Source: Parcubacteria group bacterium (lineage in GTDB: Bacteria > Patescibacteriota > Minisyncoccia > UBA10092). From it: a DNA stretch of 64,000 bases. The translations under genes were made by a program, and so were the position numbers. The number at the start of each line of letters is the position of its first letter. Within the stretch, counting starts at the first letter, position 1. The notes below the pieces were generated by a model. It searched no databases. It was not told the origin of the DNA and saw only the letters and a program-made list of their open reading frames with translations. The stretch lies in NCBI GenBank assembly GCA_016186325.1, contig JACPLW010000010.1:22856-86855 (forward strand), in the 5' to 3' direction. Positions 1 through 64,000 of the stretch are shown here, one piece after another.

Positions 1-1
1 A

Positions 2-145
2 AACCGTATCAACCAGATTTTAGCCAAACACACCGGCCAGCCGCTTAAAAAAATAGAAAAAGACACCGATCGGGATTTTTACATGACGCCGGAAGAAGCC
101 AAATCCTACGGCGTAATTGATAAAATAATAAAAACGGTAAAATAA
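2..145 (+). CDS. clpP: ATP-dependent Clp protease proteolytic subunit, C-terminal fragment (5' end lies outside the window)
   Basis: Frame-2 translation [47 protein letters not shown] matches the conserved ClpP C-terminus. Inference from motif recognition only. Confidence 0.6.
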
Positions 146-295
146 AAAAACAATAAAAATACTTTCCGAAGCTTATGAAAGCGTTTTAGTACGGTTTCAC
201 CCCGCAGTTGCGGGGTGAATAAAATACTTTCATCGGACAGCGAGTCCCGCGCTGGCGGGACGAGCGCGCGAGGAAAGTATTTTTATTGTTTTTTT
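146..295. repeat. MITE-like structured element, family A copy 1. It has ~24-bp terminal inverted repeats and internal GTCCCGC-N4-GCGGGAC hairpins
   Basis: Left arm aaaaacaataaaaatactttcc is the reverse complement of right arm ggaaagtatttttattgttttt. Internal hairpins ccccgcagttgcgggg and gtcccgcgctggcgggac. The core is near-identical to the element at 43735-43872. Confidence 0.6.
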
Positions 296-351
296 ATTTA
301 ATATTTAATTGTGGATAGTTTATTTTGCGGTTTTGTCATATAATTATCAGT

Positions 352-888
352 ATGCTTGATAAGGAATTTTTAAATGTTGATAAAGTAATTAACCAGTTTG
401 ATATTGAATCGAATGCGATTATTGCCGATTTTGGCGCGGGGCACGGATTTTTTACCATTGCTTTTGGAAAGATTGCGGCGCCTTCCGGCCAGGTTTTTGC
501 CGTAGACGTTTTACCACAGGCGCTTGAGGCTGTAAAATCAAAGGCACGGCTTGAGGGGCTTTTTAATATAAAAACAATACACGCCAATTTGGAGAAGCCG
601 AACGGTTCGACATTAGAAGGTGAAAGCTGTGATTTTGTTTTTATTGCCAATGTTTTGTTTCAGGTTCCGGATAAGCCAATGCTTTTAAATGAAGCGCGTC
701 GGATTTTAAAGCCTGACGGTCGGCTGGCTGTTATTGAATGGAAGCCGTTCACTTCAGTCGGGCCAAAGAAAGAATATCGCTTAACCGAAGAAGACTTAAG
801 GCAAATAATTTTGGCGGCCGGTTTTAATGAGATTAAAACAATTGATGCCGGCAGTCATCATTATGGGTTTATATTTAAAAAGATATAA
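352..888 (+). CDS. Class I SAM-dependent methyltransferase
   Basis: The ORF carries the glycine-rich SAM-binding motif DFGAGHGFF and a later VIEWKP region. The ATG at 352 is preferred over the TTG at 325. Confidence 0.55.
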   Translation: MLDKEFLNVDKVINQFDIESNAIIADFGAGHGFFTIAFGKIAAPSGQVFAVDVLPQALEAVKSKARLEGLFNIKTIHANLEKPNGSTLEGESCDFVFIANVLFQVPDKPMLLNEARRILKPDGRLAVIEWKPFTSVGPKKEYRLTEEDLRQIILAAGFNEIKTIDAGSHHYGFIFKKI

Positions 889-896
889 GCAATTTT

Positions 897-2216
897 ATGA
901 ATATAGGTAACTACCAAATAACCAGGGGCCAAATAGTGATTTTCGGTGCGGTTTTTATTATTGTCATCCTTCTTATTTTAGGGTTTATTGTCGGCTCAAA
1001 GCCGCCGGCACAGCAGGTAGTAAATCTGGAATTTTGGGGCCTATACGATGACGGCTATTCCATTTGGCAGCCGTTTTTTGATGCCTATCGCAGAGAAGGT
1101 AGTGCCAATGTTTTTATCAATTACACCAAAATGAATCCCGATACTTACGAACGTGATTTAATTGAGGCCCTGGCTAGCGGCAAGGCGCCCGATATTATAG
1201 CGTTTCATTCTTCCTGGCTTCCCAAGCATGGGAATAAGGTTTCTCCTGTTCCAGAGACTCTAATGACGCTAAGGCAGTTCCAAGAAACGTTTCCCGATGT
1301 TGCCGTTACGAACTTTATTTCTAAAAATCAGATTTATGCCATTCCGGTCTGGACCGACGTTTTAACAATGTTTTACAATAAAGATTTATTTAATACTGCG
1401 GTAATTGGCACGCCGCCCAAAACATGGGATGAGTTTATAAAAGTAATACAAAAACTTTCTGTAAAAGATAAATTCGGCAATTTTACAAAATCCGGAGCGG
1501 CACTCGGTACCGCGGATAATGTAAATAACGCCGCCGATATTTTAAGTTTGCTGATGCTTCAAATCGGCGCCAAGATGGTAAGCGACGATGGGCAAGGAGC
1601 GACTTTTGACCAGAGCGTTACGGTTAACGGTAATTTATTTCTTCCGGGAGAATCGGCGTTAAGATTTTATACCGATTTTGCTAATCCAAAATCCAGCGCC
1701 TACTCTTGGAATGACAAAATGCCGGATTCTTTTGAAGCTTTTATCACCGGGAAAACCGCCATTATTTTTGACTACGCGGTTAATATGCCGGAAATAAAAA
1801 AGAGGGCGCCGAATTTGCGCTTGGGCATAGCAGCAATGCCTCAGCCGGCCAATGCTTCAAGGGATGTTAATTACGCCAGCTACTGGGGCTATGCCGTGCC
1901 GCTGGCCTCAAAAAATTCTCAAGCCGCTTGGCAATTTCTCCTTTATTTGACCAGGAAAGATATAAATCAGTCATTTTCAAACGCAGTTCTGCGGCCGGCT
2001 TCAAGAAGAGATGTAATAAGCGAAGAACAAACATCCGCTGATTTGGGCATTTTTGCCGAAGAAATTCTTTCGGCAGTCAGCTGGTATCAAGTTGACCCAA
2101 TGGCAATTAAAAAAATCTTTAAAGATATGATAGATGCCGTTGTATTGAGCGGCGATAAGCCAGCCGATGCCTTAAGAGACGCGGCGAGCAAGGTAACGTT
2201 TTTGATGAGGAGGTAG
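897..2216 (+). CDS. Extracellular solute-binding protein (ABC transporter, family-1 SBP-like) with an N-terminal membrane anchor
   Basis: 439 aa with an N-terminal TM helix and overall similarity to MalE/UgpB-type binding proteins. The call rests on sequence feel, not a search. Confidence 0.45.
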   Translation: MNIGNYQITRGQIVIFGAVFIIVILLILGFIVGSKPPAQQVVNLEFWGLYDDGYSIWQPFFDAYRREGSANVFINYTKMNPDTYERDLIEALASGKAPDIIAFHSSWLPKHGNKVSPVPETLMTLRQFQETFPDVAVTNFISKNQIYAIPVWTDVLTMFYNKDLFNTAVIGTPPKTWDEFIKVIQKLSVKDKFGNFTKSGAALGTADNVNNAADILSLLMLQIGAKMVSDDGQGATFDQSVTVNGNLFLPGESALRFYTDFANPKSSAYSWNDKMPDSFEAFITGKTAIIFDYAVNMPEIKKRAPNLRLGIAAMPQPANASRDVNYASYWGYAVPLASKNSQAAWQFLLYLTRKDINQSFSNAVLRPASRRDVISEEQTSADLGIFAEEILSAVSWYQVDPMAIKKIFKDMIDAVVLSGDKPADALRDAASKVTFLMRR

Positions 2217-2253
2217 TGCAAATTTCTAATTTCTAATTTCTAAACAAATCCCA

Positions 2254-2748
2254 ATGTCTAAATTGAAAAATCTAAAATTGTTTGCCGTTCTTTTTCTTTT
2301 TGCCATCGCGATAGCTGTGCCGGCGCAGGCGCAGGTTATCGGTAATCTTGATTTTCTCAAGGGTATTGTGCCTTGTGGGACTTCTTATACTGGCAATACT
2401 CCATGTACGGTTTGCCATTTTTACAAACTGCTTCAGAATATCATCAACTTCATGCTTTATGTAACGGCGTCGCTTGTCACGCTGATGGCGGTTTATATCG
2501 CTTTTCTTTTCCTTTTTTCCGGAGGGTCGCCATCAAAAATTACGGATGCTAAAAGCAAGTTATGGCTTCTCGTTTGGGGCACCGTTGTTGTTTTGGGTTC
2601 CTGGCTATTGATAAATACCGTTTTAAACTTTGTGGTTAATCCGCAGGTGTTTCCCATGCCCTGGAATCAAATTAGTTGTGAGATTAGCCAATTACCAAGT
2701 AGAGAAAACTTTGTGTCGCCATTGCCTGTTAATAACTATTACTTGTAA
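2254..2748 (+). CDS. TrbC/VirB2-like type IV secretion pilin, paralog 1
   Basis: Signal peptide ending AQAQ, then a C-terminal hydrophobic segment containing the SGG motif (FLFLFSGGSPSKITDAKSKLW). This is the typical architecture of CPR T4SS-pilin-like proteins. Confidence 0.5.
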   Translation: MSKLKNLKLFAVLFLFAIAIAVPAQAQVIGNLDFLKGIVPCGTSYTGNTPCTVCHFYKLLQNIINFMLYVTASLVTLMAVYIAFLFLFSGGSPSKITDAKSKLWLLVWGTVVVLGSWLLINTVLNFVVNPQVFPMPWNQISCEISQLPSRENFVSPLPVNNYYL

Positions 2749-2786
2749 TTATCCAGATAGTGTGCTATAATGGACCCTATAGACAT

Positions 2787-3125
2787 ATGAAGCGGATTCT
2801 TATTTCATTCTTTTTGTTTTTTTACTTTATGGTTGCTATCGTTACGGTATCGGCTCAAACAATTAGTATTCCCAATCCTCTGGTATCCGGCGACATCCCG
2901 ACTTTAATTGATAAAATCGCCTCCTGGCTTTTGGGAATAGGGACGGTCTTGGCGACTATCGTGATTTTATGGGCGGCCTTTCTCTTTATGACTTCCGGCG
3001 GGAACAAAGACAAGGTGACTCAAGCCAGACAGACATTGTGGTACGCGGTAATCGGCCTTACGGTTTTACTTTTAGCTAAAGGCGCGACACTGTTTATTCA
3101 AAATACTTTAAGCGGTAATTTCTAA
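2787..3125 (+). CDS. TrbC/VirB2-like pilin, paralog 2
   Basis: MKRILISFF...AAFLFMTSGGNKDKVTQARQTLWYAVIGL. Same architecture as the neighbouring genes. Start placed at the internal ATG. Confidence 0.5.
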   Translation: MKRILISFFLFFYFMVAIVTVSAQTISIPNPLVSGDIPTLIDKIASWLLGIGTVLATIVILWAAFLFMTSGGNKDKVTQARQTLWYAVIGLTVLLLAKGATLFIQNTLSGNF

Positions 3126-3202
3126 CCCATTCGACAAGCTCGGGGTTATACTGTAAAATCGAAGTATAAATTAAAAAATTATTAAAATTAAAGTAATATA
3201 TT

Positions 3203-3553
3203 ATGAAAGAAAAATTTTTTAAGGGAGCGATCGTTGGCGTCGGTTTGGGCATGGCTTTATTGCCGTTTCTAGCGTTAGCAGCTACAGTGCTGCCGGGACC
3301 GATTATAACCAACCCCACACAGATTTCTGTATTGATTCAAAAAATTCTTAGTTGGATAGCCGGTATTATAATGGTGATTGCCGTGATTATGCTGCTTTTT
3401 TCGGCAATTTTGTACTTAACGGCCGGTGGCAGCGAAGATAGAGTTGGAAAAGCCAAAAGCTATTTGCTTTACGCTATTGTTGGCATTGTGGTGGCGCTTC
3501 TCACTTTCTCGGTTCAGCCATTTATTACTGCTGTTTTAGAGGGAAGGTTTTAA
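3203..3553 (+). CDS. TrbC/VirB2-like pilin, paralog 3
   Basis: LLFSAILYLTAGGSEDRVGKAKSYLLYAIVGI. Third tandem paralog. Confidence 0.5.
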   Translation: MKEKFFKGAIVGVGLGMALLPFLALAATVLPGPIITNPTQISVLIQKILSWIAGIIMVIAVIMLLFSAILYLTAGGSEDRVGKAKSYLLYAIVGIVVALLTFSVQPFITAVLEGRF

Positions 3554-3572
3554 TCAAGGCAGACAAAAACCA

Positions 3573-3610
3573 ACCCCGCCCCGAGCTTTGTCGAGGGGCG
3601 GGGTTTTGTT
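3573..3610 (+). terminator. Rho-independent terminator after the pilin array
   Basis: aaccccgccccgag...ctcggggcggggtttt: a GC-rich hairpin followed by a T run. Confidence 0.6.
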
Positions 3611-3627
3611 ATCCCCATTTTGTCCCC

Positions 3628-3660
3628 AAAACTATTGATGTCGGACATCAATAGTTTTGG
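3628..3660. repeat. 31-nt perfect palindrome aaaactattgatgtc-g-gacatcaatagtttt
   Basis: Read directly. A related core (tgatgtcggacatcg) also occurs inside tsaD near 9566-9584. Confidence 0.5.
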
Positions 3661-3664
3661 TGGG

Positions 3665-3692
3665 TTTACAAAACAGCAGAAAATGGTATAAT
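3665..3692 (+). promoter_or_regulatory. Sigma70-like promoter for tRNA-Leu (TTTACA, 16-nt spacer, TGgTATAAT)
   Basis: A -35 TTTACA and an extended -10 TGGTATAAT ending about 14 nt before the tRNA 5' end. Confidence 0.5.
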
Positions 3693-3706
3693 TTTACTCT
3701 AAATAT

Positions 3707-3788
3707 GCGCCCGTGGTGAAATGGCAGACACGCTAGCTTTAGGAGCTAGTGCCGAAAGGCGTAGAGGTTCAAATCCTCTCGGGCGCAC
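3707..3788 (+). tRNA. tRNA-Leu (anticodon TAG), class II with a long variable arm
   Basis: Acceptor GCGCCCG pairs with CGGGCGC. The anticodon stem-loop is CTAGC-TTTAGGA-GCTAG, with a 13-nt variable arm and the T-arm AGAGGTTCAAATCCTCT. Confidence 0.8.
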
Positions 3789-3973
3789 TTTCATCGTCTC
3801 GTTGCCTGTATAGAGAAATGGAACTTTTTGTTGGTGAAAAATTAAATCTTCTGAAAAAGAAACAGGTTTTGAGGTGGTTGAAGAGAGGTTCTAATTAGCT
3901 ATTGCAAAACCAAATTTGTTATGGGACATTAGAATAAGTTTGGGCTCTTTTGAAAATCAAGAAAGGATAAGGG

Positions 3974-4825
3974 ATGTGGATAATAATTCTCATTCTGTTA
4001 CTTTTGGGAGGTTGTACGGTGGGTAAAACTCAGGACCTTTTTGAGGGAGAGTTTGTGATCAAATCCGATGGTATCTATACCTATGCTCATTATTACGGAC
4101 GCCCGGAAAGTAAACGAAGCGTCGTAATCGTAGGCATGAACCACGGCGGCGATAAGGAATACTTTGAGCAAATAGTAAAGCTTCTTGCAGATGTAGAGAT
4201 TGTGTTGTATGAGGGTTTACCGCCCGAACAAGAAGAAACAGCTGAGGAAATTGAAAAAGAGGAACAGGAAGATTTGCTGAATCTTGCGAGTGAAGATGTA
4301 GACGAGGCATTCTATGCTGCTATAAGGAGTTATTTCCGAAAAGCCCATAAGTTTTTACGGCTAGTTGGGGAGGGCAGTGCCTTTGATTATTCAAAGACCG
4401 GTTGGGAGTCTGGAGATGCGGAGTTTTTCGTGAGACTGAAAAATGATGAAAAATTGCAGAAATTTATGGCGGAACGCAGGAATGATCTTGCTCAGTTAAC
4501 ACCAGAGCGGAAAAGAGAAGTGGTAGAATTTGTCAGGAAAGCTTTGAAAAGCATTGAGAGTGGGCAGTTCACAAAAAAGGATTTTGGTGATGGCTTTGTT
4601 TTTTTCTGGTCTGATCAGAAACTCGCGAGCATATTCCTTGATGCGCTTGGCAAACCACGCGACGAGATTGTAATGGAACATTTTGACAGGATCATAAGCG
4701 AGAAAAATCCACACACCATTGGAATTAAGTTTGGAGCGGCACACATCGCTTATCAAAGGAAGTTGTTAGAACAGCACGGATACATCCTGAAGCGTTCGGT
4801 CGAACTAAAAAACATTGCTTTTTGA
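3974..4825 (+). CDS. Lipoprotein, possibly TraB/GumN family
   Basis: Lipobox LLLGGC at the N-terminus. VVIVGMNHGG near the N-terminus and FGAAHIAY near the C-terminus resemble the paired GxxH motifs of the TraB/GumN family. Weak call. Confidence 0.35.
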   Translation: MWIIILILLLLGGCTVGKTQDLFEGEFVIKSDGIYTYAHYYGRPESKRSVVIVGMNHGGDKEYFEQIVKLLADVEIVLYEGLPPEQEETAEEIEKEEQEDLLNLASEDVDEAFYAAIRSYFRKAHKFLRLVGEGSAFDYSKTGWESGDAEFFVRLKNDEKLQKFMAERRNDLAQLTPERKREVVEFVRKALKSIESGQFTKKDFGDGFVFFWSDQKLASIFLDALGKPRDEIVMEHFDRIISEKNPHTIGIKFGAAHIAYQRKLLEQHGYILKRSVELKNIAF

Positions 4826-4853
4826 GAACGGCACTGCCCGTTCTTTTCTTTTT
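4824..4853 (+). terminator. Rho-independent terminator
   Basis: gaacggcactgcccgttc hairpin followed by ttttcttttttt. Confidence 0.6.
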
Positions 4854-4876
4854 TATGAATGAGCTTTATGTATGTA

Positions 4877-4940
4877 GTGCGCATCCCGCCATAGCGGGAC
4901 GCCGCAAGGCATGGGAGTTCAAATCTCCCCCCGAGCACAA
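4877..4940 (+). other. tRNA-3'-half-like element E1: a GTCCCGC-type hairpin, a canonical T-arm and an acceptor 3' strand, with no D-arm
   Basis: tcccgccatagcggga hairpin, then GGGAGTTCAAATCTCCC (perfect T-arm), then CCGAGCAC-AAAA. No complementary 5' acceptor strand is present. It resembles the element at 22213-22290. Confidence 0.45.
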
Positions 4941-4946
4941 AATAAG

Positions 4947-5014
4947 AATAACCCCGCAGCTCCGACGCATACTGGTCGGAGCCCCGACTACAACGTCGGG
5001 GCTGCGGGGTTATT
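4947..5014. repeat. Family-B double-hairpin palindromic element (CTCCGAC...GTCGGAG / CCCCGAC...GTCGGGG), intergenic copy
   Basis: aataaccccgcagc[tccgacgcatactggtcgga][gccccgactacaacgtcggggc]tgcggggttatt: two hairpins nested inside an outer stem, sitting between convergent genes. Confidence 0.6.
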
Positions 5015-5468
5015 CTTCATGGTGTTTTATTTCTATCTTTTTGGTTTTGGTTCTTTCTGATTTCGGGAGTTTTATAGTGAGTACGCCGTTTTTCAGAGTA
5101 GCAATTGATTTATCGGTTTGAACGTCAACCGGCAGAATTATTGAACGGGAAAACGGTCCCCAATAACATTCCTGATAAAAATAATCATCTTTGATTACAG
5201 ACTCCTCTATTTCCCGCCGACCGCGAACGGTCACCATATCATTAGTAATAGCAATGTCTAAATTTTCCGGTTTGACTCCGGCAATGGTGGACTTTATTAC
5301 AATATCGGCGGGCGTCTGATAAACATCAATAGAGAGCTGTCCCTCTGTTTCGCCCGATTCCCAATTATTGATTTTTTCCATCTCTTCTTTTTCTTTCATA
5401 ATTTTCTTTTCGTTTTGGCCGTTATCAGAGGCATTTATCGGACCGATTAATTTTTCTAAAAAAGACAT
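5010..5468 (-). CDS. Hsp20/alpha-crystallin family small heat shock protein
   Basis: The C-terminal GVLTIKLPK and the overall alpha-crystallin domain pattern identify it. Confidence 0.75.
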   Translation of the reverse strand: MSFLEKLIGPINASDNGQNEKKIMKEKEEMEKINNWESGETEGQLSIDVYQTPADIVIKSTIAGVKPENLDIAITNDMVTVRGRREIEESVIKDDYFYQECYWGPFSRSIILPVDVQTDKSIATLKNGVLTIKLPKSERTKTKKIEIKHHEE

Positions 5469-5645
5469 AATGCTAAAAGTTTCTCTCGCTTTGCGAGATC
5501 TGGCGAAGCCAGATAAATCCTAATTCCTAATTTCTAAACTAATTATACTTTCTGTTCGGCCGCCGCGTCAACCCCGTTAGAAGTTTATTTTCAAAAACAT
5601 TAAATATTTTAATGTTTTATCAGTTTTAACTGAATCAACTCTATT

Positions 5646-6431
5646 TTAATTATCTGTTAGATTTCTAACGGGGTCAACTGTTATTTGTTGATAAGTTTTA
5701 TAGTGCTTGAGGCGATGGAAAAGATAGATAACTAAAGCCGCGGCACCGCCCAAGGTAATACCGGTTAAAAATACGCGCAAAAAATCATTCTCATTAGTTA
5801 TGAGAAAATTGTAAATGCCATGAAGAATTACAGCACTAAAGAGTCCAACAAGAATTAAGCGCGCGTCTTTTTTTACGAAATAATAGACAGCGAAAAAGTA
5901 TCCCGCAATCCCGGATGCCAAGCCGTGCAATGCTACGGCACTTATAAATCGTAAAGATACAAAATTAAGGGTTTCGCTTACGTAGCCGGGCGTGCCAAGC
6001 GGTATGTATGAAAAAATAGCAAAAACATTTTCTATTGCCGCAAAGCCTAAAGCGGCGGTAATGACGTAAATCATGCCATCAACCGGCTCGTCTAAAATCG
6101 GATTTTTGTTTAAAGCAAGATGAACCGCGCCGTATTTTGACGCCTCTTCTACTAGCGGCGCGATAAAAATCAAAAGCAGGATGCTTTCTATAGCAGGCAA
6201 CAACTCAAAGTAACCGAAAAATCTCGACAGAACCATTTCAAGAAAAATTACAAGCGGCGCCAAAGCGACGCCCATTAAAAATATTGTAAAAAGCCAATAT
6301 CGCGGCTCCGGGTGGTCGTCTTCCCTAAGATAAAAAAGTAGCCAAATCAAACTGGGAAGAACGGCTAGAATTATCGTTGGTATTAATGCGGACGGTTCTT
6401 GATTAAGCATTTTATTTCGGCCATTCTTCAA
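5646..6431 (-). CDS. PrsW-family intramembrane metalloprotease
   Basis: Multi-TM protein with the motifs EEASKY (EExxK), FAAIEN (FxxxE) and HGIYN (Hxxx[ND]). The true start may be the ATG near 6410, which would remove the overlap with valS. Confidence 0.55.
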   Translation of the reverse strand: MKNGRNKMLNQEPSALIPTIILAVLPSLIWLLFYLREDDHPEPRYWLFTIFLMGVALAPLVIFLEMVLSRFFGYFELLPAIESILLLIFIAPLVEEASKYGAVHLALNKNPILDEPVDGMIYVITAALGFAAIENVFAIFSYIPLGTPGYVSETLNFVSLRFISAVALHGLASGIAGYFFAVYYFVKKDARLILVGLFSAVILHGIYNFLITNENDFLRVFLTGITLGGAAALVIYLFHRLKHYKTYQQITVDPVRNLTDN

Positions 6432-8616
6432 TCATAATCGGTTTTCCCCGACGCTTTCGGTCGGGGCTCCGACCCCCGCTTTGCGGGGCGTCGGAGTTAT
6501 TCAATATTCCCCAAATTTCTTCGGTTAAAAAAGGAAGAAAGGGGTGGAGCAGTTTCAATAAATCTTCGTGGACTTTTATAAGGACTTCTTGAGTTTGCTG
6601 TCTTGCTTTTTCATCGGCAAGCTCCGACGCTTTGGTCGGAGCTCCGACTTCTTCAGAACGTCGGAGCTGTTTTTTTGCGGTTTCAATATAAATATCGGCG
6701 TATTCGTGCCAGAAAAAATCGTAAAGTTTATGAAGTGCCTGTCCAAACTCGTACTTTTCTATCCTGTTGCCGACTTCAACAATTGTTTTTTTGAGACCAC
6801 TTAAAATTTTCTTATCCGCTTCAGTTAAATTTTGATTTTTGCTTGCCCGCCGAAGCCTTGGCGTAGGCGGGATTTTTGAATTCACGTTTTGTTTTACAAA
6901 ACGCGTGGCGTTCCATATCTTATTACAGAATTTTTTGCCGGTTAACATCGCATCTTCATTAAACCGAATGTCCTGACTGCCGAGATTTTGGTACATCATA
7001 CCGAAGCGAGTAGCGTCAGCACCGTATTTTTCAATTAAATCAATCGGGTCAACACCGGTACCTCGAGATTTAGACATTATTTTACCTTCTTTATTAAGAA
7101 CCGTAGCGTGAATGTGTGTGGTGTTAAAAGGTGATTGGCCTGTAAATTCCAATCCTGAAAAAATCATTTTGGCAATCCAAATATCTCGAATATCTCTTGC
7201 TGAAGTAATAAAGTCGGTAGGATGGTATTTTTTAAGGTCGTTTGTTTTGTTGGGCCAGCCAAGTGTCGCAAAAGGCCAAAGCGCCGAAGAAAACCAAGTA
7301 TCCAAAACATCGGTTTCTCCCTCTAAAGGAATTTTGTGACCCCACCAAAGTTGGCGGGAAATATTCCAGTCCCTTTCATTTTTAAGGCGATTTAATAAAA
7401 CTTTCTCCCATTTTTGCGGGTGAATAATTGTTTTTTTCTTTTTTATTGCGTCAATTGCCAGTTTGGCAAGCTTTTCCATTTTCAAAAACCATTGCTCGGA
7501 CGGCAGAGGTTCAATGACCGAGTTACAGCGGTCGCAGCGGGCGATATTGTGCTCGTAATCTTCTATTTTTTCAATTAACCCGATGGCTTCAAGGTCTTTA
7601 ACTATTTGTTCGCGCGCTTCAGTCACTTTCATTCCCTTATAGCGCAAGCCGGCGTTCTCGTTCATTCGGCCGTGTTCATCAATTATAGTGATTGAAGGTA
7701 AGTTATGACGTTCCGCGATTTCAAAATCCGTTATATCGTGCGCCGGCGTAACCTTAATAATGCCGGTTCCAAATTCCGGGTCCACAGATTTATCTGCTAT
7801 TACCTTTATTTTAATTTTTTTGGTTTTAGCCGGCTGATTATTCGGCAAATCGTTGTCTATAGATTCTATCTCCAAATCTTTTCCCCAGTATTTTTTGTAA
7901 CGTTTGTCATTAGGGTGTACCGCTAAGGCAGTGTCGCCAAGTTTAGTTTCCGGTCTAGTCGTGGCGAGGGTGAGCGGTCCGTATTTGATAAAATAAAGTT
8001 TTGCGTGCTCCGGTATGTAGTCAACCTCTAGATCAGAGATTCCCGTGGCGCAGCGGACGCACCAATTAATAACGCGCTTGCCGCGATAAATCCAACCTTT
8101 TTTATAATAATGATTAAATGCTTCCACGACGGCTTTGGAGTAATCAGAATCCATAGTATATCTGGTTCGTGACCAGTCCGAGGATATGCCCAGCAATTTT
8201 AATTGGTCAAAAATAATATTGCCGTATTTTTCTTTCCACTCTTTAACTTTCTCAACAAATTTTTCCTGGCCTAGATCTTGGCGGCGCAAACCTTCTTTGC
8301 GAAGTTCTTTTTCAACAACATTTTGGGCAGAAATGCCGGCGTGGTCTATGCCCGGAAGCCAGAGCGTTTTAAAGCCCTTCATTCTTTTCATTCTCACCAA
8401 AATATCAACCTCGGTATTTTCCAAGACGTGGCCCATATGGAGCGAGCCGGTGATATTTGGCGGCGCCATCATCACCGAAAATTTCTTTTTTCTTTTTACG
8501 GCTTGCCCCGAAGAAGGCGGCGGCAGTTTATCAGGATTAAAAAAGCCCGATTCTTCCCAGAGCCGGTAAATTTTATCTTCAACTTCTTTTGGGTTATACG
8601 GAGAATCAAAGTTCAT
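6412..8616 (-). CDS. valS: Valyl-tRNA synthetase (class I). The C-terminal domain carries two in-frame palindromic-element insertions
   Basis: PPNITGSLHMGH (HIGH motif) and KIMSKS (KMSKS motif). Its coding sequence contains two family-B palindromic repeat copies (features at 6446-6496 and 6620-6667). Confidence 0.8.
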   Translation of the reverse strand: MNFDSPYNPKEVEDKIYRLWEESGFFNPDKLPPPSSGQAVKRKKKFSVMMAPPNITGSLHMGHVLENTEVDILVRMKRMKGFKTLWLPGIDHAGISAQNVVEKELRKEGLRRQDLGQEKFVEKVKEWKEKYGNIIFDQLKLLGISSDWSRTRYTMDSDYSKAVVEAFNHYYKKGWIYRGKRVINWCVRCATGISDLEVDYIPEHAKLYFIKYGPLTLATTRPETKLGDTALAVHPNDKRYKKYWGKDLEIESIDNDLPNNQPAKTKKIKIKVIADKSVDPEFGTGIIKVTPAHDITDFEIAERHNLPSITIIDEHGRMNENAGLRYKGMKVTEAREQIVKDLEAIGLIEKIEDYEHNIARCDRCNSVIEPLPSEQWFLKMEKLAKLAIDAIKKKKTIIHPQKWEKVLLNRLKNERDWNISRQLWWGHKIPLEGETDVLDTWFSSALWPFATLGWPNKTNDLKKYHPTDFITSARDIRDIWIAKMIFSGLEFTGQSPFNTTHIHATVLNKEGKIMSKSRGTGVDPIDLIEKYGADATRFGMMYQNLGSQDIRFNEDAMLTGKKFCNKIWNATRFVKQNVNSKIPPTPRLRRASKNQNLTEADKKILSGLKKTIVEVGNRIEKYEFGQALHKLYDFFWHEYADIYIETAKKQLRRSEEVGAPTKASELADEKARQQTQEVLIKVHEDLLKLLHPFLPFLTEEIWGILNNSDAPQSGGRSPDRKRRGKPIMIEEWPK
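6446..6496. repeat. Family-B palindromic element inserted in-frame within the valS 3' end
   Basis: ccccgacgctttcggtcggggctccgacccccgctttgcggggcgtcggag. It translates (minus strand) to ...APQSGGRSPDRKRRG.... Confidence 0.6.
6620..6667. repeat. Family-B palindromic element inserted in-frame within valS
   Basis: gctccgacgctttggtcggagctccgacttcttcagaacgtcggagc. It is nearly identical to the intergenic copy at 22435-22484 and translates to ...RRSEEVGAPTKASELAD.... Confidence 0.65.
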
Positions 8617-9788
8617 AGCCTAAGGTTAGCATCTGCGACTATTTTTTTCCATGAATCTTTTTGCGGTTTTTTCTTGAGATAATTAAAATAGCCGGCGGCG
8701 GCAATCATCGCGGCATTGTCGGTGGTGTAAGACAAATCGGGAACAAGCAACGGGATTTTATAGGATGCGATTTTTTTCGCCATTTCTTCGCGCAGTTTTC
8801 TATTGGCGGACACGCCGCCGGCAATCATTACTGATTTTGGATTGAAATTTTTCACCGCTTTAAGCGTTTTAGCGATTAAAACATCAACTATCGCATTCTG
8901 AACTTCAAAAGCCAAAGTCGGTCTGATTTTAGAAATCGGATATTTTTTTATCAAATCATTATACAGATACAAAACTGCGGTTTTAAGTCCTGAAAAAGAA
9001 AAGTTATGATTATCAGAATTTATCATCGGCCGAGGGAGTTTAATTTCGAATTTAGAATTTCGAATTTCGAATTTGTTTGTGATTTGTGATTTGTGATTTG
9101 TGATTTTTGATGCTTCGGTGGCGATAGCGGGACCGCCGGGGTATCCGAGGCCTAGAAGACGCGCCGTTTTATCAAAAGCCTCTCCGGCCGCGTCGTCAAG
9201 TGTTTGGCCTACAATTTTATATTGGCCGTAGTTTCTCATTAAAACCAGCTCAGTGTGCCCGCCGGAAACGATAAGAATTAACGCGGGAAATTCAATTTTT
9301 TTTGAGATTTGTCTCCCTTCGGTAGATCCCCCGTAGGGGGAAGATTTGTCTCCCTTCGGGAGATCCCCCGTAGGGGGAAGATTTGAGATTTTTCCAATTG
9401 GCGGCAGCCAATTGGAATAGATGTGTCCCTCGATATGATTGACGCCTATAATAGGTTTTTGCCACCTATAAGCTGGGGCCCTAGCGAAATTGACTCCGAT
9501 TAAAAGCGACGGCACTAGTCCCGGTCCCCGCGTTACCGCAATCAGGTCAACTTTCTCACTATTGATGTCGGACATCGATAATGCGGCGTTGATTGTGGGG
9601 CCGATTTTTTCAAGATGGGCACGACTAGCGAGATTGGGAACGACTCCCCCGAATTTCTTGTGAATCGCCACCTGGGAATAGGAAACATTTGATAAAACTG
9701 AAAAATAAGGGTTATCAAATCCTCCCTTTGCTTCTATAATCGCCGCGGCAGTGTCGTCGCATGAAGTTTCAATCCCTAGGATATGCAT
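8613..9788 (-). CDS. tsaD: tRNA N6-adenosine threonylcarbamoyltransferase TsaD (Kae1/Gcp family), with low-complexity repeat insertions
   Basis: N-terminal MHILGIETSCDDTAAAI, HIEGH and a C-terminal Gcp-like region. At 391 aa it is longer than typical because of tandem-repeat-encoded inserts. Confidence 0.75.
   Translation of the reverse strand: MHILGIETSCDDTAAAIIEAKGGFDNPYFSVLSNVSYSQVAIHKKFGGVVPNLASRAHLEKIGPTINAALSMSDINSEKVDLIAVTRGPGLVPSLLIGVNFARAPAYRWQKPIIGVNHIEGHIYSNWLPPIGKISNLPPTGDLPKGDKSSPYGGSTEGRQISKKIEFPALILIVSGGHTELVLMRNYGQYKIVGQTLDDAAGEAFDKTARLLGLGYPGGPAIATEASKITNHKSQITNKFEIRNSKFEIKLPRPMINSDNHNFSFSGLKTAVLYLYNDLIKKYPISKIRPTLAFEVQNAIVDVLIAKTLKAVKNFNPKSVMIAGGVSANRKLREEMAKKIASYKIPLLVPDLSYTTDNAAMIAAAGYFNYLKKKPQKDSWKKIVADANLRL
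9044..9112. repeat. Tandem heptanucleotide repeats (aatttcg/gaatttc x about 4, then tgatttg x 4) inside the tsaD coding region
   Basis: Read directly. They encode ...ITNHKSQITNHKSQITNKFEIRNSKFEIK.... Confidence 0.7.
9304..9377. repeat. Family-C element: two tandem 37-bp copies of gatttgtctcccttcgg(g/t)agatcccccgtagggggaa, each a double hairpin, in-frame in tsaD
   Basis: tctcccttcgggaga and tcccccgtaggggga hairpins, encoding ...GDKSSPYGGSTEGRQ.... A third copy lies in mltG at 49512-49548. Confidence 0.7.
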
Positions 9789-9795
9789 ACATTTG

Positions 9796-9870
9796 TAGCG
9801 CCAGCGGGATTTGAACCCGCGTACTCAGCTTGAAAAGCTGATGTCCTGGACCAGGCTAGACGATGGCGCC
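9796..9870 (-). tRNA. tRNA-Glu (anticodon TTC)
   Basis: Minus-strand GGCGCCATCGTCTAGCCTGGTCCAGGACATCAGCTTTTCAAGCTGAGTACGCGGGTTCAAATCCCGCTGGCGCTA. The anticodon loop is TTTTCAA. Confidence 0.75.
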
Positions 9871-9901
9871 ATTCCGTCTATTTTATCGGATTTTTTTAAT
9901 T

Positions 9902-9930
9902 TTGACAAATTGCTTTTTTAAAATTATTAT
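9902..9930 (+). promoter_or_regulatory. Near-consensus sigma70 promoter (TTGACA, 17-nt spacer, TATTAT) upstream of the mpa/arc gene
   Basis: ttgaca aattgcttttttaaaat tattat, read directly. Confidence 0.5.
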
Positions 9931-10019
9931 GTGTAAGTGCAGTTGACGCCGGTGTATTTTTATGTAATGATTTCTGGTACTTTGACGGCTCTTTTACAAC
10001 CTGAAAAGAGGGGAGCAAA

Positions 10020-11873
10020 ATGCCTGAAGAACTTGACCGATCTGATGGGCCGATTAATGTGGAGCAACTCTTATTAGAGCTTCGCGATATTAACCTAAAA
10101 ATTCCCCATGTTAAGCCGACAGAAATTCAAGAGCAGCTTCGTGAGTCGGCGAAAAAATTGCGCGCGAAGTTAGAAGAGCTTTTTAAGAGAATTGAAAACG
10201 ATCATGAAAGGCGAGTTCATCTTACGCAGGCTTTAGAGAGGGCTTCGGCTGAAATTGAAAGACTTACGGCTCCGCCCCTTCCTTATGGTTATGTGGATCG
10301 CATTCACGATGATGGCACGATTGATGTTTTTATTAACAAGGATAATAGAAGGCGCGTTAATGTCTCTCCAGAAGTTAATGTTAAAGAATTGAAAACCGGT
10401 CAGCGGGCGCTCTTAAGTAATATAAACTACACCATTTTAGAAATTGATGAGGAATGGGAAAAGATTGGAGAAGAAGGCAAGGTCTCTGCTCTTCTAGGTG
10501 AAGACATAGTGAGAGTGGTCACTCATCTTGATGAAGTTCATGATGTAATCTTAGCCGCGCCTTTGAGAGAACAAAAAATTCGCGAAGGCGATTCCCTTCT
10601 CATTTTTGGAAATTTTGCTTTTGCTAAGTTACCCAAAGCAGAAACCGATGAGCTTCTGCTTGAAAAAGTGCCCGAAATTGGTTTCGCCCAAATCGGCGGC
10701 TTGAAAAATCAGGTTGAAATACTGCTTGAGGCCATTGAATATCCGGCGCTTTATCCGGAATTGTTCGCGCTTCATAAGCTCAAGCCGACTAAGGGCGTCT
10801 TGCTTTACGGGCCTCCCGGTTGCGGCAAAACACTTTTGGCCAAAGCCGTGGCTAACTTATTGGCGCAGAAGACGCGTAAGAAAATAGGCGATGCAAATAT
10901 CTGTGCTTATTTCATCAATATTAAAGGTCCGGAACTTCTTAATAAGTGGGTTGGCGAAACAGAGAGAAAAATCCGCGAAGTATTCCAGCGTGCCAGAGAA
11001 AAGGCGGTAGAAGGCTCCCCCGTTATTATCTTTTTTGACGAATTTGATTCTCTTTTCAGAACCCGCGGTTCGGGGATTTCTTCCGATATTGAGTCAACTG
11101 TCGTGCCACAGTTTTTATCCATGTTGGATGGCGCTGAGGAGCTTAATAATGTCATTGTTATAGGCGCCTCCAATAGGCAAGACCTAATTGATCCAGCGAT
11201 ACTGCGCCCCGGCCGTTTTGATATCAAGATTAAGGTTGACCGGCCTGATGAACTTGGCGCCAAAGAAATTCTTGGAATTTATGTTACTCCCGATTTGCCT
11301 TGGGGCGAAGATTCCGAAGGCAAGTCGTATGTTGGCCAGAAATTTCATTCGGTTGTTAACCGTTTGCATGGCAATAAACCATATAGCGTTGATTTAAGTA
11401 CGCCGGAACTAGTAGTTGAACACATGATCAAGGTTATTGTTGAATATTTGTATTATGTCGGTCCGCCGATTGCTTGGACTGACAGGCGCGGCAACCAGCA
11501 TGAATACAACACCGAATGCATTGAAATTACTTGGGCCGATGGAGAAAGGAAAATGTTATATGTTAAGGATATTTTGGTTTCCGGTGCCATGATTGAAAGC
11601 ATCGTAAATCGCGTTAAGAAAATAGCCATTAAACGCGCCGTCACTGGTAAAGGAGGCATTAAAATGGTTGATTTTTATACGGCCATAAGAGACGAAATCA
11701 AAGAAAGCAGTGACTTGCCGAATACCAATAATCCTGATGATTGGGCCAAGATCATCGGCCAGCGTTCGGAGAGCGGCCAGCGGATTGTTAATGTCCGCCC
11801 CATTATTGGGACACAGAGGGTGGCTAGTTCCCGGAGTACAGAACATGTTGTTACTACCGGCCAATATTTGTAA
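10020..11873 (+). CDS. mpa: Mpa/ARC-type AAA+ ATPase (proteasome-associated ATPase homolog) ending in the GQYL motif
   Basis: N-terminal coiled coil, Walker A GPPGCGKT, Walker B IIFFDEFD, and a C-terminal ...TTGQYL*. In actinobacterial Mpa the GQYL tail is the 20S proteasome docking motif. Confidence 0.75.
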   Translation: MPEELDRSDGPINVEQLLLELRDINLKIPHVKPTEIQEQLRESAKKLRAKLEELFKRIENDHERRVHLTQALERASAEIERLTAPPLPYGYVDRIHDDGTIDVFINKDNRRRVNVSPEVNVKELKTGQRALLSNINYTILEIDEEWEKIGEEGKVSALLGEDIVRVVTHLDEVHDVILAAPLREQKIREGDSLLIFGNFAFAKLPKAETDELLLEKVPEIGFAQIGGLKNQVEILLEAIEYPALYPELFALHKLKPTKGVLLYGPPGCGKTLLAKAVANLLAQKTRKKIGDANICAYFINIKGPELLNKWVGETERKIREVFQRAREKAVEGSPVIIFFDEFDSLFRTRGSGISSDIESTVVPQFLSMLDGAEELNNVIVIGASNRQDLIDPAILRPGRFDIKIKVDRPDELGAKEILGIYVTPDLPWGEDSEGKSYVGQKFHSVVNRLHGNKPYSVDLSTPELVVEHMIKVIVEYLYYVGPPIAWTDRRGNQHEYNTECIEITWADGERKMLYVKDILVSGAMIESIVNRVKKIAIKRAVTGKGGIKMVDFYTAIRDEIKESSDLPNTNNPDDWAKIIGQRSESGQRIVNVRPIIGTQRVASSRSTEHVVTTGQYL

Positions 11874-11883
11874 TAAAGTAAAC

Positions 11884-11912
11884 ATCCGCGCAAATTGCGC
11901 GGATATTTTATT
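11884..11912 (+). terminator. Rho-independent terminator after mpa
   Basis: atccgcgcaaattgcgcggat followed by attttattt. Confidence 0.55.
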
Positions 11913-11962
11913 TCTGATACCATGTTTTAAGTGATTTGTACTTTTAAAAGAGGAGAAATCAA

Positions 11963-13729
11963 ATGCAGGTCCTTGTTTCAGATATCGACTATTATGATGG
12001 CTACGGAGATTTTTCAGACCTTTTTTATCGATGTTTGCCCAGACGCCGTTTTAACCGGATACGCTATGAGCTTCCTATGGTTTTTGGAAGCGAAACAGAA
12101 TTTGGTTTGACATACAGCAGGGTACTCGATAAAGAAAAGGCAAAATTTTTTCCGGTAGATTCTCCGGAGACAGTTTTTCTCCATATTATTAAGAAAGTTG
12201 CCGAAAAAACAAAAGCCTTTGCGCGCGATCCGGCATCGCCATGGTTAAGAAACGGACTAAATCATTTTGATCGGATCAGCATTGGTAAAATAACCGAAGC
12301 GGCGATTTCAGACGATATTTCCTGTCTTCCCGTTAAGCTTAAAAAAGCAGTTGAAAGAACAGGACTATCGGCTAAAGATTTTTATTTGGGAGAAACAGGA
12401 ATATTTTTAGAAGAAGGCAGCCGTCTTTACATCGACGGTCCGCATTTAGAATCGTCTATCAGTGAATGCCGGGAACCGGGCGAAGTAGTTTGTCATGAAA
12501 AAGCAATGGAGAATATTATTACCGGAGTTTTACCTGAACTGGAAAATGAGATCGGTCGTGAAATTGTTATTCTTAAGGATAATACCGATAGGCACGGCAA
12601 CAGTTATGGCTGTCATACAAACTATCTGCTTATGCTGGAATTTTTCAATCGGCTTTACGTAAAAAACGAATGGAGCGATGCTTGGTTAAGTTTTATTACC
12701 TCCGGCATAATTGTTACCGGCAGCGGTAAGGTCGGCTATGAATGCTATAGCGAGCCGTGCGACTACCAAATTTCTCAAAGAGCCGATCATTTTATGAGAA
12801 TTTTAGGCAGCGGTACGATGTATTTTCGTCCGCTTATCAACTTTAGAGACGAACCGTTGGCCGACAGAGCGAAATACGGCCGTTTTCATGTAATTTTAGA
12901 TGATTCCAATATGGCCGAATGGTCCATTTATCTTAAAATTGGCACTAAAGCGCTGGTTTTAAATATGCTTCAGCATCAATTTTTCGAAGGTGGAAAAACT
13001 ATCAAGTATAAAGAGCTTTTTATAGATAATCCGATTGAATCTCTAAAATTCATTTCCAGGGATTTGACGTGTAAGAAGAAAGTCCTGTTAGCGGACGGCA
13101 GTGAAAAATCAGCTCTTGAAATTCAAGAGGAATGGCTAAGTATTGTTGAAGATTTTTATTCAGGTTCTGATTCTTATCCTTTTTGGATTTCGGATGTTAT
13201 AGCAAAATGGAAATTAACTCTACGGTGGATTAGAGATGATGATGACAATCTTGATTCGGTTTTGGACTGGCGGATTAAACTTTCCCTCATCAAAGGTATA
13301 AAAGAAAAATATGCCAAAAGAGGAATAACTCTTGATTGGCGAGATGGTCGGATTAAAGATTTAGACTGCCTTTACCATAGTTTGGGTCCCAAAGGTCTTT
13401 ACAATTGCGCTTTAAAAGCGGGTCACATTGAAAGAATTGTAACAGATGAACAAATTGAAATAGCTAAAACTGAGCCACCCGAAAACACCAGAGCATGGCT
13501 GCGCGGCCGGTTTATAAGGCACTTTTTGCCACATCTTGTCGATGCCAGCTGGGAGCTCCTGTCTTTTTATATTAAAATCGGTGATTTTGAAACATTGGTG
13601 TCGCTTAAGATGGACCCGCTCTGCAGTACGCGCCATAAGGTGGGCGAGTTGTTTACAGAAACAGACAGTTATGAAAGTTTTTGCAAGAGGTTTCTTTCCA
13701 TGTATTTAAGTGGTAGGAGTCTTTTTTAA
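11963..13729 (+). CDS. Pup ligase/deamidase family protein (PafA/Dop homolog 1; longer form, possibly Dop-like)
   Basis: FGSETEFG (the GIETEYG-like N-terminal motif), GNSYGCHTNYLL, SQRADHF, RPLINFRDEPLADRAKYGRFHVILDDSNMAEWSIYLKIGTKALVL, LYHSLGPKG and PPENTRAWLRGRFI all match conserved PafA/Dop blocks. Strong SD aggag upstream. Confidence 0.75.
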   Translation: MQVLVSDIDYYDGYGDFSDLFYRCLPRRRFNRIRYELPMVFGSETEFGLTYSRVLDKEKAKFFPVDSPETVFLHIIKKVAEKTKAFARDPASPWLRNGLNHFDRISIGKITEAAISDDISCLPVKLKKAVERTGLSAKDFYLGETGIFLEEGSRLYIDGPHLESSISECREPGEVVCHEKAMENIITGVLPELENEIGREIVILKDNTDRHGNSYGCHTNYLLMLEFFNRLYVKNEWSDAWLSFITSGIIVTGSGKVGYECYSEPCDYQISQRADHFMRILGSGTMYFRPLINFRDEPLADRAKYGRFHVILDDSNMAEWSIYLKIGTKALVLNMLQHQFFEGGKTIKYKELFIDNPIESLKFISRDLTCKKKVLLADGSEKSALEIQEEWLSIVEDFYSGSDSYPFWISDVIAKWKLTLRWIRDDDDNLDSVLDWRIKLSLIKGIKEKYAKRGITLDWRDGRIKDLDCLYHSLGPKGLYNCALKAGHIERIVTDEQIEIAKTEPPENTRAWLRGRFIRHFLPHLVDASWELLSFYIKIGDFETLVSLKMDPLCSTRHKVGELFTETDSYESFCKRFLSMYLSGRSLF

Positions 13730-13735
13730 AGTTTT

Positions 13736-13761
13736 AAACCCCTTCGTTTCGAAGGGGTTTT
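13736..13761 (+). terminator. Rho-independent terminator
   Basis: aaaccccttcgtttcgaaggggtttt. Confidence 0.6.
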
Positions 13762-13863
13762 ACGTATAAAAACCAGGATATGGCAATTTTCTTAAAGCTA
13801 CGTTAAGATATAAAAAGTCATTTTTATTCTTTAACAACTTATTAAGATAGGAATGAGAGTGCT

Positions 13864-15360
13864 ATGAGAGATCGAGTCATGGGAGGCGAAATCGAATGGC
13901 TTGGTAACTTTAGGCCCAATCCTAACTGCCGATGGCAGGAAGCCGGGAACCTGTTTGAATCAATTAAAGCATTTCTTTGCAAAAAATATAGTATTAACAA
14001 TTCTGGAGAGTTATTTCTTCCAAACGGCTCTCGTTTTTACCATGAGTCAACGGGTAATCATATTGAGACCACGACCCCCGAATGTGGAAGCGCAAGAGAT
14101 GTCTTAAAATACGAAAAATGGCAAGAGCGCTTTATGTGCCGACTTTCAAAAGAACTGAAGGACAGTCTGGGAGAATTCGTGTTTCAAAAAAAGAACAGCA
14201 GTGATAATTTAGCCGATACCCGCGGCTCTCATGAGAGTTATTTGTCCGATAAAATGTTTAGTGATTTACTGAGTTCTGCTCAAGCAAGATTATATTCTAT
14301 GCCCCCCACTATGGACCCGCGGCTTAATTATCTTATTCTGTTTTTAATAACACGTCAGATTTTTACCGGTAGCGGCGGCGGCATTTTAAGCTGCCAAGAC
14401 AACAGTCGCAACGATTATGTAATTTCTCCTAGGGCTTATTTCATTGAGACGATTTTTAGCTCTTCATCAACCAGCTCGCGGCCGATTATTCACATTCGCA
14501 AAGAAGCGTTAGCCGATGACTCCAAATATTGGCGCAATCATTTTATTTTAGGCGATGCTAATATGGCCGACCTTTCAATCTTTCTTAAATTCGGAACGAC
14601 AAGCGCCGTTTTGGAGATGATCGAGGAAGGTTTTTACGATAAGACATTGAATATGTTTGATCCTCGTGAAGCTGCCAATCTATTTAAAAAAATCTCCGGC
14701 GATTTAACCCTGCGAAACGTGCCAATTCGTTTGGTGGGTGGCGGAGATGAAGGTGTTATAGGAATCCAAAAACGATTCTGCCAAGATTTCAAAAGATACC
14801 TCGGCTATTCCGGTCAAGGCGGAGAAAAATTAGAAATTGCGCAAAGATGGTGGGAGATTTTGGAATGCCTGCAAGGGGACGATGAAAAAGTTTATCGGGA
14901 GTTAGATTACAAGATTAAGTTTAGGCTTTTAAATGACTATATGACGGCAAGGGGTCTTTCTCTTTCTGATAACAAGGTTAGGATGCTCGATCTTGACTAC
15001 CACAGTTCGGATCCGAAAAAAAGCTTTTATTACTTGTTAAAGAATCGTCCGAGTTCTAAATTTGAAAGTTTGGTGAGTGAAAGTAAAATTTTGGAAAGAG
15101 GGGGCCTACCTCCAAATACCAGGGCTAAGTTAAGAGCTCAAATTCAATTGCTTCTTGAAGAATTAGACATGTCTTATAGTTTAAATTGGGATTTGGTGTC
15201 GTTCAAACCCATTGGTTCAGATGTACCTGAAAGAAAATTACACTTACCAGAACCGCGCGTTTCATCATTTGACGGTCTAAATTTTGAAAAAAACTATGAT
15301 GCCATAGATTATCTAAACTCTTTAAAGCCCGGCGCTATTAAAATTCGTAAAGCCCCCTAG
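13864..15360 (+). CDS. Pup ligase/deamidase family protein (PafA/Dop homolog 2; divergent)
   Basis: MGGEIEW, RPIIHIRKEALADDSKYWRNHFILGDANMADLSIFLKFGTTSAVLEMIEEG, LDLDYHSSDP and PPNTRAKLRAQ. Same family as the preceding gene, but the GNSYGCHENY block is replaced by RGSHESYL. Confidence 0.7.
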   Translation: MRDRVMGGEIEWLGNFRPNPNCRWQEAGNLFESIKAFLCKKYSINNSGELFLPNGSRFYHESTGNHIETTTPECGSARDVLKYEKWQERFMCRLSKELKDSLGEFVFQKKNSSDNLADTRGSHESYLSDKMFSDLLSSAQARLYSMPPTMDPRLNYLILFLITRQIFTGSGGGILSCQDNSRNDYVISPRAYFIETIFSSSSTSSRPIIHIRKEALADDSKYWRNHFILGDANMADLSIFLKFGTTSAVLEMIEEGFYDKTLNMFDPREAANLFKKISGDLTLRNVPIRLVGGGDEGVIGIQKRFCQDFKRYLGYSGQGGEKLEIAQRWWEILECLQGDDEKVYRELDYKIKFRLLNDYMTARGLSLSDNKVRMLDLDYHSSDPKKSFYYLLKNRPSSKFESLVSESKILERGGLPPNTRAKLRAQIQLLLEELDMSYSLNWDLVSFKPIGSDVPERKLHLPEPRVSSFDGLNFEKNYDAIDYLNSLKPGAIKIRKAP

Positions 15361-15436
15361 GGCTTTTATTTTTTAAACTTCCAGCCTTCATGTTTAGCGG
15401 TTTTTGTGATATAAAGAACGCATCATATAGAGGATT

Positions 15437-16993
15437 ATGGGTAAACATTATTTAAATATCGGACAGGCTTCTGAAATAACCGATTCAAAAGATCGGCGTT
15501 TTTACCGTTTTTTGGAAATTCTTCCCGGCCTACTTTCTTGGAGCACTATTTTTTTAGTCATTTTTCTTTCTTGGGCCGAGCCTTTTCTTGTCGCCATTTT
15601 CATAATTTTTTTTGACGTTTATTGGCTTTTAAAGACAATTTTCCTTTCTCTTCACATGAGAGTCGCTTTTAACAAGATGAAAGAAAACTTAAAGAGAAAT
15701 TGGCAAAATGAATTGGAAACCGTTCCGGTAGGTTCCGAGGTTCTATCGGGAACGAGTTGGCGCAATATTTATCACCTTGTGATTTTGCCGATGTATAAAG
15801 AACCGCTGGAAGTAGTGCGCGCCAGTTTTTTAAGCTTGGCAAAAATTAATTATCCGCTTAGCAAAGTTATTGTTGTTTTGGCGATTGAAGAGCGCGGCGG
15901 CGAACCGGCTTTAACGGTAGCGCGTGAAATTGAAAAAGAATTTGGAGGCGCGTTTTTTAAATTTTTGGTATCCGTTCATCCTAAAGATATTACCGGCGAA
16001 GTTGCGGGAAAAGGGTCTAACGATTTCTGGGCTATTAGGGCGGTTAAAAATAAAATTATTGACACACTTAACATTTCTTACGAAAGAATTATTGTTTCTG
16101 TTTTTGACGCCGACACTATCACTCATCCCGAATTTTTTGGCCGCCTTGCTTATGCGTATTTGTCTTGTAAAAAGCCGCTTCGCTCCTCGTTTCAGCCGAT
16201 TCCGCTTTTTATAAACAATATTTGGCAGGCGCCGGCTTTCTCAAGAATTTTTGCTTTTTCAACGACTTTTTGGCAGATGATTCAGCAATCACGGCCGGAA
16301 CGGCTTATAACTTTTTCTTCCCAGTCAATAGGTTTTAAGCCTCTTAGCGAGATCGGTTTTTGGCAAACCAACGTGGTGAGCGAGGACTCAAGAATTTTCT
16401 GGCAATGTTTGTTAAATTTTGACGGCGATTGGCAAACGGTGCCGTTGTTTTTTCCGGTTTATATGGATGCCAATATCGGAAATACTTTTTGGCAAACCAT
16501 AAAAAACCAATATAAACAAATTCAACGCTGGGCTTACGGCGTTGAAAATAAACCCTATTTTCTATTTGGTTTTTCTAAAAATAAAAAAATTGAAAGAAAG
16601 AAAAAATGGCTTCTTAGTTTTATCATGGTTGAAAGCGCCCATTCTCTTGCTACCAATTCTTTGATTATTTTCATGCTCGGATGGCTGCCGACGGTAATTG
16701 GAGGCGGTCGTTTTTCACAAACGCTTCTTTCTTATAATCTTCCTTATATCACTCGCCTTATAATGACTTTAGCAATGGTCGGTTTAGTTTTTACTGCCAT
16801 TATAGCCACAAATCTTCTTCCGCCAAAACCGCCGCATTACGGTCGGTTCAAGTGGTTTTTGATGATTGCCCAATGGTTTCTTTTTCCGATAAACATGATT
16901 GTTTTCGGTTCCATACCCGCTCTTGACGCCCAAACGCGATTAATGTTTGGAAAATATTTAGGTTTCTGGAGCACGCCAAAATCGATAAACTAG
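15437..16993 (+). CDS. Membrane glycosyltransferase family 2, processive (cellulose/chitin-synthase-like)
   Basis: Multi-TM protein with FDADT (DxD), SEDSR (ED) and QIQRW (QxxRW) motifs. Confidence 0.6.
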   Translation: MGKHYLNIGQASEITDSKDRRFYRFLEILPGLLSWSTIFLVIFLSWAEPFLVAIFIIFFDVYWLLKTIFLSLHMRVAFNKMKENLKRNWQNELETVPVGSEVLSGTSWRNIYHLVILPMYKEPLEVVRASFLSLAKINYPLSKVIVVLAIEERGGEPALTVAREIEKEFGGAFFKFLVSVHPKDITGEVAGKGSNDFWAIRAVKNKIIDTLNISYERIIVSVFDADTITHPEFFGRLAYAYLSCKKPLRSSFQPIPLFINNIWQAPAFSRIFAFSTTFWQMIQQSRPERLITFSSQSIGFKPLSEIGFWQTNVVSEDSRIFWQCLLNFDGDWQTVPLFFPVYMDANIGNTFWQTIKNQYKQIQRWAYGVENKPYFLFGFSKNKKIERKKKWLLSFIMVESAHSLATNSLIIFMLGWLPTVIGGGRFSQTLLSYNLPYITRLIMTLAMVGLVFTAIIATNLLPPKPPHYGRFKWFLMIAQWFLFPINMIVFGSIPALDAQTRLMFGKYLGFWSTPKSIN

Positions 16994-16999
16994 AATTTT

Positions 17000-19108
17000 C
17001 TACTCCAAGTGGATTCTGTTTTTAAATTCCGAAAGTCGCGACGCAAGAAGCGGATATTTTTTTAGCGCCGGGTCGTTGTTTAAAAGCGTTTTTGCCGCTT
17101 CCCGTGTTTCTTCTATAAGTTTTAAATCCGTCAATGATGACATTGCCAGATCCGGCAAACCAGATTGGCGGACGCCAGAAAAATCGCCCGGACCACGAAT
17201 TTCCAAGTCTTTTTCGGCAAGTTCAAAACCGCTTTTGGCCGATTCAAGGGCCTTTAAACGCGCGCCGGTTTTACCGGAAGTCGAGTCGGTTAGAAGAAAA
17301 CAATAGGATTGATGTTTGTCCCGGCCGACCCGGCCCCTGAATTGATAAAGAGAGGCCAGACCGAACCTGTCGGCGCCCTCAATCATCATTACGGTGGCAT
17401 TTGGAACATCAATGCCCACTTCGACAACCGAAGTGGCCACGAGAATATCTAAATCTTTATTTAAAAAATCAAGCATTATTTTTTCTTTTTCCTTAGCTTT
17501 CAATCGGCCATGAATAAGCCCGATTTTGAATTCAGAAAATATTTCTTTTTTCAATCTTTCGTATTCTTTGATCGCTGCCCTAACCTCTATTCCTTCGGGA
17601 GATCTTTTTGACAGCTTTTCCGATTCTTCTATAAGAGGACAAATTATAAATCCCTGGTGCCCTTTCTTTATTTCGGATTTGATAATTTCATAAGTTTCCG
17701 CTCGTTGTGAGGGCGTGACGATCTTAGTAATAATATTTTTTCGCCCCTTCGGCATTTCTTTTATTAAAGACAAATCCAAATCGCCCCAAATGGTAAGGCC
17801 TAAGGTTCTAGGGATTGGCGTTGCCGTCATGGAAAGCAGGTGCGGCACCGGTATTTCACGGCGCGTCAGCGCGGCGCGCTGGTTAACTCCAAAGCGATGC
17901 TGTTCATCTATAATGACTAACGCCAGATTTTTAAATTTTACATTTTTTTGGATTAACGAATGAGTACCGATTATTATGGGAATTTCGCCACCCGCCACTT
18001 TTTTTATAAATTCTTTTTTGGTAATTTCTCCGTTTGAAATTTTGGCTTCGTTTGAAGTTAAAAGACCTGATTCAATTTTAAATTGCTTTAAAAGCGGAGA
18101 TATTTTTTCAAAATGTTGGCGACTTAGAATCTCGGTCGGTGCCATAATGGCAGTTTGATAGTTGTTTAAGGCGACTAGATAGGCCGATATTGTTGCGACA
18201 ACGGTTTTGCCGCTTCCAACGTCGCCCTCCAGTAGCCGGTTCATTGGCGACGGCATTGCTATATCCTGTATTATTTGCCAAGCGGATTTTTTTTGGTCGC
18301 CGGTCAATTTATAAGGAAGAGAATCGACAAATTCTTTAGTTAATTTTTCATCAAATTTTATTTTTGGCGCAGTTTGTTTTTGCAGTTTTGACCTTTCGAG
18401 TCCCATAAAAAGCTGTAAGACGAAAAGCTCTTCAAATGCAAATCTTCTTTTTGCCAATTCGGCTTTTTCAATCGTCTGCGGAAAATGGATTTGAGAAAAG
18501 GCGTAGCTTAAATCGGGAAGGCGATAGGCTTTTTTTATTTCACCGGGAATAACATCTGGGATTTGGCCGGCAAATTTAAGAAGCGGCTTTATGCCTAGTC
18601 TTAACCAGCGGGAAGTGATGCCGTAGGTCTCGGGGTAAACAGGAACCAATCGTCCGGTATGAAGAGTTTCTTCTTTGTTGTATGAATTTTCGCCGTGGCT
18701 CGTGATTTCATAGGCCGGATTGGAAAAACAAAGATGATTTTTATTTAAAACCACTTTGCCGGAAAGATTAAGCGTGTATCCTGGTTTTAGTTGGTTTATT
18801 AAATACGGTTGATTAAACCAGACTGACTTAATGGCACCGCTTTCGTTTTCAACGACGGCTTCCGTAATGATTATGTTTCTTCGAAAAATCCTGATATTTT
18901 TAGCGCTTAAAATTACCCCGTGTATTGTCGCTTTGGTATTGGGTTTGATATTGGATATGGAAACAAAATCAGAAAAATCTTCATAGCGATAAGGGAAGTG
19001 ATATAAAAAATCGCTAGCCTTTTTTATATTAAGTTTGGCGAATTTTTTAGCCGCAGCCGGCCCGAAGTATTTAATGTTTTGAATCGGGACATCAAGAATT
19101 GATGGCAT
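17000..19108 (-). CDS. recG: ATP-dependent DNA helicase RecG
   Basis: GDVGSGKT Walker A, DEQHRFGV, a helicase C-terminal region and an N-terminal wedge domain. 702 aa. Confidence 0.8.
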   Translation of the reverse strand: MPSILDVPIQNIKYFGPAAAKKFAKLNIKKASDFLYHFPYRYEDFSDFVSISNIKPNTKATIHGVILSAKNIRIFRRNIIITEAVVENESGAIKSVWFNQPYLINQLKPGYTLNLSGKVVLNKNHLCFSNPAYEITSHGENSYNKEETLHTGRLVPVYPETYGITSRWLRLGIKPLLKFAGQIPDVIPGEIKKAYRLPDLSYAFSQIHFPQTIEKAELAKRRFAFEELFVLQLFMGLERSKLQKQTAPKIKFDEKLTKEFVDSLPYKLTGDQKKSAWQIIQDIAMPSPMNRLLEGDVGSGKTVVATISAYLVALNNYQTAIMAPTEILSRQHFEKISPLLKQFKIESGLLTSNEAKISNGEITKKEFIKKVAGGEIPIIIGTHSLIQKNVKFKNLALVIIDEQHRFGVNQRAALTRREIPVPHLLSMTATPIPRTLGLTIWGDLDLSLIKEMPKGRKNIITKIVTPSQRAETYEIIKSEIKKGHQGFIICPLIEESEKLSKRSPEGIEVRAAIKEYERLKKEIFSEFKIGLIHGRLKAKEKEKIMLDFLNKDLDILVATSVVEVGIDVPNATVMMIEGADRFGLASLYQFRGRVGRDKHQSYCFLLTDSTSGKTGARLKALESAKSGFELAEKDLEIRGPGDFSGVRQSGLPDLAMSSLTDLKLIEETREAAKTLLNNDPALKKYPLLASRLSEFKNRIHLE

Positions 19109-19110
19109 AT

Positions 19111-19184
19111 GTCCCCTCGGTAGGAATCGAACCTACATTGCAAGATCCGCAATCTTGCGTCCTGTCCATTGAACGACGAGGGGA
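19111..19184 (-). tRNA. tRNA with anticodon GCG (Arg)
   Basis: Minus-strand anticodon stem-loop CAAGA-TTGCGGA-TCTTG, T-arm GTAGGTTCGATTCCTAC and a paired acceptor stem. A GCG anticodon is unusual for bacteria. Confidence 0.55.
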
Positions 19185-19248
19185 GGATAATAAATAATAA
19201 CTGCTCAATAAGCAGCTATATTTTACCACATTTTTTAAATTTTCGCTA

Positions 19249-19827
19249 CTAAAAAAGCTTTTTTCTCAACAAGTCAATAAACGATTCATTTTCCTCGGTT
19301 TCTTCCAGATATCTGTTGAGAATTTTTCTTATGTACGTTTCATCGTTATTATAAAAGGGGATGATAAGAAGCGGCGTCAAATGTTTTTTAAAGTGAAAGG
19401 CAATTTCCCTTTCGTGAGTAGAGCTCTCTTCTTGGGAACTAAAGTCTTGTCCAGTTTGTTGCTCAAGTCTAGCAGGAAAAATCCAGAAGGATTCAAAATT
19501 TTCATATGGATAAAACTTACTGTCGATGTGAAGTCCTTGACTATCCAAACGGAAATCAATCAGCTCGCGCTTTTTATTTTTAATGGCGTATATAATAAAA
19601 GCCGCTAAAGCGATGATGATAATAAGAAGATAGTTTTTTAGGATAATCGAAAAAACAACGAGCGCCAAAGCCAGAATTCCTAAAGCCCAAAACCACTCTG
19701 AAGCTTTTGGCATATGGTCGGGTTCTTCAATCTGCCAGTTTATCCCGCCAAAGGCGGGGTCTACTTCTTCCGATGTGTTTTCATCGCGTATTTTTAGTTT
19801 TATTGTTTCATCTGGTGCGGGTATCAT
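19249..19827 (-). CDS. Hypothetical membrane protein
   Basis: 192-aa ORF with central TM helices. No recognisable family. Confidence 0.4.
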   Translation of the reverse strand: MIPAPDETIKLKIRDENTSEEVDPAFGGINWQIEEPDHMPKASEWFWALGILALALVVFSIILKNYLLIIIIALAAFIIYAIKNKKRELIDFRLDSQGLHIDSKFYPYENFESFWIFPARLEQQTGQDFSSQEESSTHEREIAFHFKKHLTPLLIIPFYNNDETYIRKILNRYLEETEENESFIDLLRKKLF

Positions 19828-19923
19828 TTTAATGAATAAATATAGTTCATAGTTGCGAAGGTCACCTTCGCAACCTACTGGCGGACTTTGTCACGCCGTA
19901 GGTTCGCTTCGGCGAACCGAAGG

Positions 19924-20010
19924 CGGAAGCGGGAGGATTCGAACCTCCGATACTCTTTCGAGTATACCGCATTTCGAGTGCGGCCCATTCAACCACTCTG
20001 GCACGCTTCC
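19924..20010 (-). tRNA. tRNA-Ser (anticodon CGA)
   Basis: Minus-strand GGAAGCGTGCCAGAGTGGTTGAATGGGCCGCACTCGAAATGCGGTATACTCGAAAGAGTATCGGAGGTTCGAATCCTCCCGCTTCCG. Long variable arm. Two hairpins lie downstream. Confidence 0.75.
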
Positions 20011-20096
20011 TTAATAATACTAATGTTATTATTTTAAACCTAATTTTGCCAAATTAAAATCCCGATAGCAATTCGGGATTTGTTCCTTGTTTCTAA

Positions 20097-20336
20097 TTAG
20101 AAGAATCTTTCGTTATAGATTTTGATGCATTCCACAGAACAACAGGGATGATAATCTCGGCGAAGTTCGTCGCTGTTAACTTGACGGTCGCAAATCTTGC
20201 AATGATAATGGGGGAGCTTGTAATCACAATCTTCTTCATCACATTTCATCGGGACTAGGCCTCTGTCAAAATCTTGACTAAGTGCCGGACCGGCATCTTC
20301 ATTAAGATTGCGACTATCACTACCACATTCATCCAT
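20097..20336 (-). CDS. Small Cys-rich (zinc-ribbon-like) hypothetical protein
   Basis: MDECGSDS...CDEEDCDYKLPHYHCKICDRQ...HPCCSVEC. Start chosen at the ATG preceded by aaggag. Confidence 0.4.
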   Translation of the reverse strand: MDECGSDSRNLNEDAGPALSQDFDRGLVPMKCDEEDCDYKLPHYHCKICDRQVNSDELRRDYHPCCSVECIKIYNERFF

Positions 20337-20473
20337 TATCCACTCCTTCGTGTGGTTGTTTTTTTTTAAAAGACCCAAAAGCACTAATTACAATTTTTTT
20401 ATCATACTATATTTTCAGATGTCAAATTTTTGCGTAGCGTCTTGGAAATAGAAAGATGTGGCGGCGCACTCTT

Positions 20474-21400
20474 TTATTCTAAAAACAAAAGATTTAACAG
20501 TGCCATGCGAATATACAATCCATTTCGAGCTTGGCGAAAATATGCGGCGCGCTTATCGTCATCGACTTCTCGGCTAATTTCGTTGACTCTCGGCAATGGA
20601 TGCATAATAACGGCTCGCTTGTTAAGTTTACTAAGCATTTTTTTATTCAAAACAAATGAATTTTTCACTCGTTCATAAAGCCTCGCCGATGAAAATCGTT
20701 CTTTCTGAATTCGCGTCATGTACAAGACATTGATTTTTGGAAGAATACTTTCCAAGTTATCAGATTCAGAAAACTTTATTTTTCGCGAATTCAAGAAAGA
20801 TTTATATTTTTGGGGTAATCTCAACTCTCGTGGCGCGACTAAGAATATTTCAACATTATTACAAATCGAAAGAAGATAAATGAGCGAGTGAATTGTTCTG
20901 CCGTAGAGCAGATCGCCAACCATGCCAATTTTAAGATTATCAATACTGCCGAGTTCTTTTTTAATGGTGTATAAATCAAGAAGTGCTTGGGTGGGATGTT
21001 CGCCATCGCCATCTCCTGCATTGATAATAGGTACAGAAGAAACTTTTGCAGCTCGCTCGGCCGCTTCGGATTCGTGGTGGCGAAGGACAATCATGTCGGA
21101 ATACCCAGCAATAATTCGCACGCTATCCTCCAGCGTTTCTCCTTTGATGGCCGAAGAAAAATGTTCCGCGCTCTCGGTAGAAATTACTTGACCGCCCAGC
21201 TTGAGCATAGCGGACTCGAAAGAAAACCGAGTGCGAGTACTCGGTTCGTAGAAAACACAAGAGAGGATTTTGTTCTGCAAGAGTTTCGGAGTTTTACCTT
21301 TGAGGTCTGCTTTTTCAAATTTATCTGCTCTTCTGAAAATATCTACGAGCACTCTTTTATTCAAAAATTGTTGCGTGCTTAAGATATGTCTAAAGCTCAT
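20474..21400 (-). CDS. pyrB: Aspartate carbamoyltransferase catalytic subunit
   Basis: STRTRFSFE, HPTQAL and MHPLPRV signature motifs. Confidence 0.8.
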   Translation of the reverse strand: MSFRHILSTQQFLNKRVLVDIFRRADKFEKADLKGKTPKLLQNKILSCVFYEPSTRTRFSFESAMLKLGGQVISTESAEHFSSAIKGETLEDSVRIIAGYSDMIVLRHHESEAAERAAKVSSVPIINAGDGDGEHPTQALLDLYTIKKELGSIDNLKIGMVGDLLYGRTIHSLIYLLSICNNVEIFLVAPRELRLPQKYKSFLNSRKIKFSESDNLESILPKINVLYMTRIQKERFSSARLYERVKNSFVLNKKMLSKLNKRAVIMHPLPRVNEISREVDDDKRAAYFRQARNGLYIRMALLNLLFLE

Positions 21401-21705
21401 ATGATTAAAAAATTTTCTTCCTCGCTATAACTATAACACAATTTCCTAAATGGTGCAGTATTCTTGAATTAGTCCGAACCCTCTTTCGCTAAAGCTACAG
21501 ATGGGCGCGGCGCATTTCGCCCGCCGAAGTTTTAACGAAAGCGGATGACAATTTTCCGCCTACGCTCTTCGAGCTACGGCGGACAAGCAAGTTTTTCTTT
21601 GGCGGCAAATTCTTTGTTCTTTGAATTATGAAAAAAAATGGCTCCGCGCGTTAGCTAGGAGCCATGTTGAGCGAGTTGTACTCGCTTGACTGCTGCGAAG
21701 TGACA

Positions 21706-21885
21706 TTAAGAAGGTTTGTTCAACCATGCTCGGAAGCGGACTACAAACCATCCGCCTAGCATAACAATGGTGAGCAGATACAGAGCAACAGATCCGGTCG
21801 GTGGATCGTTGTATGCCCCGAAATACTTTCCGTTGATTACGGCGACAATTAAGCCGCCGACCCACAAAAACGAGCTTCTTTTCAT
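21706..21885 (-). CDS. Small two-TM hypothetical protein (59 aa), absent from the ORF track
   Basis: MKRSSFLWVGGLIVAVINGKYFGAYNDPPTGSVALYLLTIVMLGGWFVVRFRAWLNKPS. It is followed on the minus strand by a terminator (ggctcc-tagctaacgcgc-ggagcc then a T run). Confidence 0.3.
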   Translation of the reverse strand: MKRSSFLWVGGLIVAVINGKYFGAYNDPPTGSVALYLLTIVMLGGWFVVRFRAWLNKPS

Positions 21886-22128
21886 TTGCCCACCCTCATT
21901 TAAAGGTACGGTTTGATTTCACTCTAGCACTACGCTGAAGGTTCAATCTAATATAGCATACCCACTATGAAAAGTCAAGGTTTGTGCGAAAATAATAAAA
22001 TAGTCCTATTTAGACCATTTTCTTAAATCCTTATGAAAAATTTTTCTTCCCCCAAAATTAAAATATGGTTCCCTCCTTCGTCCTTCGACTTGCTCAGGAC
22101 TACGGACGGGCAAGCGAGCCGATGTCTT

Positions 22129-22202
22129 GGTGCACCCGGAAGGATTCGAACCTTCGACCTTCTCCTTAAGAGGGAGCAGCTCTACCACTGAGCTACGGGT
22201 GC
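22129..22202 (-). tRNA. tRNA-Lys (anticodon CTT), with CCA encoded
   Basis: Minus-strand GCACCCGTAGCTCAGTGGTAGAGCTGCTCCCTCTTAAGGAGAAGGTCGAAGGTTCGAATCCTTCCGGGTGCACCA. Confidence 0.75.
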
Positions 22203-22212
22203 GTAATTTAAC

Positions 22213-22290
22213 TTTTGCGTTCTCGGAGGGATTCGAACCTCCAATAATCCCGCCAAGGCGGGATCGTGATACTCGCCCGCCCAAACTTTT
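22213..22290 (-). other. tRNA-3'-half-like element E2 (hairpin tcccgccttggcggga, T-arm GGAGGTTCGAATCCCTCC, acceptor 3' strand)
   Basis: No D-arm or matching 5' acceptor strand could be found. The architecture is shared with E1 at 4877-4940. Confidence 0.4.
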
Positions 22291-22291
22291 G

Positions 22292-22365
22292 CGCGCCCTG
22301 AGGGATTCGAACCCCCGACCCCTTGTTCCGAAGACAAGTGCTCTAATCCGCTGAGCTAAGGGCGC
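22292..22365 (-). tRNA. tRNA-Arg (anticodon TCG), flanked by a 19-bp perfect inverted repeat that extends the acceptor stem
   Basis: Minus-strand GCGCCCTTAGCTCAGCGGATTAGAGCACTTGTCTTCGGAACAAGGGGTCGGGGGTTCGAATCCCTCAGGGCGCG. The flanks cccgcccaaacttttgcgc and gcgcaaaagtttgggcggg are exact reverse complements. Confidence 0.75.
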
Positions 22366-22434
22366 AAAAGTTTGGGCGGGTCAATTTCACCACGAGGACA
22401 AAAACCTGTTGCCGCAGGTGACCGTTCTGTCCAA

Positions 22435-22484
22435 CTCCGACGCTTCTAGGTCGGAGCTCCGACTTTTTACTTAGAACGTCGGAG
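22435..22484. repeat. Family-B palindromic element, intergenic copy
   Basis: ctccgacgcttctaggtcggag ctccgactttttacttagaacgtcggag. It interrupts a degenerate tRNA-like 5' fragment (GCGCCCGTAGCTCAAC...). Confidence 0.6.
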
Positions 22485-22576
22485 TTGAGCTACGGGCGCA
22501 TTAAAATAGATTTATAAAATAACACAAAATTGCTTAAAAGTAAATATCCACACTCACCAATGAGTGTGGATATAAA

Positions 22577-24154
22577 TTATCTCTTCCAAAGTCTTAACAA
22601 GCTTTTTCCGGTCATTTCCGGAGGTTGTTTTAATTCCATTAACTCTAAGATCGTCGGCGTCACATCGGCCAAAATGCCATCTACCCCAATTTTTCCAAGC
22701 TCAACCTCTTCCGGTGTTTTTTCCCGGTTAAAATCATTGGCGATAAGGTAAAAAGGCACTGGGCTGTCAGTGTGTTCCGTATGCGGCTGGCCAGTTAAAA
22801 GGTCAATCATCTCGTCGGCATTGCCATGGTCGGAAGTAATTATAAGTACGGCGTTGGTTTTCAGCGATTCAGCCATCAGTTGGCCCATCTCTTTGTCTAA
22901 AATCTCAATAGCGGAAACCGCGGCCTTAAAACTTCCGGTATGGGCAATCATATCGGCATTGGCGTAATTGACAACGATAAAATCATATTTTTTTGAATTT
23001 ATGGATTCAATAATTTTTTCCGTAATTTCTTCGGCCGCCATTGCCTGGTTTTCTTCAAAATTACTGTCGCGCATTGTCGGAATAATTATTCTGTCTTCCT
23101 TTGGGAAAGGATTTTCAATCCCGCCATTAAAAAAATAAGTTATATGCGCGTATTTTTCTGTTTCCGCGATATGAATTTGGGCTTTACCGGCATCGGAAAT
23201 CATTTTTGCCAAAGAATTTTCAATTTTTAGCGGTTCAAACAAAACATGGATAGGGAGGCTTTCTTCATAGCGGGTCATTGTGGCAAAATAGAGGTTATTT
23301 ATTTTATCTCTTACAAACTTATTGAAATTTTCTTCTACAAAAGCGCGAGTTAATTGCCGGGCGCTGTCTTCTCTAAAATCTAAATAGATAACGGCATCGC
23401 CGTCTTTAATCAATCCATCATTTTCTGAAGAAGGCCCGGCGATTACTTTCGGTTCAATAAATTCATCGGTCAGGCCCTTATCGTAATCCGATTGAAGAGC
23501 GCTTTTTGTATCGCTGTAAATCTCGCCCGAGGCTTCGGTTAAGAGGCGATACGCTTTTTCGGTTTTGTCCCAGCTGTTGTCTCTATCCATCGCAAAGTGG
23601 CGGCCGATTAAATTCACGATTTTTGCAAAAGGATATTCCTGCGCTATTTTGTTTTGCACTTTTTCATAAAAATTCAGCGCTTCTTTGGGTGGCGAATCGC
23701 GGCCGTCGGTAAATGCGTGGATAAAGACTTTTTCTAAGTTTTCCTTTTTGGCGAATTCTAAAAGAGCGTAAAGATGATCGATGTAGCTATGAACATTGCC
23801 GCTGCCGATAAGGCCCATGATATGGAAAGCCGAATTGTTTTTTCTGATATGTTCAACCGCGCCAAGAAGCGCCGGATTTGCGTAAAAAGAGCCGTCGCGA
23901 ATGGCGAAAATAATGCGCGGCAGATACTGGTAGACAATTCTTCCGGAACCAAGATTCAAGTGGCCGACTTCGGAATTACCTTCTTCGCCCCACGGCTGGC
24001 CAACGGCGATTCCCGATGCCTGAAGATTAGTCACCCTAAAATTTTTTTCAATAAAATCAAAGTTTGGTTTACGGGCTTTAAAAATAGCGTTAGCCGCGTT
24101 TTCCGGCCCCCGCCCGTATCCGTCTAAAATTACTAAAATAACCGGTTTGTACAT
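22577..24154 (-). CDS. gpmI: 2,3-bisphosphoglycerate-independent phosphoglycerate mutase
   Basis: MYKPVILVILDGYGRG N-terminus and TSDHGN. 525 aa. A perfect 12-bp-stem hairpin at 22536-22571 serves as the terminator. Confidence 0.8.
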   Translation of the reverse strand: MYKPVILVILDGYGRGPENAANAIFKARKPNFDFIEKNFRVTNLQASGIAVGQPWGEEGNSEVGHLNLGSGRIVYQYLPRIIFAIRDGSFYANPALLGAVEHIRKNNSAFHIMGLIGSGNVHSYIDHLYALLEFAKKENLEKVFIHAFTDGRDSPPKEALNFYEKVQNKIAQEYPFAKIVNLIGRHFAMDRDNSWDKTEKAYRLLTEASGEIYSDTKSALQSDYDKGLTDEFIEPKVIAGPSSENDGLIKDGDAVIYLDFREDSARQLTRAFVEENFNKFVRDKINNLYFATMTRYEESLPIHVLFEPLKIENSLAKMISDAGKAQIHIAETEKYAHITYFFNGGIENPFPKEDRIIIPTMRDSNFEENQAMAAEEITEKIIESINSKKYDFIVVNYANADMIAHTGSFKAAVSAIEILDKEMGQLMAESLKTNAVLIITSDHGNADEMIDLLTGQPHTEHTDSPVPFYLIANDFNREKTPEEVELGKIGVDGILADVTPTILELMELKQPPEMTGKSLLRLWKR

Positions 24155-24238
24155 ATGAACATATAATACAATTTTTAATTAATAATTTCTAATTTTTGTA
24201 TGATTAAATTATTCTTATCTGTTATATTATCTTAATTC

Positions 24239-24278
24239 TTTATCCGCATTCATGTCCTCGAGGCATCTTGTGCGGATA
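24239..24278. promoter_or_regulatory. 40-bp nested palindrome (ttatccgcattcatgtcctcgaggcatcttgtgcggataa) upstream of the PaaX-like gene. Possible operator or terminator
   Basis: Read directly. A second, near-identical copy lies downstream at 24931-24970. Confidence 0.45.
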
Positions 24279-24326
24279 AAACTTTTAGTATATTATTTAG
24301 TATAATATTTTATTTATGATTTTAAT

Positions 24327-24896
24327 ATGATCTTAAAAGGGAAATCATTGACTAGGGAAATATTATTTGTGGTTGCCGTTAGTCCAATTTTGCTTTCTGC
24401 CCTATTTGCTCCCAACGCAGTTCAGCTTTTAAAGCCGTTGATTAAATGGCGTAAAAATTGGGATAAGATTGATTATAAACGAATCCATGAAGCAGTACGG
24501 AGACTAAACAATAAAAGATTAGTAAGATTAACGGAAAAAGGCGATAAGTTATTTATAGAAATTACCGACAGCGGTAAACGATTAGTTAAAAACTTTGATT
24601 ATGATAATTTAGAACTGCCCAAACTAAAAGAATGGGACAAAAAATGGCGGTTGGTGGTCTTTGACATTCCCAATAAAAAGAAAAAAGAAAGGCGCGCTTT
24701 TTCCAGAAAATTAAAAGATATTGGTTTTTATCCTCTGCAGGAAAGCGTATTTATTTATCCTTATGATTGCCGCGATGAAATGGATTTTATTTGCGAATTT
24801 TTATCAATCGGCCGTTATATAAATTATTGTATTGTTGAATCTTTAGATAAAAGAGAAGGAGATCTGCGCCGAATCTTTGATTTAGAGCTTTCTTAA
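24327..24896 (+). CDS. PaaX-family regulator-like protein (Cas2/VapD-fold C-terminal domain)
   Basis: WDKKWRLVVFDIPNKKKKERRAFSRKLKDIGFYPLQESVFIYP matches the PaaX C-terminal domain consensus (WxxxWxLVxFDIPE...R...L...GFG.L..SV). Confidence 0.5.
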   Translation: MILKGKSLTREILFVVAVSPILLSALFAPNAVQLLKPLIKWRKNWDKIDYKRIHEAVRRLNNKRLVRLTEKGDKLFIEITDSGKRLVKNFDYDNLELPKLKEWDKKWRLVVFDIPNKKKKERRAFSRKLKDIGFYPLQESVFIYPYDCRDEMDFICEFLSIGRYINYCIVESLDKREGDLRRIFDLELS

Positions 24897-24930
24897 AGTA
24901 CTGGGCGCAAAAAGTATTTTGAAAAGTTGT

Positions 24931-24970
24931 TTATCCGCATATGTGTCCTCGAGGTCAGATATGCGGATAA
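24931..24970. promoter_or_regulatory. Second copy of the 40-bp palindrome (ttatccgcatatgtgtcctcgaggtcagatatgcggataa)
   Basis: Read directly. 12-bp outer stem with the cctcgagg core. Confidence 0.45.
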
Positions 24971-25078
24971 CTTAAAGATGATTTAAATTTAAAAACGTTT
25001 TTTAATATATAAACTTGCTAAATTCTAATTGGCGGGATATTCTGAATTTAGAATGAACGGCAGAGAGGAGAAATTGTC

Positions 25079-25627
25079 ATGAAAAGATTACCGCGCACAC
25101 AATTTGGAAATCCCATACTAAGAAAAAGGGCCAAAACAGTTTCTCCAAAGCTGTTCGGTAGTCGTTCTTTGAAACAGCTTATTAAAGAAATGTTTTTTAC
25201 CATGCGGCACGTAGGTGGAGTTGGTCTTGCGGCTCCACAGATTGGGAAACCTCTTCAACTCGCAGTCATTGAGATCAAGAAAACACCGATACGACCAGAA
25301 GTTGTACCTTTAGCACCAACTGTGATTATCAATCCGGAGATCCTTACAGTTTCAAAAGAAAAAATCAACGACTGGGAAGGTTGTTTAAGCTTACCGAATG
25401 TCCGCGGCCTAGTACCTAGACATAAAGGAGTAACCATAAAATACTTTGATCAATCCGGCGAAAGACGCATTGTGAAACTTCATGGATTTCAAGCGAGAGT
25501 TTTCCAACACGAAATTGATCATCTTGATGGCACGGTATACGTAGACAGGATGCAAGACATGCAAAGCCTTATGACCTCCGGAGAATTCAAGAGGCGCATT
25601 CTTAGTAAGGGGCTTAAGAGCAAGTAA
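25079..25627 (+). CDS. def: Peptide deformylase
   Basis: GVGLAAPQIG, EGCLSLP and QHEIDHLDG motifs. Confidence 0.8.
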   Translation: MKRLPRTQFGNPILRKRAKTVSPKLFGSRSLKQLIKEMFFTMRHVGGVGLAAPQIGKPLQLAVIEIKKTPIRPEVVPLAPTVIINPEILTVSKEKINDWEGCLSLPNVRGLVPRHKGVTIKYFDQSGERRIVKLHGFQARVFQHEIDHLDGTVYVDRMQDMQSLMTSGEFKRRILSKGLKSK

Positions 25628-25714
25628 AATAAATTATTATAGCGTTGTTACTTTTCCTCTGTTATGGGAGAATCGACAGCGCTTTTATTTTTAAACACCT
25701 TTCTTTTTTAATCA

Positions 25715-25743
25715 TTGACAAAATGTTTGGATACGGTTAAATT
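25715..25743 (+). promoter_or_regulatory. Sigma70-like promoter of the str operon (TTGACA, 17-nt spacer, TAAATT)
   Basis: Read directly. The GGAGG SD and the rpsL ATG at 25753 follow. Confidence 0.45.
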
Positions 25744-25752
25744 ATGGAGGTT

Positions 25753-26163
25753 ATGCCGACTATTCATCAACTAATAAAAAAACCGAGGCGACCGAAGAAA
25801 AGCAAGACCAAATCTCCGGCTTTGCAGTATTATTTTAATTCCATAAAAAATCGGCCGGTATTTTCATCTTCTCCTTTTAAACGCGGCGTTTGCGTTAAGG
25901 TTTTTACTACAACTCCAAAAAAACCAAACTCGGCTTTGCGGAAAGTGGCCAGAGTCCGCCTAACCAACGGCAAAGAAGTAACGGCCTATATCGGCGGCGA
26001 GGGCCACAGTCTGCAGGAACACTCGGTGGTTGTTATTCGAGGAGGCCGCGTTAAGGATCTCCCCGGCGTTCGGTATCACATTGTGCGAGGCATTTTGGAT
26101 TTTGCCGGAGTAGAAGGAAGAAAGCAGGAGCGAAGCAAATACGGGGTGAAAAAACCAAAATGA
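25753..26163 (+). CDS. rpsL: 30S ribosomal protein S12
   Basis: PTIHQLIKK...[18 protein letters not shown]...VRYHIVRG. Confidence 0.9.
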
Positions 26164-26627
26164 GGCGAAAAACAAAAATAAAAAGATATATTATTCCCGA
26201 TGAGCGATATAATAACCCGGTTGTTTCCAAACTGGTGAATTATGTTATGCGGAACGGTAAAAAATCGGTTGCTCAAAAAGTTGTCTATACTTCGTTTGAC
26301 ATAATAAAAGAAAAAACAAAAGCCAATCCGATTGAAATTTTTGACAGAGCGATGAGAAACATTACGCCCTCAATTGAGGTAAAATCGCGCCGGGTAGGCG
26401 GCGCCAATTATCAAGTGCCCCAGCCGGTACGCAATGAAAGAAAAGTTCAACTGGCTTTTAGGTGGCTTCTTCTTGCCGCAAAATCAAAAAAGGGAAAACC
26501 TATGGCCGAAAAACTGGCCGAAGAATTAATGCTTGCTTCAAACAACGAAGGATCGGCAATAAGAAAGAAGCTGGATACCCATAGGATGGCTGAAGCAAAC
26601 AGGGCATTCGCGCATTTTTCATGGTAG
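26160..26627 (+). CDS. rpsG: 30S ribosomal protein S7
   Basis: [27 protein letters not shown]... Confidence 0.9.
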
Positions 26628-28756
26628 AAAAAAAAATATTTCCAATAGAAAAAGTCCGCAATATCGGTATTATTGCTCATATTGACGCCGGAAAAACCAC
26701 CGTTTCCGAGCGTATTTTGTTTTACACCGGCATTTCTCACAAAATCGGCGAGGTTCATGAAGGGGCGGCTGTTATGGATTGGATGGAACAGGAAAGAGAA
26801 CGGGGCATTACTATTACGGCAGCGGCCACAACGACTTTTTGGACCCCGACTCTTTTATTGAAAGAACCCACCTCCGCCGAAGCTGCGGCGGGCAAGGAAA
26901 ACGAACACCGCATTAACATTATTGATACTCCCGGGCACATTGATTTTACCGTTGAAGTTCAGCGTTCACTTAGGGTTTTGGATGGCGCCGTTGTAGTGTT
27001 TGACGGCGTTGCCGGCGTTGAACCGCAGTCAGAAACCGTTTGGCGCCAAGCCGATAAATACGGCGTGCCAAGAATTTGCCTTATAAATAAATTGGACCGG
27101 ACGGGCGCGTCTTTTGAAAAAAGTTTGGCATCAATTCACGAGCGTCTGACATTGAATGCCGTTCCGGTAAATTTGCCGAACGGACTTGAAGAAAAATTTG
27201 AGGGCGTCATTGATCTTATTGAAGAGAAGGCCGTTCGTTTTTTGGGCGAACATGGCGAAAAAGTTGAGTATTTTGATATTCCGGAGAGTCTTAAAAAACA
27301 AGCGGTTGAAGCCAGAAAAAGCTTGATAGAAAAAACCGTCGAAACCGACGACGAATTGATGGCAAAATATTTGGAAGGACAGGCGATTTCTAAAGACGAA
27401 ATTAGAAAAGCAATAAGAAAGGCGGTCATTGGGAATAAAATTATTCCGGTTTTTTGCGGCTCGGCCTTAAAAAATAAAGGCATTCAGCTTGTGCTTGACG
27501 GCGTTGTAGAGTATTTGCCCAGTCCAGCAGATCTTCCCCCCACTAAAGGCATTGAACCAAAAACCGGCGCTGAAATTTTACGCGAACCGAAAAATGATGA
27601 ACCGTTTACGGCGCTGGCTTTTAAAATTGCAAGCGATCCTTACGTCGGCTCGCTTACTTATTTTCGCGTTTACTCGGGGAAGCTTTCAAAAGGTTCTTAT
27701 GTTTTAAACTCATCCAAGGATTACAAAGAGCGAGTCAGCCGGATTTTGCTGATGCATGCTAACGATCGGGAGGAAGTTGAGGAAATAAAAGCCGGTGAAA
27801 TCGGCGCCATTGTCGGATTAAAAAACACCACCACAGGCGATACGCTTTGCGACGAAGAACATCCGATTATTTTGGAAAAAATTGTTTTCCCGGAACCGGT
27901 CATTTCCCAAAAGATAGAACCAAAAACTAAAGCCGACCAGGAAAGAATGGGTCTGGCTATGAAACGTTTGTCTGAAGAAGATCCGACTTTCAGGATTAAG
28001 TCAGATTCCGAAACCGGTGAAACCATAATTTCGGGCATGGGTGAACTTCATCTGGAAATTATTGTTGATCGGATGAAAAGAGAATTTAAAGTTGAGGCCA
28101 ACATTGGTCGGCCGCAAGTTGCTTACAAAGAGACAGTCAGAAAAGCGGCCGAAGCTGAAGGTAAATATATTCGGCAATCGGGCGGCCGCGGCCAATACGG
28201 CCATGTTTGGTTGAGAGTTGAGCCTGCCGACCGGGGGAGCGGTTTTGAATTTATTGATGAAATCAAAGGCGGCGTTATTCCGCAGGAATTCATTCCGGCG
28301 GTTGAAAAAGGCATACGCGAAGCCATGGAAAAGGGCGTTAAAGGCGGATTTCCGATGGTTGACATGAAGGCGGCTCTTTATGACGGTTCTTATCACGATG
28401 TTGACTCTTCTGAAGCAGCTTTTAAAATTGCCGCCTCAATTGCTTTTCAGGAAGCCGCAAGACGCGCTACTGTAGTATTTCTTGAGCCGATTATGAAAGT
28501 TGAAGTGGTAACTCCGGAACAGTTTTTTGGCGATGTCACCGGCGACCTAAATTCCAAGCGTGGTAAAATTGAACAAATGTCGGAAAGAGCAATGCTAAAA
28601 GTAATTGATGCCAAGGTGCCGCTTTCTGAAATGTTCGGCTACGCCACCAAGCTTCGCTCAATGAGCCAAGGTCGCGCGAGTTATACTATGGAGTTTGATC
28701 ACTATGAAGAAGTTCCAAATAATGTCGCGGAATTGATTGTTGCGGGTAAAAAGTAG
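26621..28756 (+). CDS. fusA: Elongation factor G
   Basis: [14 protein letters not shown]-domain, DTPGHIDF and overall EF-G layout. 711 aa. Confidence 0.9.
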
Positions 28757-28768
28757 TTAATAACAAAC

Positions 28769-29005
28769 ATGTACGAAACAATAAAAAAATTTTTAGAAGA
28801 AGGAGGGAAATGTCTTTTGATTGAAGACGGAAAGCCGATTGGCGTTGTTTTGACGATGGAAGAATACGAAAAACTTCAACCTTCGCCGAAAAAAGATGAG
28901 GTTGCGGCCTCGACCGAAACGGCGGTGAATATGGATGAACTTGATTTTGCGTCGCCCGATGATATTACGCTTGAAGATTTAGGGTTAGATGAAATATCGG
29001 AATAA
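28769..29005 (+). CDS. Phd/YefM-like antitoxin-domain protein with an acidic tail
   Basis: GKPIGVVLTMEEYEKL resembles the Phd/YefM N-terminal motif. Confidence 0.4.
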   Translation: MYETIKKFLEEGGKCLLIEDGKPIGVVLTMEEYEKLQPSPKKDEVAASTETAVNMDELDFASPDDITLEDLGLDEISE

Positions 29006-29066
29006 AGATTAAGTCGGGCTATTTTTTACTTTTGCAAAAATTTTTTGCTTTTGGTATATTTACAAC

Positions 29067-29270
29067 GTGTCCACTAAAACATTAGAAAGAGTAAAAGCGG
29101 AAATCAAAAGAGAGCTCATGCAAGAGTTTGTTTTACCAATTCTACGAGAGGTTAAAGATGCCGAAGGGGAATACAAAGAAGCCTTTATAAGGCAAGTGTT
29201 GAAGATGGCGAAAGAAAAGCCCAGTTATGTCTACGACCCTAAGACTTTTTTAGGCCAAATTAAGAAATAA
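29067..29270 (+). CDS. Hypothetical small protein (putative antitoxin of the downstream relE-like gene)
   Basis: 67-aa ORF with a GTG start, ending 9 bp before the toxin start. Assignment by position only. Confidence 0.3.
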   Translation: MSTKTLERVKAEIKRELMQEFVLPILREVKDAEGEYKEAFIRQVLKMAKEKPSYVYDPKTFLGQIKK

Positions 29271-29278
29271 TAATTTAG

Positions 29279-29543
29279 ATGCATCGGCTTATTTTCGGCA
29301 AGGCATTTCTTGATTCTTCCAAAAAGTTAGATGAAATCATTAAGCCCAAGCTAAAATCTAGTTTGGATTTTTTTATCACTAAACCCATTTCACTCATCTT
29401 TACACACTAAGCCGCTTACCGGAAAACTTTCCGGTTTTTATTCTTTCAGATTAAGCAGAGATTATAGGGTTATTTTTAAAATTATTTCTTCTGAAGAAAT
29501 TTACTTAATAAGAGTTGGCCATCGTAGGGATATTTATAGATAG
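29279..29543 (+). pseudogene. RelE/ParE-family toxin gene disrupted by a +1 frameshift in a T7 homopolymer (29358-29364)
   Basis: N-terminal frame MHRLIFGKAFLDSSKKLDEIIKPKLKSSLDF. After the T7 run the other frame reads LSLNPFHSSLHTKPLTGKLSGFYSFRLSRDYRVIFKIISSEEIYLIRVGHRRDIYR*. Removing one T restores an intact 87-aa RelE-like protein. Confidence 0.55.
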
Positions 29544-29681
29544 AATTTTATTTTTGTAAAATATAGTTTATAACTATGTGTGAACATTACCGCGGTCTAT
29601 TGACTAATTTTGGTTTTTAGTGCTATAATTTAGCAGGCTTAAAAACCATAAAATCACAAAGATCAAAGGAGGAGCGAAAAT

Positions 29682-30242
29682 ATGGGAAGAATCCCTGTAG
29701 AGCTCAAAGATCAACGTGATAAACTTATAACTAAAGTTTTAGCAGAAAGAAATGGTCATAATCTTTCGGAAATAGCCAGAAAGCTTTCTGGCCACCCTCT
29801 TTTTTCTGGATCAAAAAACTATAAGGTTATTTACCAATATATTCTGCGTTTAGCATATCAGAACGAGGCTACTGGCGAGGGCCAAAGGTCGTCGCTAAAG
29901 TCAACTCCCAACACGCCTAGCCAATCGCGTTTTGAACAAGTGGTCAACCGTGTTTCTTTACATCTTCCGGTTGGAACTGCAGATCAAATTGCACGACTTC
30001 TTAGAGTGCTTCGCGCTGAATTTTCCTTGTTGGAGCAAGAAGCACTTAAAGCAAAACAACTTGAATTGGAAGTGTGTAATCTTAAGAGTCATCGCTGTAT
30101 GGATGTTGACACGACGCTCCGTGAAGAAAATGAGCGTCTCAAAGAAAGAATTGCATTTCTTGAACGTCGGGTAGAGGCGCTCTCGCGTCTGACAACCCCG
30201 AAGATCGATAATGATAAACACCTAGCAATTGCGGGTAGGTAA
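29682..30242 (+). CDS. Hypothetical protein with a C-terminal coiled coil
   Basis: 186-aa ORF with aggag SD. Heptad-like LEQEALKAKQLELEV...LKERIAFLERRVEAL. No family recognised. Confidence 0.4.
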   Translation: MGRIPVELKDQRDKLITKVLAERNGHNLSEIARKLSGHPLFSGSKNYKVIYQYILRLAYQNEATGEGQRSSLKSTPNTPSQSRFEQVVNRVSLHLPVGTADQIARLLRVLRAEFSLLEQEALKAKQLELEVCNLKSHRCMDVDTTLREENERLKERIAFLERRVEALSRLTTPKIDNDKHLAIAGR

Positions 30243-30360
30243 TAATAGATCCGCAAATTAATCCAGGAGAGCCGCATAATTGCGGCTCTTTAATATACTT
30301 ATAACAATAGAGTTATCTTGATAACACGGAAAAATACAGAGCTTTTTATAAAATAAACAG

Positions 30361-30389
30361 TTGACAGATTTGGCTGTATTGACTAAAAT
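30361..30389 (+). promoter_or_regulatory. Sigma70-like promoter for tuf (TTGACA, 17-nt spacer, TAAAAT)
   Basis: Read directly. A leader of about 135 nt contains the hairpin tcctcc-ttcgcataaagctac-ggagga, which pairs the SD with an upstream anti-SD. Confidence 0.5.
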
Positions 30390-30527
30390 GGGATTTGCGT
30401 GTTAAAAATATAAAGCTAATGTATGGCGACCCCAGTTCTAATTTTACTGGAATAGCTTAAAAAATTTTATTATTAGTAATCTAAATTTATCCTCCTTCGC
30501 ATAAAGCTACGGAGGACAAGTAAAAAT

Positions 30528-31721
30528 ATGGCAGAAAAATTTGAACGAACAAAGCCCCATCTTAATGTCGGAACCATCGGCCACGTTGACCATGGCAAAA
30601 CCACTTTAACGGCGGCTATTACCAAGATTCTTCATATGAAGGGCTTGGCGAAAAAAGCGGAGTCGGTTGACGATATTGATAAAGCGCCCGAGGAAAAAGC
30701 GCGCGGCATTACGATTCAGTTGCATCACTCCGAGTATGAATCAGAAAAGCGCCACTATGCGCACATCGACGCTCCAGGCCATGCCGATTACATCAAAAAC
30801 ATGATTACCGGCGCGGCGCAGATGGATGGCGCCATTCTCGTTGTTGCCGCGACCGACGGTCCGATGCCCCAAACAAGAGAACATATTCTTTTGGCGCGCC
30901 AGGTTGGCGTTCCGTCTTTGGTGGTTTTCTTGAACAAGGTTGATATGGTTTCCGATCCGGAACTGGTAGATTTGGTTGAAGCTGAAATTCGCGAACTTTT
31001 AACTAAATACGGATTTCCCGGCGATAAAGTGCCGGTAATCCGCGGTTCGGCTCTTAAGGCGCTTGAAGCTAAATCTCCTGATGACGAAGCGGCTAAACCA
31101 ATTCTTGAGTTAGTTCAAGCGCTTGATGATTTTATTCCCGAGCCGGTTCGCGAAATCGAAAAACCGTTTCTTATGCCGATTGAAGACATCTTTTCAATTG
31201 AAGGCCGCGGTACGGTTGTGACCGGCCGGATTGAAAGGGGCATGGTTAAACTTAACGATGAAGTTGATATAATCGGCTTAAGACCGAATCAAAAAACAAT
31301 CATTACCGGTATTGAAATGTTTAATAAGTCGCTTGACGAAGGCCGCGCGGGCGATAATGCCGGCATTCTTATCCGTGGTCTTAAGAAAGAAGACGTTGAA
31401 CGCGGCCAGGTTTTAGCCAAACCAGGTTCGGTAACACCGCACACAGAGTTTGACGCGGAAGTTTATATTCTTACTAAAGAAGAGGGCGGCCGGCATACTC
31501 CATTTTTTACGAACTACAAGCCGCAGTTTTATATCAGAACTACCGATGTTACCGGCGAAGTTGTTTTGGCTCCCGGAGTAGAGATGGTTATGCCCGGCGA
31601 TACCGTAAAATTCTCCGTTAAATTAATTGCTCCCGTGGCTCTGGAAGAACAGCAACGATTCGCTATTAGAGAGGGCGGTAAAACAGTCGGCGCCGGTGTT
31701 GTGACGAAAGTCAATAAATAA
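30528..31721 (+). CDS. tuf: Elongation factor Tu
   Basis: [18 protein letters not shown] and NKVD motifs. 397 aa. Confidence 0.95.
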
Positions 31722-31767
31722 TTATTTCCGGTTAGTTCTCTGTTCTTAGTTCTTAAAAACAAATTAA

Positions 31768-32094
31768 ATGGCTAAAGAAAAAGAAGAAATAAAACAAAGA
31801 ATAAGAATCAGAATCAAGGCCTACGATAACAAAATTATTGATTCTTCGGCAAAACAAATTGTAGAAACGGCTCAGCGCCAAGGCGCTCGGGTTTTGGGGC
31901 CGATTCCCTTGCCAACAGAAACAAAAAAATATACCGTAAATTCTTCCACTTTTGTCCATAAGAACAGCCGCGATCAATACGAGATGAGGGTTCATAAAAG
32001 ACTGATAGATATTTTCAGTCCTACCGCAAAAACTATTGACGCTTTGACCAGCCTTAATCTTCCGGCCGGAGTTGATATAGAAATAAAAATGTAA
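31768..32094 (+). CDS. rpsJ: 30S ribosomal protein S10
   Basis: [42 protein letters not shown]. Confidence 0.9.
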
Positions 32095-32162
32095 GGGCTT
32101 TCTCAAAAAACTCCGAGCCCGATGAGGGTTCGGAGTTTTTTGTCAGAAAACCTTATCCCGCC

Positions 32163-32780
32163 ATGGCGGGATTAAAAAATTTTATGAAGTTTATATTAGG
32201 AAAAAAAATCGGGATGACTCAAGTTTATAAGGGAAACAACATTGTCCCCGTAACTTTAATAGAAAGCGGGTCTAATTTTGTTACTCAAGTCAGGACAAGA
32301 GATAAAGATGGTTATTCAGCTGTTCAATTGGGTTTTGGTGGAGCAAAAAAAACCAATAAACCAAGATTAGGCCATCTTAAAAATCTTCCCCAGTTAAAAC
32401 ATTTGAAAGAATTTAGAGTTGATTCCACCGAACTTAAAACAGGTGATGAAATAGATGTCTCTAATTTAAATGCCGGAGAGAAAGTAACGGTAGTAGCAAT
32501 TTCAAAAGGCAAGGGATTTCAGGGTGTTGTTAAAAGGCATGGATTTCATGGCGGGCCAAAAAGCCACGGTCAAAAAGACCGCCATCGCGCTCCCGGCTCT
32601 ATTGGCGCATCGTGGCCCCAGCATGTCATAAAGGGAATGAGAATGGCGGGCCGGACGGGCGGCGATAAAATAACCGTTAAAAATGTGGAAATTGTTGAAA
32701 TTGATAAAGAAAATAATATTATTGCTCTTAAGGGGGCGGTGCCGGGAAGGCGGGGGACTTTAGTTATGATAAAAAGTTAA
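32163..32780 (+). CDS. rplC: 50S ribosomal protein L3
   Basis: KKIGMTQVY...GFQGVVKRHGFHGG. Confidence 0.9.
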   Translation: MAGLKNFMKFILGKKIGMTQVYKGNNIVPVTLIESGSNFVTQVRTRDKDGYSAVQLGFGGAKKTNKPRLGHLKNLPQLKHLKEFRVDSTELKTGDEIDVSNLNAGEKVTVVAISKGKGFQGVVKRHGFHGGPKSHGQKDRHRAPGSIGASWPQHVIKGMRMAGRTGGDKITVKNVEIVEIDKENNIIALKGAVPGRRGTLVMIKS

Positions 32781-32897
32781 CCCGCTCTGAAAATAAATAT
32801 TAGTTCTCTAAACAAAAATTAAAAATGAACAGCCCCCGCGTTGCGCGGGGGCCGACTCCGCACGATTGCGGGGTCTTAAGAAAGAACGGTTGGTTGT

Positions 32898-33569
32898 CTA
32901 GTAGCTGGGAGGTGTGGCGATCCACCGATCGAAACAGACGGTGCCGGTGGATCGCTGTTCGCACACCTGGGCTACGTAGCCCATACTTGGTGTCGAGCGG
33001 TGGTAGCCGCCGTAACTGTAGCCGCCACCGTTTCCGCTCAACGAGATGTTGAAGTTGAGCTGGGAGAGACTGATGGCTCGCTTGGGAGCCGGCGCCGGCG
33101 CGAAGGGTGCCTGGATCTCTTCCGGCCTGGGGGCCGGCGGAGAAAACATCGGCGGCAGGGTTGCCGCCGGCGCCGCAGGCCGCGGCGCGCAGAAGTAGTC
33201 GTCGGCCTTTGAGCACATCGTTGCCGGCGGCTGAACCGGCGTCGGGACGACCGCGGAAGGAGCCGGCGCACAGCAGCAGCACGTCGCTGCCGTGGTAGGC
33301 GCAGGTGCCGTGGGGACGACTGCCGGCGCCGGCGCAGCTGGCGCAGGCGCTGTCGGCGACACCTTCTTCGGAGCGGCGGCGGGCACCTTCTTCGCGGCCG
33401 GCTTGGCCGCGGGCTGAACCGCCTTCGAAGGCGGCGGCAGAACCACTCGCACGGCCTCGTGCCGCACGATGGCCGGGCCGTAGCCCGACAAGTTGAGCGC
33501 GATTAGAAGGCCGAGCGCGCCGAGCGCCATGAACAGAAAGTTCAGAACCCATCGCTTTGTCATCGTCAT
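32898..33569 (-). CDS. GC-rich foreign gene: Pro/Ala-rich secreted or membrane-anchored protein, inserted antisense between rplC and rplD
   Basis: N-terminal TM/signal MTMTKRWVLNFLFMALGALGLLIALN, then PAAKPAAKKVPAAAPKKVSPTAPAPAAP repeats. Its base composition is strikingly GC-rich against the AT-rich flanks. Own SD ggaggg and a minus-strand terminator at 32825-32865. The likely start is the second ATG at about 33563. Confidence 0.5.
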   Translation of the reverse strand: MTMTKRWVLNFLFMALGALGLLIALNLSGYGPAIVRHEAVRVVLPPPSKAVQPAAKPAAKKVPAAAPKKVSPTAPAPAAPAPAVVPTAPAPTTAATCCCCAPAPSAVVPTPVQPPATMCSKADDYFCAPRPAAPAATLPPMFSPPAPRPEEIQAPFAPAPAPKRAISLSQLNFNISLSGNGGGYSYGGYHRSTPSMGYVAQVCEQRSTGTVCFDRWIATPPSY

Positions 33570-33712
33570 CCCTCCTTAGGGATTTCGGATGTTACGGTTT
33601 AGAACGTTTTTTATTGACCACTTCGACTCAGCTCAGGGTCAATCCTGAGCTTGTTGAACGGATTGACAAACAACTTACTTTTGTACTAACATTGTATCAT
33701 ATTTTTTAAGTT

Positions 33713-34348
33713 ATGTCAAGGGTTAAAGTCTATAATCAAGAAGGAAAAGAAATAGCCGAAATAAAGCTTAATGAAGCCATTTTTGGGTTGCATTGGAACG
33801 CCGACTTGGTTCACCAAGCGGTAAGAGTTGCAATGGCTAATAAAAGGCAGGTTGTGGCCTCAACTAAGGATAGGAGCGAAGTTAGGGGCGGCGGACGCAA
33901 GCCATGGAGGCAAAAAGGCACCGGTCGGGCTCGTCACGGTTCAACTCGTTCCCCTTTATGGAAGGGCGGTGGCATTACTTTCGGACCGACAATCGAAAGA
34001 AACTTCAAATTAAAAATTAACAAGAAAATGGCGCGTAAAGCGTTTTTAACAGCCCTTTCGGCCAAAGCAAGAGACAATGAGATTTTGATTTTTGATGATT
34101 TGAAAATTCTATCGTTAAAGACGAAAGAAATGGCAAAGATTATGGCTAATTTCCCGCAAATAAAAAAAGGACTTTTGGTCTTATTTGAGAAAAACGATAT
34201 GCTTAAAAATGCCAGCCGCAATTTATTAAAACTTGAAGTCGTTAATATAGATAATCTTAATATTTTTAATGTTTTAAAGCATCGGCATCTTATTTTTACA
34301 AAGCCCGCCATTGAGTATTTAAATAAAAAATATGACGCTCCTAAATAA
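33713..34348 (+). CDS. rplD: 50S ribosomal protein L4
   Basis: Position in the operon and the L4-like sequence. Confidence 0.85.
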   Translation: MSRVKVYNQEGKEIAEIKLNEAIFGLHWNADLVHQAVRVAMANKRQVVASTKDRSEVRGGGRKPWRQKGTGRARHGSTRSPLWKGGGITFGPTIERNFKLKINKKMARKAFLTALSAKARDNEILIFDDLKILSLKTKEMAKIMANFPQIKKGLLVLFEKNDMLKNASRNLLKLEVVNIDNLNIFNVLKHRHLIFTKPAIEYLNKKYDAPK

Positions 34349-34730
34349 ATTATTCAAAACTAAAGACAAGGTAAAACCCTCCGTCGCCTCGGCGCCTGTT
34401 TCAGCCGTTCAACTTCCTGCTAAGGTTGACCCCGCCCTTAAGCTTAAGGGCGGGGTTGATGTAAAATCTAAGATTCTATTGCCCCATACTACGGAGAAAG
34501 CTCTAAACGGACAGAAATTTAACCAATACGTTTTTAAAGTTTCAACTGCCGCCAATAAAATTATGATTGCTAATGAAGTTAAAAGAACCTATAACGCCAA
34601 TGTTGCCGGAGTGAATATTATTAATGTCTTAAGAAAAGCCAGGCGAGTAGGAAAAACAGTCGGCTTTAAAAAGGGTTACAAAAAAGCTATTGTCACTTTA
34701 GCGAAAGGACAGACAATAGAACTAAAATAA
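34332..34730 (+). CDS. rplW: 50S ribosomal protein L23 (with N-terminal extension)
   Basis: The C-terminal half is L23-like and sits between rplD and rplB. Confidence 0.8.
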   Translation: MTLLNKLFKTKDKVKPSVASAPVSAVQLPAKVDPALKLKGGVDVKSKILLPHTTEKALNGQKFNQYVFKVSTAANKIMIANEVKRTYNANVAGVNIINVLRKARRVGKTVGFKKGYKKAIVTLAKGQTIELK

Positions 34731-34731
34731 A

Positions 34732-35562
34732 ATGGGAATAAAAATTTACAAACCAACATCAGAAGGAAAGCGCGGCATGACCGGCGTTGATTTTTCCGTT
34801 TTAACGGAAACTGAACCGGAAAAAAGTTTAACTTTGGGGAAATCAAAAACTTCGGCTCGCAACAATCGCGGACGAATTACCGTGCGGCATCAGGGCGGCG
34901 GGCACAAAAAACTTTACCGTATGCTGGATTTTAAACAGGATAAGTATAATATTCCGGCTCGGGTTGCTTCAATTGAATACGACCCTTATCGTACGGCCTT
35001 TATCTCTCTTGTCATTTACAAAGACGGTGAAAAAAGGTATATTTTAGCGCCGCGGGATATTAATGTTAACGATACGATTATTACCTCGGAAAACGCTCCT
35101 CTTAAAATTGGCAATCGCTTAATGCTTAAAAATATTCCGGTCGGCATTTTTGTTCATAATGCAGAGCTTTTTCCCGGCAAAGGAGGCCAAATCGGCCGAT
35201 CAGCCGGAAATGCAATTCAGGTAATGGCGCAGGAGGGCGATTATACTCACTTGCTTTTGCCTTCTACGGAAATAAGAAGAGTTCCTAACACCGGGTATGC
35301 CTCAATCGGCGCGCTTTCAAACAGCGAGTGGAACACAATCACAATTGGCAAGGCCGGCCGTTCCCGCTGGCTTGGCGTTAGGCCGACGGTAAGAGCTTCG
35401 GCGATGAATCCTCGCGACCATAAATACGGCGGAGGCGAAGGGCGTGCTTTAAGGGGCACGAAACGGCCAAAAACGAAATGGGGCAAGATTACCGGCGGAA
35501 GGAAAACCAGAAAGAAAAACAGGCAGTCAAATAAATTTATTGTAAGTAAAAGGAAAAGATAA
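34732..35562 (+). CDS. rplB: 50S ribosomal protein L2
   Basis: [19 protein letters not shown]...GGGEGR. Confidence 0.9.
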
Positions 35563-35564
35563 AT

Positions 35565-35921
35565 ATGAGCAGATCAATTAAAAAAGGTCCCTGGATAGAT
35601 CCTAAATTGCTCAAGAAAATGAGCAAAGTAAGATCCGGTGATAAGACGGTTATTAAAACATGGTCGCGAGATTCCGTAATTTCGCCAGAAATGCTCGGTT
35701 TTACTTTCGGCGTTCATAACGGCAAAGTCCACGTGCCGGTGACTATTATAGAGGAAATGGTTGGCCATCGCTTGGGCGAGTTTTCCTTAACCAGAAAATT
35801 TGTCAGACACGGCGGAAGGGTACAGCGGGAGCTTGAACAAAAAGAAGCGGCCGGCGCCGCCACGGGCGAGCCTCGCCCTGGAGAGCGGGAAGCGGTAAAA
35901 GCGTCCGCAACAGTTAAGTAA
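35565..35921 (+). CDS. rpsS: 30S ribosomal protein S19 with a GC-rich C-terminal extension
   Basis: [18 protein letters not shown]...HNGK. The extra tail is roughly 25 aa. Confidence 0.85.
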
Positions 35922-35929
35922 CAAAATTC

Positions 35930-36484
35930 ATGCAGTATAAATTTCATCTAAATAAACTAAGAATGGCGCCAAGAAAAACTAGATTGATTGCGAATCTTAT
36001 TAAAAGAATGCCGGTAACGCAGGCGGAAGCGCAATTGCAGTTTCAAAAAAGAAGGGCGGCCCTGCCAATTTTAAAATTGCTTAAATCGGGCGTGGCTTCA
36101 GCCGTCCATAATTTTAATTTATCGCCGGAAAATTTGTATGTTTTAAACATTTTTGTTGATGAGGGGCCGATGCTTAAGAGATTTGGGCCAAGAGCATTCG
36201 GCAGAGCTGGCGCCATTCATAAGAAAACTAGTCGAATTACTCTGATTTTGGAAGAAAGAATTATGGCGGGCGCCAAAAAGAGAGCAAAGATTATTAAGGA
36301 AATCAAATCGGAAAAGGAGGCGGTAAAAGAAGTGTCGAAATCTCGACGCTTTGGAAAAGTTGGGGCTCCGACCCGCTCCGCCGAAGCTCCAGCGAGGCGA
36401 GCCGAAGCATCGGAGGAAATTAAGCCGACTCGGAAAACCGAAAGTTTTACTAGGAGAATATTTAGAAGAAAGGTAATCGGATAA
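35930..36484 (+). CDS. rplV: 50S ribosomal protein L22 with a long C-terminal extension containing a palindromic-element-like segment
   Basis: L22 core plus a tail ...SRRFGKVGAPTRSAEAPARRAEASEE, encoded by ggggctccgacccgctccgcc. Confidence 0.8.
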   Translation: MQYKFHLNKLRMAPRKTRLIANLIKRMPVTQAEAQLQFQKRRAALPILKLLKSGVASAVHNFNLSPENLYVLNIFVDEGPMLKRFGPRAFGRAGAIHKKTSRITLILEERIMAGAKKRAKIIKEIKSEKEAVKEVSKSRRFGKVGAPTRSAEAPARRAEASEEIKPTRKTESFTRRIFRRKVIG

Positions 36485-36485
36485 T

Positions 36486-37187
36486 ATGGGAAACAAAATT
36501 CATCCATTAAATTTTAGGCTCGGAATAATCCAAAACTGGCAGTCAAGATGGTTAAATAAAAAATATCTTCGTTACTTTCTTGAAGAAGATCTTAGAATTC
36601 GCGAATCTTTATCAAAACAGTATAACCGATTGGGCCTGGGGATTGTAGAAATAGAAAGATCCGGCGACAACATCTCGGTAATTTTAAATACGGCTAAACC
36701 CGGTATTATTATCGGAAGAGGCGGAACCGGCCTGACAGATTTGAAGAAGAAGCTGGAAGCAATAGTAAAAAAACTACGCGATAAAAAACACTACGGCACG
36801 GGAAAATGGGATCTAAAGCTTTTGGTCAATGAAATAAAAAAACCGGAAAGCGAAGCAAAAGTTGTCGCGCAGAATATAGCCAATGATCTTGAAAGGCGGA
36901 TGCCTTTCCGCCGGGTGATTAAAAGCGCCTTAGAAAAGATGATGGCGCAAAAAGACGTTATGGGAGCAAAAATTCTTTTAAATGGCCGGCTTGATGGAAA
37001 TGAAATGGCGCGCCGTGAATGGCTGGCTAAAGGGAAGGTTCCTCTTCAAACATTAAGGGCAAACATTGACTATGCTTTTGACGAGGCTCTTACCGTTTAC
37101 GGGAAAATCGGCGTTAAAGTCTGGGTTTACAAAGGCGAAGTGTTTTCCACCGAAAGCGGATCCGCCCGTGGCGGAGAAAGACACTAA
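36486..37187 (+). CDS. rpsC: 30S ribosomal protein S3
   Basis: GNKIHPLNFRLGIIQNWQSRW, KH domain. Confidence 0.9.
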   Translation: MGNKIHPLNFRLGIIQNWQSRWLNKKYLRYFLEEDLRIRESLSKQYNRLGLGIVEIERSGDNISVILNTAKPGIIIGRGGTGLTDLKKKLEAIVKKLRDKKHYGTGKWDLKLLVNEIKKPESEAKVVAQNIANDLERRMPFRRVIKSALEKMMAQKDVMGAKILLNGRLDGNEMARREWLAKGKVPLQTLRANIDYAFDEALTVYGKIGVKVWVYKGEVFSTESGSARGGERH

Positions 37188-37193
37188 ACGAAT

Positions 37194-37607
37194 ATGTTTA
37201 CACCAAAAAAAGTAAAACATAGAAAATGGCATAAGGGACGAAGAAGATTTTCCGGCGTTGAAACCCGGGGCACCTTGCTTGCCTTTGGCGGTTATGGCTT
37301 AAAAGCGCAGGGTCGCGCTTGGATAACTGCTCGCCAGATTGAAGCCGCGCGCCGGGCGATGACGCGCTATATTGAGAGGGGCGGCAAAATTTGGATTAGG
37401 ATTTTTCCCGACAAACCGATTACCAGAAAAGGCGCGGAAACGCCGATGGGCGGAGGCAAGGGCGGCGTTGAATATTATGTAGTGCCGATAAAACCGGGAC
37501 GAATTCTTTTTGAAATAGACGGCGTATCGAAAGACTTGGCGCGGGAAGCAATGAAACGGGCGGCTTATAAATTGCCGATTAAAACCAAATTTATCAGCAA
37601 GGAATAA
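37194..37607 (+). CDS. rplP: 50S ribosomal protein L16
   Basis: [16 protein letters not shown]... Confidence 0.9.
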
Positions 37608-37612
37608 AACAT

Positions 37613-37843
37613 ATGGCAAAAATATTTAAAGGAATAATTATTTCTGACAAAATGAACAAGACAGTAGTCGTTAAAGTTAGTGACTACAAGAAACATCCGC
37701 GATACGGTAAGTTCTACAAGTCCGATAAAAAATACAAAGCTCATGATGAGACAGGAGAGTTTCATGTCGGCGATAAGGTTGTCATTAAAGAAACTAGGCC
37801 GATTTCAAAAGATAAGCATTTTGTAGTTTTAAAAAAATTGTAA
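37613..37843 (+). CDS. rpsQ: 30S ribosomal protein S17 (follows L16 directly; no L29 gene)
   Basis: GIIISDKMNKTVVVKVSDYKKHPRYGKFYKSDKKYKAHDE...RPISKDKHFVV. Confidence 0.85.
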   Translation: MAKIFKGIIISDKMNKTVVVKVSDYKKHPRYGKFYKSDKKYKAHDETGEFHVGDKVVIKETRPISKDKHFVVLKKL

Positions 37844-37852
37844 ACGAAGCAC

Positions 37853-38218
37853 ATGATACAACCCAGAACAATTTTAAAAGTAGCAGATAACAGCGGTGCC
37901 AAAACAATCCGGGTTTTTCATGTTGTCGGCGGAACGAGAAGAAGATACGCCCAGTTAGGCGATCTTGTGGTGGCTTCGGTCCAGGTAGCTGAACCGCGAA
38001 AAATGGTGAAGAAAAAGGATGTTGTAAAGGCAGTAATTATAAGGCAGAAAAAGGCTTATAGAAGAAAAGATGGAAGTTACATCCGCTTTGATGATAACGC
38101 CGCAGTTATTGTTGACGGCTTCGAACCAAAGGGCGGACGTATTTTTGGGCCCGTTGCAAGGGAGCTCCGTGAAAGAGGTTATATAAAATTAATTTCTTTA
38201 GCGTCCGAAGTGCTATAA
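37853..38218 (+). CDS. rplN: 50S ribosomal protein L14
   Basis: [17 protein letters not shown]... Confidence 0.9.
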
Positions 38219-38225
38219 AACACGT

Positions 38226-38534
38226 ATGCGTATAAAAAAAGGCGATAATATAATAGTGATTAGCGGTAAGGATAAGGGAAAGCAGGGGAAAGTAATAAAA
38301 GTCCTATCTAAGGAAGGGAAAATTATTGTTGAGAATGTAAATATGAAGAAAAAACACCAGCGACCTAAAACCGGCGGAAAGAAAGGCGAGAAAATTGAAG
38401 TACCTCGCGCTCTTTCAACTTCTTCCGTAATGCTCTTATGCAAAAGTTGCGGCAAACCAACACGCATTGGTTATAACCTTTCTTCTGACGGAAGAAAAAC
38501 AAGAATTTGTAAAAAGTGCCGTCTTGAAACATGA
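38226..38534 (+). CDS. rplX: 50S ribosomal protein L24 with a C-terminal CxxC...CxxC zinc-ribbon extension
   Basis: KKGDNIIVISGKDKGKQGKV (KOW domain), then CKSCGKPTR...CKKCR. Confidence 0.85.
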   Translation: MRIKKGDNIIVISGKDKGKQGKVIKVLSKEGKIIVENVNMKKKHQRPKTGGKKGEKIEVPRALSTSSVMLLCKSCGKPTRIGYNLSSDGRKTRICKKCRLET

Positions 38535-39064
38535 AACAAACAGAAAATAAAAATAAAATAATTCTGTTTCTGAAAAAAGAACTGAATGCGAAAAATCCTA
38601 TGGCGCTTCCCAGAGTTGAGAAGGTTATTATTAATATTGGCCTAGGCCGAGCGCTAAAAGATGAAAAGTTCCTTGAAGTCGTTATGCGCGACCTCGCTTT
38701 GATTACCGGCCAGAAACCAAAGAGCACCTTGGCCAAAAAATCAATTGCTAACTTTAAAACCAGAAAGGGAATGGTTATCGGCGCCATGGTAACGTTAAGG
38801 GGACCGAAAATGTATGATTTTATGAGCCGCCTGGTTAATATGGCGTTACCGAGGACTCATGATTTTCGAGGCATAAACGCCAAATCTCTTGATACAAAAG
38901 GCAACTTGACAATTGGAGTAAAAGAACATATTGTTTTTCCAGAAATATCCGGAGAAGAGGTGCGCAATATTTTTGGTTTTGAAATAACCATAGCGGTCAA
39001 AGCTAAAAATAAAGAAGAAGCCCTGGCTTTATATAAGGCCATCGGATTTCCGATTAAAACGTAA
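38531..39064 (+). CDS. rplE: 50S ribosomal protein L5
   Basis: Position in the operon and the L5-like sequence. Confidence 0.85.
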
Positions 39065-39086
39065 AACATTAGGTTTCAAGAAGCGT

Positions 39087-39272
39087 ATGCCCAAGAAATC
39101 ACAAATAGCCAGAGCAATTAAAAAACCGAAATTCTCGACGCGCATTATTAGGCGATGTTTTAGGTGCGGCAGGCGGCGCGGCTATATGAGGGACTTTGGC
39201 CTTTGCCGGATTTGCTTTAGAGAAACAGCAAGGAAGGGAGAAATTCCCGGACTTAAAAAATCATCATGGTAG
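39087..39272 (+). CDS. rpsN: 30S ribosomal protein S14 type Z (zinc-binding)
   Basis: 61 aa with [20 protein letters not shown]. Confidence 0.85.
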
Positions 39273-39646
39273 ATCCAATCGCGGACATGTTAACGAGAAT
39301 AAGAAACGCTCAAAAAGCCGGACATAAAGCGGTTGTTATTCCTTTATCGGGTTTGAAATTTGAAATTGCCAAAATTTTAAAAAAGGAAAATTATGTGGAA
39401 GACTTTAAAAAATCCGGTAAAGGCAACAAGAAAGTTTTAGAAATTAATTTGAAATATCCGGCGGCTATTAGCGAGATAAAAAAAATAAGCAAACCGGGCC
39501 TTCGTATTTACGTTGGAGCAAAAGAAATAAAGAATGTTAAAAATGGTTTTGGCATTTCAATTATTTCCACTTCAAAAGGTTTAATGACAAGTAAAGAAGC
39601 CAGAAATTCTCATTTGGGCGGAGAAATTTTACTGGAAGTTTTATAA
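39266..39646 (+). CDS. rpsH: 30S ribosomal protein S8
   Basis: [18 protein letters not shown]. Confidence 0.9.
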
Positions 39647-39701
39647 TCCTTCGACACTACTCAGGATTATAGTTCGACTCTGCTCACCATAAAAAAATCA
39701 C

Positions 39702-40247
39702 ATGTCAAAAATAGGAAAAAAAATAATAGAAATTCCAACCGATGTAAGCGTGGTTGTTGAAGGAAAAGTCGTTAAGGCCAAAGGTCGCAAGGGCGAGTTG
39801 GAATTTACTTTACCGCGAGAAATCGAGGCATCTTTAAAAGATAATCAACTTACTATTGTTGTGGCTGTTGATTCCAAAAGAACGCCGGCATTATGGGGAA
39901 CGGCTAGGGCAGTAATTTCTAATATGATTTTCGGGGTTCATAACGGTTTTGAGAAAAAACTTGAGATTGAAGGCGTGGGTTATAAAGCTCAAATGCAGGG
40001 TAAGGATTTGATTTTAAGTTTAGGATTTTCCCACCCTATTGTCTTTAAGGCTCCCGAAGGCGTTACGATAAGCGTTGAGAAAAACAGTATCGTGGTCAGC
40101 GGGCCTTCAATTGAATCGGTCGGACAAACCGCTGCCAACATCCGGGCACTTAAAAAGCCCGAACCGTATAAAGGCAAGGGCATTCGTTATGTTGGCGAGA
40201 TTATAAGGCGCAAGGCCGGAAAGAAAGTTGCCGGCACGACTGCCTAA
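39702..40247 (+). CDS. rplF: 50S ribosomal protein L6
   Basis: SKIGKKIIEIP... Confidence 0.85.
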   Translation: MSKIGKKIIEIPTDVSVVVEGKVVKAKGRKGELEFTLPREIEASLKDNQLTIVVAVDSKRTPALWGTARAVISNMIFGVHNGFEKKLEIEGVGYKAQMQGKDLILSLGFSHPIVFKAPEGVTISVEKNSIVVSGPSIESVGQTAANIRALKKPEPYKGKGIRYVGEIIRRKAGKKVAGTTA

Positions 40248-40269
40248 TTTTAAATTTAGAATTAATCAG

Positions 40270-40623
40270 ATGGCAAAACAAACAAAACAATTAAAAAGAG
40301 AAATAAGGCACAGAAGAGTACGTGCTAGGATTTTCGGTACTAAAGATAGACCTCGCCTTTCCGTTTTTAAGTCTAATAACCATTTCTTTGTTCAACTTGT
40401 AGATGACGACAATGGCAGGACGATTGTTTCCACTTCCGATCATCAGGTTAAAATCAAGTCTAAAAACAAAAAAACAGTTGCTTTTGAGGTGGGTAAAATT
40501 ATTGGAAAAAAGGCCAAAGAAAAAGGAATTAGCAACATTGTTTTTGATCGCGGCGGATATAAGTTCCACGGCGCAATTTTTGAATTAGCTAAAGGCGTAA
40601 GAGAATCGGGATTAATATTTTAA
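40270..40623 (+). CDS. rplR: 50S ribosomal protein L18
   Basis: RHRRVRARIFGTKDRPRLSVFKSNNHFFVQLVDD. Start set at the internal ATG (MAKQTK). Confidence 0.85.
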   Translation: MAKQTKQLKREIRHRRVRARIFGTKDRPRLSVFKSNNHFFVQLVDDDNGRTIVSTSDHQVKIKSKNKKTVAFEVGKIIGKKAKEKGISNIVFDRGGYKFHGAIFELAKGVRESGLIF

Positions 40624-40630
40624 ATAGACT

Positions 40631-41134
40631 ATGGCAGAGAAACAAAAAAATTATAGAACTCGAGACAAAACCACCGGTCGTGCAGGTTTTAAGAGAGAAA
40701 AATCCGAATTTGAACAAAAGGTTATTGATATTAGAAGAGTTACTCGTGTTGTGGCCGGAGGCAAACGGTTTCGCTTTCGGGCAACCGTAGTTTTGGGTGA
40801 TCACAAGGGGCGGGTAGGCGTCGGTGTTGATAAAGGGACCGACACTTCCGAATCTATTGAGAAAGCGGCGAGATCGGCCAAGAAAAATTTAATTACGGTT
40901 TCAATTAAAAATGGCACCATTTCCCATGAAACAATAGGAAGGTTTTCAAGCGCCGTCGTGCTTTTAAAACCGGCCAAAGCCGGAAGAGGTATTATTGCCG
41001 GCGGGCCGGTTAGAATTATCGCGAGTCTTTCGGGGATTAGTAGTATTTCATCAAAGATTCTTGGAACGACTACCAATAAGCTGAATAATGCCAGGGCTAC
41101 AATAGAGGCGTTAAGGAAACTAAAATCAAGATAA
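40631..41134 (+). CDS. rpsE: 30S ribosomal protein S5
   Basis: RVTRVVAGGKRFRFRATVVLGD. Confidence 0.9.
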   Translation: MAEKQKNYRTRDKTTGRAGFKREKSEFEQKVIDIRRVTRVVAGGKRFRFRATVVLGDHKGRVGVGVDKGTDTSESIEKAARSAKKNLITVSIKNGTISHETIGRFSSAVVLLKPAKAGRGIIAGGPVRIIASLSGISSISSKILGTTTNKLNNARATIEALRKLKSR

Positions 41135-41226
41135 ATTTCTAATTTCTAATTTTTAATAAATTTCTAATGACTTAATTTTTAAACATTAAAACATTAAATC
41201 ATTTAATAAAAATTGAAAATTAGAAA

Positions 41227-41682
41227 TTGAAAATTATTATTATGCAACTACACAATATAAAACCAAAAAACAAATTAAAAAAACCCAGAAGAATAGCCAG
41301 AGGAGGCAAAAGAGGCGGTTATTCGGGTCGCGGCATTAAGGGCCAGAAATCCAGAGCCGGTGCCGGAATTAGGCCGGCTATTCGCGATGTAATGATGAGG
41401 TTTCCAAAACAGCGCGGCCGCGCTAAGCACTCCTTTAAGAGTATATTTCTAAAACCGGTCGTTTTAAATCTATTTGACATTGATAAAAAATTTAAAGACG
41501 GAGAAATTGTCAACCCGGTCAGTCTTGTTGGTAAAAAATTAGTTTATAAAATAAGCGGTCGGTTTCCAAAGATTAAGATTTTGGGTACAGGTGAAATTTC
41601 TAAAAGATTAAATTTTCAAGAAGTTTTATTGTCGTCATCGGCGCGTGATAAAGTTAAGAAAGCGGGAGGCACCATAAAATGA
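41227..41682 (+). CDS. rplO: 50S ribosomal protein L15 (follows S5 directly; no L30 gene)
   Basis: L15-like sequence. The S5-L15 intergenic region holds only AT-rich heptamer repeats. Confidence 0.8.
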   Translation: MKIIIMQLHNIKPKNKLKKPRRIARGGKRGGYSGRGIKGQKSRAGAGIRPAIRDVMMRFPKQRGRAKHSFKSIFLKPVVLNLFDIDKKFKDGEIVNPVSLVGKKLVYKISGRFPKIKILGTGEISKRLNFQEVLLSSSARDKVKKAGGTIK

Positions 41683-42950
41683 TAGAAAAAATCGTACAAA
41701 TTTTTAAAATAAAAGATTTAAGAAACCGCATACTTTTTGTTTTATCGCTTCTTGTTGTTTTTCGCCTTATGGCTACTATTCCCGTTCCGGGCGTTGATGT
41801 TTTGCGTTTGAGGGAATTTTTTGAAGGAAATCAGTTTTTCGGATTGCTCAACATCTTTTCCGGCGGCGCTCTATCCAACCTTTCAATTGTGATGCTCGGC
41901 GTTGGTCCCTTTATCACCGCTTCAATTATTATGCAGCTTTTGACTATGCTTATCCCGGCCTTGAAAGAACTATATAATGAAGAAGGAGAAATGGGCCGTC
42001 AAAAATTCAATCAATACACGCGATATTTATCCGTTCCTTTGGCCGTTCTTCAGGGTTATGGCCTTCTGGTTCTCTTAAAGAACCAACAAATTATCGCAAG
42101 CGGAAATTCTCTTATGTTTTTTTCGTCGGTTTTTGTAGTCACGGCCGGTTCAATATTTTTAATGTGGCTTGGCGAACTTATAACCGAAAAAAAAGTCGGA
42201 AACGGCATTTCACTTATGATTTTTGCCGGTATTGTCGCCAGTTTGCCTGTTGATTTAAAGCAGACGTTAGCAACTTTTGATCCTTCACAGGTTCCTACTT
42301 ATCTTGCTTTTATTTTAGTATCAATTGTTGTTATTGCCGGAGTAGTGGTAGTTACCGAAGGGGAAAGGCCGATTCCGGTGGCTTATGCCAAGAGAGTGCG
42401 CGGTAACAGAGTTTATGGCGGCTCTATGGCGCATTTGCCTTTGAGGGTAAATCAAGCCGGCGTTATTCCCATTATTTTTGCCCTTTCAATTTTACTTTTC
42501 CCACAGCTAATTGCCCAGATCTTATCGGGTTTTAATATTGCTTGGATAAGAGAGCTATCTCTTCTTCTTGTTGGTTTTCTTAATAACCAGGCGGTTTACG
42601 GTTCATTTTATTTTATTTTGGTAATTTTGTTCACTTATTTTTATACTGCCGTTACTTTTGATCCCGGCCAGATTTCTCAAAATCTTCAAAAACAAGGCGG
42701 ATTTATTCCTGGAATAAGGCCGGGCGGTTCTACTGCCGGATATTTAAAACATATCTTAAATCGGGTAGTTTTAATTGGCGCCATCTTTTTAGGAGTTATC
42801 GCGGTCTTGCCTATTTCGGTCCAATATTTTACCGGCATAACGACTTTAACGGTCGGCGGCACTTCGCTTTTAATTGTTGTTTCGGTGGTTCTTGAAACAA
42901 TGAAGCAGGTTAGGTCGCAGCTTGTAATGAGAGAATATGAAAGTTTTTAA
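41679..42950 (+). CDS. secY: Preprotein translocase subunit SecY
   Basis: 10-TM protein of 423 aa in the canonical position after L15. Confidence 0.9.
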   Translation: MIEKIVQIFKIKDLRNRILFVLSLLVVFRLMATIPVPGVDVLRLREFFEGNQFFGLLNIFSGGALSNLSIVMLGVGPFITASIIMQLLTMLIPALKELYNEEGEMGRQKFNQYTRYLSVPLAVLQGYGLLVLLKNQQIIASGNSLMFFSSVFVVTAGSIFLMWLGELITEKKVGNGISLMIFAGIVASLPVDLKQTLATFDPSQVPTYLAFILVSIVVIAGVVVVTEGERPIPVAYAKRVRGNRVYGGSMAHLPLRVNQAGVIPIIFALSILLFPQLIAQILSGFNIAWIRELSLLLVGFLNNQAVYGSFYFILVILFTYFYTAVTFDPGQISQNLQKQGGFIPGIRPGGSTAGYLKHILNRVVLIGAIFLGVIAVLPISVQYFTGITTLTVGGTSLLIVVSVVLETMKQVRSQLVMREYESF

Positions 42951-43097
42951 TAATGATTTTATATTTTATTCTCTTGCTTTCCTCGTCCCGCCCCAGCGAG
43001 CGGGACTCGGGGATTCGCGCTCGCTCGTCCCGCCAAGGCGGGACACCATGCCCGCTTCGCGCTCATAACCCGCTCGAGAATAAAATATAAAATCATT
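42951..43097. repeat. MITE-like structured element, family A copy 2. It exactly fills the secY-adk intergenic gap
   Basis: Terminal inverted repeats taatgattttatattttattctc and gagaataaaatataaaatcatta. Internal hairpins gtcccgccccagcgagcgggac and gtcccgccaaggcgggac. Confidence 0.6.
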
Positions 43098-43104
43098 ATC
43101 TGTA

Positions 43105-43731
43105 ATGGGTATATCTAAAAAATTAATTGCAATTATTTTACTTGGAAGGCCGGGTTCCGGCAAAGACACTCAAGCCAAACTTTTAGCAAAAAAGTTCGGC
43201 TTGGTTCATCTTATTTCAAGCAAACTCATTGAAGAATCTTTAAAATCTAAAGCAAAAATTATTAAACGCGATAGCAGGGCTTACAATGTGGAAAAAGAGC
43301 GCCGTATTCAAAAAAGCGGTTATTTAAATACCTCTGCTTTTGTGGCAGCTCTGGTAAAAGACGAAATTAAAAAAATCGCGCAGAAAGGTTTTGGATTGGT
43401 AATGAGCGGTTCTCCCAGAACTTTAAGAGAGTTTAAAGAAGAGGCGCCGATGCTTTTAAAACTTTACGGTAAAAATAATATTTATTTTTTTCATATTATA
43501 ATCAGTCCGAATGAGGTTTATATAAGGAATCTGAAACGCCACCGCAAAGATTTGCCCGAACTTGATTCAAGGAAAATAATTAAAAAACGGCTTGAAGTTT
43601 ACAGTCGCGACACCCTTCCGCTTATCAAGTATTTGAAATCTCAAAAAAGAGTCGCGGATATAAACGGCGAACAGTCAATAATGAAAATTCATTTGGATAT
43701 TTTGAAAGTTTTAATGCCGAAAGTAAAATAA
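43105..43731 (+). CDS. adk: Adenylate kinase-like protein (divergent)
   Basis: P-loop GRPGSGKDTQ and its position after secY. Confidence 0.6.
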   Translation: MGISKKLIAIILLGRPGSGKDTQAKLLAKKFGLVHLISSKLIEESLKSKAKIIKRDSRAYNVEKERRIQKSGYLNTSAFVAALVKDEIKKIAQKGFGLVMSGSPRTLREFKEEAPMLLKLYGKNNIYFFHIIISPNEVYIRNLKRHRKDLPELDSRKIIKKRLEVYSRDTLPLIKYLKSQKRVADINGEQSIMKIHLDILKVLMPKVK

Positions 43732-43734
43732 AAA

Positions 43735-43872
43735 ATAGTAAATTTATTTTCTGAAGCTTATGAAGCCATTTTAGCATGGTTACCCGCTAAGCGGGGATAA
43801 AATGAGCTTCATCGGACAGTGAGTCCCGCGCTGGCGGGACGAACGCGCGAAGAAAATAATTTTACTATTTTT
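43735..43872. repeat. MITE-like structured element, family A copy 3
   Basis: Terminal inverted repeats atagtaaatttattttct and agaaaataattttactat. The core ttcatcggacagtgagtcccgcgctggcgggacgaacgcgcga is near-identical to copy 1 (146-295). Hairpin 1 shows compensatory changes (cccgctaagcgggg against ccccgcagttgcgggg). Confidence 0.6.
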
Positions 43873-43895
43873 TATTAAATATCTAAAATAATAGG

Positions 43896-44660
43896 ATGAT
43901 AACAATCAAAACAAAAGAAGAAATAGAAGTTTTAAAAGAAGGCGGGAAAATTTTGGCCGAGGTTTTAAGAGAACTGGCGAAACTTGCTAAACCCAGTGTT
44001 AGCACGGGCTTTTTGGATAAAAAAGCCCAAGAGATGATTTTAGCTCGAGGCGGAGAACCGGCTTTTTTAAATTATCATCCGAATTTTATGGACAGGCCCT
44101 ATCCGGCCGCCCTTTGTGCTTCGCTTAATGAAGTGGTGGTTCACGGCTTGCCTAGTGAAAAAAACATTTTAAAAGAAGGCGATATTTTAAAACTAGATCT
44201 TGGCATCAAATACAAAAATCTTTTTACCGACGCGGCTATTACGGTTGGAATAGGGGAACTTATGGAAGAAAAGCAAAAACTCATTGATGTTACCAAACGA
44301 GCGCTGGGGCTGGCAATAAACGAAGTGAAACCGGGAAATCATATTGGCGATATTGGATTTGCGATTGAAAATTACGTTGAAAGCAATGGTTTTTATGTTA
44401 TAGAAATTTTGGTCGGCCATGGCGTCGGCCATGCCATTCATGAAGAGCCAAATGTTCCTAATTACGGAAAAAAAGGCCAGGGGCCAGAGCTGAGAGCAGG
44501 CATGGTTATAGCAATTGAACCGATGGTCGCATTAAAAGGTAAAGATGTTAAATTATCCAAAGACGGTTTCGGCTACGAGACGCTCGGTGGCTCTCTTTCC
44601 GCCCATTTTGAACATTCGGTGGCGGTTACAGAGGAGGGAAACATAGTTTTGACACGGTAA
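43896..44660 (+). CDS. map: Methionine aminopeptidase type I
   Basis: Pita-bread fold motifs and its position after adk. Confidence 0.8.
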   Translation: MITIKTKEEIEVLKEGGKILAEVLRELAKLAKPSVSTGFLDKKAQEMILARGGEPAFLNYHPNFMDRPYPAALCASLNEVVVHGLPSEKNILKEGDILKLDLGIKYKNLFTDAAITVGIGELMEEKQKLIDVTKRALGLAINEVKPGNHIGDIGFAIENYVESNGFYVIEILVGHGVGHAIHEEPNVPNYGKKGQGPELRAGMVIAIEPMVALKGKDVKLSKDGFGYETLGGSLSAHFEHSVAVTEEGNIVLTR

Positions 44661-44773
44661 AATGGCTTTTTGAAGCCAAATATATGTTGATGTCGCCAAT
44701 ATCTATTGCTTTGCAATACAATGTGTGTTATAATTTTATTAGTTTAGAGAAACAGGGCAAGGAGGAACTTCAC

Positions 44774-44965
44774 ATGGAGTGGTTTATCAGGTTCTGCAGT
44801 TGGTTTTATGGCTTCCCTTTTTGGAAGCCATGTCCGGTGTGCGGGAACAGAAGGCGTTATCTTGTTCTCGCAGAGTCATGCGATTCATTTGCACTTTTCT
44901 CTCGCTGCAAGAACTGTGCGCGCGTGATCATCAATGTATCGAAAAAAAAAATTGTAAAAGATTAA
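44774..44965 (+). CDS. Small zinc-ribbon hypothetical protein (63 aa)
   Basis: CPVCGN...CKNCAR, preceded by aaggagg and an extended -10 tgtgttataat. Confidence 0.35.
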   Translation: MEWFIRFCSWFYGFPFWKPCPVCGNRRRYLVLAESCDSFALFSRCKNCARVIINVSKKKIVKD

Positions 44966-45147
44966 AGATAAGTATGGGGACATGTGTGAAAGCAATTTCG
45001 CCATGTCCCAATTTTTATATAAAAGTTCATTTTCTGTATTTCAGTACTCATCAGTGTATCATAAGCTTCCTATAGGTAAGTTGTGATGCGAGATATAAGA
45101 TATAAAAATAGTAGAAAATAATATTTTGATATGATATTTATAATGTA

Positions 45148-45585
45148 ATGAAGATTTTAGCTATTGATTACGGGAAAAAATGGATTGGGCTGGCGATTTC
45201 TGACGATGGGCGCCGGCTGGCTTTTGCTTATAAAACCTTGGAAAATAATTCCAAAACTTTTTCTGTTTTAAATGAAATAATAAAAAAAGAAGAAATTTAT
45301 AAAATAGTTATTGGCTTGCCTTTGAATAAAGAGATGAAACCGACGCAACAAACAACTGAAACGGAAAACTGGGCGCAAGAACTTATTAAAAAAGTTGCAA
45401 CTCCGACGCCTTTGGGTCGGAGCCCCGACCGGAACTCCGACGGTACCGTCGGAGAAAGCGTCGGGGTTGATTTTGAAAATGAAATTTTTACAAGCAAGGC
45501 GGCGGATAAACTCGGAGTAAAAAACCAGCACGCCGCCGCCGCCGCAATTTTTCTTCAGGATTATTTGGATAGAAATAACAAATAA
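45148..45585 (+). CDS. ruvX: Holliday-junction-resolvase-like protein RuvX/YqgF, with an in-frame family-B palindromic insertion
   Basis: MKILAIDYGKKWIGLAISD N-terminal RNase-H-like motif. The internal segment ...PTPLGRSPDRNSDGTVGESVGV... is encoded by the repeat at 45401-45466. Confidence 0.7.
   Translation: MKILAIDYGKKWIGLAISDDGRRLAFAYKTLENNSKTFSVLNEIIKKEEIYKIVIGLPLNKEMKPTQQTTETENWAQELIKKVATPTPLGRSPDRNSDGTVGESVGVDFENEIFTSKAADKLGVKNQHAAAAAIFLQDYLDRNNK
45401..45466. repeat. Family-B palindromic element (nested hairpins) inserted in-frame in ruvX
   Basis: ctccgacgcctttgggtcggag ccccgacc ggaa ctccgacggtaccgtcggag aaag cgtcgggg. Confidence 0.6.
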
Positions 45586-45587
45586 AT

Positions 45588-45743
45588 TATTAAAATTTAA
45601 TATCTTTGTTCTCACGCTTTTCTCGGTTGCCCCAGCGAGGCAACCGAGAGGATTCGCCCTCGCTCTGTCCCGCAAAGCGGGACAACCGTGCCCGCTCGGG
45701 CTCATAACCCCGCTTTGAAAACAAAGATATTAAATTTTAATAA
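45588..45743. repeat. MITE-like structured element, family A copy 4
   Basis: Terminal inverted repeats ttattaaaatttaatatctttgtt and aacaaagatattaaattttaataa. Internal ggttgccccagcgaggcaacc and gtcccgcaaagcgggac. The core is similar to copy 2. Confidence 0.6.
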
Positions 45744-45747
45744 AAGA

Positions 45748-45925
45748 ATTAAGTCCGCCTGTATCATTTCGAGGAACTCTCGGAGCTCTGCGAGCTGGTA
45801 TTGCCAGAAATTTATTTCTGGCAATTTTGGTCTCGCCGCAGGCGAGTCGCAGAGCGAGAGTGAATGCGCTTCGCCGCTGGAGCGAAGCGACATGTTTCCG
45901 AGAAATGATATAGGCGGACAAAAGA
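45748..45925. repeat. Second composite palindromic element with 18-bp terminal inverted repeats
   Basis: gtccgcctgtatcatttc and gaaatgatataggcggac at the ends. Internal hairpins ttgccagaaatttatttctggcaa, tctcgccgcaggcgag.. and cgcttcgccgctggagcgaagcg. Confidence 0.5.
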
Positions 45926-45970
45926 ATAATAATGGATTTCAATATAAAAATCTGATAGAATAAACTGACA

Positions 45971-46693
45971 ATGTCCAAACATCTTTCGGTTATTATTCCC
46001 GCCTATAATGAGGAGCATCGCATAAAAACCACGCTGGAAGCGGTTTTTAATTATTTTTCACGCCAGGATTATTCTTGGGAAGTTATTATTATTTCCGATG
46101 GAAGCAAAGACAGGACGGCGGAAGTTGTCGTAGAATTTATCAGCAACAAACCGGAGTTTCGTTTAATCGCCAATACGCAAAATCATGGAAAGGGTTACGT
46201 AGTTAGGCAAGGAATGCTTGAAGCCGAAGGCGATTTTCGACTTTTTACCGACGCCGATAATTCAACGTCAATAGAGCAGATTGAAAAATTTTGGCCGTAT
46301 TTAAACGATGGCTATGATATCGTCATCGGATCAATTGAAGTTTCCGGCGCTCAAATTAATGAACAGGCCCAATGGTACCGGCGTATTATGGGTAAATATT
46401 CCAAATATCTAATCCGAATTGTAGCGGGTCTTTGGAGTATTCATGATACCCAGAGAGGCTTTAAATGCTTTACCGCGCTTGCGGCGCGTGATATATTTTC
46501 TAGGACAAAAATTGACCGTTTCGGGTTTGATATTGAAGTATTGGCGCTCGCGAAAAGACTGGGCTATGTAATTAAGGAAATACCGGTTGTTTGGGATAAC
46601 CCCGCGGATTCTAAAGTCAATTTTAAAAGTTATTTCGAGGTGTTAAAAGATTTATTTAAAATTAGATTTTATCTTTGGTTTAATGCCTACTAA
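45971..46693 (+). CDS. Glycosyltransferase family 2 (dolichyl-phosphate mannosyltransferase-like)
   Basis: LSVIIPAYNEE...IISDGSKD...TDADNS motifs. Confidence 0.65.
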   Translation: MSKHLSVIIPAYNEEHRIKTTLEAVFNYFSRQDYSWEVIIISDGSKDRTAEVVVEFISNKPEFRLIANTQNHGKGYVVRQGMLEAEGDFRLFTDADNSTSIEQIEKFWPYLNDGYDIVIGSIEVSGAQINEQAQWYRRIMGKYSKYLIRIVAGLWSIHDTQRGFKCFTALAARDIFSRTKIDRFGFDIEVLALAKRLGYVIKEIPVVWDNPADSKVNFKSYFEVLKDLFKIRFYLWFNAY

Positions 46694-47705
46694 ATCAAAA
46701 AAATATAAAAAGGAAATGCCGGAATTGCGCCAGGACATTGTTTCCGGCGATTGGATACTGGTAGCTCCGGCAAGGGCGCGCCGCCCCGAATTTGTTGTTA
46801 AAAAAACCGAAGAGCGCCAACTACCGAAAGGCGAGTGCCCATTTGACGATCCTCAAAAATTCGGCAACAAGCCGCCAGTTTTGGTTTATCAAAATAAAAC
46901 CGGCACCGACTGGTTTTTACAGGTAATACCCAATAAATATCCGGCGGTTGAATCAGGCAGTTGCGGTCCTGCCAAAAAAACCGGAGTTTACAGCGTACGC
47001 GAAGGCCGGGGCGCCCACGAAGTGATTATTCTTCGCGATCATAATAAACATATCAGCGAATATAAAAAAGAAGATTTAAAATTATTATTTAACGCTTATA
47101 AAGACAGATATAAAACACTTAGTAACGACAAATGCATTGAATATATTTCAATTTTTCACAACTACGGTAAAGAAGCCGGCGCTTCCGTTCCGCATACTCA
47201 TTCCCAGATTTTGGCATTGCCGATTGTGCCGCCGGATATTTCAAGAAGCATTCGGGGTTCGCATGATTTTTTTCATCAGCATAATAAATGCGTCCATTGT
47301 TTTATGATTGAATACGAATTAAAAGACAAAAAATGGATTGTTTTTGAAAATAAAAGCGCGGTTGTTTTGGCTCCCTTTGCTTCGCGTTCTAATTTTGAAT
47401 TGAGAATTTTTCCGAAAAAACATGAAGCGTTTTTTGAACGCGTTGACGGTGACGGCGGAGAACTCTTAGACATAGCCGAAGCGCTTCACGAGGCGCTTGT
47501 TAAAATTCATAAAAATCTTAAAAATCCATCATTTAACTTTTTTCTTCATACGGCTCCCACCATTAAAAATTTAGATTACAACCATTACCATTGGCATTTG
47601 GAAATTCTGCCCAAAACCTCGGTTTTCGGGGGCTTTGATATCGGTACCGGGGTTGATATTATTACGGTGGCGCCGGAAACAGCCGCTAAGATTTTTAGAA
47701 AATAA
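46683..47705 (+). CDS. galT: Galactose-1-phosphate uridylyltransferase (HIT-family GalT-like)
   Basis: CPFD near the N-terminus and the HxHxQ motif VPHTHSQ. Two-domain length of 340 aa. Confidence 0.65.
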   Translation: MPTKSKKYKKEMPELRQDIVSGDWILVAPARARRPEFVVKKTEERQLPKGECPFDDPQKFGNKPPVLVYQNKTGTDWFLQVIPNKYPAVESGSCGPAKKTGVYSVREGRGAHEVIILRDHNKHISEYKKEDLKLLFNAYKDRYKTLSNDKCIEYISIFHNYGKEAGASVPHTHSQILALPIVPPDISRSIRGSHDFFHQHNKCVHCFMIEYELKDKKWIVFENKSAVVLAPFASRSNFELRIFPKKHEAFFERVDGDGGELLDIAEALHEALVKIHKNLKNPSFNFFLHTAPTIKNLDYNHYHWHLEILPKTSVFGGFDIGTGVDIITVAPETAAKIFRK

Positions 47706-48353
47706 ATGGAATTATTTTTTGGTTTTGATCTTGTCACATTCATCAAGGGGGCGGGCTATCTTGGTCTTTTAGGAATTATTTTTGCCGAATCCGGGCTTCT
47801 TATCGGCTTTTTTCTTCCGGGCGATTCCTTGCTTTTTACCGCTGGATTTTTGGCGTCGCAAGGTTATTTCAATATTATCATCCTTATAATCTTATGTTTT
47901 ATAGGGGCGGTCTTAGGCGATAGTTTTGGTTACGCTTTCGGTAAAAAAACTGGGCCGAAATTATTCAAAAGGGAAGATTCGCTGATATTTAAAAAAAGCC
48001 ATCTTGAAAGAGCCAGGATATTTTATGAAACACACGGCGGAAAAACTATCATTTTAGCCCGGTTTATGCCGGTAATCAGAACATTTGCTCCGATTATTGC
48101 CGGCGTTGGAGTTATGAGATATTCTGTTTTTTTGTTTTATAATGTCATTGGGGCGGCCTTATGGGCCGTGGGATTGCCGCTAATCGGTTATTTTTTGGGT
48201 AATGCCATACCCGATGTTGATAAGTATATAATACCAATTGTTATTATGATTATTATTGCTTCTATTGCTCCGCCAATAGTACATATATTGAAAAGCGAAG
48301 AACATAGAAAAGAAATAAAAAAATATTTAAATAATGTATTAGGTAAAAAATAA
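47706..48353 (+). CDS. DedA/SNARE-associated family membrane protein
   Basis: GYLGLLGIIFAESGLLIGFFLPGDSLLFTAGF. Confidence 0.65.
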   Translation: MELFFGFDLVTFIKGAGYLGLLGIIFAESGLLIGFFLPGDSLLFTAGFLASQGYFNIIILIILCFIGAVLGDSFGYAFGKKTGPKLFKREDSLIFKKSHLERARIFYETHGGKTIILARFMPVIRTFAPIIAGVGVMRYSVFLFYNVIGAALWAVGLPLIGYFLGNAIPDVDKYIIPIVIMIIIASIAPPIVHILKSEEHRKEIKKYLNNVLGKK

Positions 48354-48363
48354 ATCTAAAAAT

Positions 48364-49116
48364 GTGAACAACAAAATAATAATTGCCAATTGGAAAATGA
48401 ACCCCTCTTCTCAAGAAGAAGCCATTCGATTGGTTAGGGGTATTTTAGCTAAAACGCTTCCGAAAGACGCTGAACTTGTAATTGCGCCGCCGTTTACATA
48501 TCTCGATGCGGTAAAAAAACTAATCGGAAAAGAAGTTAAGCTCTGCGCCCAAGATCTCGCTTGGGCGCAACGCGGCGCTTATACCGGCGAAATTTCCGGA
48601 TTAATGCTTAAGAATCTCGGATGCGAATACGTGATTATAGGGCATTCGGAAAGGCGTTATAAAATCGGAGAGACCGACGAAGTGGTTAATGCAAAATTGA
48701 AAGCCGCTTTAAGTGCCGGGTTAAAACCTGTTTTAGCTGTCGGAGAGAAGGAACAGGGTGAAGATATAATAAAGACTCTTTCCGGCCAGCTAAAAAACTC
48801 ATTAAATGGAATTGAGGCGGGAGATCTTGACCGTTTAGTCATTGCTTATGAGCCAGTCTGGGCTATAGGCACCGGAGTGCCCGATACGCCGGATCACGCG
48901 CTTTCCGCAGCGCTTTTAATAAGAAAAATAATTACCGGCATATACAGTTCCGATTGGGCAAGCGATCTTCCTATACTTTATGGCGGATCGGTTACAGCGG
49001 AAAATGCCCATGAATACATCGGGCAGACCGGCATAAATGGCGCGCTGATTGGAAGCGCTTCTTTAGAGCTTGAGAATTTTTTAAAAATCATTAAATCAGC
49101 GGAAGCCAATGGGTAG
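48364..49116 (+). CDS. tpiA: Triosephosphate isomerase
   Basis: ANWKMN, IGHSERR and AYEPVWAIGTG. Confidence 0.85.
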   Translation: MNNKIIIANWKMNPSSQEEAIRLVRGILAKTLPKDAELVIAPPFTYLDAVKKLIGKEVKLCAQDLAWAQRGAYTGEISGLMLKNLGCEYVIIGHSERRYKIGETDEVVNAKLKAALSAGLKPVLAVGEKEQGEDIIKTLSGQLKNSLNGIEAGDLDRLVIAYEPVWAIGTGVPDTPDHALSAALLIRKIITGIYSSDWASDLPILYGGSVTAENAHEYIGQTGINGALIGSASLELENFLKIIKSAEANG

Positions 49117-50128
49117 AATTATTTTTTATACCGGTTTAGTAATAGCGGCATTTTTTTTGATTTTTGTTTTTATTTTTTGGTGGCAGATAAGAACGCCTCT
49201 TGACTCTTCCGGGGAAATTTTAATTTTTAAGGTTGAAAAAGGGGATTCGGCCAAAACTGTCGCTGTAAATCTTAAAAAATCCGAGCTTATCAAAAGTTCT
49301 TTTGTCTTTCGTCTTTATGTTTTTTTATCGCTTGGCCAGTATAGTTTAAAACCCGGCGAATATGAGATTTCTCCTAAGATGCCGATTCGGGATATTGCCG
49401 ATACCATGGTTTTGGGAGGTGTTAATGAGGTTTTGCTGACAATTCCCGAAGGTTTCAGTTTAAAACAAATTGAAGATCGGCTTGTCGCGGCAAAACTTGC
49501 CAAGCCTGGCGAGATTGTCTCCCTTCGGGAGATCCCCCATAGGGGGATAAATTCCCAATTTACCGAAAACATTCCCCCAATACTTTCCGGTAAACCAAAA
49601 TATGCTTCTTTAGAAGGATATTTATTTCCCGATACTTACCGTTTTTTCAAGGACGCTTCGTTGTCGGATATTGTAAGTAAAATGGTAGCAAATTTGGATT
49701 CTAAAATTACTCCGAACTTAAAAACTGCCATGGCTGATTCCGGCCGCAACACTTACGAAATTCTTACAGTAGCTTCTCTTATTGAAAAAGAAGTAAAAAG
49801 CGATGCCGACATGGAAGTTGTTTCCGGAATTTTATGGAAGAGGCTTAGAGCCGGCATTCCGCTTCAAGTCGATGCTACCTTAATTTATATTACTGGCCGG
49901 CGCGATATATACGAATCTGACAAAAAGATTAATTCTCCGTATAATACCTACTTTTATCGGGGATTGCCTAAGGGGCCGATTGCCAGCCCCGGGTTAAGCG
50001 CGATTAAAGCCGCCGTTTTTCCAAAAACCAGCCCTTATCTGTATTATCTCTCGGCTAAAGACGGTAAAACAATTTTTTCAATAACGCTCGACGAGCATAA
50101 TCGCAACAAGGCGATTTACTTGAAATAA
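49109..50128 (+). CDS. mltG: Endolytic murein transglycosylase MltG/YceG-like, carrying an in-frame family-C element
   Basis: N-terminal TM and YceG-like domain. The segment GEIVSLREIPHRGINS is encoded by the family-C repeat at 49512-49548. Confidence 0.7.
   Translation: MGRIIFYTGLVIAAFFLIFVFIFWWQIRTPLDSSGEILIFKVEKGDSAKTVAVNLKKSELIKSSFVFRLYVFLSLGQYSLKPGEYEISPKMPIRDIADTMVLGGVNEVLLTIPEGFSLKQIEDRLVAAKLAKPGEIVSLREIPHRGINSQFTENIPPILSGKPKYASLEGYLFPDTYRFFKDASLSDIVSKMVANLDSKITPNLKTAMADSGRNTYEILTVASLIEKEVKSDADMEVVSGILWKRLRAGIPLQVDATLIYITGRRDIYESDKKINSPYNTYFYRGLPKGPIASPGLSAIKAAVFPKTSPYLYYLSAKDGKTIFSITLDEHNRNKAIYLK
49512..49548. repeat. Family-C double-hairpin element (third copy)
   Basis: gattgtctcccttcgggagatcccccatagggggata. 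Confidence 0.65.
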
Positions 50129-50272
50129 CTACTATTGATTCTGAGAATCAATAGTAGGCGCGCTTAAATGAGTCATATTTTTGTAGCTATAGCGAATATT
50201 GACATTTAAGTAATAACTTGTTACCATTTTATGGTAAAAAGAGAGACTTTCTGACAAACAGGAGAGGAAGAA

Positions 50273-50512
50273 ATGCAGGTTGTCGTGGAGGTTGATGACG
50301 AATTAATGTCTAATTTAAAGAAGCTTTCTGGTTTTCACAATGACCATTTGCTCTTTCAATTTTGCCTAAAAGTTGGCGAGCGTGTTCTTAAGACGCTTGC
50401 ACGAGGCGATACTGTATTAATTGAAGTGGCAAATGGGAAGCGGCGATGTGTTGAAATAGATTTTAAGAATCTGCTTACTCAGTATGATACTAATGATGAA
50501 AAGAGGAGATAG
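50273..50512 (+). CDS. Hypothetical protein (79 aa), cassette-like
   Basis: SD aggagaggaag upstream. Followed by the 75-bp terminator module at 50543-50615. Confidence 0.35.
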   Translation: MQVVVEVDDELMSNLKKLSGFHNDHLLFQFCLKVGERVLKTLARGDTVLIEVANGKRRCVEIDFKNLLTQYDTNDEKRR

Positions 50513-50542
50513 TTAGTAGGAATGGCGCTGACAAATTTAACA

Positions 50543-50615
50543 ACACCGAGCCTGAAAGGGCTCGGTGGTTTTTGTTTTTACCCTCCTTCACCCACACTTC
50601 GCTAAAGCTTCGGAA
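50543..50615 (+). repeat. 75-bp terminator-plus-motif module, copy 1
   Basis: caacaccgagcctgaaagggctcggtggtttttgtttttaccctccttcacccacacttcgctaaagcttcgg. Confidence 0.6.
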
Positions 50616-50703
50616 AATAATTTATTTATTTTTTTAGTTCAAGGACAAATAAATTAACTAAATATGGCTTTTGAAAGCCATATTTAGTTACTATTAAGAA
50701 CTA

Positions 50704-50732
50704 TTGCTTTTTTATTTAAATTATGGTATAAT
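50704..50732 (+). promoter_or_regulatory. Strong sigma70-like promoter (TTGCTT, 17-nt spacer, TGgTATAAT) with a leader of about 160 nt before the 50908 ORF
   Basis: Read directly. The leader has complementary segments cacaaagtgat and atcgctttgtg, and a perfect palindrome aactaaatatggcttttgaaagccatatttagtt at 50660-50693. Confidence 0.5.
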
Positions 50733-50907
50733 TAAATTAGTAAAAATAAGCTCCTTATTAATATCACAAAGTGATTGTTCTAAGTATTACTGCAAGACAA
50801 AAGACAAATTATTAGCTTGGTACCGTGTAGTATTTAGAACCATCGCTTTGTGAAACCATAAACGCCAAAACCCAAGTCGCCGCTCTAAGCGGCAAGGAGG
50901 AGAAGAA

Positions 50908-51354
50908 ATGAAGATTGATGTGACCTATGTCATCACCGTCGTTGACCTTGGCGAAGATGATGGACTAGATGGTCGCTTCGTCGTTAAGGGTTTGCCAACC
51001 AGACATATTTCAATGTTCTGGAAAAAGGTTATGAGTATTCGAGCTTGCTTTCCTAGGCCGCCAAAGAAAGGCGCGCGTGAGGATGGCCGTCTACGTATCG
51101 ATTTTCTTATTCCATATGATTACGAGGAATTCTTGATAGCCAATGAGAAGATTCTTAGAATCATCAAGCGTCTTATGCCGGACGCGAAGGTTCACTATCG
51201 TCAGCTTAGTTGTTCTGGCTTTCATATGGCTGACGAAGATTATGATCCATATTATGATCTAGATGACGAGATGCTTCTCGTTGGGGCTTTTACTGAAGAG
51301 GAGCGAGATTGCCTACCGCGCTATCAGCGAGCCGAAATTCTCGGTATCCGGTGA
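50908..51354 (+). CDS. Hypothetical acidic protein (148 aa), cassette-like
   Basis: SD ggaggag upstream. Followed by copy 2 of the terminator module. Confidence 0.4.
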   Translation: MKIDVTYVITVVDLGEDDGLDGRFVVKGLPTRHISMFWKKVMSIRACFPRPPKKGAREDGRLRIDFLIPYDYEEFLIANEKILRIIKRLMPDAKVHYRQLSCSGFHMADEDYDPYYDLDDEMLLVGAFTEEERDCLPRYQRAEILGIR

Positions 51355-51377
51355 CGGTAATACCAATCAAGCTTAAC

Positions 51378-51450
51378 AACACCGAGTTCGAAAGGGCTCG
51401 GTGGTTTTTGTTTTTACCCTCCTTCGTCCACACTTCGCTAAAGCTTCAAG
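51378..51450 (+). repeat. 75-bp terminator-plus-motif module, copy 2
   Basis: caacaccgagttcgaaagggctcggtggtttttgtttttaccctccttcgtccacacttcgctaaagcttcaag. Confidence 0.6.
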
Positions 51451-51481
51451 TGGCACAATAAGGCTTCGGACGGGCAAGTAA

Positions 51482-53524
<2,043 letters not shown>

Positions 53525-53528
53525 AGCT

Positions 53529-53828
53529 ATGGCGCTTACCAAAAAAGAAGTTGAAAAAATAGCCGAACTGGCCCGATTAGGGATAAGCGAAGAAGAAAAA
53601 GAAAAATTCGCCGAGGATTTATCTTTGGTTTTAAGTTACGTTGATAAGCTGTCGGAAGTGAATGTTGAAAAAGTTGAGCCGGTGACCGGCGGCACGAGTT
53701 TGGAAAGTATTGTCCGAAAAGATGACGAGTCAAAAGATATTGCAGGTGATGAAATGAAAGTGGATATTTTAAATGCTGCGCCGGACAAAGAAAACGGCTA
53801 TTTCAAAGTGCCTTCAATACTTAAATGA
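53529..53828 (+). CDS. gatC: Glu-tRNA(Gln) amidotransferase subunit C
   Basis: 99 aa. Overlaps the gatA start. Confidence 0.75.
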   Translation: MALTKKEVEKIAELARLGISEEEKEKFAEDLSLVLSYVDKLSEVNVEKVEPVTGGTSLESIVRKDDESKDIAGDEMKVDILNAAPDKENGYFKVPSILK

Positions 53829-55303
53829 ATTTAAAAGAACTTACCATAAAACAAACGCATGAACTTCTGCAAAATCAAGAAGCAAGTTCGGTTGAATTGA
53901 CGAAAGAATTTCTTAAAAATATTAAGGAAAAAGATGGCGATATTCATGCCTTTTTATCATTAACAGAAGAAACAGCTTTAGAAACAGCTAAGAAGGTTGA
54001 CGATAGAATTTCAAAAGGAGAACCGATTGAAATGCTCGCCGGAATTCCGGCGGCGATAAAAGATAATATTTGCATTCGAGGCGGAAAAACTACCGCCGCT
54101 TCGAAAATTCTTGAAAATTATATCGCGCCTTATGATGCGACCGTTATTAAAAAACTGAAAGAAGAAGAGGCGGTATTTATTGGTAAAACAAACTTAGATG
54201 AATTTGCCATGGGTTCTTCAACCGAAAATTCCGGATTCGGACCGACAAAAAACCCGGTTGATACAGACAGAGTTCCCGGAGGTTCTTCCGGCGGTTCGGT
54301 GGCGGCGGTTAAGGCCGGCTTTTCTGTTTACGCCTTGGGTTCTGATACCGGCGGCTCCATTCGCCAGCCGGCCAGTTTTTGCGGCGTCGTCGGTTTCAAG
54401 CCGACTTACGGCGCCGTTTCTCGGCACGGTCTTATCGCTTTGGCCTCCTCGCTTGACCAGATTGGCCCGATTACTAAAAATGTTGAAGATGCCGCGATTG
54501 TTTTTGAAACGATACGCGGCGGCGATGAACTTGATTCAACCAGTTCGCCTAATGATTGGCAGGATTTTAATAATTCAATTCCGGATATTGAAGAACTGAA
54601 AATCGGGGTGCCGCGCGAATATTTTACTCACGGTTTAGATAAAGAAATCGAGAAAAATATCAGGGGTGTTATTTCTAAATTAGAAAAAGAAGGCGCTAAA
54701 ATAGAAGAAATATCTTTGCCTTACAGCGATTTCGCGTTGGCAGCCTATTATATTATTATGCCGGCCGAAGCTTCGGCGAATCTAGCGAGATACGACGGAA
54801 TGAAATACGGACTTTCCACTATCCAAATACCAAATACTAAATACCAGATACAAAATTTGTCCGATGTTTATCTAGATACAAGAGGAAAAGGTTTTGGTGC
54901 CGAAGTAAGAAGAAGAATCATGCTTGGAACATATATTTTATCTCATGGTTATTACGACGCTTATTACAAAAGAGCTCAAAAAGTGAGGCGGCTTATTAAA
55001 AACGAATTTGACCATGTTTTTAATCCGTCGGCCGACGGAGTTGATGTTATTTTAACGCCAACCTCGCCGACAACGGCTTTTAAATTCGGGGAAAAAACTC
55101 AAGACCCATTATCTATGTATTTGGCGGATATTTATACCGTTTCGGTTAATTTGGCGGGCGTTCCGGCAATTTCGTTGCCTTCGGGCGAAGTAAACGGCCT
55201 TCCTGTAGGATTACAGCTTATCGGCAAAAATTTTGAAGATGTAAAATTGCTTAGAATCGCAAAACTTATTGAAACAATTATTAACGAAAAATCTCATGTC
55301 TGA
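53825..55303 (+). CDS. gatA: Glu-tRNA(Gln) amidotransferase subunit A
   Basis: Amidase signature GGSSGGS. 492 aa. Confidence 0.9.
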   Translation: MNLKELTIKQTHELLQNQEASSVELTKEFLKNIKEKDGDIHAFLSLTEETALETAKKVDDRISKGEPIEMLAGIPAAIKDNICIRGGKTTAASKILENYIAPYDATVIKKLKEEEAVFIGKTNLDEFAMGSSTENSGFGPTKNPVDTDRVPGGSSGGSVAAVKAGFSVYALGSDTGGSIRQPASFCGVVGFKPTYGAVSRHGLIALASSLDQIGPITKNVEDAAIVFETIRGGDELDSTSSPNDWQDFNNSIPDIEELKIGVPREYFTHGLDKEIEKNIRGVISKLEKEGAKIEEISLPYSDFALAAYYIIMPAEASANLARYDGMKYGLSTIQIPNTKYQIQNLSDVYLDTRGKGFGAEVRRRIMLGTYILSHGYYDAYYKRAQKVRRLIKNEFDHVFNPSADGVDVILTPTSPTTAFKFGEKTQDPLSMYLADIYTVSVNLAGVPAISLPSGEVNGLPVGLQLIGKNFEDVKLLRIAKLIETIINEKSHV

Positions 55304-55829
55304 TCAAGTTTTATATATAATAAACTATTTAAGCTCATATATTGTTTGGATTAGCGGTACTTCAGCTGTTTCTAATTTAAAATGGCTTGGTGGAGCGCTG
55401 TCTTTAATTTTCATCGGTCTCATAGCGCTTCTGATTATGAAGCTTCAGATTATAGACGGTTTATTTAAAACCGCGGGTAATTTTTTATTAACCAACGCTT
55501 TTCCTAAAAGGCATCTTAATAAATCCTGGCAAAAAATTCTGGCGCGGCTTAATAAAAACGACGAGGCTAATTTACGGCTGGCCTTAATTGAAGCCGATAA
55601 CATATTTGACGATTTGTTAAAACAAATGCGGCTTCCCGGCGAATCAATGGCCGACAGGTTAAAGTACATTGATTCTTCACAGGTTTCTAACATTGACGAA
55701 ATTTGGCGCGCTCATAAGCTAAGAAACGTCATTGTTCACAATGCCGAATATCCAGTTACCAGAAATGAAATGGAATTCGGAGTCGGCGCTTATCAGAGAG
55801 CATTAAAAGAATTAGAGTTTATTGATTAG
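55296..55829 (+). CDS. Hypothetical membrane protein (occupies the usual gatB position; not GatB)
   Basis: Two TM helices then a soluble domain. Its last 72 nt are duplicated at 56573-56644. Confidence 0.4.
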   Translation: MSDQVLYIINYLSSYIVWISGTSAVSNLKWLGGALSLIFIGLIALLIMKLQIIDGLFKTAGNFLLTNAFPKRHLNKSWQKILARLNKNDEANLRLALIEADNIFDDLLKQMRLPGESMADRLKYIDSSQVSNIDEIWRAHKLRNVIVHNAEYPVTRNEMEFGVGAYQRALKELEFID

Positions 55830-56082
55830 AAAACACTTCTTACAATCTACGCACTTTATGCCGATCGGAAATAACTGCGTAGATTTTTTATGACTTTTTT
55901 GAATTTTTTAAGTTTAATTAGCGGGGAGCAGTGGACAACGTTAGAATCTGTTTTTAGACTATTACTGTTAAGTTGTTTATACCAAAACTATCACTTAACA
56001 CCTTTCTTATAAAATGAAAAAGCGGGCGAGATTATCGCACCGCTTGTTATGTGTTCTTTTTTCTTATAAATCAAGAAGCCAT

Positions 56083-56391
56083 TTACCAGTATTTTGGGGA
56101 ATACTTTACTTCATCTGGAATCGGGTTTACAAATACCCGTTCAACTGCCCGATAGAAAAACCACAGAGGCCACAAAGGAACTGCCCAACGCCTAATTTGT
56201 ATAAATATTAATGTTCTGTTCAGAAAGTCGCGATGCGCTTTAATTGTCTCAACATTTTTAGCAAATGCCAGCTCATCATCGCATCGGTTTATTTCTCGTT
56301 GCGTCATCCAACGCGAATGCAGTCTTCTAACCGTCCTGGTAGCTTGAGATGCATTAAACACACAATCAAGCCAAGGATCGTACATACCCAT
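56083..56391 (-). CDS. Hypothetical protein (102 aa)
   Basis: Good SD (ggaggtcgac-ATG). Lies inside the segment bounded by the 72-bp direct repeats. Confidence 0.4.
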   Translation of the reverse strand: MGMYDPWLDCVFNASQATRTVRRLHSRWMTQREINRCDDELAFAKNVETIKAHRDFLNRTLIFIQIRRWAVPLWPLWFFYRAVERVFVNPIPDEVKYSPKYW

Positions 56392-56507
56392 GTCGACCTC
56401 CGTTTGAATTTTTAATGTACATTATCAGATTGAGCCCCAGCCATCTGCTATAATGGCAGGCGCCAATTGGATAAGTATATACCATATAATAAAAATCCTG
56501 TCAAATC

Positions 56508-56575
56508 TGCGGGCCGGACGGGATTTGAACCCGCGATCTCTGTCGTGACAGGGCAGCGCTTTGAACCGCATAACC
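56508..56575 (-). other. Truncated tRNA 3' fragment (T-arm plus acceptor 3' strand only), related to but distinct from tRNA-Asp
   Basis: GAGATCGCGGGTTCAAATCCCGTCCGGCCCGCA against tRNA-Asp GAGATCGCCGGTTCGAATCCGGTCGCCCGCGCA. The stem positions differ by compensatory changes. No 5' half is present. Confidence 0.5.
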
Positions 56576-56644
56576 AGAAATGAAATGGAATTCGGAGTCG
56601 GCGCTTATCAGAGAGCGTTAAAAGAACTGGAGTTTATTGATTGA
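56573..56644 (+). repeat. 72-bp direct repeat of the 3' end of the 55296-55829 gene (about 94% identical)
   Basis: accagaaatgaaatggaattcggagtcggcgcttatcagagagcgttaaaagaactggagtttattgattga, against the same segment at 55758-55829. Confidence 0.7.
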
Positions 56645-56713
56645 CATATTTATTTAGTGTTTGTTATTATACTTTTCACTACAATTTTTATTATGCCCTG
56701 AGGGAGTCGGGAA

Positions 56714-56929
56714 ATGGCAGCAGGCGAGATATTTGAAAATCTAAAAGAATTCTCATCTAAAGAAAATAAAGTAGTTTTTAAAAATCCATTCTTTCTGTTC
56801 AGAGGCGAATCAAAAGATGAAGCACCGGAAGAAGTTCTTATTACAACACATGCTATCGAAGGAAATTACGGCGAGGTTGTAAGTGCTAATGACGTGGCTA
56901 CTTTTATAGCCGATCTATTGAATAGATAG
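56714..56929 (+). CDS. Hypothetical small protein (71 aa)
   Basis: ORF only. It sits between the tRNA fragment and the intact tRNA-Asp. Confidence 0.3.
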   Translation: MAAGEIFENLKEFSSKENKVVFKNPFFLFRGESKDEAPEEVLITTHAIEGNYGEVVSANDVATFIADLLNR

Positions 56930-57014
56930 AGCTTGGAAAAATAAAAAAAATTAAGCGCATCCAATAAATAACTATATTTATTGGATTTTTTATTGATTGT
57001 GAGAATCTTTTGTG

Positions 57015-57089
57015 CGCGGGCGACCGGATTCGAACCGGCGATCTCCTCCTTGACAAGGAGGCGCTTTAAGCCAACTAAGCTACGCCCGC
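57015..57089 (-). tRNA. tRNA-Asp (anticodon GTC)
   Basis: Minus-strand GCGGGCGTAGCTTAGTTGGCTTAAAGCGCCTCCTTGTCAAGGAGGAGATCGCCGGTTCGAATCCGGTCGCCCGCG. Confidence 0.8.
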
Positions 57090-57092
57090 AAA

Positions 57093-57164
57093 TGCCGATG
57101 GCAGGAATCGAACCTGCGACGTTCGCTTTATGAGGGCGACGTTCTACCACTGAACTACATCGGC
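57093..57164 (-). tRNA. tRNA with anticodon CAT (elongator Met or Ile2)
   Basis: Minus-strand GCCGATGTAGTTCAGTGGTAGAACGTCGCCCTCATAAAGCGAACGTCGCAGGTTCGATTCCTGCCATCGGCA. Confidence 0.7.
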
Positions 57165-57207
57165 TTTTAATTTGACCATTCTACCAGAATTAACGTATAA
57201 TTTCAAC

Positions 57208-57279
57208 GCGGGGTAGAGCAGTCTGGTAGCTCGCGAGGCTCATAACCTTGAGGTCGTTGGTTCAAATCCAACCCCCGCA
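57208..57279 (+). tRNA. tRNA with anticodon CAT (elongator Met or Ile2), with its own TATAAT box
   Basis: GCGGGGTAGAGCAGTCTGGTAGCTCGCGAGGCTCATAACCTTGAGGTCGTTGGTTCAAATCCAACCCCCGCA. TATAAT at 57196-57201. Confidence 0.75.
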
Positions 57280-57527
57280 ACACTTCGACTCGCTTCGCTC
57301 GCTCAGTGCAGGCAAGTTGCTTTTTTCGTAAAAATTTGATAAAATAAGCGCATGCTTTTAGGCACAAGACACGCTTATTTAATAGCCCTTATTTTTTCAA
57401 GCGTTCTGGCCTGGTCTTCTTTTTTTGGCATTGTTTTTTTTACCAATCCCGCCGATGCCGGTGTTCTCGGAGTTTTGACCTTGTATGTTAGTCTTGGCAT
57501 CGGATTGGGCAGTTTCGGACTCATTAT

Positions 57528-58694
57528 ATGGCAACTGATAAATCGGAAGAAAAATTAATAGAAGATTTACAAAAACGTCACGATCCAGAGGCCGAAAGGC
57601 TAAAGCGTTTTCTTGCTATGCCAGACTTGACGCGCACTTCAGAAGGTCCGCTGGCGGATCTTGCGCGGCGTATTGTTAATTTGCCGCGTTTTAGCGAATT
57701 TAATAATTTAAACATACCGGAGATTGTTCCGTATGATATAAGTTTTGATCTCTTCAATTTTCCCCCCAACCACCCGGCTAGAAATCCTTCTGACACCTAC
57801 TTTGTTGATGAAAATCATGTTTTGCGGACTCACACTACGGTAATGTGGTATTATCATCTGAACCTTGCCGAAGTAAAGAGTAAAATTAAAAAAGGCGAAT
57901 CCGTTGGCGCATTGGCGTACGGCAAGGTTTACCGTAAAGACGAAATAGATAGGGAGCACATGAACGTATTCCATCAGATAGACGGATGGTATTTATGTCG
58001 CAAGGAAAATCATGTTATAACAATAGATGATCTTCAAGAAGTTTTAGTGGAAATAGCGCGCGCAATCTTCGGGCAGGATATTAAGTATCGTTTTAATGTC
58101 GACAATTTTCCGTATACGGATCCTTCAATTGAGATGGAGGTCCAGATTAGAGAGCGGTCCTTCGACAAGCTCAGGATCCCGAGCAAAGTCGAGGGATGGA
58201 TAGAAGTTTTAGGCGCCGGAGTTGTAAGAGAGGCTGTTCTAAAAAACCTAGGCATTGATCCGGAAGAATATAATGGCTGGGCGTTTGGGTTCGGTCTTGA
58301 ACGATTAGCCATTACCAGCATGGACTTGCCCGACATTCGCCTTTTATGGTCTCAAGACGAAAGAGTTAAAAGGCAATTGAAATTAGGGAATAAATATATA
58401 GAGGTTTCCAAATTTCCGCCTATTACCCGCGATATCTCATTTGTAGTCGACAAAAATTTCGTTCCCAACAACTATTTTGATTTGATAAGAGATCTTGGCG
58501 GCGATTTAGTGGAAGAGGTGCGGCTTTTAGACAAATACAGCAACTCCGAAAAGTTCGGACATGATAAGCTAAGCTATACATACCGTATTATCTACAGAAG
58601 CAATGACAGAACTCTTTTATCGAGCGAAGTAGATGAAGTTCAGAAAAAAATCTATAGCGAAACTGCCAAACAATTTAACGCGGAATTAAGATAA
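57528..58694 (+). CDS. pheS: Phenylalanyl-tRNA synthetase, monomeric mitochondrial-like architecture (PheS catalytic core fused to a C-terminal FDX-ACB anticodon-binding domain)
   Basis: The class II core carries FNFPPNHPARN, FPYTDPSIEMEV and GWAFGFGLERLA. The C-terminal 110 aa (SKFPPITRDISFVVD...LLDKY...DKLSYTYRIIYRSNDRTLL...AELR) match the FDX-ACB domain normally found at the end of PheT. No PheT-binding N-terminal coiled coil and no pheT nearby. Confidence 0.65.
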   Translation: MATDKSEEKLIEDLQKRHDPEAERLKRFLAMPDLTRTSEGPLADLARRIVNLPRFSEFNNLNIPEIVPYDISFDLFNFPPNHPARNPSDTYFVDENHVLRTHTTVMWYYHLNLAEVKSKIKKGESVGALAYGKVYRKDEIDREHMNVFHQIDGWYLCRKENHVITIDDLQEVLVEIARAIFGQDIKYRFNVDNFPYTDPSIEMEVQIRERSFDKLRIPSKVEGWIEVLGAGVVREAVLKNLGIDPEEYNGWAFGFGLERLAITSMDLPDIRLLWSQDERVKRQLKLGNKYIEVSKFPPITRDISFVVDKNFVPNNYFDLIRDLGGDLVEEVRLLDKYSNSEKFGHDKLSYTYRIIYRSNDRTLLSSEVDEVQKKIYSETAKQFNAELR

Positions 58695-58697
58695 ATC

Positions 58698-60628
<1,931 letters not shown>

Positions 60629-60713
60629 CCCCGCTAAGATAGATTTGACATCATTAAATCTGTTTGTTATGATAGTATCAAAGGCCCGAGGGCTTTTTAA
60701 AAATACCTAATTT

Positions 60714-60908
60714 ATGGGCTATTTAGAAAAAACAAAAACATATTTTAAAGAAGTTAGGGTTGAAATGAACAAGGTCAATTGGCCGACGAAGACTGAAACC
60801 ATTAACTATACCTTAGTGGTTATTGGCGTTTCGGTTGCAGTCGCGGCTTATCTTGGCTCTCTGGATTTTATTTTTACTTCTGTTTTGAACTTTTTCTTAT
60901 TTAAGTAA
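60714..60908 (+). CDS. secE: Preprotein translocase subunit SecE
   Basis: 64 aa with a single C-terminal TM, directly upstream of nusG. Confidence 0.7.
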   Translation: MGYLEKTKTYFKEVRVEMNKVNWPTKTETINYTLVVIGVSVAVAAYLGSLDFIFTSVLNFFLFK

Positions 60909-60929
60909 TGCGGGCATTTTTAGAAAAAT

Positions 60930-61472
60930 ATGGCAAAACAACAAGCACAAGGCAGAAACTGGTATGTTCTTCATACTTACTCCGGTTATGAAGACGCCGT
61001 GGCGCGCAATTTGAAGCAGAGAATTGAATCCCTGGACATGCAGGATAAAATTTTTAATGTTTTGGTGCCCAAGGAAAAAAAGATTAAAATCAAAAACGGC
61101 AAACGACGCGTCACTGAAGAAAAAATTTATCCGGGCTATGTGATTGTAGAAATGATTGTTACCGACGATTCCTGGTATGTAGTAAGAAACACGCCTCGGG
61201 TAACCGGGTTTATCGGATCGGGGACAACGCCAATTGCGATTTCAAAAGAAGAAATGCTGGAGCTTCAAAAGCGGATGGGATCGACTGAATCAAAATATAA
61301 AATTGAATTTTCTATCGGCGACCCGGTGAAAATCGTTGACGGGCCGTTTAAAGATTTTGACGGCAAAGTGAGCGATATTGACGAAGAGCGGGGCAAGGTT
61401 AAAGTTATGATCTCGATGTTCGGCCGCGAAACAGCGGTGGAGCTTGACTCGCTGCAGATTAAAAAATTATAA
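60930..61472 (+). CDS. nusG: Transcription termination/antitermination factor NusG
   Basis: NGN domain WYVLHTYSGYE and the KOW motif GDPVKIVDGPFKDFDGKV. Confidence 0.85.
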   Translation: MAKQQAQGRNWYVLHTYSGYEDAVARNLKQRIESLDMQDKIFNVLVPKEKKIKIKNGKRRVTEEKIYPGYVIVEMIVTDDSWYVVRNTPRVTGFIGSGTTPIAISKEEMLELQKRMGSTESKYKIEFSIGDPVKIVDGPFKDFDGKVSDIDEERGKVKVMISMFGRETAVELDSLQIKKL

Positions 61473-61523
61473 AAGGTGGGCTACCCCGCAGTTGCGGGGT
61501 GCTCATAAATTTTAGCTAAATTT

Positions 61524-61949
61524 ATGGCAAAGAAAATTAAAACAATTATAAAAATACAAATTCCGGCTGGAGCGGCAACACCGGCTCCGCCGGTAGGCAC
61601 GGCTTTGGGTCCGCAAGGCATTAATATAGGAGAATTTGTCAGTAAGTTCAACGCGGCTACTAAAGAAATGGCCGGAGATATTATTCCCGTTGAGTTAACC
61701 GTCTACGAAGATCGGACTTACGATATGAAATTTAAAACTTCGCCTGCGGCGGCACTGCTTAAAAAAGCCGCGGGTATTGAGAAGGGAAGTAGCAATCCGA
61801 AAAAAGACAAGGTTGGCAAAGTAACAATGGCGCAAATTCGCGAAATCGCCGAAAAGAAACTGGTTGATTTGAATGCCAATAATATTGAAGCCGCGGAAAA
61901 AATCATAATGGGCACCGCTCGGTCCATGGGAATTGAAGTTGTAAAATAA
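61524..61949 (+). CDS. rplK: 50S ribosomal protein L11
   Basis: [27 protein letters not shown]. Confidence 0.9.
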
Positions 61950-61961
61950 AAAATAGCATTA

Positions 61962-61982
61962 CTTGGTGACGCCGTCACCAAG
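61962..61982. repeat. REP-like perfect palindrome cttggtgacgccgtcaccaag (copy 1, 3' flank of the RAYT gene)
   Basis: 21-nt palindrome. Further copies at 62179-62199, 62446-62466 and 62666-62686. Confidence 0.7.
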
Positions 61983-62001
61983 TGGGTACATCTGACAATC
62001 A

Positions 62002-62700
62002 TTAGCTCTCCACTAAAAGATGTTCCATATCTTTTCTTTCGAGCATTATCTTTAAGGCATCTTCCGCGAAATCTTTATATTCCGCGATGGTTTTAAATTG
62101 TGAAATGATAATTTCTTTACCGCAAAGTTCTCTTCCATTTTTATCTTTTTTCTTCTTCATATACTCCTCCCAACTCGACTTGGAGACGCCGTCACCAAGT
62201 CGATGGACACGATTATTAAGATTCACATATGCGCTTACGTTCAGAAGATATTCGTTGGAGTCAACATGAACTGCTTTAAATGGACCTTGGAATAAAGAAC
62301 CGGAACGCTGACATTTTACATTGAAATATCTAGCATACCCAAGACATAATCTATGCATAAATTTTTCTATTCCTTTATCGGCGATTTGTCTCATTAAGAA
62401 GTGGTAATGATTTGGATTGAGGCAATAGCATACAAATTCCACTAACTTGGTGACGCCGTCACCAAGTTGAGATTCGCGCTTCCTAAATGAATTTTCAAAT
62501 ATACTTCCTATCGGTTCAACGGTATTGAACTCCTCCATACTTTGCAAGAATCTGGCATAATCTCGTGCGTCCATGAAAATTTGGCGTTTATCCACGCCTC
62601 GGCCGAAAATATGATAATACTCATCATTTACTAGTAATACTTTTCTCATACATCTTATTATACCACTTGGTGACGCCGTCACCAAGTATTTTTTCACCAT
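62002..62700 (-). CDS. REP-associated tyrosine transposase (RAYT; IS200-like Y1 HuH transposase) that carries three copies of its REP palindrome in-frame
   Basis: HuH motif NPNHYHFLM and a catalytic-Tyr region YVNLNNRVH (YxxxNP-like). The segments KYLVTASPSG, QLGDGVTKLV and RLGDGVSKSS are encoded by the palindrome copies. Confidence 0.6.
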   Translation of the reverse strand: MVKKYLVTASPSGIIRCMRKVLLVNDEYYHIFGRGVDKRQIFMDARDYARFLQSMEEFNTVEPIGSIFENSFRKRESQLGDGVTKLVEFVCYCLNPNHYHFLMRQIADKGIEKFMHRLCLGYARYFNVKCQRSGSLFQGPFKAVHVDSNEYLLNVSAYVNLNNRVHRLGDGVSKSSWEEYMKKKKDKNGRELCGKEIIISQFKTIAEYKDFAEDALKIMLERKDMEHLLVES

Positions 62701-62797
62701 AAATTTCTAACGGGGTCAATATTGTTTTTAAAAAATATCTAAGTTAGAGTTTAAAAACTTTATTGATCTTTTAAAATTTAAAAAAGAGGAACTCCAA

Positions 62798-63349
62798 GTG
62801 AACGCTAGACCGCCGAGATTAACTGTTGATGAATATTTTGATTTGATCGCTTTAATTTTTGCTTGCCGCGGCACTTGCGATCGTTTGCGGACCGCGACCG
62901 TTATAAGAGATAATGATAATATTTTAATTGCTGGCGGGTATAACGGCGCAATATCTGGGTTGCCTCATTGCGATGACATTGGCCATCTTATTGTTGAAAA
63001 TCACTGCATAAGAACTAATCATGGCGAAGAAAACGCGCTCTTAAATTGTATTGATTTATCTCGGATTGAAAATGGCGTGGCTACTATTATCGGTAATCCA
63101 TGTTTCCCGTGCGCGCGAAAAGTATTAAGCAAAGATATTAAAAGATTGCGATACATCGGAACATACGATAATTCTTTAGGGTTTGAACACGTTAAAGAAT
63201 TGTGCGAACAAAAAAGCGTTGTTATAGAGTTTATTGATATTAGAGATGTTTTGGAAACTCTCCAAAAGGCCATTTATTTTCTTCAGGGACCCGGCGGTCC
63301 ATTCCGTAATATGGAAAAAATTATGTTAAAATTGGAAGAGAAAGAGTAA
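62798..63349 (+). CDS. CMP/dCMP deaminase zinc-binding family protein
   Basis: HGEENAL (H[AC]E-type) and PCFPCARK (PCxxC) zinc-ligand motifs. Confidence 0.6.
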   Translation: MNARPPRLTVDEYFDLIALIFACRGTCDRLRTATVIRDNDNILIAGGYNGAISGLPHCDDIGHLIVENHCIRTNHGEENALLNCIDLSRIENGVATIIGNPCFPCARKVLSKDIKRLRYIGTYDNSLGFEHVKELCEQKSVVIEFIDIRDVLETLQKAIYFLQGPGGPFRNMEKIMLKLEEKE

Positions 63350-63927
63350 TGGCGGAACTCTATCTCGCTATAATTGGCCATACAGCTACCGGAAAAGAAA
63401 GTACCTACATCGCTGCTAAAGAAGCGCTTGCCGGTAAATTAACCGTATCCATTCATCATTTTTCCGATCCGCTTAGCGAGGCTTTGGATCTATTTTGCCT
63501 TGAAAAATCTCGGCCTAACCAGCAACTGCTTTCTACAATTCTGCGGCAAGCATTTGGTGAAAATATGCTGGGCAATATAATTTTTAAGCGGGTTTTGGCC
63601 GATCCGGCGGATATTGTATTTTTAGACGGTGTTCGCAGACCAAAAGATGTTGAGATGTTGAAAAATCTGCCAAATAGTTTTTTGGGGTATGTTTACGCGC
63701 CACCTGAAGAGGCATATAAAAGACTAGTTTTAAGAAACGACCGGCCGGGCGACGCCGAAAAAACTTGGGAACAATTTTTAGCCGAGCAGTCGGCCGAAAC
63801 CGAAAGCTTAATTGATACATTAAGACCGTTAGCGGATTTTACACTAGATAACCATATGCACGATCCAGAGTTTAAATTTCTTCGCACCCAAGTTGTGAGT
63901 TTAATATATGATGAATTCGATCTATAG
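63349..63927 (+). CDS. P-loop NTPase, putative (d)NMP kinase
   Basis: GHTATGKES Walker-A-like motif. Operon context is dCMP deaminase upstream and tmk downstream. Confidence 0.4.
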   Translation: MAELYLAIIGHTATGKESTYIAAKEALAGKLTVSIHHFSDPLSEALDLFCLEKSRPNQQLLSTILRQAFGENMLGNIIFKRVLADPADIVFLDGVRRPKDVEMLKNLPNSFLGYVYAPPEEAYKRLVLRNDRPGDAEKTWEQFLAEQSAETESLIDTLRPLADFTLDNHMHDPEFKFLRTQVVSLIYDEFDL

Positions 63928-63939
63928 AGGAGGGAACGG

Positions 63940-64000
63940 ATGTCGCATAAATATCCAGGGAAACTGATTCTTTTTGAAGGTTGTGAAGGTGCCGGTAAAT
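63940..64000 (+). CDS. tmk: Thymidylate kinase, N-terminal fragment (continues beyond the window)
   Basis: MSHKYPGKLILFEGCEGAGK. Confidence 0.5.
   Translation, partial: MSHKYPGKLILFEGCEGAGK

What the first reader, a model, noticed from the sequence alone, without database searches (positions are those of the whole stretch)
9304..9377. A second in-frame palindromic element family (family C): tandem copies in tsaD and one in mltG
The 37-bp unit gatttgtctcccttcgggagatcccccgtagggggaa has two hairpins, tctccc-ttc-gggaga and tccccc-gta-ggggga. It occurs twice in tandem inside tsaD, where it encodes GDKSSPYGGSTEGRQ, and once inside mltG at 49512-49548, where it encodes SLREIPHRGINS. It is a family distinct from family B but behaves the same way, as an ORF-preserving insertion in housekeeping genes.
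Basis: seen in the sequence. Interest (0 to 1): 0.65.

Follow-up and report, generated by a model that had tools for sequence, protein, structure and literature searches.

The report
Tiny in-frame double-hairpin mobile element
A 30-base DNA element made of two small hairpins has been inserted, to the base and without breaking the reading frame, into two essential genes of this ultra-small (CPR/Patescibacteria) bacterium, and the same element occurs across that whole bacterial radiation, where it sits next to a small GIY-YIG nuclease gene at the tRNA-Cys locus that may move it.

Summary
Two tandem copies lie in tsaD (cores 9312-9341 and 9349-9378) and one in mltG (49518-49547).

The repeated unit is 30 bp, not 37. 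It is two 6-bp-stem, 3-nt-loop hairpins, which equals 10 codons. The extra 7 nt is a local heptamer repeat.

Orthologues without the element show that all three copies are exact 30-bp insertions with no target duplication, placed after TTG. That explains why the frame is kept.

The same core occurs in 85 stretches from many CPR lineages. It appears in both orientations and several frames, in housekeeping ORFs, intergenic DNA and tRNA pseudo-fragments. It is therefore conserved as DNA, not as protein.

In a second sample chosen only by protein similarity, 43 of 49 loci encoding an 85-aa GIY-YIG nuclease carry a double hairpin at a fixed position. In 48 of 49 the nuclease gene lies just upstream of tRNA-Cys. 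Stem sequences differ between loci but stay complementary, which is strong covariation.

Best reading: a minimal mobile palindrome, read through in permissive protein loops and probably mobilised by this nuclease. That last step is inferred, not shown. It works like Rickettsia palindromic elements, REP/RAYT and fungal mitochondrial double-hairpin elements, but it is a member of none. I found no published description.

The parts
9312..9341 (+). Double-hairpin (DH) core, copy 1, in tsaD: TCTCCC-TTC-GGTAGA + TCCCCC-GTA-GGGGGA. It has one stem mismatch (G>T at 9323). Read on the minus strand it encodes SSPYGGSTEGR.
   Evidence: Exact 30-bp insertion relative to the P0008 orthologue.
9349..9378 (+). 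DH core, copy 2, in tsaD (perfect stems). Read on the minus strand it encodes PPTGDLPKGD.
9305..9392 (+). Heptamer array AGATTTG | core | AGATTTG | core | AGATTTG AGATTTT that hosts both cores. The orthologue P0008 has the same array without cores (CAAATCT CAAATTT CAAATCT on the coding strand).
49518..49547 (+). DH core, copy 3, in mltG (second loop ATA). It encodes (V)SLREIPHRGI. It was inserted at GAGATTG|TAAATT.
8613..9788 (-). Host gene tsaD (391 aa, PF00814). The insert lies in the loop after the HIEGH motif, which varies in length among orthologues.
   Evidence: AF2 residues 117-163 have pLDDT about 30.
49109..50128 (+). Host gene mltG (339 aa, PF02618). Closest homologues are 329 aa.
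5484..5513 (+). Sister-family double hairpin TCTCGC-TTT-GCGAGA + TCTGGC-GAA-GCCAGA. It is intergenic, lies just upstream of an Hsp20-like ORF, and is followed by heptamers TAAATCC TAATTCC TAATTTC.
   Evidence: The same stem pair flanks GIY-YIG genes in L098, L107, L113 and L121.
9042..9111 (+). Second heptamer hot spot inside tsaD (AATTTCG x about 5, then TTTGTGA x about 5), with no hairpin at present. In L057 the equivalent TsaD loop (before LPRPM) carries a DH (peptide context).

Best explanation
The feature is a minimal mobile DNA palindrome: a 30-bp, dyad-symmetric double hairpin (DH) of the form 5'-TC-N4-TNC-N4'-GA | TC-N4-GNA-N4'-GA-3'.

Shown: it enters DNA as an exact 30-bp block, with no target-site duplication, directly after TTG. 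The target consensus is about ATTTG|CAAAT. Heptamer repeats are a favoured landing site. Because 30 bp is 10 codons and most frames are stop-free, an insertion into a permissive surface loop leaves the host ORF intact.

Inferred: the element is translated, giving Ser/Pro/Gly-rich decapeptides such as SPYGGSPEGR.

Shown as an association: double hairpins of this architecture are near-constant neighbours of an 80-86-aa GIY-YIG nuclease gene that consists of the catalytic domain only. That gene lies immediately upstream of tRNA-Cys(GCA) in CPR bacteria. There the DH interrupts pseudo-tRNA-Cys fragments at TG|CAAA sites in the anticodon, T and D loops.

Inferred mechanism: the nuclease cuts TG|CAA-like sites, or binds the hairpins, and the DH is copied in from a resident copy by a homing-like, microhomology-guided repair. 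Dispersed copies such as those in tsaD and mltG would be its non-autonomous progeny.
For: - Exact 30-bp insertions against empty orthologous sites, three events. MltG is 339 aa here against 329 aa in close homologues.
- 85 stretches across many CPR classes carry the core, with unrelated flanks.
- Flank logo from 90 copies: T76 T80 G66 on the left, C41 A65 A55 on the right.
- 44 of 94 copies lie in long ORFs, in both orientations and five of the six frames. No genuine ORF is interrupted solely by a DH-internal stop.
- Hosts include class I aaRS, UvrB, UvrC, RecG, a Mur ligase and TsaD.
- The only recurrent non-host neighbour is GIY-YIG (PF01541), in 13 of 85 loci.
- Independent sample chosen by GIY-YIG protein similarity: 48 of 49 close loci have tRNA-Cys just downstream, 37 of 45 have a DH 30-135 nt upstream of the ATG (mostly about 40-50), 20 have a second DH after the tRNA, and 43 of 49 have at least one. 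None of 31 distant homologues has any.
- Stems covary: 95.1% of cells paired against 75.4% in shuffles, 83 double-sided changes against 25, 0 of 500 shuffles reach this, and slid controls give 30-53%.
- Loops are T-N-C then G-N-A in either orientation.
- The insert lies in a loop of variable length and low confidence in TsaD.
Against: - No GIY-YIG gene and no tRNA-Cys are in the 64-kb window, and I could not read the rest of the source genome.
- The GIY-YIG link could be indirect. Its locus creates neutral pseudo-tRNA fragments with perfect TG|CAAA targets that simply collect DHs. A DH in a pseudo-tRNA-Ser occurs with no GIY-YIG called nearby (L025/L054).
- Several DH stem families can sit in one GIY-YIG locus (L103, L127), so any enzyme-hairpin specificity is loose.
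- No cleavage, excision or filled/empty polymorphism within a population was observed.
- Translation through the element rests on stop avoidance in small numbers.
- The heptamer arrays and the 32:13 orientation bias in ORFs are not explained.
Confidence: 0.6

Rival explanations
1. The DH is mobile but is moved by something other than the GIY-YIG protein. Candidates are an unlinked HUH/Y1 single-strand transposase (IS200/IS605 or RAYT type) or host replication and repair acting on stable ssDNA hairpins. Under this reading the GIY-YIG association is a by-product of shared preference for tRNA-loop TG|CAAA sites.
For: Insertion 3' of a short fixed motif, no target duplication and terminal hairpins are the hallmarks of IS200/IS605-type peel-and-paste transposition (my knowledge). 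The first three are met here. A DH occurs in a pseudo-tRNA-Ser with no GIY-YIG called nearby (L025/L054).
Against: Unbiased clustering of all ORFs within 1.5 kb of 94 copies found no recurrent family except GIY-YIG and host genes. There is no replication-strand bias, 41 against 44, whereas IS200/IS605 insertions are strand-biased (my knowledge). GIY-YIG genes are flanked by DHs on both sides in many loci, as RAYTs are flanked by REPs.
Confidence: 0.2
2. Dispersed DHs are scars, comparable to solo LTRs. The full DH-GIY-YIG-tRNA-Cys-DH cassette inserts, then recombination between its two identical terminal DHs deletes the cargo and leaves one DH.
For: Cassettes are bounded by two usually identical DHs in direct order (L101, L109, L110, L111). 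A single DH flanked by TG and CAA is the expected product.
Against: A cassette of about 450 bp with stop codons inside essential single-copy genes (tsaD, aaRS, uvrB) would be lethal before it resolved. No cassette was seen anywhere except at tRNA genes.
Confidence: 0.05
3. The DH is a selected functional signal rather than a selfish insert. It could be an RNA hairpin (processing, stability or attenuation) or a DNA site for a host protein such as an operator for the GIY-YIG gene, a nucleoid or topology site, or an uptake signal.
For: Strong stem covariation and a fixed position about 40-50 nt upstream of most GIY-YIG start codons would fit an operator or 5'-UTR element.
Against: Copies occur in both orientations relative to genes and inside many unrelated ORFs. 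No Rfam family matches. There is no U-tract, so it is not a terminator. Density, about 1 per 16 kb here, is far below that of known uptake sequences (my knowledge). Copies arise as block insertions. G-N-A triloops closed by C-G are a DNA mini-hairpin motif, not an RNA one (my knowledge).
Confidence: 0.08
4. It is not a DNA element at all but a conserved peptide motif, or an assembly or adapter artefact.
For: None beyond the recurrence of peptides such as SPYGGSPEGR.
Against: The same 30 nt is read in five different frames among genuine in-ORF copies and also lies in non-coding DNA and tRNA fragments. It occurs in assemblies from many independent studies and assemblers. Stems covary.
Confidence: 0.01

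Closest known systems
Rickettsia palindromic elements (RPE)
   Same: Palindromic repeats inserted in-frame into unrelated housekeeping genes and apparently translated, in a reduced-genome bacterium (PMC10969869).
   Different: RPEs are about 100-150 bp, belong to Rickettsia-specific sequence families and have no known linked enzyme. The element here is 30 bp, has a defined two-hairpin architecture with covarying stems, is CPR-wide and is linked to a GIY-YIG gene.
Double-hairpin elements (DHE) of Allomyces mitochondria, repetitive hairpin elements of sponge mitochondria, and GC clusters of yeast mitochondria
   Same: G+C-rich elements of two adjacent stem-loops found in intergenic DNA, RNA genes and occasionally protein genes. 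The Allomyces DHEs have no flanking duplication and are not removed from transcripts (as summarised in PMC2800124).
   Different: Those are organellar and eukaryotic, of variable length (26-79 bp for Allomyces, my recollection), with no fixed 30-bp size, no TTG target and no reported constant partner gene. The sequences are unrelated.
REP / REPIN elements with RAYT transposases
   Same: Short extrudable palindromes that multiply in a genome. The candidate enzyme gene is itself flanked by copies of the repeat.
   Different: REPs are extragenic, carry a GTAG or CGTC head (PMC3733652) and partner an HUH/Y1 transposase. Here half of the copies are intragenic, there is no such head, and the partner is a GIY-YIG nuclease.
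IS200/IS605 family and its palindrome-associated derivatives (PATE)
   Same: Hairpins at the ends, insertion 3' of a short specific motif and no target-site duplication (my knowledge).
   Different: No TnpA(Y1) or TnpB was found near any copy. There is no replication-strand bias. The element is far shorter than any described PATE.
Free-standing GIY-YIG homing endonucleases (for example T4 Seg proteins) and tRNA-gene-targeting integrative elements that restore the tRNA
   Same: A GIY-YIG gene sits inside a disrupted copy of a conserved gene and is accompanied by an intact replacement copy (tRNA-Cys). This is the pattern expected from homing with co-conversion.
   Different: The protein here is the catalytic domain only, with no DNA-binding domain. 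The junctions carry a 30-bp double hairpin that also spreads on its own to hundreds of unrelated sites.

Membership tests
Rickettsia palindromic elements (RPE) | Palindromic repeat inserted in-frame in protein-coding genes | tested here: met
Rickettsia palindromic elements (RPE) | Length about 100-150 bp, belonging to one of the Rickettsia RPE sequence families | tested here: not met
   The unit is 30 bp. The host is Patescibacteria. No direct sequence comparison with RPE consensus sequences was run.
REP / REPIN-RAYT | Extragenic location | tested here: not met
   44 of 94 copies lie inside long ORFs.
REP / REPIN-RAYT | Conserved GTAG or CGTC tetranucleotide at the 5' end of the palindrome | tested here: not met
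   The ends are TC...GA. GTAG occurs only across the loop of the second hairpin in some copies.
REP / REPIN-RAYT | Associated HUH/Y1 (RAYT) transposase flanked by the repeats | tested here: not met
   The only recurrent neighbour is GIY-YIG, PF01541.
IS200/IS605-derived PATE | Insertion 3' of a fixed short motif without target duplication | tested here: met
   TTG at -3..-1 in 66-80 of 90 copies. Exact 30-bp insertions.
IS200/IS605-derived PATE | Cognate TnpA(Y1) in the genome, with ends derived from a full-length IS | tested here: inconclusive
   None was found within 1.5 kb of 94 copies, but whole genomes could not be searched.
MITE (classical) | Terminal inverted repeats plus a target-site duplication | tested here: not met
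   No duplication at three reconstructed insertion sites.
Mitochondrial double-hairpin elements (DHE) | Two adjacent G+C-rich stem-loops, dispersed, with no flanking duplication | tested here: met
   This is architecture only.
Mitochondrial double-hairpin elements (DHE) | Resident in fungal or sponge mitochondrial genomes, with shared sequence ancestry | tested here: not met
   The hosts are CPR bacterial chromosomes. Homology with DHE sequences was not tested.
GIY-YIG homing endonuclease system | GIY-YIG catalytic domain | tested here: met
   PF01541 at 48-67 bits against a cut-off of 22.6. This applies to the partner gene in other loci, not to the window.
GIY-YIG homing endonuclease system | Site-specific cleavage of the allele lacking the element, followed by repair-mediated copying | not testable with these tools
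   Needs biochemistry or population data.

The most novel reading that the evidence does not exclude
The double hairpin and the domain-only GIY-YIG protein together form a previously undescribed bacterial mobile system. A nuclease anchored in a self-replacing tRNA-Cys cassette destroys the resident tRNA-Cys and supplies a new one. It also mobilises a 30-bp dyad-symmetric double hairpin, which could be among the smallest autonomous-partnered mobile DNAs reported, into TTG|CAA sites throughout CPR genomes. There the element remodels loops of essential proteins ten codons at a time.
Probability: 0.35. Interest if true: 0.85.

Novelty: new variant of a known kind. Interest (0 to 1): 0.72.

Why it matters
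CPR/Patescibacteria proteins and RNAs are known for unexplained extra segments. This element accounts for part of them. A 10-codon DNA parasite lands in permissive loops of essential enzymes (TsaD, MltG, aaRS, UvrB/C, RecG). It does so repeatedly and independently in the same loops in different lineages.

The element also gives a clean handle on mobility. The unit is exact at 30 bp, the target motif is defined, and there is one candidate enzyme of only about 85 residues that can be tested in vitro. If the GIY-YIG link is causal, it would add a nuclease family to the short list of enzymes known to mobilise hairpin repeats, which so far is HUH/Y1. It would also describe an addiction-like tRNA-replacement cassette.

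Practically, these inserts break assemblies, inflate apparent protein divergence, and should be masked in CPR phylogenomics and structure prediction.

Tried and rejected
- Protein-level motif: rejected. The same DNA is read in five frames among genuine in-ORF copies and also occurs in non-coding DNA.
- Known RNA family: none. Only micro-RNA chance hits far below gathering scores.
- Target-site duplication of 7 bp, suggested by the AGATTTG flanks: rejected. The heptamer array is already present, without cores, in the P0008 orthologue.
- Replication-strand (GC-skew) orientation bias, as for IS200/IS605: none, 41 against 44.
- Orientation bias in ORFs explained by target availability: rejected. 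TTG and CAA are about equally frequent on sense strands.
- tRNA intron reading of DHs in tRNA anticodon and T loops: rejected. The interrupted copies are truncated pseudo-fragments next to an intact tRNA.
- Phage vector: no match in viral contigs.
- Extending the source contig to look for its GIY-YIG/tRNA-Cys locus: only short Logan contigs were returned.
It was repeated with 5 close sequences.
- Literature searches for a prior description in CPR found none.
Full report
**1. The observation**

No match occurred in 100 shuffles. Tandem Repeats Finder reports 9305-9385, period 37, 2.2 copies.

A 30-nt core matches three times: 9312-9341, 9349-9378 and 49518-49547. Its sequence is TCTCCC-TTC-GGGAGA followed by TCCCCC-NTA-GGGGGA. 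As single-stranded DNA it folds into two hairpins with 6-bp stems and 3-nt loops, at -9.9 kcal/mol.

The first two copies lie in a 391-aa minus-strand ORF. That ORF is 100% identical to an NCBI MAG (Parcubacteria) TsaD. The third copy lies in a 339-aa plus-strand MltG.

The mltG copy shares only the 30-nt core with the tsaD copies. The true unit is therefore 30 bp.

Because of that spacer the two tsaD copies are read in different frames. They encode PPTGDLPKGD, then K, then SSPYGGSTEGR. The mltG copy encodes VSLREIPHRGI.

**2. All three copies are exact 30-bp insertions**

In the TsaD protein alignment, orthologue P0008 (71% identity) reads GKISNL-KF-QISKK. The window reads GKISNL-PPTGDLPKGDKSSPYGGSTEGR-QISKK. 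Other orthologues (P0003, P0013, P0034) lack the whole segment.

I fetched the DNA of P0008 and aligned it with the window. P0008 has ...AAATCT|CAAATTT|CAAATCT... on the coding strand. The window has one 30-bp core at each of the two marked junctions and nothing else.

For mltG, nearly all close homologues are 329 aa against 339 aa here. The DNA of P0122 aligns as GAGATTG|TAAATT, with the 30-bp core inserted at the bar.

No target-site duplication is seen at any of the three sites. The junction is ambiguous by at most 1 nt. Since 30 bp is 10 codons, the frame is preserved automatically.

**3. Distribution and what is conserved**

I scanned one genome per species in GTDB with the loop-degenerate pattern TCTCCCNNNGGGAGATCCCCCNNNGGGGGA. 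It found 85 stretches. Most are titled as Patescibacteria/CPR. They span Saccharibacteria, Kuenen-, Nealson-, Jorgensen-, Azam-, Berkel-, Magasanik-, Staskawicz-, Yanofsky-, Nomura- and Portnoybacteria. About a dozen records are titled uncultured Gammaproteobacteria and one Erysipelotrichaceae; I did not check these labels.

The flanks are unrelated between loci. From 90 non-redundant copies:
- The left flank is T76 T80 G66 at positions -3 to -1.
- The right flank is C41 A65 A55 A40 T40 T52.
- Together this gives a roughly palindromic target, ATTTG|CAAAT.
- The first loop is T-N-C in 82 of 90 copies and the second is G-N-A in 79 of 90.

Since each hairpin is its own reverse complement, this loop polarity makes the whole element, with its TTG...CAA flanks, dyad-symmetric about a central GA|TC.

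Of 94 copies (allowing one mismatch), 44 lie in long ORFs. They occur in both orientations and, among genuine host ORFs, in five of the six frames. The commonest phase starts on a codon boundary and gives SPxGGSPxGR or SPxGRSPxGG. The one phase not seen in a genuine host ORF appears only in a stop-to-stop artefact at the L011 GIY-YIG region.

I removed each DH in silico to look for ORFs interrupted only by a DH-internal stop. No genuine case turned up. The two hits were an antisense shadow ORF and the same stop-to-stop artefact. This fits translation through the element, although the numbers are small.

Host genes include Leu/Ile/Val-type aaRS (8 loci), UvrB (two copies in one gene), UvrC (twice), RecG, a Mur ligase, PCMT, cysteine desulfurase and glycosyltransferases. 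At least two further TsaD genes are interrupted in the same two loops: L045 in the HxEGH loop and L057 before LPRPM.

No match was found in viral contigs. No Rfam family came near its threshold.

**4. Heptamer arrays**

The joined flanks of the copies show a strong period-7 signal. In 15.6% of copies at least 70% of positions self-match at lag 7, against 0.1% at random positions.

Typically two locus-specific heptamers lie on each side of the core. Examples are GAAATTG, TAGCTGG, AATTTTG and AGATTTG.

The P0008 comparison shows that the array pre-exists the cores. The window itself has five arrays of period 7 against none in shuffles. Two of them form a second variable loop of TsaD at 9042-9111. 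I cannot explain how these arrays arise.

**5. The partner gene**

I clustered all ORFs within 1.5 kb of the copies. This gave one recurrent non-host family, in 13 of 85 loci. It is an 80-86-aa protein consisting only of a GIY-YIG catalytic domain (PF01541, 48-67 bits).

In these loci the core sits inside truncated tRNA fragments at TG|CAAA sites. An intact tRNA-Cys(GCA) lies alongside.

To remove ascertainment by the core, I sampled metagenome contigs by GIY-YIG protein similarity alone. Among the 49 loci with at least 48% identity:
- 48 have tRNA-Cys beginning about 230-260 nt after the ORF start.
- 37 of the 45 with enough upstream sequence have a double hairpin 30-135 nt upstream of the ATG, mostly at about 40-50 nt. 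It usually lies in a pseudo-tRNA-Cys 5' half, as GGTCTG|DH|CAAAAC.
- 20 have a second double hairpin just after the tRNA.
- 43 have at least one.

None of the 31 more distant homologues has any. Most of those with a tRNA called nearby sit just downstream of a tRNA-Ser gene.

L110 and L099 show the full layout. An outer tRNA-Cys is split at position 34|35 by the block DH, GIY-YIG, intact tRNA-Cys, GGTCTG, DH. The two DHs of a locus are usually identical.

**6. Structure is selected**

Across these loci the stems differ (TCTCCC, TCCCCC, TGTCCC, TCTCGC, TCTGGC, TCCCGC, TCTGCC, TCCTGC, TCAGGC and others) but remain complementary.

I tested this on a MAFFT alignment of the regions upstream of the ORFs, which was not fitted to any structure. 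Results:
- 95.1% of cells form standard pairs, against 75.4% in shuffles.
- 83 cells have changes on both sides, against 25.
- The covariation score is 0.45 against 0.15, and 0 of 500 shuffles reach the observed values.
- Partner-slid controls give 30-53% paired.

Sister families of the same architecture also occur as dispersed copies, including one in the window at 5484-5513.

Ten-residue inserts in TsaD and MltG orthologues (SAIGGSASGG, SAQGGSASGG, RPEADPPLAD) have the size expected of sister elements. I did not confirm this at the DNA level.

From my own knowledge, C-GNA-G triloops (for example GCGAAGC) are unusually stable DNA mini-hairpins. That favours a DNA-level structure over an RNA-level one.

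**7. Mechanism**

Shown:
- Block insertion of exactly 30 bp.
- A TTG|(C)AA target.
- No duplication.
- Dyad symmetry.
- Selection for the hairpins.
- Tolerance in protein loops of variable length. The AF2 model has pLDDT about 30 for TsaD residues 117-163 and 231-261, between confident strands. That model rests on a shallow alignment and has mean pLDDT 61.
- Physical linkage of the architecture to the GIY-YIG/tRNA-Cys locus.

Inferred:
- The nuclease, possibly as a dimer on a symmetric site, cuts TG|CAA-like targets.
- The DH is then copied in from a resident copy by microhomology-guided repair, or is excised and pasted.
- The cassette persists by replacing the tRNA-Cys it disrupts.

Alternatives are an unlinked HUH transposase, solo-LTR-like scars and a regulatory role. 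They are set out with their evidence under rival explanations.

Two other points:
- No replication-strand bias was found.
- The 32:13 excess of copies antisense to the host ORF is not explained by target availability.

**8. Comparison with known elements, and novelty**

Functionally this resembles Rickettsia palindromic elements, which are in-frame palindromes in housekeeping genes (PMC10969869). It also resembles the double-hairpin elements of Allomyces mitochondria, which have two stem-loops, no flanking duplication and are retained in transcripts (as summarised in PMC2800124). The repeat-flanked enzyme gene recalls REP/RAYT.

It fails defining features of each:
- Size and taxon for RPE.
- Extragenic location, GTAG/CGTC head and HUH partner for REP.
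- Target duplication for MITEs.

IS200/IS605-like insertion behaviour is met, but no TnpA was found.

Full-text searches found no description of this element or of the GIY-YIG/tRNA-Cys/double-hairpin locus in CPR. The library covers only open-access papers and bioRxiv.

I rate it a new variant of a known kind. A substantial chance remains that the nuclease-hairpin partnership is a new type of mobile system.

Noticed in passing
window 2219-2245, 9042-9111, 41134-41158, 41209-41235, 54823-54846: Arrays of 7-bp tandem repeats (AATTTCT, AATTTCG, TTTGTGA, AAAATTG, CCAAATA). My period-7 detector found five against none in shuffles; 41209-41235 comes from Tandem Repeats Finder. Two lie in-frame inside tsaD. 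Such locus-specific heptamer arrays are the preferred landing site of the double hairpin in many CPR loci. Their origin is unexplained.
   Followed up: partly
window 6455-6510 (valS), 4956-4988, 22431-22463, 45397-45429: Another palindromic family, CTCCGACGC-loop-GGTCGGAGCCCCGAC. The valS copy is in-frame (NSDAPQSGGRSPDR) and has a further 15-nt hairpin, CCCCGC-AAA-GCGGGG, nested in its loop.
   Followed up: no
window 6837-6881 (valS) and 26857-26901: Inverted pair of a CCCGCC...GGCGGG palindrome. The valS copy is in-frame (IPPTPRLRRASK).
   Followed up: no
window 214-294 / 43793-43873 and 42990-43071 / 45629-45710: Two families of G+C-rich repeats about 80 bp long, built around GTCCCGC-NNN-GCGGGAC hairpins. 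The first pair is bracketed by A+T-rich inverted repeats (140-167/272-299 and 43727-43752/43851-43876), so it looks MITE-like.
   Followed up: no
window 61961-62690: Four copies of the 23-nt perfect palindrome ACTTGGTGACGCCGTCACCAAGT, spaced 217-267 bp apart.
   Followed up: no
TsaD and MltG orthologues (alignments A1 and A3): Other 10-residue inserts in orthologues: SAIGGSASGG in TsaD, SAQGGSASGG and RPEADPPLAD in MltG, the last at the very site used in the window. A long GC-rich insert (SGLRARSGHGVPRSGTSEGESL...) occupies the same TsaD loop in P0007, P0010 and P0039. These are probably sister hairpin families. This was not checked at the DNA level.
   Followed up: no
L019, L064, L080, L081 (the first three are titled Saccharibacteria MAG contigs, L081 was not checked): The double hairpin lies in a shared larger context, GTCATTG[DH]CGA-N(12-18)-GCAATCTCA, repeated within one genome. 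This may be a composite element that carries the DH.
   Followed up: no
L025 5644-5673 and L054 75-104: A pseudo 5' half of tRNA-Ser(TGA) is interrupted by the DH at CTTG|AAAA. In L025 an intact tRNA-Ser(TGA) lies about 40 nt away. No GIY-YIG gene lies between them. Partial tRNA duplication therefore accompanies the DH even without the nuclease gene.
   Followed up: partly
L136-L169 (metagenome contigs, GIY-YIG 39-46% identical): Of the distant homologues of the small GIY-YIG protein, most of those with a tRNA called nearby sit about 90-190 nt downstream of a tRNA-Ser gene (a few lie near other tRNAs, several have none called), and none has a double hairpin. This suggests the whole protein family is tRNA-gene associated.
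   Followed up: partly
L047 1661-2278: Two GIY-YIG domains in tandem in one reading frame. A double hairpin inside a pseudo-tRNA-Ser(GCT) anticodon loop is translated between them (...VPLRGISRRET...).
   Followed up: no
L007 about 5185-5199 (minus strand): A single 15-nt hairpin, TCCGCC-CAA-GGCGGA, is inserted in the D-loop of the pseudo-tRNA-Cys. Half-elements (single hairpins) therefore also occur. The window has similar singles at 37161 and 45668.
   Followed up: no
L170 (Logan contig, roughly window 243-2250): A read-level assembly encoding proteins identical to the window's ends near a palindromic repeat (214-294) and at a heptamer array (2219-2245). These repeats appear to fragment assemblies.
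   Followed up: no

Follow-up and report, generated by a model that had tools for sequence, protein, structure and literature searches.

Deletion of pup Beside Retained Mpa/ARC ATPase and Pup-Ligase-Family Genes in a Parcubacteria Group Bacterium

The locus described here is very probably a CPR variant of the known Pup system which has lost its modifier gene, pup, by deletion and has retained the enzymes. It lies in a stretch of 64 kb (hereafter the window, i.e., the whole of the DNA analysed) and comprises three genes, confirmed at their coordinates (Table 1) with the list of open reading frames and profile searches: an Mpa/ARC ATPase gene and two Pup-ligase-family paralogs, lig1 and lig2. 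The assignment of these families in an earlier inspection of the letters (the sequence-only reading), i.e., an ATPase and two PafA/Dop-family paralogs, is borne out by the profile scores. The same is true of further descriptive claims: each of the three genes is followed by a terminator-like hairpin, a tRNA-Glu gene is found upstream, and the downstream neighbour, claimed to be a glycosyltransferase gene, gives weak GT2-like matches and bears the NCBI product label “glycosyltransferase family 2”. The CPR origin of the DNA agrees with the NCBI protein names (“Parcubacteria group bacterium”) and with the closest relatives, which belong to Candidatus Azambacteria.

Table 1. Features of the locus and its flanks (positions in the window).
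Feature	Position	Strand	Details
tRNA-Glu	9795-9870	-	
Promoter-like site	9902-9930	+	TTGACA-17-TATTAT, 11/12 matches, upstream of Mpa/ARC gene; consensus match only
Mpa/ARC AAA+ unfoldase gene	10020-11873	+	617 aa; TIGR03689, PF17758, PF16450, PF00004
Terminator-like hairpin 3' of Mpa gene	11884-11904	+	9-bp stem, 6 GC pairs, T tail
lig1, Pup-ligase-family paralog	11963-13729	+	588 aa; PF03136
Terminator-like hairpin 3' of lig1	13740-13757	+	
lig2, Pup-ligase-family paralog	13864-15360	+	498 aa; PF03136
Deletion junction at expected pup site	15338-15348	+	DNA alignments and endpoints
Terminator hairpin, homologous to post-pup hairpin of relatives	15349-15366	+	DNA alignments
GT2-like polytopic membrane protein gene	15437-16993	+	518 aa; weak PF13632/PF13641 matches

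The key evidence comes from syntenic relatives. A canonical pup is situated directly 3' of lig2 in 11/11 distinct relatives (the L005 group, L011, the L006 group, L015, L008, L012, L019, L020, L021, L022, and L023), a census drawn from a metagenome scan and contig look-ups; the scan of species-representative genomes, a set without the window's own genome, returned one locus. The Pups encoded there are 60–69 aa long, match PF05639, and end in YVQ[R/K]GG[E/Q]. In the relatives, mpa/arc is followed by lig1, lig2, and pup, in some cases by one or two additional ligase paralogs, and then by the GT2-like gene. The number of ligase-family paralogs per locus ranges from one to four. Wherever a relative's contig reaches far enough, the GT2-like gene lies downstream of the pup locus; since the whole region is syntenic, a functional link between the two is not inferable from this arrangement.

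In DNA alignment with the closest relative, L023, the window lacks 273 bp (the deletion was also mapped against L005). The missing segment takes in the final codons of the ancestral lig2, the spacer, the complete pup ORF of 207 bp, and 30 bp belonging to the 3' spacer. The deletion is clean and microhomology-flanked, and it has joined the 3' end of lig2 to the terminator of pup: the last six codons of lig2 are new sequence made by the deletion, and its stop codon (15358-15360) falls inside the terminator hairpin. Hence, pup was deleted from its site by one event of ~273 bp. Mis-assembly as the cause of the loss is exceedingly improbable, the same junction being shared by the NCBI MAG and four independent, separately assembled Logan runs at 99.99–100% identity. 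The assemblies of this population differ by at most one base, and lig2 and the gene after it carry consecutive NCBI numbers.

The sequence-only reading had proposed a lineage-specific tagging system whose non-Pup modifier and downstream partner are unknown. Such a system seems highly improbable. A window without Pup and paralogs orthologous to neither PafA nor Dop (see below) would fit it, but the same paralog clades are paired with canonical Pup at the deleted site in all relatives, the scar of the deletion is visible, and the locus harbors no conserved alternative small ORF. Because the relatives carry canonical pup at the very site that was deleted, the modifier is not an unknown new one; an attractive reading is thus corrected from a new modifier to a deleted pup.

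The claim that the 64 kb contain no Pup-like gene, on the other hand, stands. A tblastn search of the window that used four CPR Pups as queries found none; when a profile built from 11 CPR Pups was run against all six frames, the best score was 6 bits (E=2.3), compared with 73–95 bits for the positive controls; and in a search of 90 intergenic small ORFs with PF05639/TIGR03687 the spiked-in control was the only match. A screen of the ORFs by C terminus (Gly-Gly-Gln/Glu, or Q/E) yielded nothing resembling Pup, and ~3.5 kb beyond the window edge, on a contig of 114 kb, were free of Pup as well. Two candidates were rejected: a single small protein is acidic (28769-29005, 78 aa, ending in DEISE) but has no Pfam match, and a tblastn match to the L005 Pup (15508-15612, minus strand, E=0.007) is Lys-rich low-complexity sequence within the GT2-like gene, scoring 3.8 bits with the profile. 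The arrangement of pup beside a ligase gene, used to recognize such loci (PMC2588565), is thus absent from the window and present in 11/11 relatives.

The Mpa/ARC ATPase conforms to its family in score, domains, and tail. It scores 539.1 bits with TIGR03689 (“proteasome ATPase”), above the equivalog cutoff of 504.75, and combines an N-terminal coiled coil, tandem OB domains, and a single AAA module (PF17758, PF16450, PF00004); its NCBI entry, MBI2635499.1, is likewise named “proteasome ATPase”. The alignment with M. tuberculosis Mpa structures (449 bits) covers residues 51-463 and 494-609 of the latter and runs through the terminal GQYL; the ascription of a coiled coil and an Mpa-type tail proved correct. 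The docking motif, present here as ...TTGQYL, is kept as G[Q/H]YL or QYL in seven relatives. The reported lack of 20S genes in the 64 kb is confirmed by a domain scan of 20 unassigned ORFs, which revealed no PF00227 or other proteasome domain; no prcBA or other proteasome genes occur within 10 kb of the locus in any relative. The tail is conserved although no proteasome gene is nearby, either in the window or in the relatives.

Both paralogs possess the expected carboxylate-amine ligase fold, their AF2 models matching PafA/Dop structures at TM 0.77–0.90. The six metal-coordinating residues of Dop, in A. cellulolyticus numbering E8, E10, Y92, E99, H155, and H241 (PMC8599861), are all found in lig1 and lig2; at the position of the catalytic Asp, lig2 has Glu. 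At the same time, the scores fall below the equivalog cutoffs: 277.3 bits for lig1 and 214.9 for lig2 with the PafA model TIGR03686 (cutoff 551.3), and 286.4 and 206.8 bits with the Dop model TIGR03688 (cutoff 492.3). In an NJ bootstrap tree, each paralog forms a clade of its own with 100% support, outside both the PafA clade (100%) and the Dop clade (95%). The phylogeny separates the paralogs from the known enzymes, and its deep nodes, poorly supported (37–47%), do not place either as PafA or as Dop. Both carry a mixture of PafA-like and Dop-like residues at the signature positions of Hecht et al. (PMC7947786). Orthology to PafA or Dop was thus rejected or left ambiguous by the tree, the equivalog scores, the signature positions, and the fold search; as judged from sequence, neither paralog is orthologous to PafA or Dop.

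Still, the two copies differ in character. The first, lig1 (PF03136, 355.6 bits against a cutoff of 25; model pLDDT 85), is closer to Dop than to PafA in phmmer (221.6 vs. 172.9 bits), and the top six structural matches of its model are all Dop (TM 0.83–0.90, vs. 0.77 for PafA). It bears a mostly helical insertion of ~95 residues (about residues 55-150), with a low-confidence segment that holds a conserved PWxRxxLNH motif. The insertion sits at the position of the Dop-loop, a conserved element, 40–65 residues long, that precedes strand beta-2 and includes a conserved Trp (PMC8599861); the insertion is longer than the Dop-loop, and although the position matches, sequence homology to the latter is not demonstrable. 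lig1 keeps Asp at the catalytic position (Dop D94, C. glutamicum PafA D64), and the HEN of its GNSYGCHENY block is changed to HTN. By sequence and model, lig1 leans toward Dop and is the more derived copy; its architecture suggests that it is likely depupylase/deamidase-like.

The second paralog, lig2 (PF03136, 271.9 bits against a cutoff of 25; pLDDT 93), resembles PafA and Dop structures to the same degree; its N-terminal spacing is PafA-like, without a Dop-loop, and the E-x-E, H-E, TRQ, RPxxxxRxE, and GDANM motifs are kept. The catalytic Asp is replaced by Glu in the window, L005, L008, L020, and L012 and is retained in L006 and L015; hence, most lig2 members carry the substitution, with the carboxylate preserved. 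In the pup-bearing relative L008, which has only Mpa, lig2, and a Pup ending in GGE, lig2 is the sole ligase. Together with its architecture, this makes lig2 a likely Pup ligase. The sequence-only reading had supposed that one copy had lost the GNSYGCHENY block and had become a depupylase or a regulatory paralog. Neither supposition was supported: the block of the divergent copy, lig2, reads ADTRGSHESY, with the metal-binding His and Glu kept, and it is lig1, carrying the HEN to HTN change, that leans toward Dop, while lig2 has canonical motifs and serves as the only ligase of L008. The direction of the two roles is read from the lig1 insertion, the bias of its scores, and the gene content of L008.

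On these grounds, a sequence of events can be proposed for the relatives. Using ATP, lig2 would activate Pup at its C-terminal Glu and ligate it to substrate lysines, and lig1 would remove Pup or deamidate Pup-GGQ. The coiled coil of Mpa/ARC would capture Pup, and the tagged protein would be unfolded, either in a proteasome-free manner like that of Corynebacterium or together with an unlinked partner binding the G[Q/H]YL tail. As for the organism from which the window comes, the module may now be idle after a recent loss, or pup may be supplied from elsewhere in the genome.

The remaining genes bear the marks of continued selection. Relative to L023, Mpa has a dN/dS of 0.147, lig1 of 0.193, and lig2 of 0.165; the values of neighbouring housekeeping genes are 0.07–0.14. 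Unique amino acid changes on the window and L023 branches number 84 vs. 74 in the Pup genes and 173 vs. 85 in the housekeeping genes; for lig1 (26 vs. 14) and lig2 (30 vs. 18), the excess on the window branch is slight and non-significant. The unique substitutions of the window are mostly conservative, none of them affects the listed metal ligands, and the Mpa coiled coil shows no extra divergence. The three enzyme genes are thus intact and under purifying selection, without lineage-specific acceleration. Therefore, the deletion is recent, or pup is located elsewhere in the genome. Enzymes in such condition are not predicted by a long-standing loss of the tag, a point counted against the explanation preferred here.

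That the deletion is recent and pup unreplaced, leaving Mpa, lig1, and lig2 as an idle remnant too young for damage, has not far short of an even chance of being right. Since pup adjoins a ligase gene in 11/11 relatives and “invariably” did so in earlier surveys (PMC2588565), a relocated pup would be unusual; the absence of Pup from the 64 kb and ~3.5 kb past the edge and the small, non-significant surplus of changes in lig1 and lig2 point the same way. What sits poorly with idleness is the branch-level dN/dS, still ~0.2, and the lack of acceleration specific to the Pup genes, so that the deletion would have to fall in about the final tenth of the branch that began when L023 diverged. We consider it only slightly less likely that pup, lost here, is encoded elsewhere and that the system is ordinary, working, and split. 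Intact ORFs, preserved metal ligands, low dN/dS, and unaccelerated rates would all follow, and the region examined (64 kb and ~3.5 kb of the 114 kb contig) is part of the genome; against this, an unlinked pup is without precedent among the relatives, and the window searches gave no candidate. In the protein-database search for a relocated pup, the Pups of L023, L022, L021, L006, and L012 were themselves absent among the 120 matches listed.

A Pup-independent role of the enzymes, e.g., general unfolding by Mpa/ARC and action of the ligase paralogs on another carboxylate substrate, is unlikely. Purifying selection that continues without pup is consistent with it, as are the up to four divergent paralogs of the relatives, suggesting functional diversification; yet all relatives retain pup, and we know of no Pup-independent activity for this ligase family. 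Also doubtful, if somewhat less so, is a broader proposal in which Parcubacteria/Azambacteria would carry a distinct, deep-branching, proteasome-independent Pup branch with up to four specialized ligase clades other than PafA and Dop (lig1, lig2, lig3/4), and the enzymes of the window, selected without pup, would have a target other than the locus-encoded Pup or a Pup-independent role with the G[Q/H]YL-tailed unfoldase.

CPR lineages are absent from the Pup survey PMC7947786; the NCBI pipeline already annotates Pup in Patescibacteria MAGs. Three points documented here were not encountered in the literature searched: CPR bacteria of very small genome size retain a Pup system without a linked proteasome, their loci contain one to four ligase-family paralogs in clades apart from PafA/Dop, and the Mpa docking tail is conserved without a nearby proteasome gene. 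The pup-less population is a natural knockout and could reveal any function that Mpa and the ligase paralogs have without the tag.

Compared with the actinobacterial Pup-proteasome system (in M. tuberculosis mpa, dop, pup, prcB, prcA, and pafA), the window has the same Mpa/ARC equivalog with its coiled coil, OB domains, and GQYL, and its two PF03136 enzymes share metal ligands and fold with the actinobacterial ones; the PF05639 Pup of the relatives ends in GGE/GGQ. It differs in lacking prcBA, as do the 10-kb surroundings in the relatives, in the order mpa, lig1, lig2, pup, in paralogs forming their own clades below the equivalog cutoffs, and in the deletion of pup.

Our finding also differs from UBact, whose loci usually include proteasome subunits. 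Lehmann et al. 2017 reportedly described such Pup-like tagging genes in candidate phyla, including Parcubacteria-type genomes. The modifier of the relatives is probably not of the UBact type, because it fits the Pup models PF05639 and TIGR03687 and ends in YVQRGGE. For the small ORFs of the window, the 25 of 45 NCBIfam families listed included no UBact model.

Outside Actinobacteria, Pup loci without proteasome linkage are known from Plesiocystis and Rhodopirellula, where a membrane-protein gene accompanies them (Iyer et al. 2008, PMC2588565). The CPR loci resemble them in combining Pup and a ligase with an adjoining membrane-protein gene. However, the ligases of the former have inserted transmembrane segments, which lig1 and lig2 do not, and the membrane protein here is a separate GT2-like gene, the linkage of which may reflect conserved synteny alone.

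Proteasome-free pupylation is established in Corynebacterium glutamicum, which has ARC, Pup, PafA, and Dop and whose ARC disassembles pupylated ferritin (PMC8223512, PMC12288473). Unlike the window and the CPR paralogs, Corynebacterium retains pup together with true PafA and Dop orthologs. Like it, the CPR relatives have the unfoldase and ligase-family enzymes without linked 20S genes, and C. glutamicum would provide the best functional analogy for them.

The locus under study represents a CPR form of the Pup system, from which a small deletion has removed the pup gene. The observation of the three-gene module itself is sound: the ORFs are present exactly as the sequence-only reading had described them, and profile searches agree with its assignment of an Mpa/ARC-type ATPase and two members of the PafA/Dop family (Pup-ligase paralogs, hereafter lig1 and lig2). 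The ATPase scored 539.1 bits (cutoff 504.75) with TIGR03689, the NCBI equivalog model of the Pup-system ATPase, and the strong PF03136 matches of lig1 and lig2 amounted to 355.6 and 271.9 bits, respectively. The alignment with Mpa of M. tuberculosis spans the coiled coil through the final GQYL. A terminator-like hairpin stands behind each of the three genes, as was claimed, and a near-consensus promoter-like site lies upstream of the Mpa gene. In the NCBI annotation of this Parcubacteria-group MAG, the genes appear as a "proteasome ATPase" and two "PafA2 family" proteins (MBI2635499-501); the next gene after lig2 is a family-2 glycosyltransferase (MBI2635502). Since these identifiers are numbered consecutively, there is no NCBI gene call between lig2 and the glycosyltransferase.

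Features of the window and related loci (window coordinates unless another locus is named)
Feature	Position	Size	Remarks
ValRS	6412-8616		
TsaD	8613-9788	391 aa	
Mpa/ARC ATPase	10020-11873	617 aa	TIGR03689; two proteasomal-ATPase OB domains, AAA module
lig1	11963-13729		PF03136 Pup-ligase
lig2	13864-15360		PF03136 Pup-ligase
GT2-like protein	15437-16993	518 aa	polytopic membrane protein
PaaX_M/Cas2-like domain protein	24327-24896		
rplC	32163-32780		
GC island	32900-33600	~650 bp	62-75% GC (genome 41%)
Longest coherent ORF in GC island	32898-33569, minus strand	223 aa	hydrophobic N-terminus, then Pro/Ala-rich low-complexity sequence
rplD	33713-34348		
gyrB, both ORFs	58698-60628		overlap at ATGA
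gyrB, first piece	58698-58997	99 aa	N-terminal GHKL; gyrB models E=2e-45
gyrB, second piece	58997-60628	543 aa	
IS200-like Y1 transposase	62002-62700, minus strand		
Segment missing from the window	L023 9637-9909	273 bp	
Third/fourth ligase paralogs	L006 11866-13344; L012 11918-14903; L022 6726-8204; L021 3177-3926		
Phage-like genes upstream of Mpa	L008/L009 1-6000		serine recombinase, terminase large subunit, two N6/N4 methylases

The absence of pup and 20S genes from the 64 kb, also claimed earlier, was confirmed by several searches. No credible match to four CPR Pups was found in the window with tblastn, and among all 2,495 six-frame window segments the best score with a profile of 11 CPR Pups was 6 bits (E=2.3); on related loci, the positive control, this profile reached 73-95 bits. 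When curated Pup models were run against 91 sequences (90 of them small ORFs from window intergenic regions), the spiked-in control was the sole match. Likewise, the 20 unassigned window ORFs scanned contained no proteasome-family domains. Of the organism's own genome, the analysis covered the 64 kb window and roughly 3.5 kb more of the contig, which is 114 kb long.

Relatives of the locus, gathered via contigs encoding lig2 or GT2-like homologs and supplemented by a single scan each of genomes and metagenomes, amounted to 11 distinct loci sharing the order PrsW, ValRS, TsaD, Mpa, lig1, lig2, GT2-like membrane protein, RecG. Directly 3' of lig2, all 11 carry a gene of 60-69 aa matching PF05639, whose product ends in ...LxDEIDDxL/IxExxExFxxxYVQ[R/K]GG[E/Q]; given this match and ending, the small protein is a canonical Pup, in its GGQ form in L012 and L022. 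Hence, the comparison lends no support to the proposed lineage-specific orphan system whose modifier would be unknown: the modifier gene is retained throughout the relatives and deleted in the window. Additional ligase paralogs follow pup in some loci (one in L006, L015, L021, and L022; two in L012), forming a 100%-supported clade of their own with altered motifs, e.g., NE, SE, or TE for GD before ANM. In one relative, L008, lig1 is missing and phage-like genes take the place of the region upstream of Mpa, pointing to a prophage insertion or rearrangement as the event that eliminated both lig1 and the upstream synteny.

The deletion can be delineated by alignment with L005 and with the closest relative, L023 (GCA_030650355.1, Candidatus Azambacteria), to which the window is 84-85% identical at the amino-acid level in Mpa, lig1, and lig2 and 94% identical in the flanking genes. 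In the window, ...GGCGCTAT-TAAAATT runs directly into CGTAAAGCCCCCTAGGGCTTTTATTTTTT, the terminator located 3' of pup in the relatives. The lost segment comprises the final lig2 codons, the spacer, the entire pup, and 30 bp downstream, and both of its edges are flanked by short A/T-rich repeats (AGTAA...AATT); the lig2 stop codon now resides within the loop of the former pup-terminator hairpin. An assembly error is excluded, since the identical junction was recovered in four separately assembled sequencing runs. The loss is specific to the window's lineage, because L021, which branches outside the group of the window, L005, and L023, possesses pup.

The enzyme genes left behind are not decaying. 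In the comparison of the window with L023, they show a dN/dS of 0.147 (Mpa), 0.193 (lig1), and 0.165 (lig2) at dS of 0.4-0.6, against 0.07-0.14 in the flanking housekeeping genes. With L005 as the outgroup, unique amino-acid changes in the window and L023 numbered 28/42 in Mpa, 26/14 in lig1, and 30/18 in lig2 (84/74 in total), and 173/85 in the housekeeping genes; a separate test against L005 agrees with the L023-based one. Where sites are otherwise invariant, the substitutions unique to the window are for the most part conservative and affect none of the listed metal ligands, and the coiled coil with which Mpa binds Pup has not diverged further than in pup-bearing lineages. Therefore, either the deletion is recent, confined to about the final tenth of the branch, or these enzyme genes are still in use, most simply via a pup elsewhere in the genome. 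Among the neighboring genes, ValRS stands out by its unusual divergence on the branch leading to the window (97 vs. 29 unique changes relative to L023, chi-square 36.7; dS 1.06 vs. 0.3-0.8 in adjacent genes), which may reflect gene replacement or recombination.

Other peculiarities of the window include a GC island between rplC and rplD, whose longest coherent ORF has no match in Pfam or Rfam, and a gyrB seemingly divided into two ORFs, for which a frameshift, a genuinely split gene, or an error in sequencing could account. TsaD exceeds its orthologs of 350-357 aa by ~35-40 aa owing to an insert in which a LPPTGDLPKGDKS-like motif recurs, and a homolog of the PaaX_M/Cas2-like protein adjoins the pup locus in L022.

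As to the two ligase paralogs, a neighbor-joining tree (200 bootstraps) resolved five clades at 95-100% support (CPR lig1, CPR lig2, CPR lig3/4, actinobacterial PafA, and actinobacterial Dop), but the nodes connecting them reached only 37-47%. Both proteins fall far short of the equivalog cutoffs for PafA and Dop and are orthologs of neither. Both preserve the six residues given as metal ligands of Dop (PMC8599861), and their confident structural models display the PafA/Dop fold. The sequence-only reading was inaccurate in treating the GNSYGCHENY block as lost from one copy: in lig2, this block reads ADTRGSHESY, with His and Glu retained; E-x-E, H-E, TRQ, RP....R.E, and GDANM are also preserved, the spacing from strand 1 to the NG-R-Y motif is PafA-like, and the catalytic-Asp position, within FYHE, holds Glu (Asp in two relatives). 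In lig1, the catalytic Asp is retained, HEN is changed to HTN, the Arg of TRQ is lost, and DD replaces GD. An insertion of ~95 residues at the Dop-loop position of lig1 consists largely of helices and includes a flexible segment bearing the clade-conserved motif PWxRxxLNH. The sequence of lig1 scores higher with Dop than with PafA (221.6 vs. 172.9 bits), and the top six structural matches of its model are all Dop. L008 has no system genes other than those for Mpa, lig2, and a Pup with C-terminal Glu, a set workable only with lig2 as the ligase. Taken together, the architecture of the paralogs, the Dop-leaning scores of lig1, and the gene content of L008 argue, with no more than moderate confidence, for lig2 as the ligase and lig1 as a depupylase/deamidase-like enzyme, opposite to the earlier suggestion that the block-altered copy is a deamidase/depupylase or regulatory paralog.

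Overall, the CPR form of the Pup system is of interest as divergent, multi-paralog, and unlinked to the proteasome while its Mpa docking tail is conserved, and so is the natural pup-less population from which the window derives, with enzymes still seemingly under selection. The C-termini of all CPR Mpa homologs examined read G[Q/H]YL or QYL; the tail Gln is dispensable for function (PMC12288473). Iyer et al. (PMC2588565) described non-actinobacterial Pup loci with membrane-protein genes, not proteasome genes, as their linked partners, and every CPR relative whose contig reaches far enough likewise has a GT2-like membrane protein downstream of its pup locus. No other gene of the neighborhood is as well conserved (94% identity between the window and L023). 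As synteny extends over the entire region, the linkage does not count as evidence for a shared function. One group of Actinobacteria, C. glutamicum among them, possesses ARC, Pup, PafA, and Dop but lacks 20S subunits, and its ARC disassembles pupylated ferritin (PMC8223512, PMC12288473). The CPR loci similarly combine ARC with ligase-family enzymes, with no proteasome gene within 10 kb in any of the 11 relatives. Since actinobacterial pupylation without 20S exists, such a proteasome-free mode is the closest known analogy for the CPR locus.

Follow-up and report, generated by a model that had tools for sequence, protein, structure and literature searches.

Between fusA and tuf in a Patescibacteria genome: a conserved small-protein gene followed by a variable slot with a frameshifted toxin–antitoxin cassette

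The canonical str operon has the gene order rpsL-rpsG-fusA-tufA. Integration hotspots, a concept of comparative genomics, lie between conserved core genes; the core-gene borders are fixed, whereas the cargo differs between close genomes and is rich in toxin–antitoxin and defence-type genes. Among the modules of this kind, the relBE-type type II modules (TIGR02385/PF05016) consist of two genes with the antitoxin first, and the antitoxins of the Phd/YefM family (PF02604) have a helix-strand-strand-helix core and a disordered C-terminal half and adjoin a Doc or YoeB toxin gene. The ultra-small genomes of Patescibacteria are often described as poor in defence and toxin–antitoxin systems. A study of horizontal transfer in Patescibacteria (PMC12455944) places tuf and ribosomal protein genes among the horizontally acquired or genomic-island genes, and describes neither the fusA-tuf slot nor the small protein p78 that are the subject of this work.

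The window, i.e. the whole 64-kb stretch of DNA that was analysed, comes from a Paceibacteria/Azambacteria-like member of the Patescibacteria, a tiny groundwater bacterium. Its EF-G is 93% identical at the amino acid level to that of the relative L086 and 75% identical to that of the best species-representative genome, and its EF-Tu is 97% identical to the L086 protein. The window has the canonical order of str genes, with the S10 operon after tuf, and its fusA and tuf genes are 1,771 nt apart. An earlier note on this DNA took the two genes to be normally adjacent. In 18 loci from outside the Patescibacteria the gap is indeed only 29–161 nt, whereas in Patescibacteria, where tuf is preceded by a conserved promoter of its own, the gap spans 114 to more than 5,800 nt and falls below 200 nt in only 4 of the 36 loci measured. 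In some loci, the EF-G matches were 3 kb long; EF-G itself ends ∼1 kb before the end of such a match and the excess overlaps the start of tuf, which probably reflects cross-matching of the GTPase domain common to both proteins, with no insertion involved.

All elements that had been described between fusA and tuf, namely four ORFs, a T7 run, a promoter and a hairpin, were found there. The 1,771 nt nevertheless comprise two distinct things, the conserved gene p78 and, following it, a variable slot. We consider quite probable the overall account in which a conserved p78 gene precedes a slot that has been used recurrently and that, in this genome, holds a toxin–antitoxin cassette broken by slippage and a separate p186 unit. 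The features of the locus are as follows.

26621–28756, + strand: fusA (EF-G, 711 aa), the left core flank (ORF list)
28769–29005, + strand: p78, a small protein conserved in the str operon (homologues, alignments, synteny)
29006–30359, no strand: variable slot, a true accessory segment of ∼1.35 kb (homology breaks and differing cargo)
29032–29060, + strand: weak promoter-like site TTGCAA-17-TATATT (promoter scan, 9/12)
29067–29270, + strand: p67, intact DUF2683-like antitoxin with a GTG start (homologues upstream of intact toxins)
29279–29543, + strand: RelE/StbE-family toxin pseudogene of 265 nt, i.e. 87 codons, a stop codon and one extra T (profile scores, alignment)
29368–29374, + strand: T7 run, where one inserted base shifts the frame (read in the window as well as in five Logan assemblies)
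29600–29629, + strand: p186 promoter TTGACT-18-TATAAT with a TG extension (promoter scan, 11/12)
29682–30242, + strand: p186, rare helical protein with a strong Shine–Dalgarno (SD) sequence, AGGAGGAG (AlphaFold2, clusters)
30266–30299, + strand: hairpin resembling an intrinsic terminator, GAGCCGCA-TAAT-TGCGGCTC then TTTAATAT (folding)
30361–30389, + strand: tuf promoter TTGACA-17-TAAAAT, the right border of the slot (11/12 consensus positions)
30390–30527, + strand: tuf leader, ∼138 nt, with two hairpin modules (comparison with relatives)
30490–30516, + strand: leader hairpin UCCUCC/GGAGGA, its 3′ arm GGAGGA at 30511–30516 (folding)
30528–31721, + strand: tuf (EF-Tu, 397 aa), the right core flank (ORF list)

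The borders of the slot are set by four close relatives (L086, L100, L101 and L103) whose EF-G proteins are 84–93% identical to that of the window. Homology to these genomes stops at 29005–29012 and restarts at 30359/30360, and the edges of the slot in all four are the stop codon of p78 on the left and the −35 box of tuf on the right. Between these edges, L086 has only 19 nt, L100 and L101 carry a minus-strand gene for a 162-aa protein and L103 has other small ORFs; the window has an intact p67 antitoxin gene, a RelE/StbE toxin gene broken by an extra T, and p186. Among metagenome loci, p78 and tuf lie between 74 nt and more than 4,500 nt apart, and the cargo includes HicA (PF07927, 61 bits), AbiEii, a RelE-like pair and a UDG-like gene; the slot of one relative or another contains nothing, the minus-strand 162-aa gene, or HicAB, AbiEii or RelE-like modules. 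In another lineage (L045), RelB-YafQ, DUF2283 and ParE modules are found within the fusA-tuf gap. The comparison with related genomes thus shows that the cargo of the window is not common to its relatives and bears out the claim of accessory DNA between fusA and tuf; the proposed insertion of ∼1.8 kb shrinks to the ∼1.35 kb at 29006–30359, as it does not extend to p78, which is conserved and syntenic.

The spacer that runs from the stop codon of p78 to the −35 box of tuf is probably a place where small, self-contained gene cassettes land time and again, and in the window genome it would have received at least two units, a relBE-type cassette and p186, in an order and by a mechanism that we can only infer. 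That the cargo is ancestral and was lost in the relatives appears unlikely. A mobile genetic element or genomic island was considered and rejected: the ORF list and a profile search showed no integrase or transposase gene in 29006–30359, the edges of the slot had no target-site duplication, terminal repeats or convincing border repeats, a blastn comparison with plasmids and phages gave no match and scans of viral contigs found nothing of the p186 and p78 families. PADLOC also returned no matches. Rfam searches of the whole window (gathering threshold) and of 28700–30600 (E-value threshold) yielded tRNAs elsewhere and one chance-level sRNA match. The slot is therefore like an integration hotspot in its fixed core-gene borders, in cargo that differs between close genomes and in its wealth of toxin–antitoxin and defence-type genes, but it is very small (0–4.5 kb), has no detected integrase or repeats and sits within the most highly expressed translation operon.

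At the right border, the strong promoter that the earlier note had assigned to tuf is present and is conserved across the clade: it is 84–95% identical in L086, L100, L101 and L103, the block TTGACA..TATTGACTAAAAT..ATTTGCGTGTTAAA recurs in many clade members, and the segment 30359–30456 is 95% identical to L103. L086 and others have a short tuf leader that lacks the hairpin modules. The leader hairpin described in the earlier note exists in the window as a single copy, and a multi-copy mobile element was rejected on that ground. Its proposed role is less secure. As a regulatory switch, the hairpin would sequester the SD sequence of tuf and so control its translation; UCCUCC pairs with a GGAGGA that lies 11 nt before the tuf ATG, the isolated hairpin (−10.8 kcal/mol) exceeds shuffled sequence in stability (z = −3.1), and homologous hairpins with a near-identical loop are found in L119, L124, L127, L128 and L133, with one compensatory stem change (G-C to U-A). 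However, in L124 and L133 the ATG follows the hairpin only after 59–63 nt and the hairpin arm reads GGCGG, which is not an SD sequence, the tuf genes of L124, L133 and L086 have no SD at all, and the whole tuf leader is not unusually stable (z = −1.2). Because the hairpins of the relatives lie so far from the start codon, we regard an SD-sequestering switch as unlikely; the conserved loop points to a protein-binding or mRNA-stabilizing element.

The first unit of the cargo would be a relBE-type type II module that combines a DUF2683-like antitoxin with a mRNA-interferase toxin of the RelE/StbE family. The earlier assignment of the toxin to RelE/ParE agrees with the profile searches: once the extra T is removed, the 87-aa protein scores above the curated cut-offs of both PF05016 (33.4 versus 23 bits) and TIGR02385 RelE_StbE (35.3 versus 27.9 bits), and among PHROGs the toxin matches the RelE-like toxin phrog_1213 (E = 2e-15). 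The repaired protein aligns without gaps with intact 87-aa homologues (49–83% identity) and retains all invariant columns, including the Arg and Tyr residues that are conserved in the C-terminal region of the family. Five residues that are invariant in a 15-sequence alignment and present in the window toxin (K44, R57, R63, R82 and Y86) we take to be catalytic from general knowledge of RelE.

The proposal of a putative antitoxin likewise holds for p67, which is intact and whose close homologues (68 aa) are encoded 7 nt upstream of intact toxins in L096–L099; in the window, 8 nt separate the end of p67 from the start of the toxin gene. The cassette thus shares the antitoxin-first two-gene layout of relBE-type modules and, as expected of mobile toxin–antitoxin modules, its homologues are found in unrelated genomic contexts. 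It differs from them in the toxin frame, which is broken at the T7 run, and in the antitoxin, since p67 is not RelB, Phd or ParD and belongs to a small family (31 cluster representatives) with weak similarity to DUF2683 only: the window protein itself does not match PF10884, and 15 of the 25 family members match it weakly (best E = 2e-6). DNA homology of the cassette to L098/L099 begins at 29032, where the promoter-like site begins, and extends over 29032–29549; the −10 box of that site is 6 nt before the GTG start of p67. Two hairpins inside the toxin gene (29346–29366 and 29418–29435) were rejected as terminators because they are not conserved in homologues, and they are treated as chance.

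The extra T splits the toxin gene into pieces of 43 and 58 aa. In the two homologues whose DNA was read, GATTTTTTA, with six T's, stands where the window has GATTTTTTTA, with seven. The T7 run is identical in the separately assembled read sets SRR12113420, 22, 24, 30 and 33, which makes six assemblies with the window, and the five Logan assemblies match the window base for base over 1–2.4 kb, T7 included. Hence the frameshift is true, as had been proposed, and not a one-off assembly error. The run numbers are consecutive and the read sets probably represent one population, so the agreement shows a fixed consensus, within which minority T6 variants may exist. As the uninterrupted frame is absent, the gene is filed as a RelE/StbE-family pseudogene. 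A coding T6 would have been lengthened to T7 by replication slippage, which would inactivate the toxin and leave p67 intact, and the toxin gene has accumulated no other damage, which suggests that the inactivation is recent.

Conceivably, the toxin is still made, at a low dose or in a phase-variable manner, if the T7 run is slippery and a fraction of the products returns to frame through slippage of the RNA polymerase or +1 frameshifting by the ribosome. Reversible slippage is known from homopolymer runs, the gene is otherwise undamaged with all invariant and near-invariant residues kept, and the p67 antitoxin is intact. We nonetheless consider continued production improbable: a run of seven T's is near the lower limit for transcriptional slippage to be efficient, the hairpin that precedes the run is not conserved in L098, both homologues whose DNA was read carry T6 in frame, and the other homologues listed are intact proteins of 87–90 aa, except for the window's own annotated 58-aa fragment. 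With T6 in frame and the homologues of full length, the frameshifted arrangement is not conserved among the homologues listed, and a programmed frameshift site was rejected for that reason. Under the preferred reading, a toxin inactivated by slippage, the cassette in the window shows the usual route of decay, with the toxin lost first and at its most mutable homopolymer.

The second unit would be p186, which comes with a consensus promoter and a terminator of its own and with a strong SD. The hairpin after the gene is highly stable (−19.1 kcal/mol, z = −6.4, none of 200 shuffles equally stable). The p186 promoter and the tuf promoter region have the 10-mer TATTGACTAA in common and are 74% identical over 31 nt, and a partly copied tuf promoter may be the source of the p186 promoter. 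What had been called a coiled-coil hypothetical protein is indeed encoded here and is predicted to be all-helical, with three short N-terminal helices followed by a long C-terminal helical hairpin (AlphaFold2, pLDDT 64); with a model of such low confidence, the fold search gave generic helical-bundle matches. Searches of Pfam, NCBIfam, PADLOC and, by sequence, PDB found no match to p186, and PHROGs gave a weak coiled-coil match. The family has only five protein clusters. Homologues with 60% identity are located in a different conserved locus, between the Aminotran_3 and UPF0102 genes of L088 and L092, and the homology to these genomes is limited to the ORF.

On the other side of the slot border, p78 starts 12 nt downstream of fusA and is a conserved, unnamed part of the operon and not an accessory gene. 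All of its 73 homologues are annotated as 'hypothetical' and none has a Pfam domain. In the protein, an acidic, disordered linker joins a Phd/YefM-like N-terminal domain (approximately residues 1–38) to a conserved motif at the C-terminus, DDITLEDLGLDE. Its likeness to Phd/YefM, which the earlier note had pointed out, stands as a weak match to PF02604 (E = 0.08) that is below the curated cut-off (13.2 versus 29.8 bits); sub-threshold matches are also seen in 19 of 30 family members (best E = 1.1e-4), and none is shown to reach the cut-off. AlphaFold2 predicts a similar helix-strand-strand-helix core for residues 1–40 (pLDDT 82–92), the signature GKP..VV...EYE.L and disorder in the C-terminal half are shared, and the best Foldseek match is the Phd-like 2odk (rmsd 1.3 Å over 36 columns, probability 0.97), with an E-value of 0.48 because the match is so short. 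In hhalign comparisons, the p78 profile aligned with E. coli YefM at E = 0.024 and gave no alignment with P1 Phd. In contrast to Phd/YefM antitoxins, p78 apparently lacks the first β-strand, has a fixed position in the str operon and no adjoining Doc or YoeB toxin gene, and ends in a conserved motif, ..TLEDLGLDELPY (..LEDLPF in distant members), that is unlike their C-termini.

The proposal that p78 is a toxin–antitoxin remnant was not upheld. No toxin gene adjoins p78 in the window, and none for Doc or YoeB does so in ∼40 related loci, where the next gene is tuf or variable cargo, and no Fic/Doc motif is found within the 64-kb window. Homologues of p78 come directly after fusA in 10 of the 36 Patescibacteria genome loci whose gap was measured, and the same holds for all 28 metagenome loci that include upstream DNA. 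Being conserved and syntenic, p78 is therefore regarded as ancestral in the clade. This distribution also makes it very improbable that a single accessory island of decayed toxin–antitoxin genes fills all 1.8 kb and takes in p78, a reading that could draw on the weakly Phd/YefM-like N-terminus of p78 and on the drop in G+C content to about 31% at 29250–29700 (the toxin gene and the spacer 5′ of p186). It is largely refuted, as p78 is kept even where the gap of a relative holds nothing else, the N- and C-terminal parts of p78 are strongly conserved with a variable linker between them, and DNA homology with relatives crosses p78 and breaks only at its stop codon. Weakest of all, and scarcely credible, is an intact toxin whose T7 run arose through faulty sequencing or assembly: such errors typically fall in homopolymers, and the ORF is perfect once repaired, but T7 is read in the window and in each of the five read sets, which were assembled separately.

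The toxin–antitoxin part of the locus is ordinary and routine; what is mildly new is the conserved p78 family, together with the recurrent slot. The str operon of the window has the order rpsL-rpsG-fusA-p78, followed by a separate conserved promoter for tuf, with p78 probably co-transcribed with fusA. A tiny spacer in a core translation operon turns over fast and hosts toxin–antitoxin modules repeatedly. Next to it, many Patescibacteria genomes encode, between EF-G and EF-Tu, an unnamed small protein that is conserved in the lineage and combines a putative antitoxin-type fold with a disordered linker and a conserved peptide at its C-terminus. As a tentative and rather speculative model, p78 could be a str-operon member of a large Paceibacteria clade in which an antitoxin fold has been domesticated, has no toxin partner and docks through its conserved acidic C-terminal peptide on a cellular partner, the p78-tuf spacer serving as a dedicated 'safe harbour' that repeatedly captures toxin–antitoxin and other small cassettes. 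Candidate roles for p78 are in translation or in the control of the neighbouring conserved tuf promoter. The protein is a well-defined candidate for lineage-specific translation or operon biology; for annotators, it is a caution that such genes should not be called antitoxins.

As a separate observation, the C-terminus ..LEDLPF-COOH of the distant p78 family members, in place of the ..TLEDLGLDELPY of the window's clade, is reminiscent of the C-terminal tip of SSB, DDD[IL]PF.

On the plus strand, the str locus of the window has rpsL, rpsG and fusA and, after a further 1,771 nt, tuf, rpsJ and the S10 operon. Rfam and ARAGORN searches of the fusA–tuf interval found no RNA family or tRNA. The features of this region are as follows, with ORFs named by their length in amino acids:

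26621–28756, plus strand, fusA
28769–29005, plus strand, p78
29067–29270, plus strand, p67 (GTG start)
29279–29543, plus strand, RelE-type gene, split over two frames
29600–29629, plus strand, near-consensus promoter of p186
29682–30242, plus strand, p186
30361–30389, plus strand, tuf promoter TTGACA-17-TAAAAT, conserved in relatives
30490–30516, plus strand, tuf leader hairpin, homologous to hairpins in L119, L124, L127, L128 and L133
30528–31721, plus strand, tuf

The earlier note took the interval for an accessory insertion of ~1.8 kb between normally adjacent genes. A gap of less than 200 nt was seen in all 18 loci from other phyla but in just 4 of the 36 Patescibacteria loci, and the premise of adjacency does not hold for this group. 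Six loci (L008, L035, L037, L050, L052 and L057) had no tuf within 5.4–6 kb downstream of fusA; linkage of fusA and tuf may thus be lacking in some Patescibacteria lineages. When species-representative genomes were searched with EF-G, a Parcubacteria/Paceibacteria MAG gave the best match (75% identity), and the NCBI name of the source contig is 'Parcubacteria group bacterium'.

The closest relatives found, by EF-G identity, were L086 (93%), L103 (90%) and L100/L101 (84%), the L-numbers denoting comparison loci from other genomes or metagenome contigs. In all four, DNA homology to the window extends through p78, is lost at 29005–29012 and picks up again at 30359/30360, with the tuf -35 box one or two bases further on. 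Thus, the accessory part is the slot at 29006–30359 and not the entire fusA–tuf gap. All four relatives differ from the window in slot content, which is 19 nt in L086, a minus-strand 162-aa gene in L100/L101 and that gene plus small ORFs in L103. Over the metagenome loci, p78 and tuf are as little as 74 nt and as much as >4,500 nt apart. As cargo, three loci have HicB-like/HicA pairs, and an AbiEii toxin, a RelE-like pair and a UDG-like gene also occur; L045, a Nomurabacteria genome, carries three toxin–antitoxin-like modules in its fusA–tuf gap. Nothing that could account for cargo arrival was found for the slot: neither an integrase nor repeats, nor similarity to phages or plasmids. The slot is conserved as an insertion site and its cargo is variable; the original observation is confirmed, its interpretation only partly right. 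This conserved site, together with p78, merits a further look.

Analysis of p78 revealed 73 homologues, none of them named or carrying a Pfam domain. In this family, an N-terminus that hardly varies (MYETIKKFLxEGGKCLLIExGKPIGVVLTMEEYEKL) is joined by a linker that differs in length to a C-terminus that is again conserved, DVTLEDLGLDELPY; more distant members end in ..LEDLPF or ..LEDIPF, and the ..EDLPF terminus presumably recalls the C-terminal tip of SSB. When every ORF in 80 fusA loci was searched with a family HMM, ten matched, all directly downstream of fusA, and in the 30 metagenome loci of the family fusA ends 2–174 nt upstream in each of the 28 with upstream DNA. The Phd/YefM-like character ascribed to p78 stands as a weak likeness of its N-terminal domain. 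No toxin gene was found adjoining the family's genes in the loci examined, and the window contains no Fic/Doc motif. Given this fixed position, the conserved ends and the lack of an adjoining toxin, we take p78 to be a conserved member of the operon with a putative antitoxin-type fold and reject its description as a toxin–antitoxin remnant. Another small acidic protein, distinct from p78 and Phd-like at its N-terminus, lies immediately upstream of tuf in L041 (6810–7439; PF02604, E 4e-5) and L053 (9770–10171), with C-termini ..FYLEPIE and ..FYFEPLE in these more distant Patescibacteria; it may represent a second family of the p78-like kind.

Within the slot, the predicted RelE-type toxin with one extra T was borne out. 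Removal of one T from the T7 run (29368–29374) yields an 87-aa protein that exceeds the curated thresholds for both PF05016 (33.4 vs 23 bits) and TIGR02385 RelE_StbE (35.3 vs 27.9 bits), can be aligned over its full length and gap-free to intact homologues of 87 aa (49–83% identity) and keeps all invariant and near-invariant columns. In their DNA, the intact homologues L096–L099 (two distinct sequences) have GATTTTTTA where the window has GATTTTTTTA; their T6 state argues against a conserved programmed frameshift. A homopolymer error, with an intact toxin, was the other alternative. Because five contigs from independent assemblies (SRR12113420, 22, 24, 30 and 33) show 100% identity with the window across 1.0–2.4 kb, T7 included, the break is real and fixed in the sampled population, not an assembly accident. 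The toxin–antitoxin module is new to a known family, and its toxin is truly frameshifted. p67 itself had no Pfam or NCBIfam match. Since the intact toxins, which lie in unrelated contexts, are preceded at a distance of 7 nt by close homologues of 68 aa, and the family (31 cluster representatives in an exhaustive search) shows a weak DUF2683 match in 15 of 25 aligned members, p67 is the predicted cognate antitoxin, and it is intact. DNA-level homology of the cassette covers 29032–29549. The p67 start (29055–29069 region) is GTG in the window vs ATG in homologues, and just 6 nt separate it from the end of a -10-like hexamer, so that the mRNA of the cassette may lack a leader.

For p186, only five protein clusters are known. 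In two other genomes, homologues with 60% identity are flanked by an aminotransferase gene on one side and by UPF0102/CDP-alcohol phosphatidyltransferase genes on the other, with homology confined to the ORF. In the window, p186 is preceded by a strong SD and followed by a stable terminator hairpin. Its promoter is 74% identical to that of tuf over 31 nt and shares with it the 10-mer TATTGACTAA, present in just two copies in 64 kb, which hints at a partial duplication of the tuf promoter. In the low-confidence predicted structure, three short helices at the N-terminus precede a long helical hairpin, and fold and PDB searches gave no informative match. At the p186-homologue locus L092 (1549–3771), a XerC/D-type tyrosine recombinase gene adjoining rpsO is split by an intein that contains a LAGLIDADG endonuclease domain (precomputed Pfam matches).

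That tuf has its own promoter was corroborated, the promoter being part of a longer block conserved in relatives. The tuf leaders are modular, with short forms lacking hairpins and long forms carrying one after AAGCTAAyGTATGGC. The window hairpin and its homologues have nearly identical loops and a stem with one compensatory change, G-C to U-A. The proposed SD sequestration is possible in the window, where the GGAGGA 3' arm lies at SD distance. Only the window has such an arm at SD distance, and the L124 and L133 hairpins lie 59–63 nt from the ATG and do not form an SD; judging from these leaders, sequestration is not the conserved role of the hairpin. A mini-ORF of 10 codons, ATGGCGACCCCAGTTCTAATTTTACTGGAATAG (MATPVLILLE), lies in the first leader module (30416–30462; L103, 6838–6885; also listed for L118); it overlaps a small hairpin (CCAGT/ACTGG) and does not differ between the window and L103. 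Leader identity to L103 at 30359–30456 (95%) exceeds that of flanking coding DNA.

Elsewhere in the window, a truncated tRNA-like match (56518–56576, minus strand), not called by ARAGORN, reaches the Rfam gathering score (29.1 bits) near a tRNA gene cluster. Between rplC and rplD (32800–33600), ~750 nt have 62–75% G+C vs ~40% for the genome and include a minus-strand ORF (32898–33569) for a Pro/Ala-rich 223-aa protein with an N-terminal membrane-anchor-like segment and no Pfam match. Equivalent inserts, which gave no blastn alignment with that of the window, occupy the same place in L086 (62–74% G+C at 8700–9400) and in L100, where 193-aa and 70-aa genes lie on the minus strand.

What the first reader, a model, noticed from the sequence alone, without database searches (positions are those of the whole stretch)
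32790..33610. GC-rich foreign gene inserted antisense between rplC and rplD in the S10 operon
A stretch of about 800 bp differs sharply in composition from the AT-rich flanks. It carries its own SD, signal/TM peptide and terminator. It encodes a Pro/Ala/Lys-rich repeat protein (PAAKPAAKKVPAAAPKK...) on the opposite strand. An insertion into one of the most conserved operons in bacteria is remarkable. It means either a horizontal acquisition or a chimeric assembly.
Basis: seen in the sequence. Interest (0 to 1): 0.7.

Follow-up and report, generated by a model that had tools for sequence, protein, structure and literature searches.

The report
Conserved antisense gene splitting ribosomal operon
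The GC-rich block between the ribosomal genes rplC and rplD is not an assembly error or a recent foreign insert: it is an old, self-contained antisense gene for a small membrane-anchored envelope protein, found at exactly this spot in a whole clade of groundwater ultra-small (CPR) bacteria.

Summary
Observation confirmed. Window 32828-33590 is 62-75% GC in a 41% GC window (z=7.8). It lies between rplC and rplD and carries a minus-strand gene with a Shine-Dalgarno (SD) site, a TM anchor and a terminator.

Interpretation only partly right. Five independent assemblies from five sequencing runs cross both junctions at 99.97-100% identity, so it is not a chimera.

All 16 related loci whose context I could read have a homologous GC-rich gene, or a split two-gene version. 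These loci come from at least 6 studies, with L3/L4 60-94% identical. In every one the gene is antisense at the same rplC/rplD junction. Gene distances co-vary with flanking rplD distances (Mantel r=0.69), so this is not a recent transfer. More distant relatives lack it.

The product (221 aa from ATG 33563) has:
- an N-terminal TM helix;
- a conserved juxtamembrane motif;
- a disordered Pro/Ala stalk;
- a two-Cys beta-hairpin knob.

It matches no Pfam, NCBIfam or PDB family.

A 57-nt block, nearly invariant across the clade, holds two overlapping divergent near-consensus promoters. One serves the cassette and one serves rplD, so the S10 operon is split there.

About half of the GC excess comes from amino-acid composition and half from GC-ending codons. 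Why that codon bias survives is unresolved. Function is inferred, not shown.

The parts
32184..32780 (+). rplC (ribosomal protein L3). The mechanical ORF starts at 32163, but homologues begin MKFILG..., which corresponds to ATG 32184.
   Evidence: Pfam PF00297; ORF list; start of the L010 homologue.
32820..32854 (-). Intrinsic terminator of the antisense gene: hairpin 32830-32854 (11 pairs, 10 G-C) followed by a T-run at 32829-32820. On the plus strand it has no T-run, so it should not stop readthrough from rplC.
   Evidence: The hairpin is conserved in every aligned cassette locus, and 5 of 10 pairs show compensatory changes.
32898..33563 (-). CDS of the antisense gene: 221 aa plus stop. The ORF extends to 33569 (223 aa), but that ATG abuts the SD.
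   Evidence: GC3 0.79 exceeds GC1/2. Substitutions among 10 homologues by codon position are 474/426/846, and dN/dS is mostly 0.1-0.6. Gene calls in independent assemblies give 221 aa.
33489..33560 (-). N-terminal signal-anchor TM helix, residues 2-25. K3 and R4 precede it, which predicts N-in topology with the rest of the protein outside.
   Evidence: AlphaFold2 helix 2-25, pLDDT 82-96; conserved in the family.
33432..33494 (-). Juxtamembrane motif NL(A/S)G(Y/F)GPAxVxHExVR(V/I)(V/I)LPP, residues 24-44. This is the best-conserved part of the family.
   Evidence: Invariant or near-invariant columns in A2; alignment of 10 loci.
33105..33431 (-). Disordered Pro/Ala-rich stalk, residues 45-153. 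It contains CCCC (residues 95-98; 33270-33281), the C117-x7-C125 loop CSKADDYFC (33189-33215), and ends with the conserved (I/V)QAP motif.
   Evidence: pLDDT 46-62 with no secondary structure. Variable in length and sequence between homologues. The CSxADxYxC and QAPFAP motifs are shared with P0001, P0005, P0006, P0008 and P0012.
32901..33104 (-). C-terminal module, residues 154-221. It corresponds to the separate small lipoprotein gene ('gene B') of the split-form relatives. It ends in a beta-hairpin (residues 196-215; 32919-32978) with C201 and C210 facing each other across the strands.
   Evidence: Split loci L018-L024, L026 and L029 encode gene A plus a 63-73 aa lipobox protein carrying the same VCExRxxGxxCFDRWI motif. 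AlphaFold2 strands 196-204 and 207-215, with mean pLDDT 93 over residues 201-210.
33570..33577 (-). Shine-Dalgarno AAGGAGGG, 6 nt upstream of ATG 33563. It can pair with an upstream AUCCCU in a small hairpin.
   Evidence: Sequence; conserved in most of 11 aligned loci; fold.
33578..33684 (-). Predicted 5' UTR of the antisense mRNA. It includes a stem-loop GCUCAGG-N6-CCUGAGC (33631-33650) inside a ~55-nt stretch missing from most relatives but present in similar form in L035.
   Evidence: Alignment; fold z=-3.6. The TSS is predicted, not mapped.
33691..33719 (-). Promoter of the antisense gene. The -35 TTGACA (33719-33714) is the complement of rplD codons 1-2 (ATGTCAA). A 17-nt spacer follows, then an extended -10 TGaTACAAT (33699-33691).
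   Evidence: 11/12 consensus match with TG. The block is conserved in all cassette loci and absent from cassette-less relatives.
33663..33692 (+). Clade-specific promoter for rplD and downstream genes: -35 TTGACA (33663-33668), 18-nt spacer, -10 TAACAT (33687-33692). Its -10 overlaps the minus-strand -10 by 2 bp. It leaves rplD a leader of about 13 nt with no SD.
   Evidence: TTGACAAACAAC...TATCATATTTTT..ATGTCAA is nearly invariant across loci whose L4 proteins are only 60-87% identical.
33713..34348 (+). rplD (ribosomal protein L4).
   Evidence: Pfam PF00573, E 2.3e-65.

Best explanation
This is a clade-specific, vertically inherited antisense transcription unit lodged between rplC and rplD in a lineage of low-GC groundwater CPR/Parcubacteria-like bacteria.

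Shown:
- It is real. Independent assemblies agree across both junctions.
- It is protein-coding on the minus strand and under purifying selection.
- It has a conserved near-consensus promoter, SD and intrinsic terminator.
- In relatives it exists either as one fused gene (as here) or as two genes: A, a TM anchor plus Pro/Ala stalk plus Cys-loop; and B, a small lipoprotein with a paralogous Cys-loop.
- It always occupies the same slot and co-diverges with the flanking rplD.
- It always comes with a conserved second promoter that restarts transcription at rplD.

Inferred:
- The product is a bitopic envelope protein. A short cytoplasmic N-terminus and one TM helix are followed by an extended Pro/Ala stalk outside the membrane.
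- The stalk presents small cysteine-stapled knobs (C117-C125 loop; C201-C210 beta-hairpin). This would act as a wall- or S-layer-spanning tether or surface-contact module.
- The A-B fusion implies that the anchor and the lipoprotein work together physically.
- The two promoters are divergent with overlapping -10 elements, and each -35 lies in the other's transcribed region. RNA polymerase can therefore occupy only one orientation at a time.
- No plus-strand terminator separates rplC from the cassette. Cassette expression is thus probably coupled inversely to ribosomal-protein transcription, through promoter competition, head-on collision and antisense RNA.

The GC anomaly is an old, shared property. 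About half comes from the 36% Pro+Ala content and half from G/C-ending codons. The cause of the codon bias is unresolved.
For: Reality of the join:
- L001, L002, L003 and L007 span both junctions completely. L008 spans the left junction and the gene, up to 33660. All are 99.97-100% identical to the window.

Coding:
- GC3 exceeds GC1/2 in the 221/223-aa frame.
- Differences by codon position are 474/426/846, and dN/dS is mostly 0.1-0.6.

Family:
- 19 clusters at E<=1e-3 among 1.84 billion representatives, best 54% identity at E 1e-36.
- Shared N-terminal and C-terminal motifs.

Synteny:
- All 16 loci read have rplD<-[cassette->]<-rplC, with cassette GC3 0.55-0.80 against flank GC3 0.26-0.58. 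The loci are L015/16, L017, L018-L025, L026-28, L029, L030, L031, L032-34 and L035.
- Relatives with L4 at 47-59% identity (L009-L013) lack both the cassette and the promoter block.

Vertical descent:
- Mantel r=0.69, p=0.0008 between cassette and rplD N-terminal nucleotide distances.

Signals:
- Promoters and terminator.
- Conservation of the promoter block and SD.
- Terminator covariation in 5 of 10 pairs.
- All five terminator-like hits in 32000-34400 are on the minus strand.

Structure:
- TM helix 2-25 and hairpin 196-215 at high pLDDT, with a disordered stalk between.

Split versus fused forms.

Bidirectional-promoter exclusivity: PMC12825309.

Codon analysis: expected GC 57.5% and GC3 0.49 with host codon preferences, against observed 68% and 0.78.
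Against: - No expression data. TSSs, promoter competition and readthrough are predictions from sequence.
- No family, structure or named homologue gives a function. Apart from the helix and hairpin the model is low-confidence (mean pLDDT 61, pTM 0.22).
- The disulfides are inferred from geometry only.
- The predicted TSS spacing (~15 bp) is not one of the commonest spacings reported for E. coli bidirectional promoters (18, 10, 23 bp).
- Carriers were found by searching with the cassette itself. Cassette-less members inside the clade could have been missed.
- The Mantel test uses short segments (38 and 41 codons).
Confidence: 0.75

Rival explanations
1. Relic of one ancient horizontal transfer from a high-GC donor into the ancestor of the clade. 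The GC-rich codon usage is simply not yet ameliorated and is slowly decaying. This concerns the origin and the GC anomaly only, and is compatible with the anatomy given in the best explanation.
For: The codon usage looks wholly foreign: K 9/9 AAG, I 6/6 ATC, N 5/5 AAC, Y 7/7 TAC, against 16-40% G/C-ending for those amino acids in flanking genes. Parsimony counts at third positions show more S>W (35) than W>S (13) changes, which suggests net erosion. More distant relatives lack the cassette.
Against: No donor or out-of-context homologue was found among 1.84 billion representative proteins, nor in plasmid or viral collections. Synonymous sites of the flanking rplC/rplD are near saturation between the window and other carriers (pS 0.53-0.78). 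A neutral two-state relaxation toward host GC3 (~0.38) then predicts about 0.5 even from a 0.95 start (my calculation), yet all carriers keep 0.55-0.80. In columns with invariant amino acids the S>W:W>S ratio is only 12:8, and parsimony is biased toward inferring S>W.
Confidence: 0.35
2. The high GC is actively maintained because the DNA or RNA itself matters. Possible roles: a very stable sense/antisense duplex with readthrough rplC transcripts; a G-rich, Rho-resistant untranslated spacer that lets polymerase reach rplD; or an R-loop or roadblock insulator that partitions the S10 operon. The protein would be a co-resident or secondary function.
For: GC3 stays at 0.55-0.80 in every lineage despite near-saturated synonymous divergence of the backbone. 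The plus strand of the island is G-skewed (+0.05 to +0.16). There is no plus-strand terminator between rplC and rplD.
Against: Substitution patterns fit protein-level selection in one minus-strand frame. The stalk varies freely in length and sequence. No Rfam match reaches threshold. The cassette has its own conserved promoter, SD and terminator. The clade-specific rplD promoter makes readthrough unnecessary.
Confidence: 0.2
3. Recent horizontal acquisition by this particular genome.
For: Sharp compositional contrast with a complete expression unit.
Against: The gene sits at the same site in 16 diverged loci from at least 6 studies and co-diverges with rplD. There are no direct or inverted terminal repeats and no integrase, transposase or tRNA at the borders.
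Confidence: 0.02
4. Chimeric assembly or contamination joining a high-GC fragment into a CPR contig.
For: None beyond the composition jump. One short contig (L004) does end at 32807, near the left edge.
Against: Five independent assemblies from five runs cross the junctions identically. Diverged homologous loci in other projects show the same architecture.
Confidence: 0.01
5. Spurious ORF: a GC-rich non-coding spacer in which long ORFs arise by chance.
For: GC-rich DNA gives long ORFs in several frames. A 250-aa ORF in another minus-strand frame exists here.
Against: Only the 221-aa frame has the highest GC at position 3 and an excess of third-position substitutions. It also has N- and C-terminal protein motifs conserved across 50%-identity clusters, a conserved SD at the right distance and confidently predicted TM and hairpin elements.
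Confidence: 0.03

Closest known systems
Bitopic envelope proteins with a Pro-rich spacer (TonB, FtsN, RodZ-type architecture)
   Same: Short cytoplasmic N-terminus, a single N-terminal TM anchor, a long Pro-rich extended linker and a small C-terminal domain outside the membrane. FtsN's C-terminal domain also carries a disulfide (my background knowledge).
   Different: No TonB C-terminal or SPOR domain was detected. Only 1 of 18 family members gives a sub-threshold TIGR01352 hit (E 0.088), which is attributable to low complexity. The C-terminal element is only a ~20-residue two-Cys hairpin. CPR cells are not known to have the outer-membrane partners of TonB.
Bacterial bidirectional promoters (pseudo-symmetric overlapping -10 elements; PMC12825309)
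   Same: Two near-consensus sigma-70-type promoters on opposite strands with overlapping -10 hexamers, each -35 lying in the other's transcribed region. Polymerase binding in one orientation excludes the other.
   Different: Predicted TSS spacing is ~15 bp rather than the commonest 18, 10 or 23 bp. One arm drives the ribosomal-protein genes from rplD onward, and its partner's -35 is built from the rplD start codon. Nothing has been mapped experimentally.
Classical horizontally acquired genomic islets with atypical GC (amelioration model of Lawrence and Ochman; my background knowledge)
   Same: Sharp GC and codon-usage contrast with the host, in a self-contained expression unit.
   Different: No mobility genes or boundary repeats. 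A fixed position across a deep clade. Co-divergence with the flanks. GC3 has not relaxed to the host value although flanking synonymous sites are near saturation.
Small bacterial lipoproteins (lipobox proteins)
   Same: In split-form relatives, gene B has a typical signal peptide ending in a lipobox such as A-G-C. The window protein's residues 154-221 are homologous to the mature part.
   Different: The window's fused protein has no lipobox. The module is tethered through the gene-A TM helix and stalk instead.

Membership tests
Assembly chimera / contamination | The junctions are not reproduced in independent assemblies. | tested here: not met
   L001, L002, L003 and L007 cover both junctions at 99.97-100% identity; L008 covers the left junction and reaches 33660.
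Recently acquired genomic island | Atypical base composition and codon usage. | tested here: met
   68% GC against 41%. GC3 0.78 against 0.33-0.46 in flanking genes.
Recently acquired genomic island | Mobility signatures at the borders: integrase or transposase, tRNA target, direct or inverted terminal repeats. | tested here: not met
   No such ORFs. Only weak AT-rich chance repeats. Nearest tRNAs are more than 10 kb away.
Recently acquired genomic island | Patchy presence among close relatives and incongruence with the host phylogeny. | tested here: not met
   Present at the same site in all 16 related loci read. Mantel r=0.69, p=0.0008. Caveat: the loci were found through the cassette itself.
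TonB family | C-terminal TonB domain (TIGR01352 / Pfam TonB_C). | tested here: not met
   No Pfam hit in any of 18 members. One sub-threshold NCBIfam hit at E 0.088.
TonB family | N-terminal TM anchor plus Pro-rich spacer. | tested here: met
   Helix 2-25 and a disordered Pro/Ala stalk.
Bacterial lipoprotein | Signal peptide ending in a lipobox Cys. | tested here: not met
   Absent from the window protein. Present in the separate gene B of split-form relatives (e.g. ...ATAGC...AAAGC).
Intrinsic (Rho-independent) terminator | GC-rich hairpin followed by a U-tract, with pairing conserved in evolution. | tested here: met
   11-bp stem plus TTCATTTTTA. 5 of 10 pairs show compensatory changes across 9 loci.
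Bidirectional promoter | Opposite-strand promoters with overlapping -10 elements. | tested here: met
   Plus-strand -10 at 33687-33692 and minus-strand -10 at 33691-33696. Both have a TTGACA -35. Conserved in all cassette loci.
Bidirectional promoter | Divergent transcription start sites mapped about 10-23 bp apart, with mutual interference. | not testable with these tools
   Needs dRNA-seq, 5'-RACE or reporter assays.
Any curated protein family (Pfam, NCBIfam, PADLOC) or solved structure | A significant profile match. | tested here: not met
   Only low-complexity noise.
Structured RNA family (Rfam) | A covariance-model match at the gathering score. | tested here: not met
   Best hits in 32000-34400 are 20.6-23.1 bits against gathering scores of 40-45.

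The most novel reading that the evidence does not exclude
The cassette is a clade-defining regulatory and structural module whose GC-rich codon usage is actively maintained by selection at the nucleic-acid level. By sitting head-on inside the S10 cluster behind a shared bidirectional promoter, it would switch the cell between making ribosomal proteins (rplD onward) and making a surface tether. The GC-rich sense/antisense pair would act as the interference element. This would be a hard-wired link between growth rate and cell envelope (or host attachment) in episymbiotic CPR bacteria. It would also be a rare case of a protein-coding gene holding a foreign base composition indefinitely.
Probability: 0.15. 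Interest if true: 0.8.

Novelty: new variant of a known kind. Interest (0 to 1): 0.5.

Why it matters
The S10-spc ribosomal cluster is the backbone of CPR phylogenomics and is usually treated as invariant. Here a whole lineage carries an uncharacterised envelope-protein cassette inside it, with a compensating internal promoter that breaks the operon at rplD.

Practical points:
- A GC spike at this junction is a lineage marker. It should not trigger contig splitting or contamination filters.
- The protein family (TM anchor, NLAGYGPAxVxHExVRVVLPP motif, Pro/Ala stalk, two-Cys hairpin; fused or split with a lipoprotein) is a candidate surface component in organisms whose envelope and host-contact biology is largely unknown.
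- GC-ending codons persist in a 40% GC genome while flanking synonymous sites are near saturation. This makes the locus a clean natural test case for amelioration against selection on base composition.

Tried and rejected
- Word-indexed homology search with the whole 223-aa protein returned nothing, because 8000 low-complexity candidates swamped it. An exact look-up of the 223-aa form also failed, because public gene calls use the 221-aa start. Both problems were solved by the exhaustive HMMER search and the 221-aa look-up.
I repeated it with the 10-sequence N-terminal set.
- Pfam, NCBIfam, PADLOC, PDB sequence, plasmid tblastn and viral contig searches gave no meaningful match.
- Rfam on the region gave only sub-threshold noise.
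- The repeat search for target-site duplications or terminal inverted repeats found only short chance matches. A mobile element is rejected.
- The 5'-UTR palindrome is not a dispersed repeat in the window.
- There is no paralogue of the gene elsewhere in the 64-kb window.
- I first read the persistent GC3 as clear evidence of active maintenance. Parsimony counts (S>W 35 against W>S 13) made me downgrade this to 'unresolved'.
- I did not run a fold search, because the model is confident only for one helix and one hairpin.
- Literature searches found no description of this insertion.
Full report
**1.

The window averages 41% GC. The 500-bp bin 33001-33500 is 71.2% GC, against a next-highest bin of 51.8% (z=7.8). 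At finer scale GC rises at about 32828 and falls at about 33590, peaking at 0.72-0.745.

The block fills most of a 932-bp gap between rplC (Pfam L3) and rplD (Pfam L4, E 2e-65), both on the plus strand.

On the minus strand an ORF runs from 33569 to 32898.
- Only this frame has its highest GC at codon position 3 (0.63/0.62/0.79).
- No plus-strand ORF exceeds 75 aa.
- A Shine-Dalgarno (SD) site AAGGAGGG (33577-33570) abuts the first ATG and lies 6 nt from the second. The start is therefore 33563 (221 aa, MTKRW...), as in homologues and in public gene calls.
- A terminator follows the stop: an 11-bp stem at 32854-32830, then TTCATTTTTA.

**2. Not a chimera**

Exact look-ups of the flanking proteins and of the 221-aa product found contigs assembled independently from five sequencing runs.
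- L001, L002, L003 and L007 cover both junctions.
- L008 covers the left junction and the gene up to 33660.
- All are 99.97-100% identical to the window.
- One short contig (L004) ends at 32807, close to the left edge.

**3. Not a recent import**

The first word-indexed search found nothing because low-complexity candidates swamped it. An exhaustive HMMER scan of 1.84 billion representative proteins found 19 clusters, the best at 54% identity and E 1e-36. Two of these (P0010, P0019) look spurious.

The true members share three things:
- a TM segment;
- the juxtamembrane motif NLAGYGPAxVxHExVRVVLPP;
- a variable Pro/Ala-rich stretch, usually followed by a two-Cys C-terminal motif such as GWTPGHVARVCEQRSTGxxCFDRWI.

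I read the genomic context of 16 related loci, and in all 16 the gene lies antisense between rplD and rplC of a low-GC genome. The loci are L015/16, L017, L018-L025, L026-28, L029, L030, L031, L032-34 and L035. They come from two further Logan run series, JGI metagenomes, Hainich groundwater, two ENA groundwater projects and an NCBI assembly.
- L3/L4 in these genomes are 60-94% identical to the window's.
- The cassette genes are 52-71% GC, with GC3 0.55-0.80. Their flanks have GC3 0.26-0.58.
- More distant relatives (L4 47-59% identical; Parcubacteria, Portnoybacteria and 'Saccharibacteria'-labelled MAGs) lack it.
- Nucleotide distances in the cassette N-terminus correlate with those in the adjacent rplD N-terminus (Mantel r=0.69, p=0.0008). 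This fits vertical co-divergence.
- No relative was found in plasmid or viral collections, and there is no paralogue elsewhere in the window.
- The borders carry no repeats or mobility genes.

**4. It is a protein-coding gene under selection**

Over 44 aligned N-terminal codons in 10 loci, differences by codon position are 474/426/846. Pairwise dN/dS is mostly 0.1-0.6.

**5. Anatomy of the product**

AlphaFold2 was run with the family as its alignment.
- Residues 2-25 form a confident TM helix. K3 and R4 precede it, so the topology is probably N-in.
- Residues ~45-190 have no regular structure.
- Strands 196-204 and 207-215 form a confident beta-hairpin. C201 and C210 are symmetric about the turn, which suggests a stapling disulfide (inference).
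- The disordered region contains CCCC (95-98) and a conserved loop C117-SKADDYF-C125.

Relatives come in two architectures.
- Fused: one gene, as here and in L015, L017, L030, L031 and L035.
- Split: gene A has an optional Pro-rich cytoplasmic extension, the TM helix, a stalk and a Cys-loop, and often ends ...IPPQAP. Gene B is a 63-73 aa lipoprotein with a lipobox and a paralogous Cys-loop.

The window protein keeps the junction as ...EEIQAP|FAPAP.... Residues 154-221 therefore correspond to mature gene B. Such a fusion argues that A and B act together.

No Pfam, NCBIfam, PADLOC or PDB family matches. The nearest analogy is architectural: TonB/FtsN-like bitopic proteins with Pro-rich spacers. 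Membership of that family fails on the defining C-terminal domain.

**6. Regulatory anatomy**

The aligned cassette loci share the block TTGACAAACAAC-N-CTAACATTcTATCATATTTTTtAAaTTATGTCAAG with only scattered substitutions. The cassette-less relatives lack it.
- On the plus strand it reads as -35 TTGACA (33663-68), an 18-nt spacer and -10 TAACAT (33687-92). This leaves rplD a leader of about 13 nt with no SD.
- On the minus strand it reads as -35 TTGACA (33719-14), which is the complement of the rplD start ATGTCAA. A 17-nt spacer and an extended -10 TGaTACAAT follow.
- The two -10 elements overlap, and each -35 lies in the other's transcript. This is the geometry of bacterial bidirectional promoters, where one polymerase binding excludes the other (PMC12825309).
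- The cassette terminator is conserved, with compensatory changes in 5 of 10 pairs. It has no U-tract in the plus direction, and no plus-strand terminator-like site was found between rplC and rplD.

Two conclusions follow.
- In this clade the S10 cluster is split, and transcription restarts at rplD. This follows from the conserved promoter sequence.
- Cassette expression is probably antagonised by ribosomal-protein transcription, through promoter competition, head-on collision and antisense RNA. This is inference.

**7. The GC anomaly**

With the codon preferences of eight flanking translation genes, this protein would be 57.5% GC with GC3 0.49. Observed values are 68% and 0.78.
- About half the excess is amino-acid composition (36% Pro+Ala).
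- The other half is codon choice: K 9/9 AAG, I 6/6 ATC, N 5/5 AAC, Y 7/7 TAC, Q 6/6 CAG.

All carriers share the bias. Yet flanking rplC/rplD synonymous sites are near saturation between the window and other carriers (pS 0.53-0.78). A simple neutral relaxation toward host GC3 would predict about 0.5 or less (my calculation), which hints at a retaining force.

Against that, parsimony at third positions gives S>W 35 against W>S 13, or 12 against 8 in columns with invariant amino acids. Allowing for parsimony bias, this is compatible with slow erosion of an anciently foreign gene. I leave this unresolved.

**8. Verdict**

The chimera reading is refuted and the recent-transfer reading is not supported.

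What is present is a previously undescribed, clade-conserved antisense envelope-protein cassette that splits the S10 operon and carries its own promoter, SD and terminator. Its function and the persistence of its base composition remain open.

I rate interest as moderate. The finding is solid and somewhat surprising for operon conservation and CPR envelope biology, but it is an orphan gene without a demonstrated role.

Noticed in passing
window 32104-32141 (between rpsJ stop 32094 and rplC): A strong hairpin (ACTCCGAGCCC-GATGA-GGGTTCGGAGT) flanked by an A-run and a T-run, folding at -34.5 kcal/mol with its flanks. It looks like a bidirectional terminator or attenuator between rpsJ and rplC. 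A comparable GC-rich hairpin sits in the same gap in the other cassette loci and in the more distant relatives L009-L013. The tool's own terminator scan did not list it.
   Followed up: partly
window 32155-32172 and 32163-32186: The palindrome ATCCCGCCATGGCGGGAT overlaps the first ATG of the mechanical rplC ORF. Homologues start at MKFILG (ATG 32184), so the annotated 205-aa L3 is probably 7 residues too long. Public gene calls use yet another start, giving 188 aa.
   Followed up: partly
L010 2700-2972 and L011 2749-2925: Cassette-less relatives also have enlarged rplC-rplD gaps (~380-470 bp). These contain unrelated small antisense ORFs: 90 aa in L010, and a 58-aa ORF with two hydrophobic segments in L011. 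The junction may be a recurrent landing site in Parcubacteria, or these may be chance ORFs.
   Followed up: no
L018 1252-1523, L020 3727-4017, L024 1047-1327: Split-form loci carry an extra 200-290 nt of moderately GC-rich sequence between the cassette terminator and rplC. It includes a 47-aa ORF identical in L018 and L020. Its nature is unknown.
   Followed up: no
window 33631-33650; L035 ~315-350: A 5'-UTR stem-loop (GCUCAGG-N6-CCUGAGC) lies inside a ~55-nt stretch absent from most relatives. L035 has a similar stem-loop (CCUCAGGGUCGUCCUGAGG) at the same place. It is not a dispersed repeat in the window.
   Followed up: partly
window 33701-33715: rplD has no recognisable Shine-Dalgarno sequence and would have only a ~13-nt leader from the predicted promoter. 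Its first two codons (ATG TCA) are fixed across the clade and double as the -35 of the opposing promoter.
   Followed up: partly
window 35565-35921 (rpsS) and 35930-36484 (rplV): S19 and L22 carry long low-complexity Ala/Glu/Lys/Arg-rich C-terminal tails (e.g. ...[30 protein letters not shown]). These produce local GC bumps of 0.49-0.56.
   Followed up: no
window 30528-36484 versus 32898-33563: The eight flanking translation genes contain no cysteine at all (0 of 1579 counted codons). The 221-aa cassette protein has eight.
   Followed up: no
L004 (window 31821-32807) and L008 (last 19 nt): One independent contig stops at 32807, just at the left edge of the GC-rich block. The final 19 nt of L008 do not match the window inside rplC. 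This could reflect strain heterogeneity or assembly-graph breaks caused by the GC jump.
   Followed up: no
window 56518-56576 (minus strand): A truncated tRNA-like Rfam hit sits exactly at the gathering score (29.1 bits, E 0.057) and was not called by ARAGORN. It lies near a tRNA cluster at 57014-57281.
   Followed up: no
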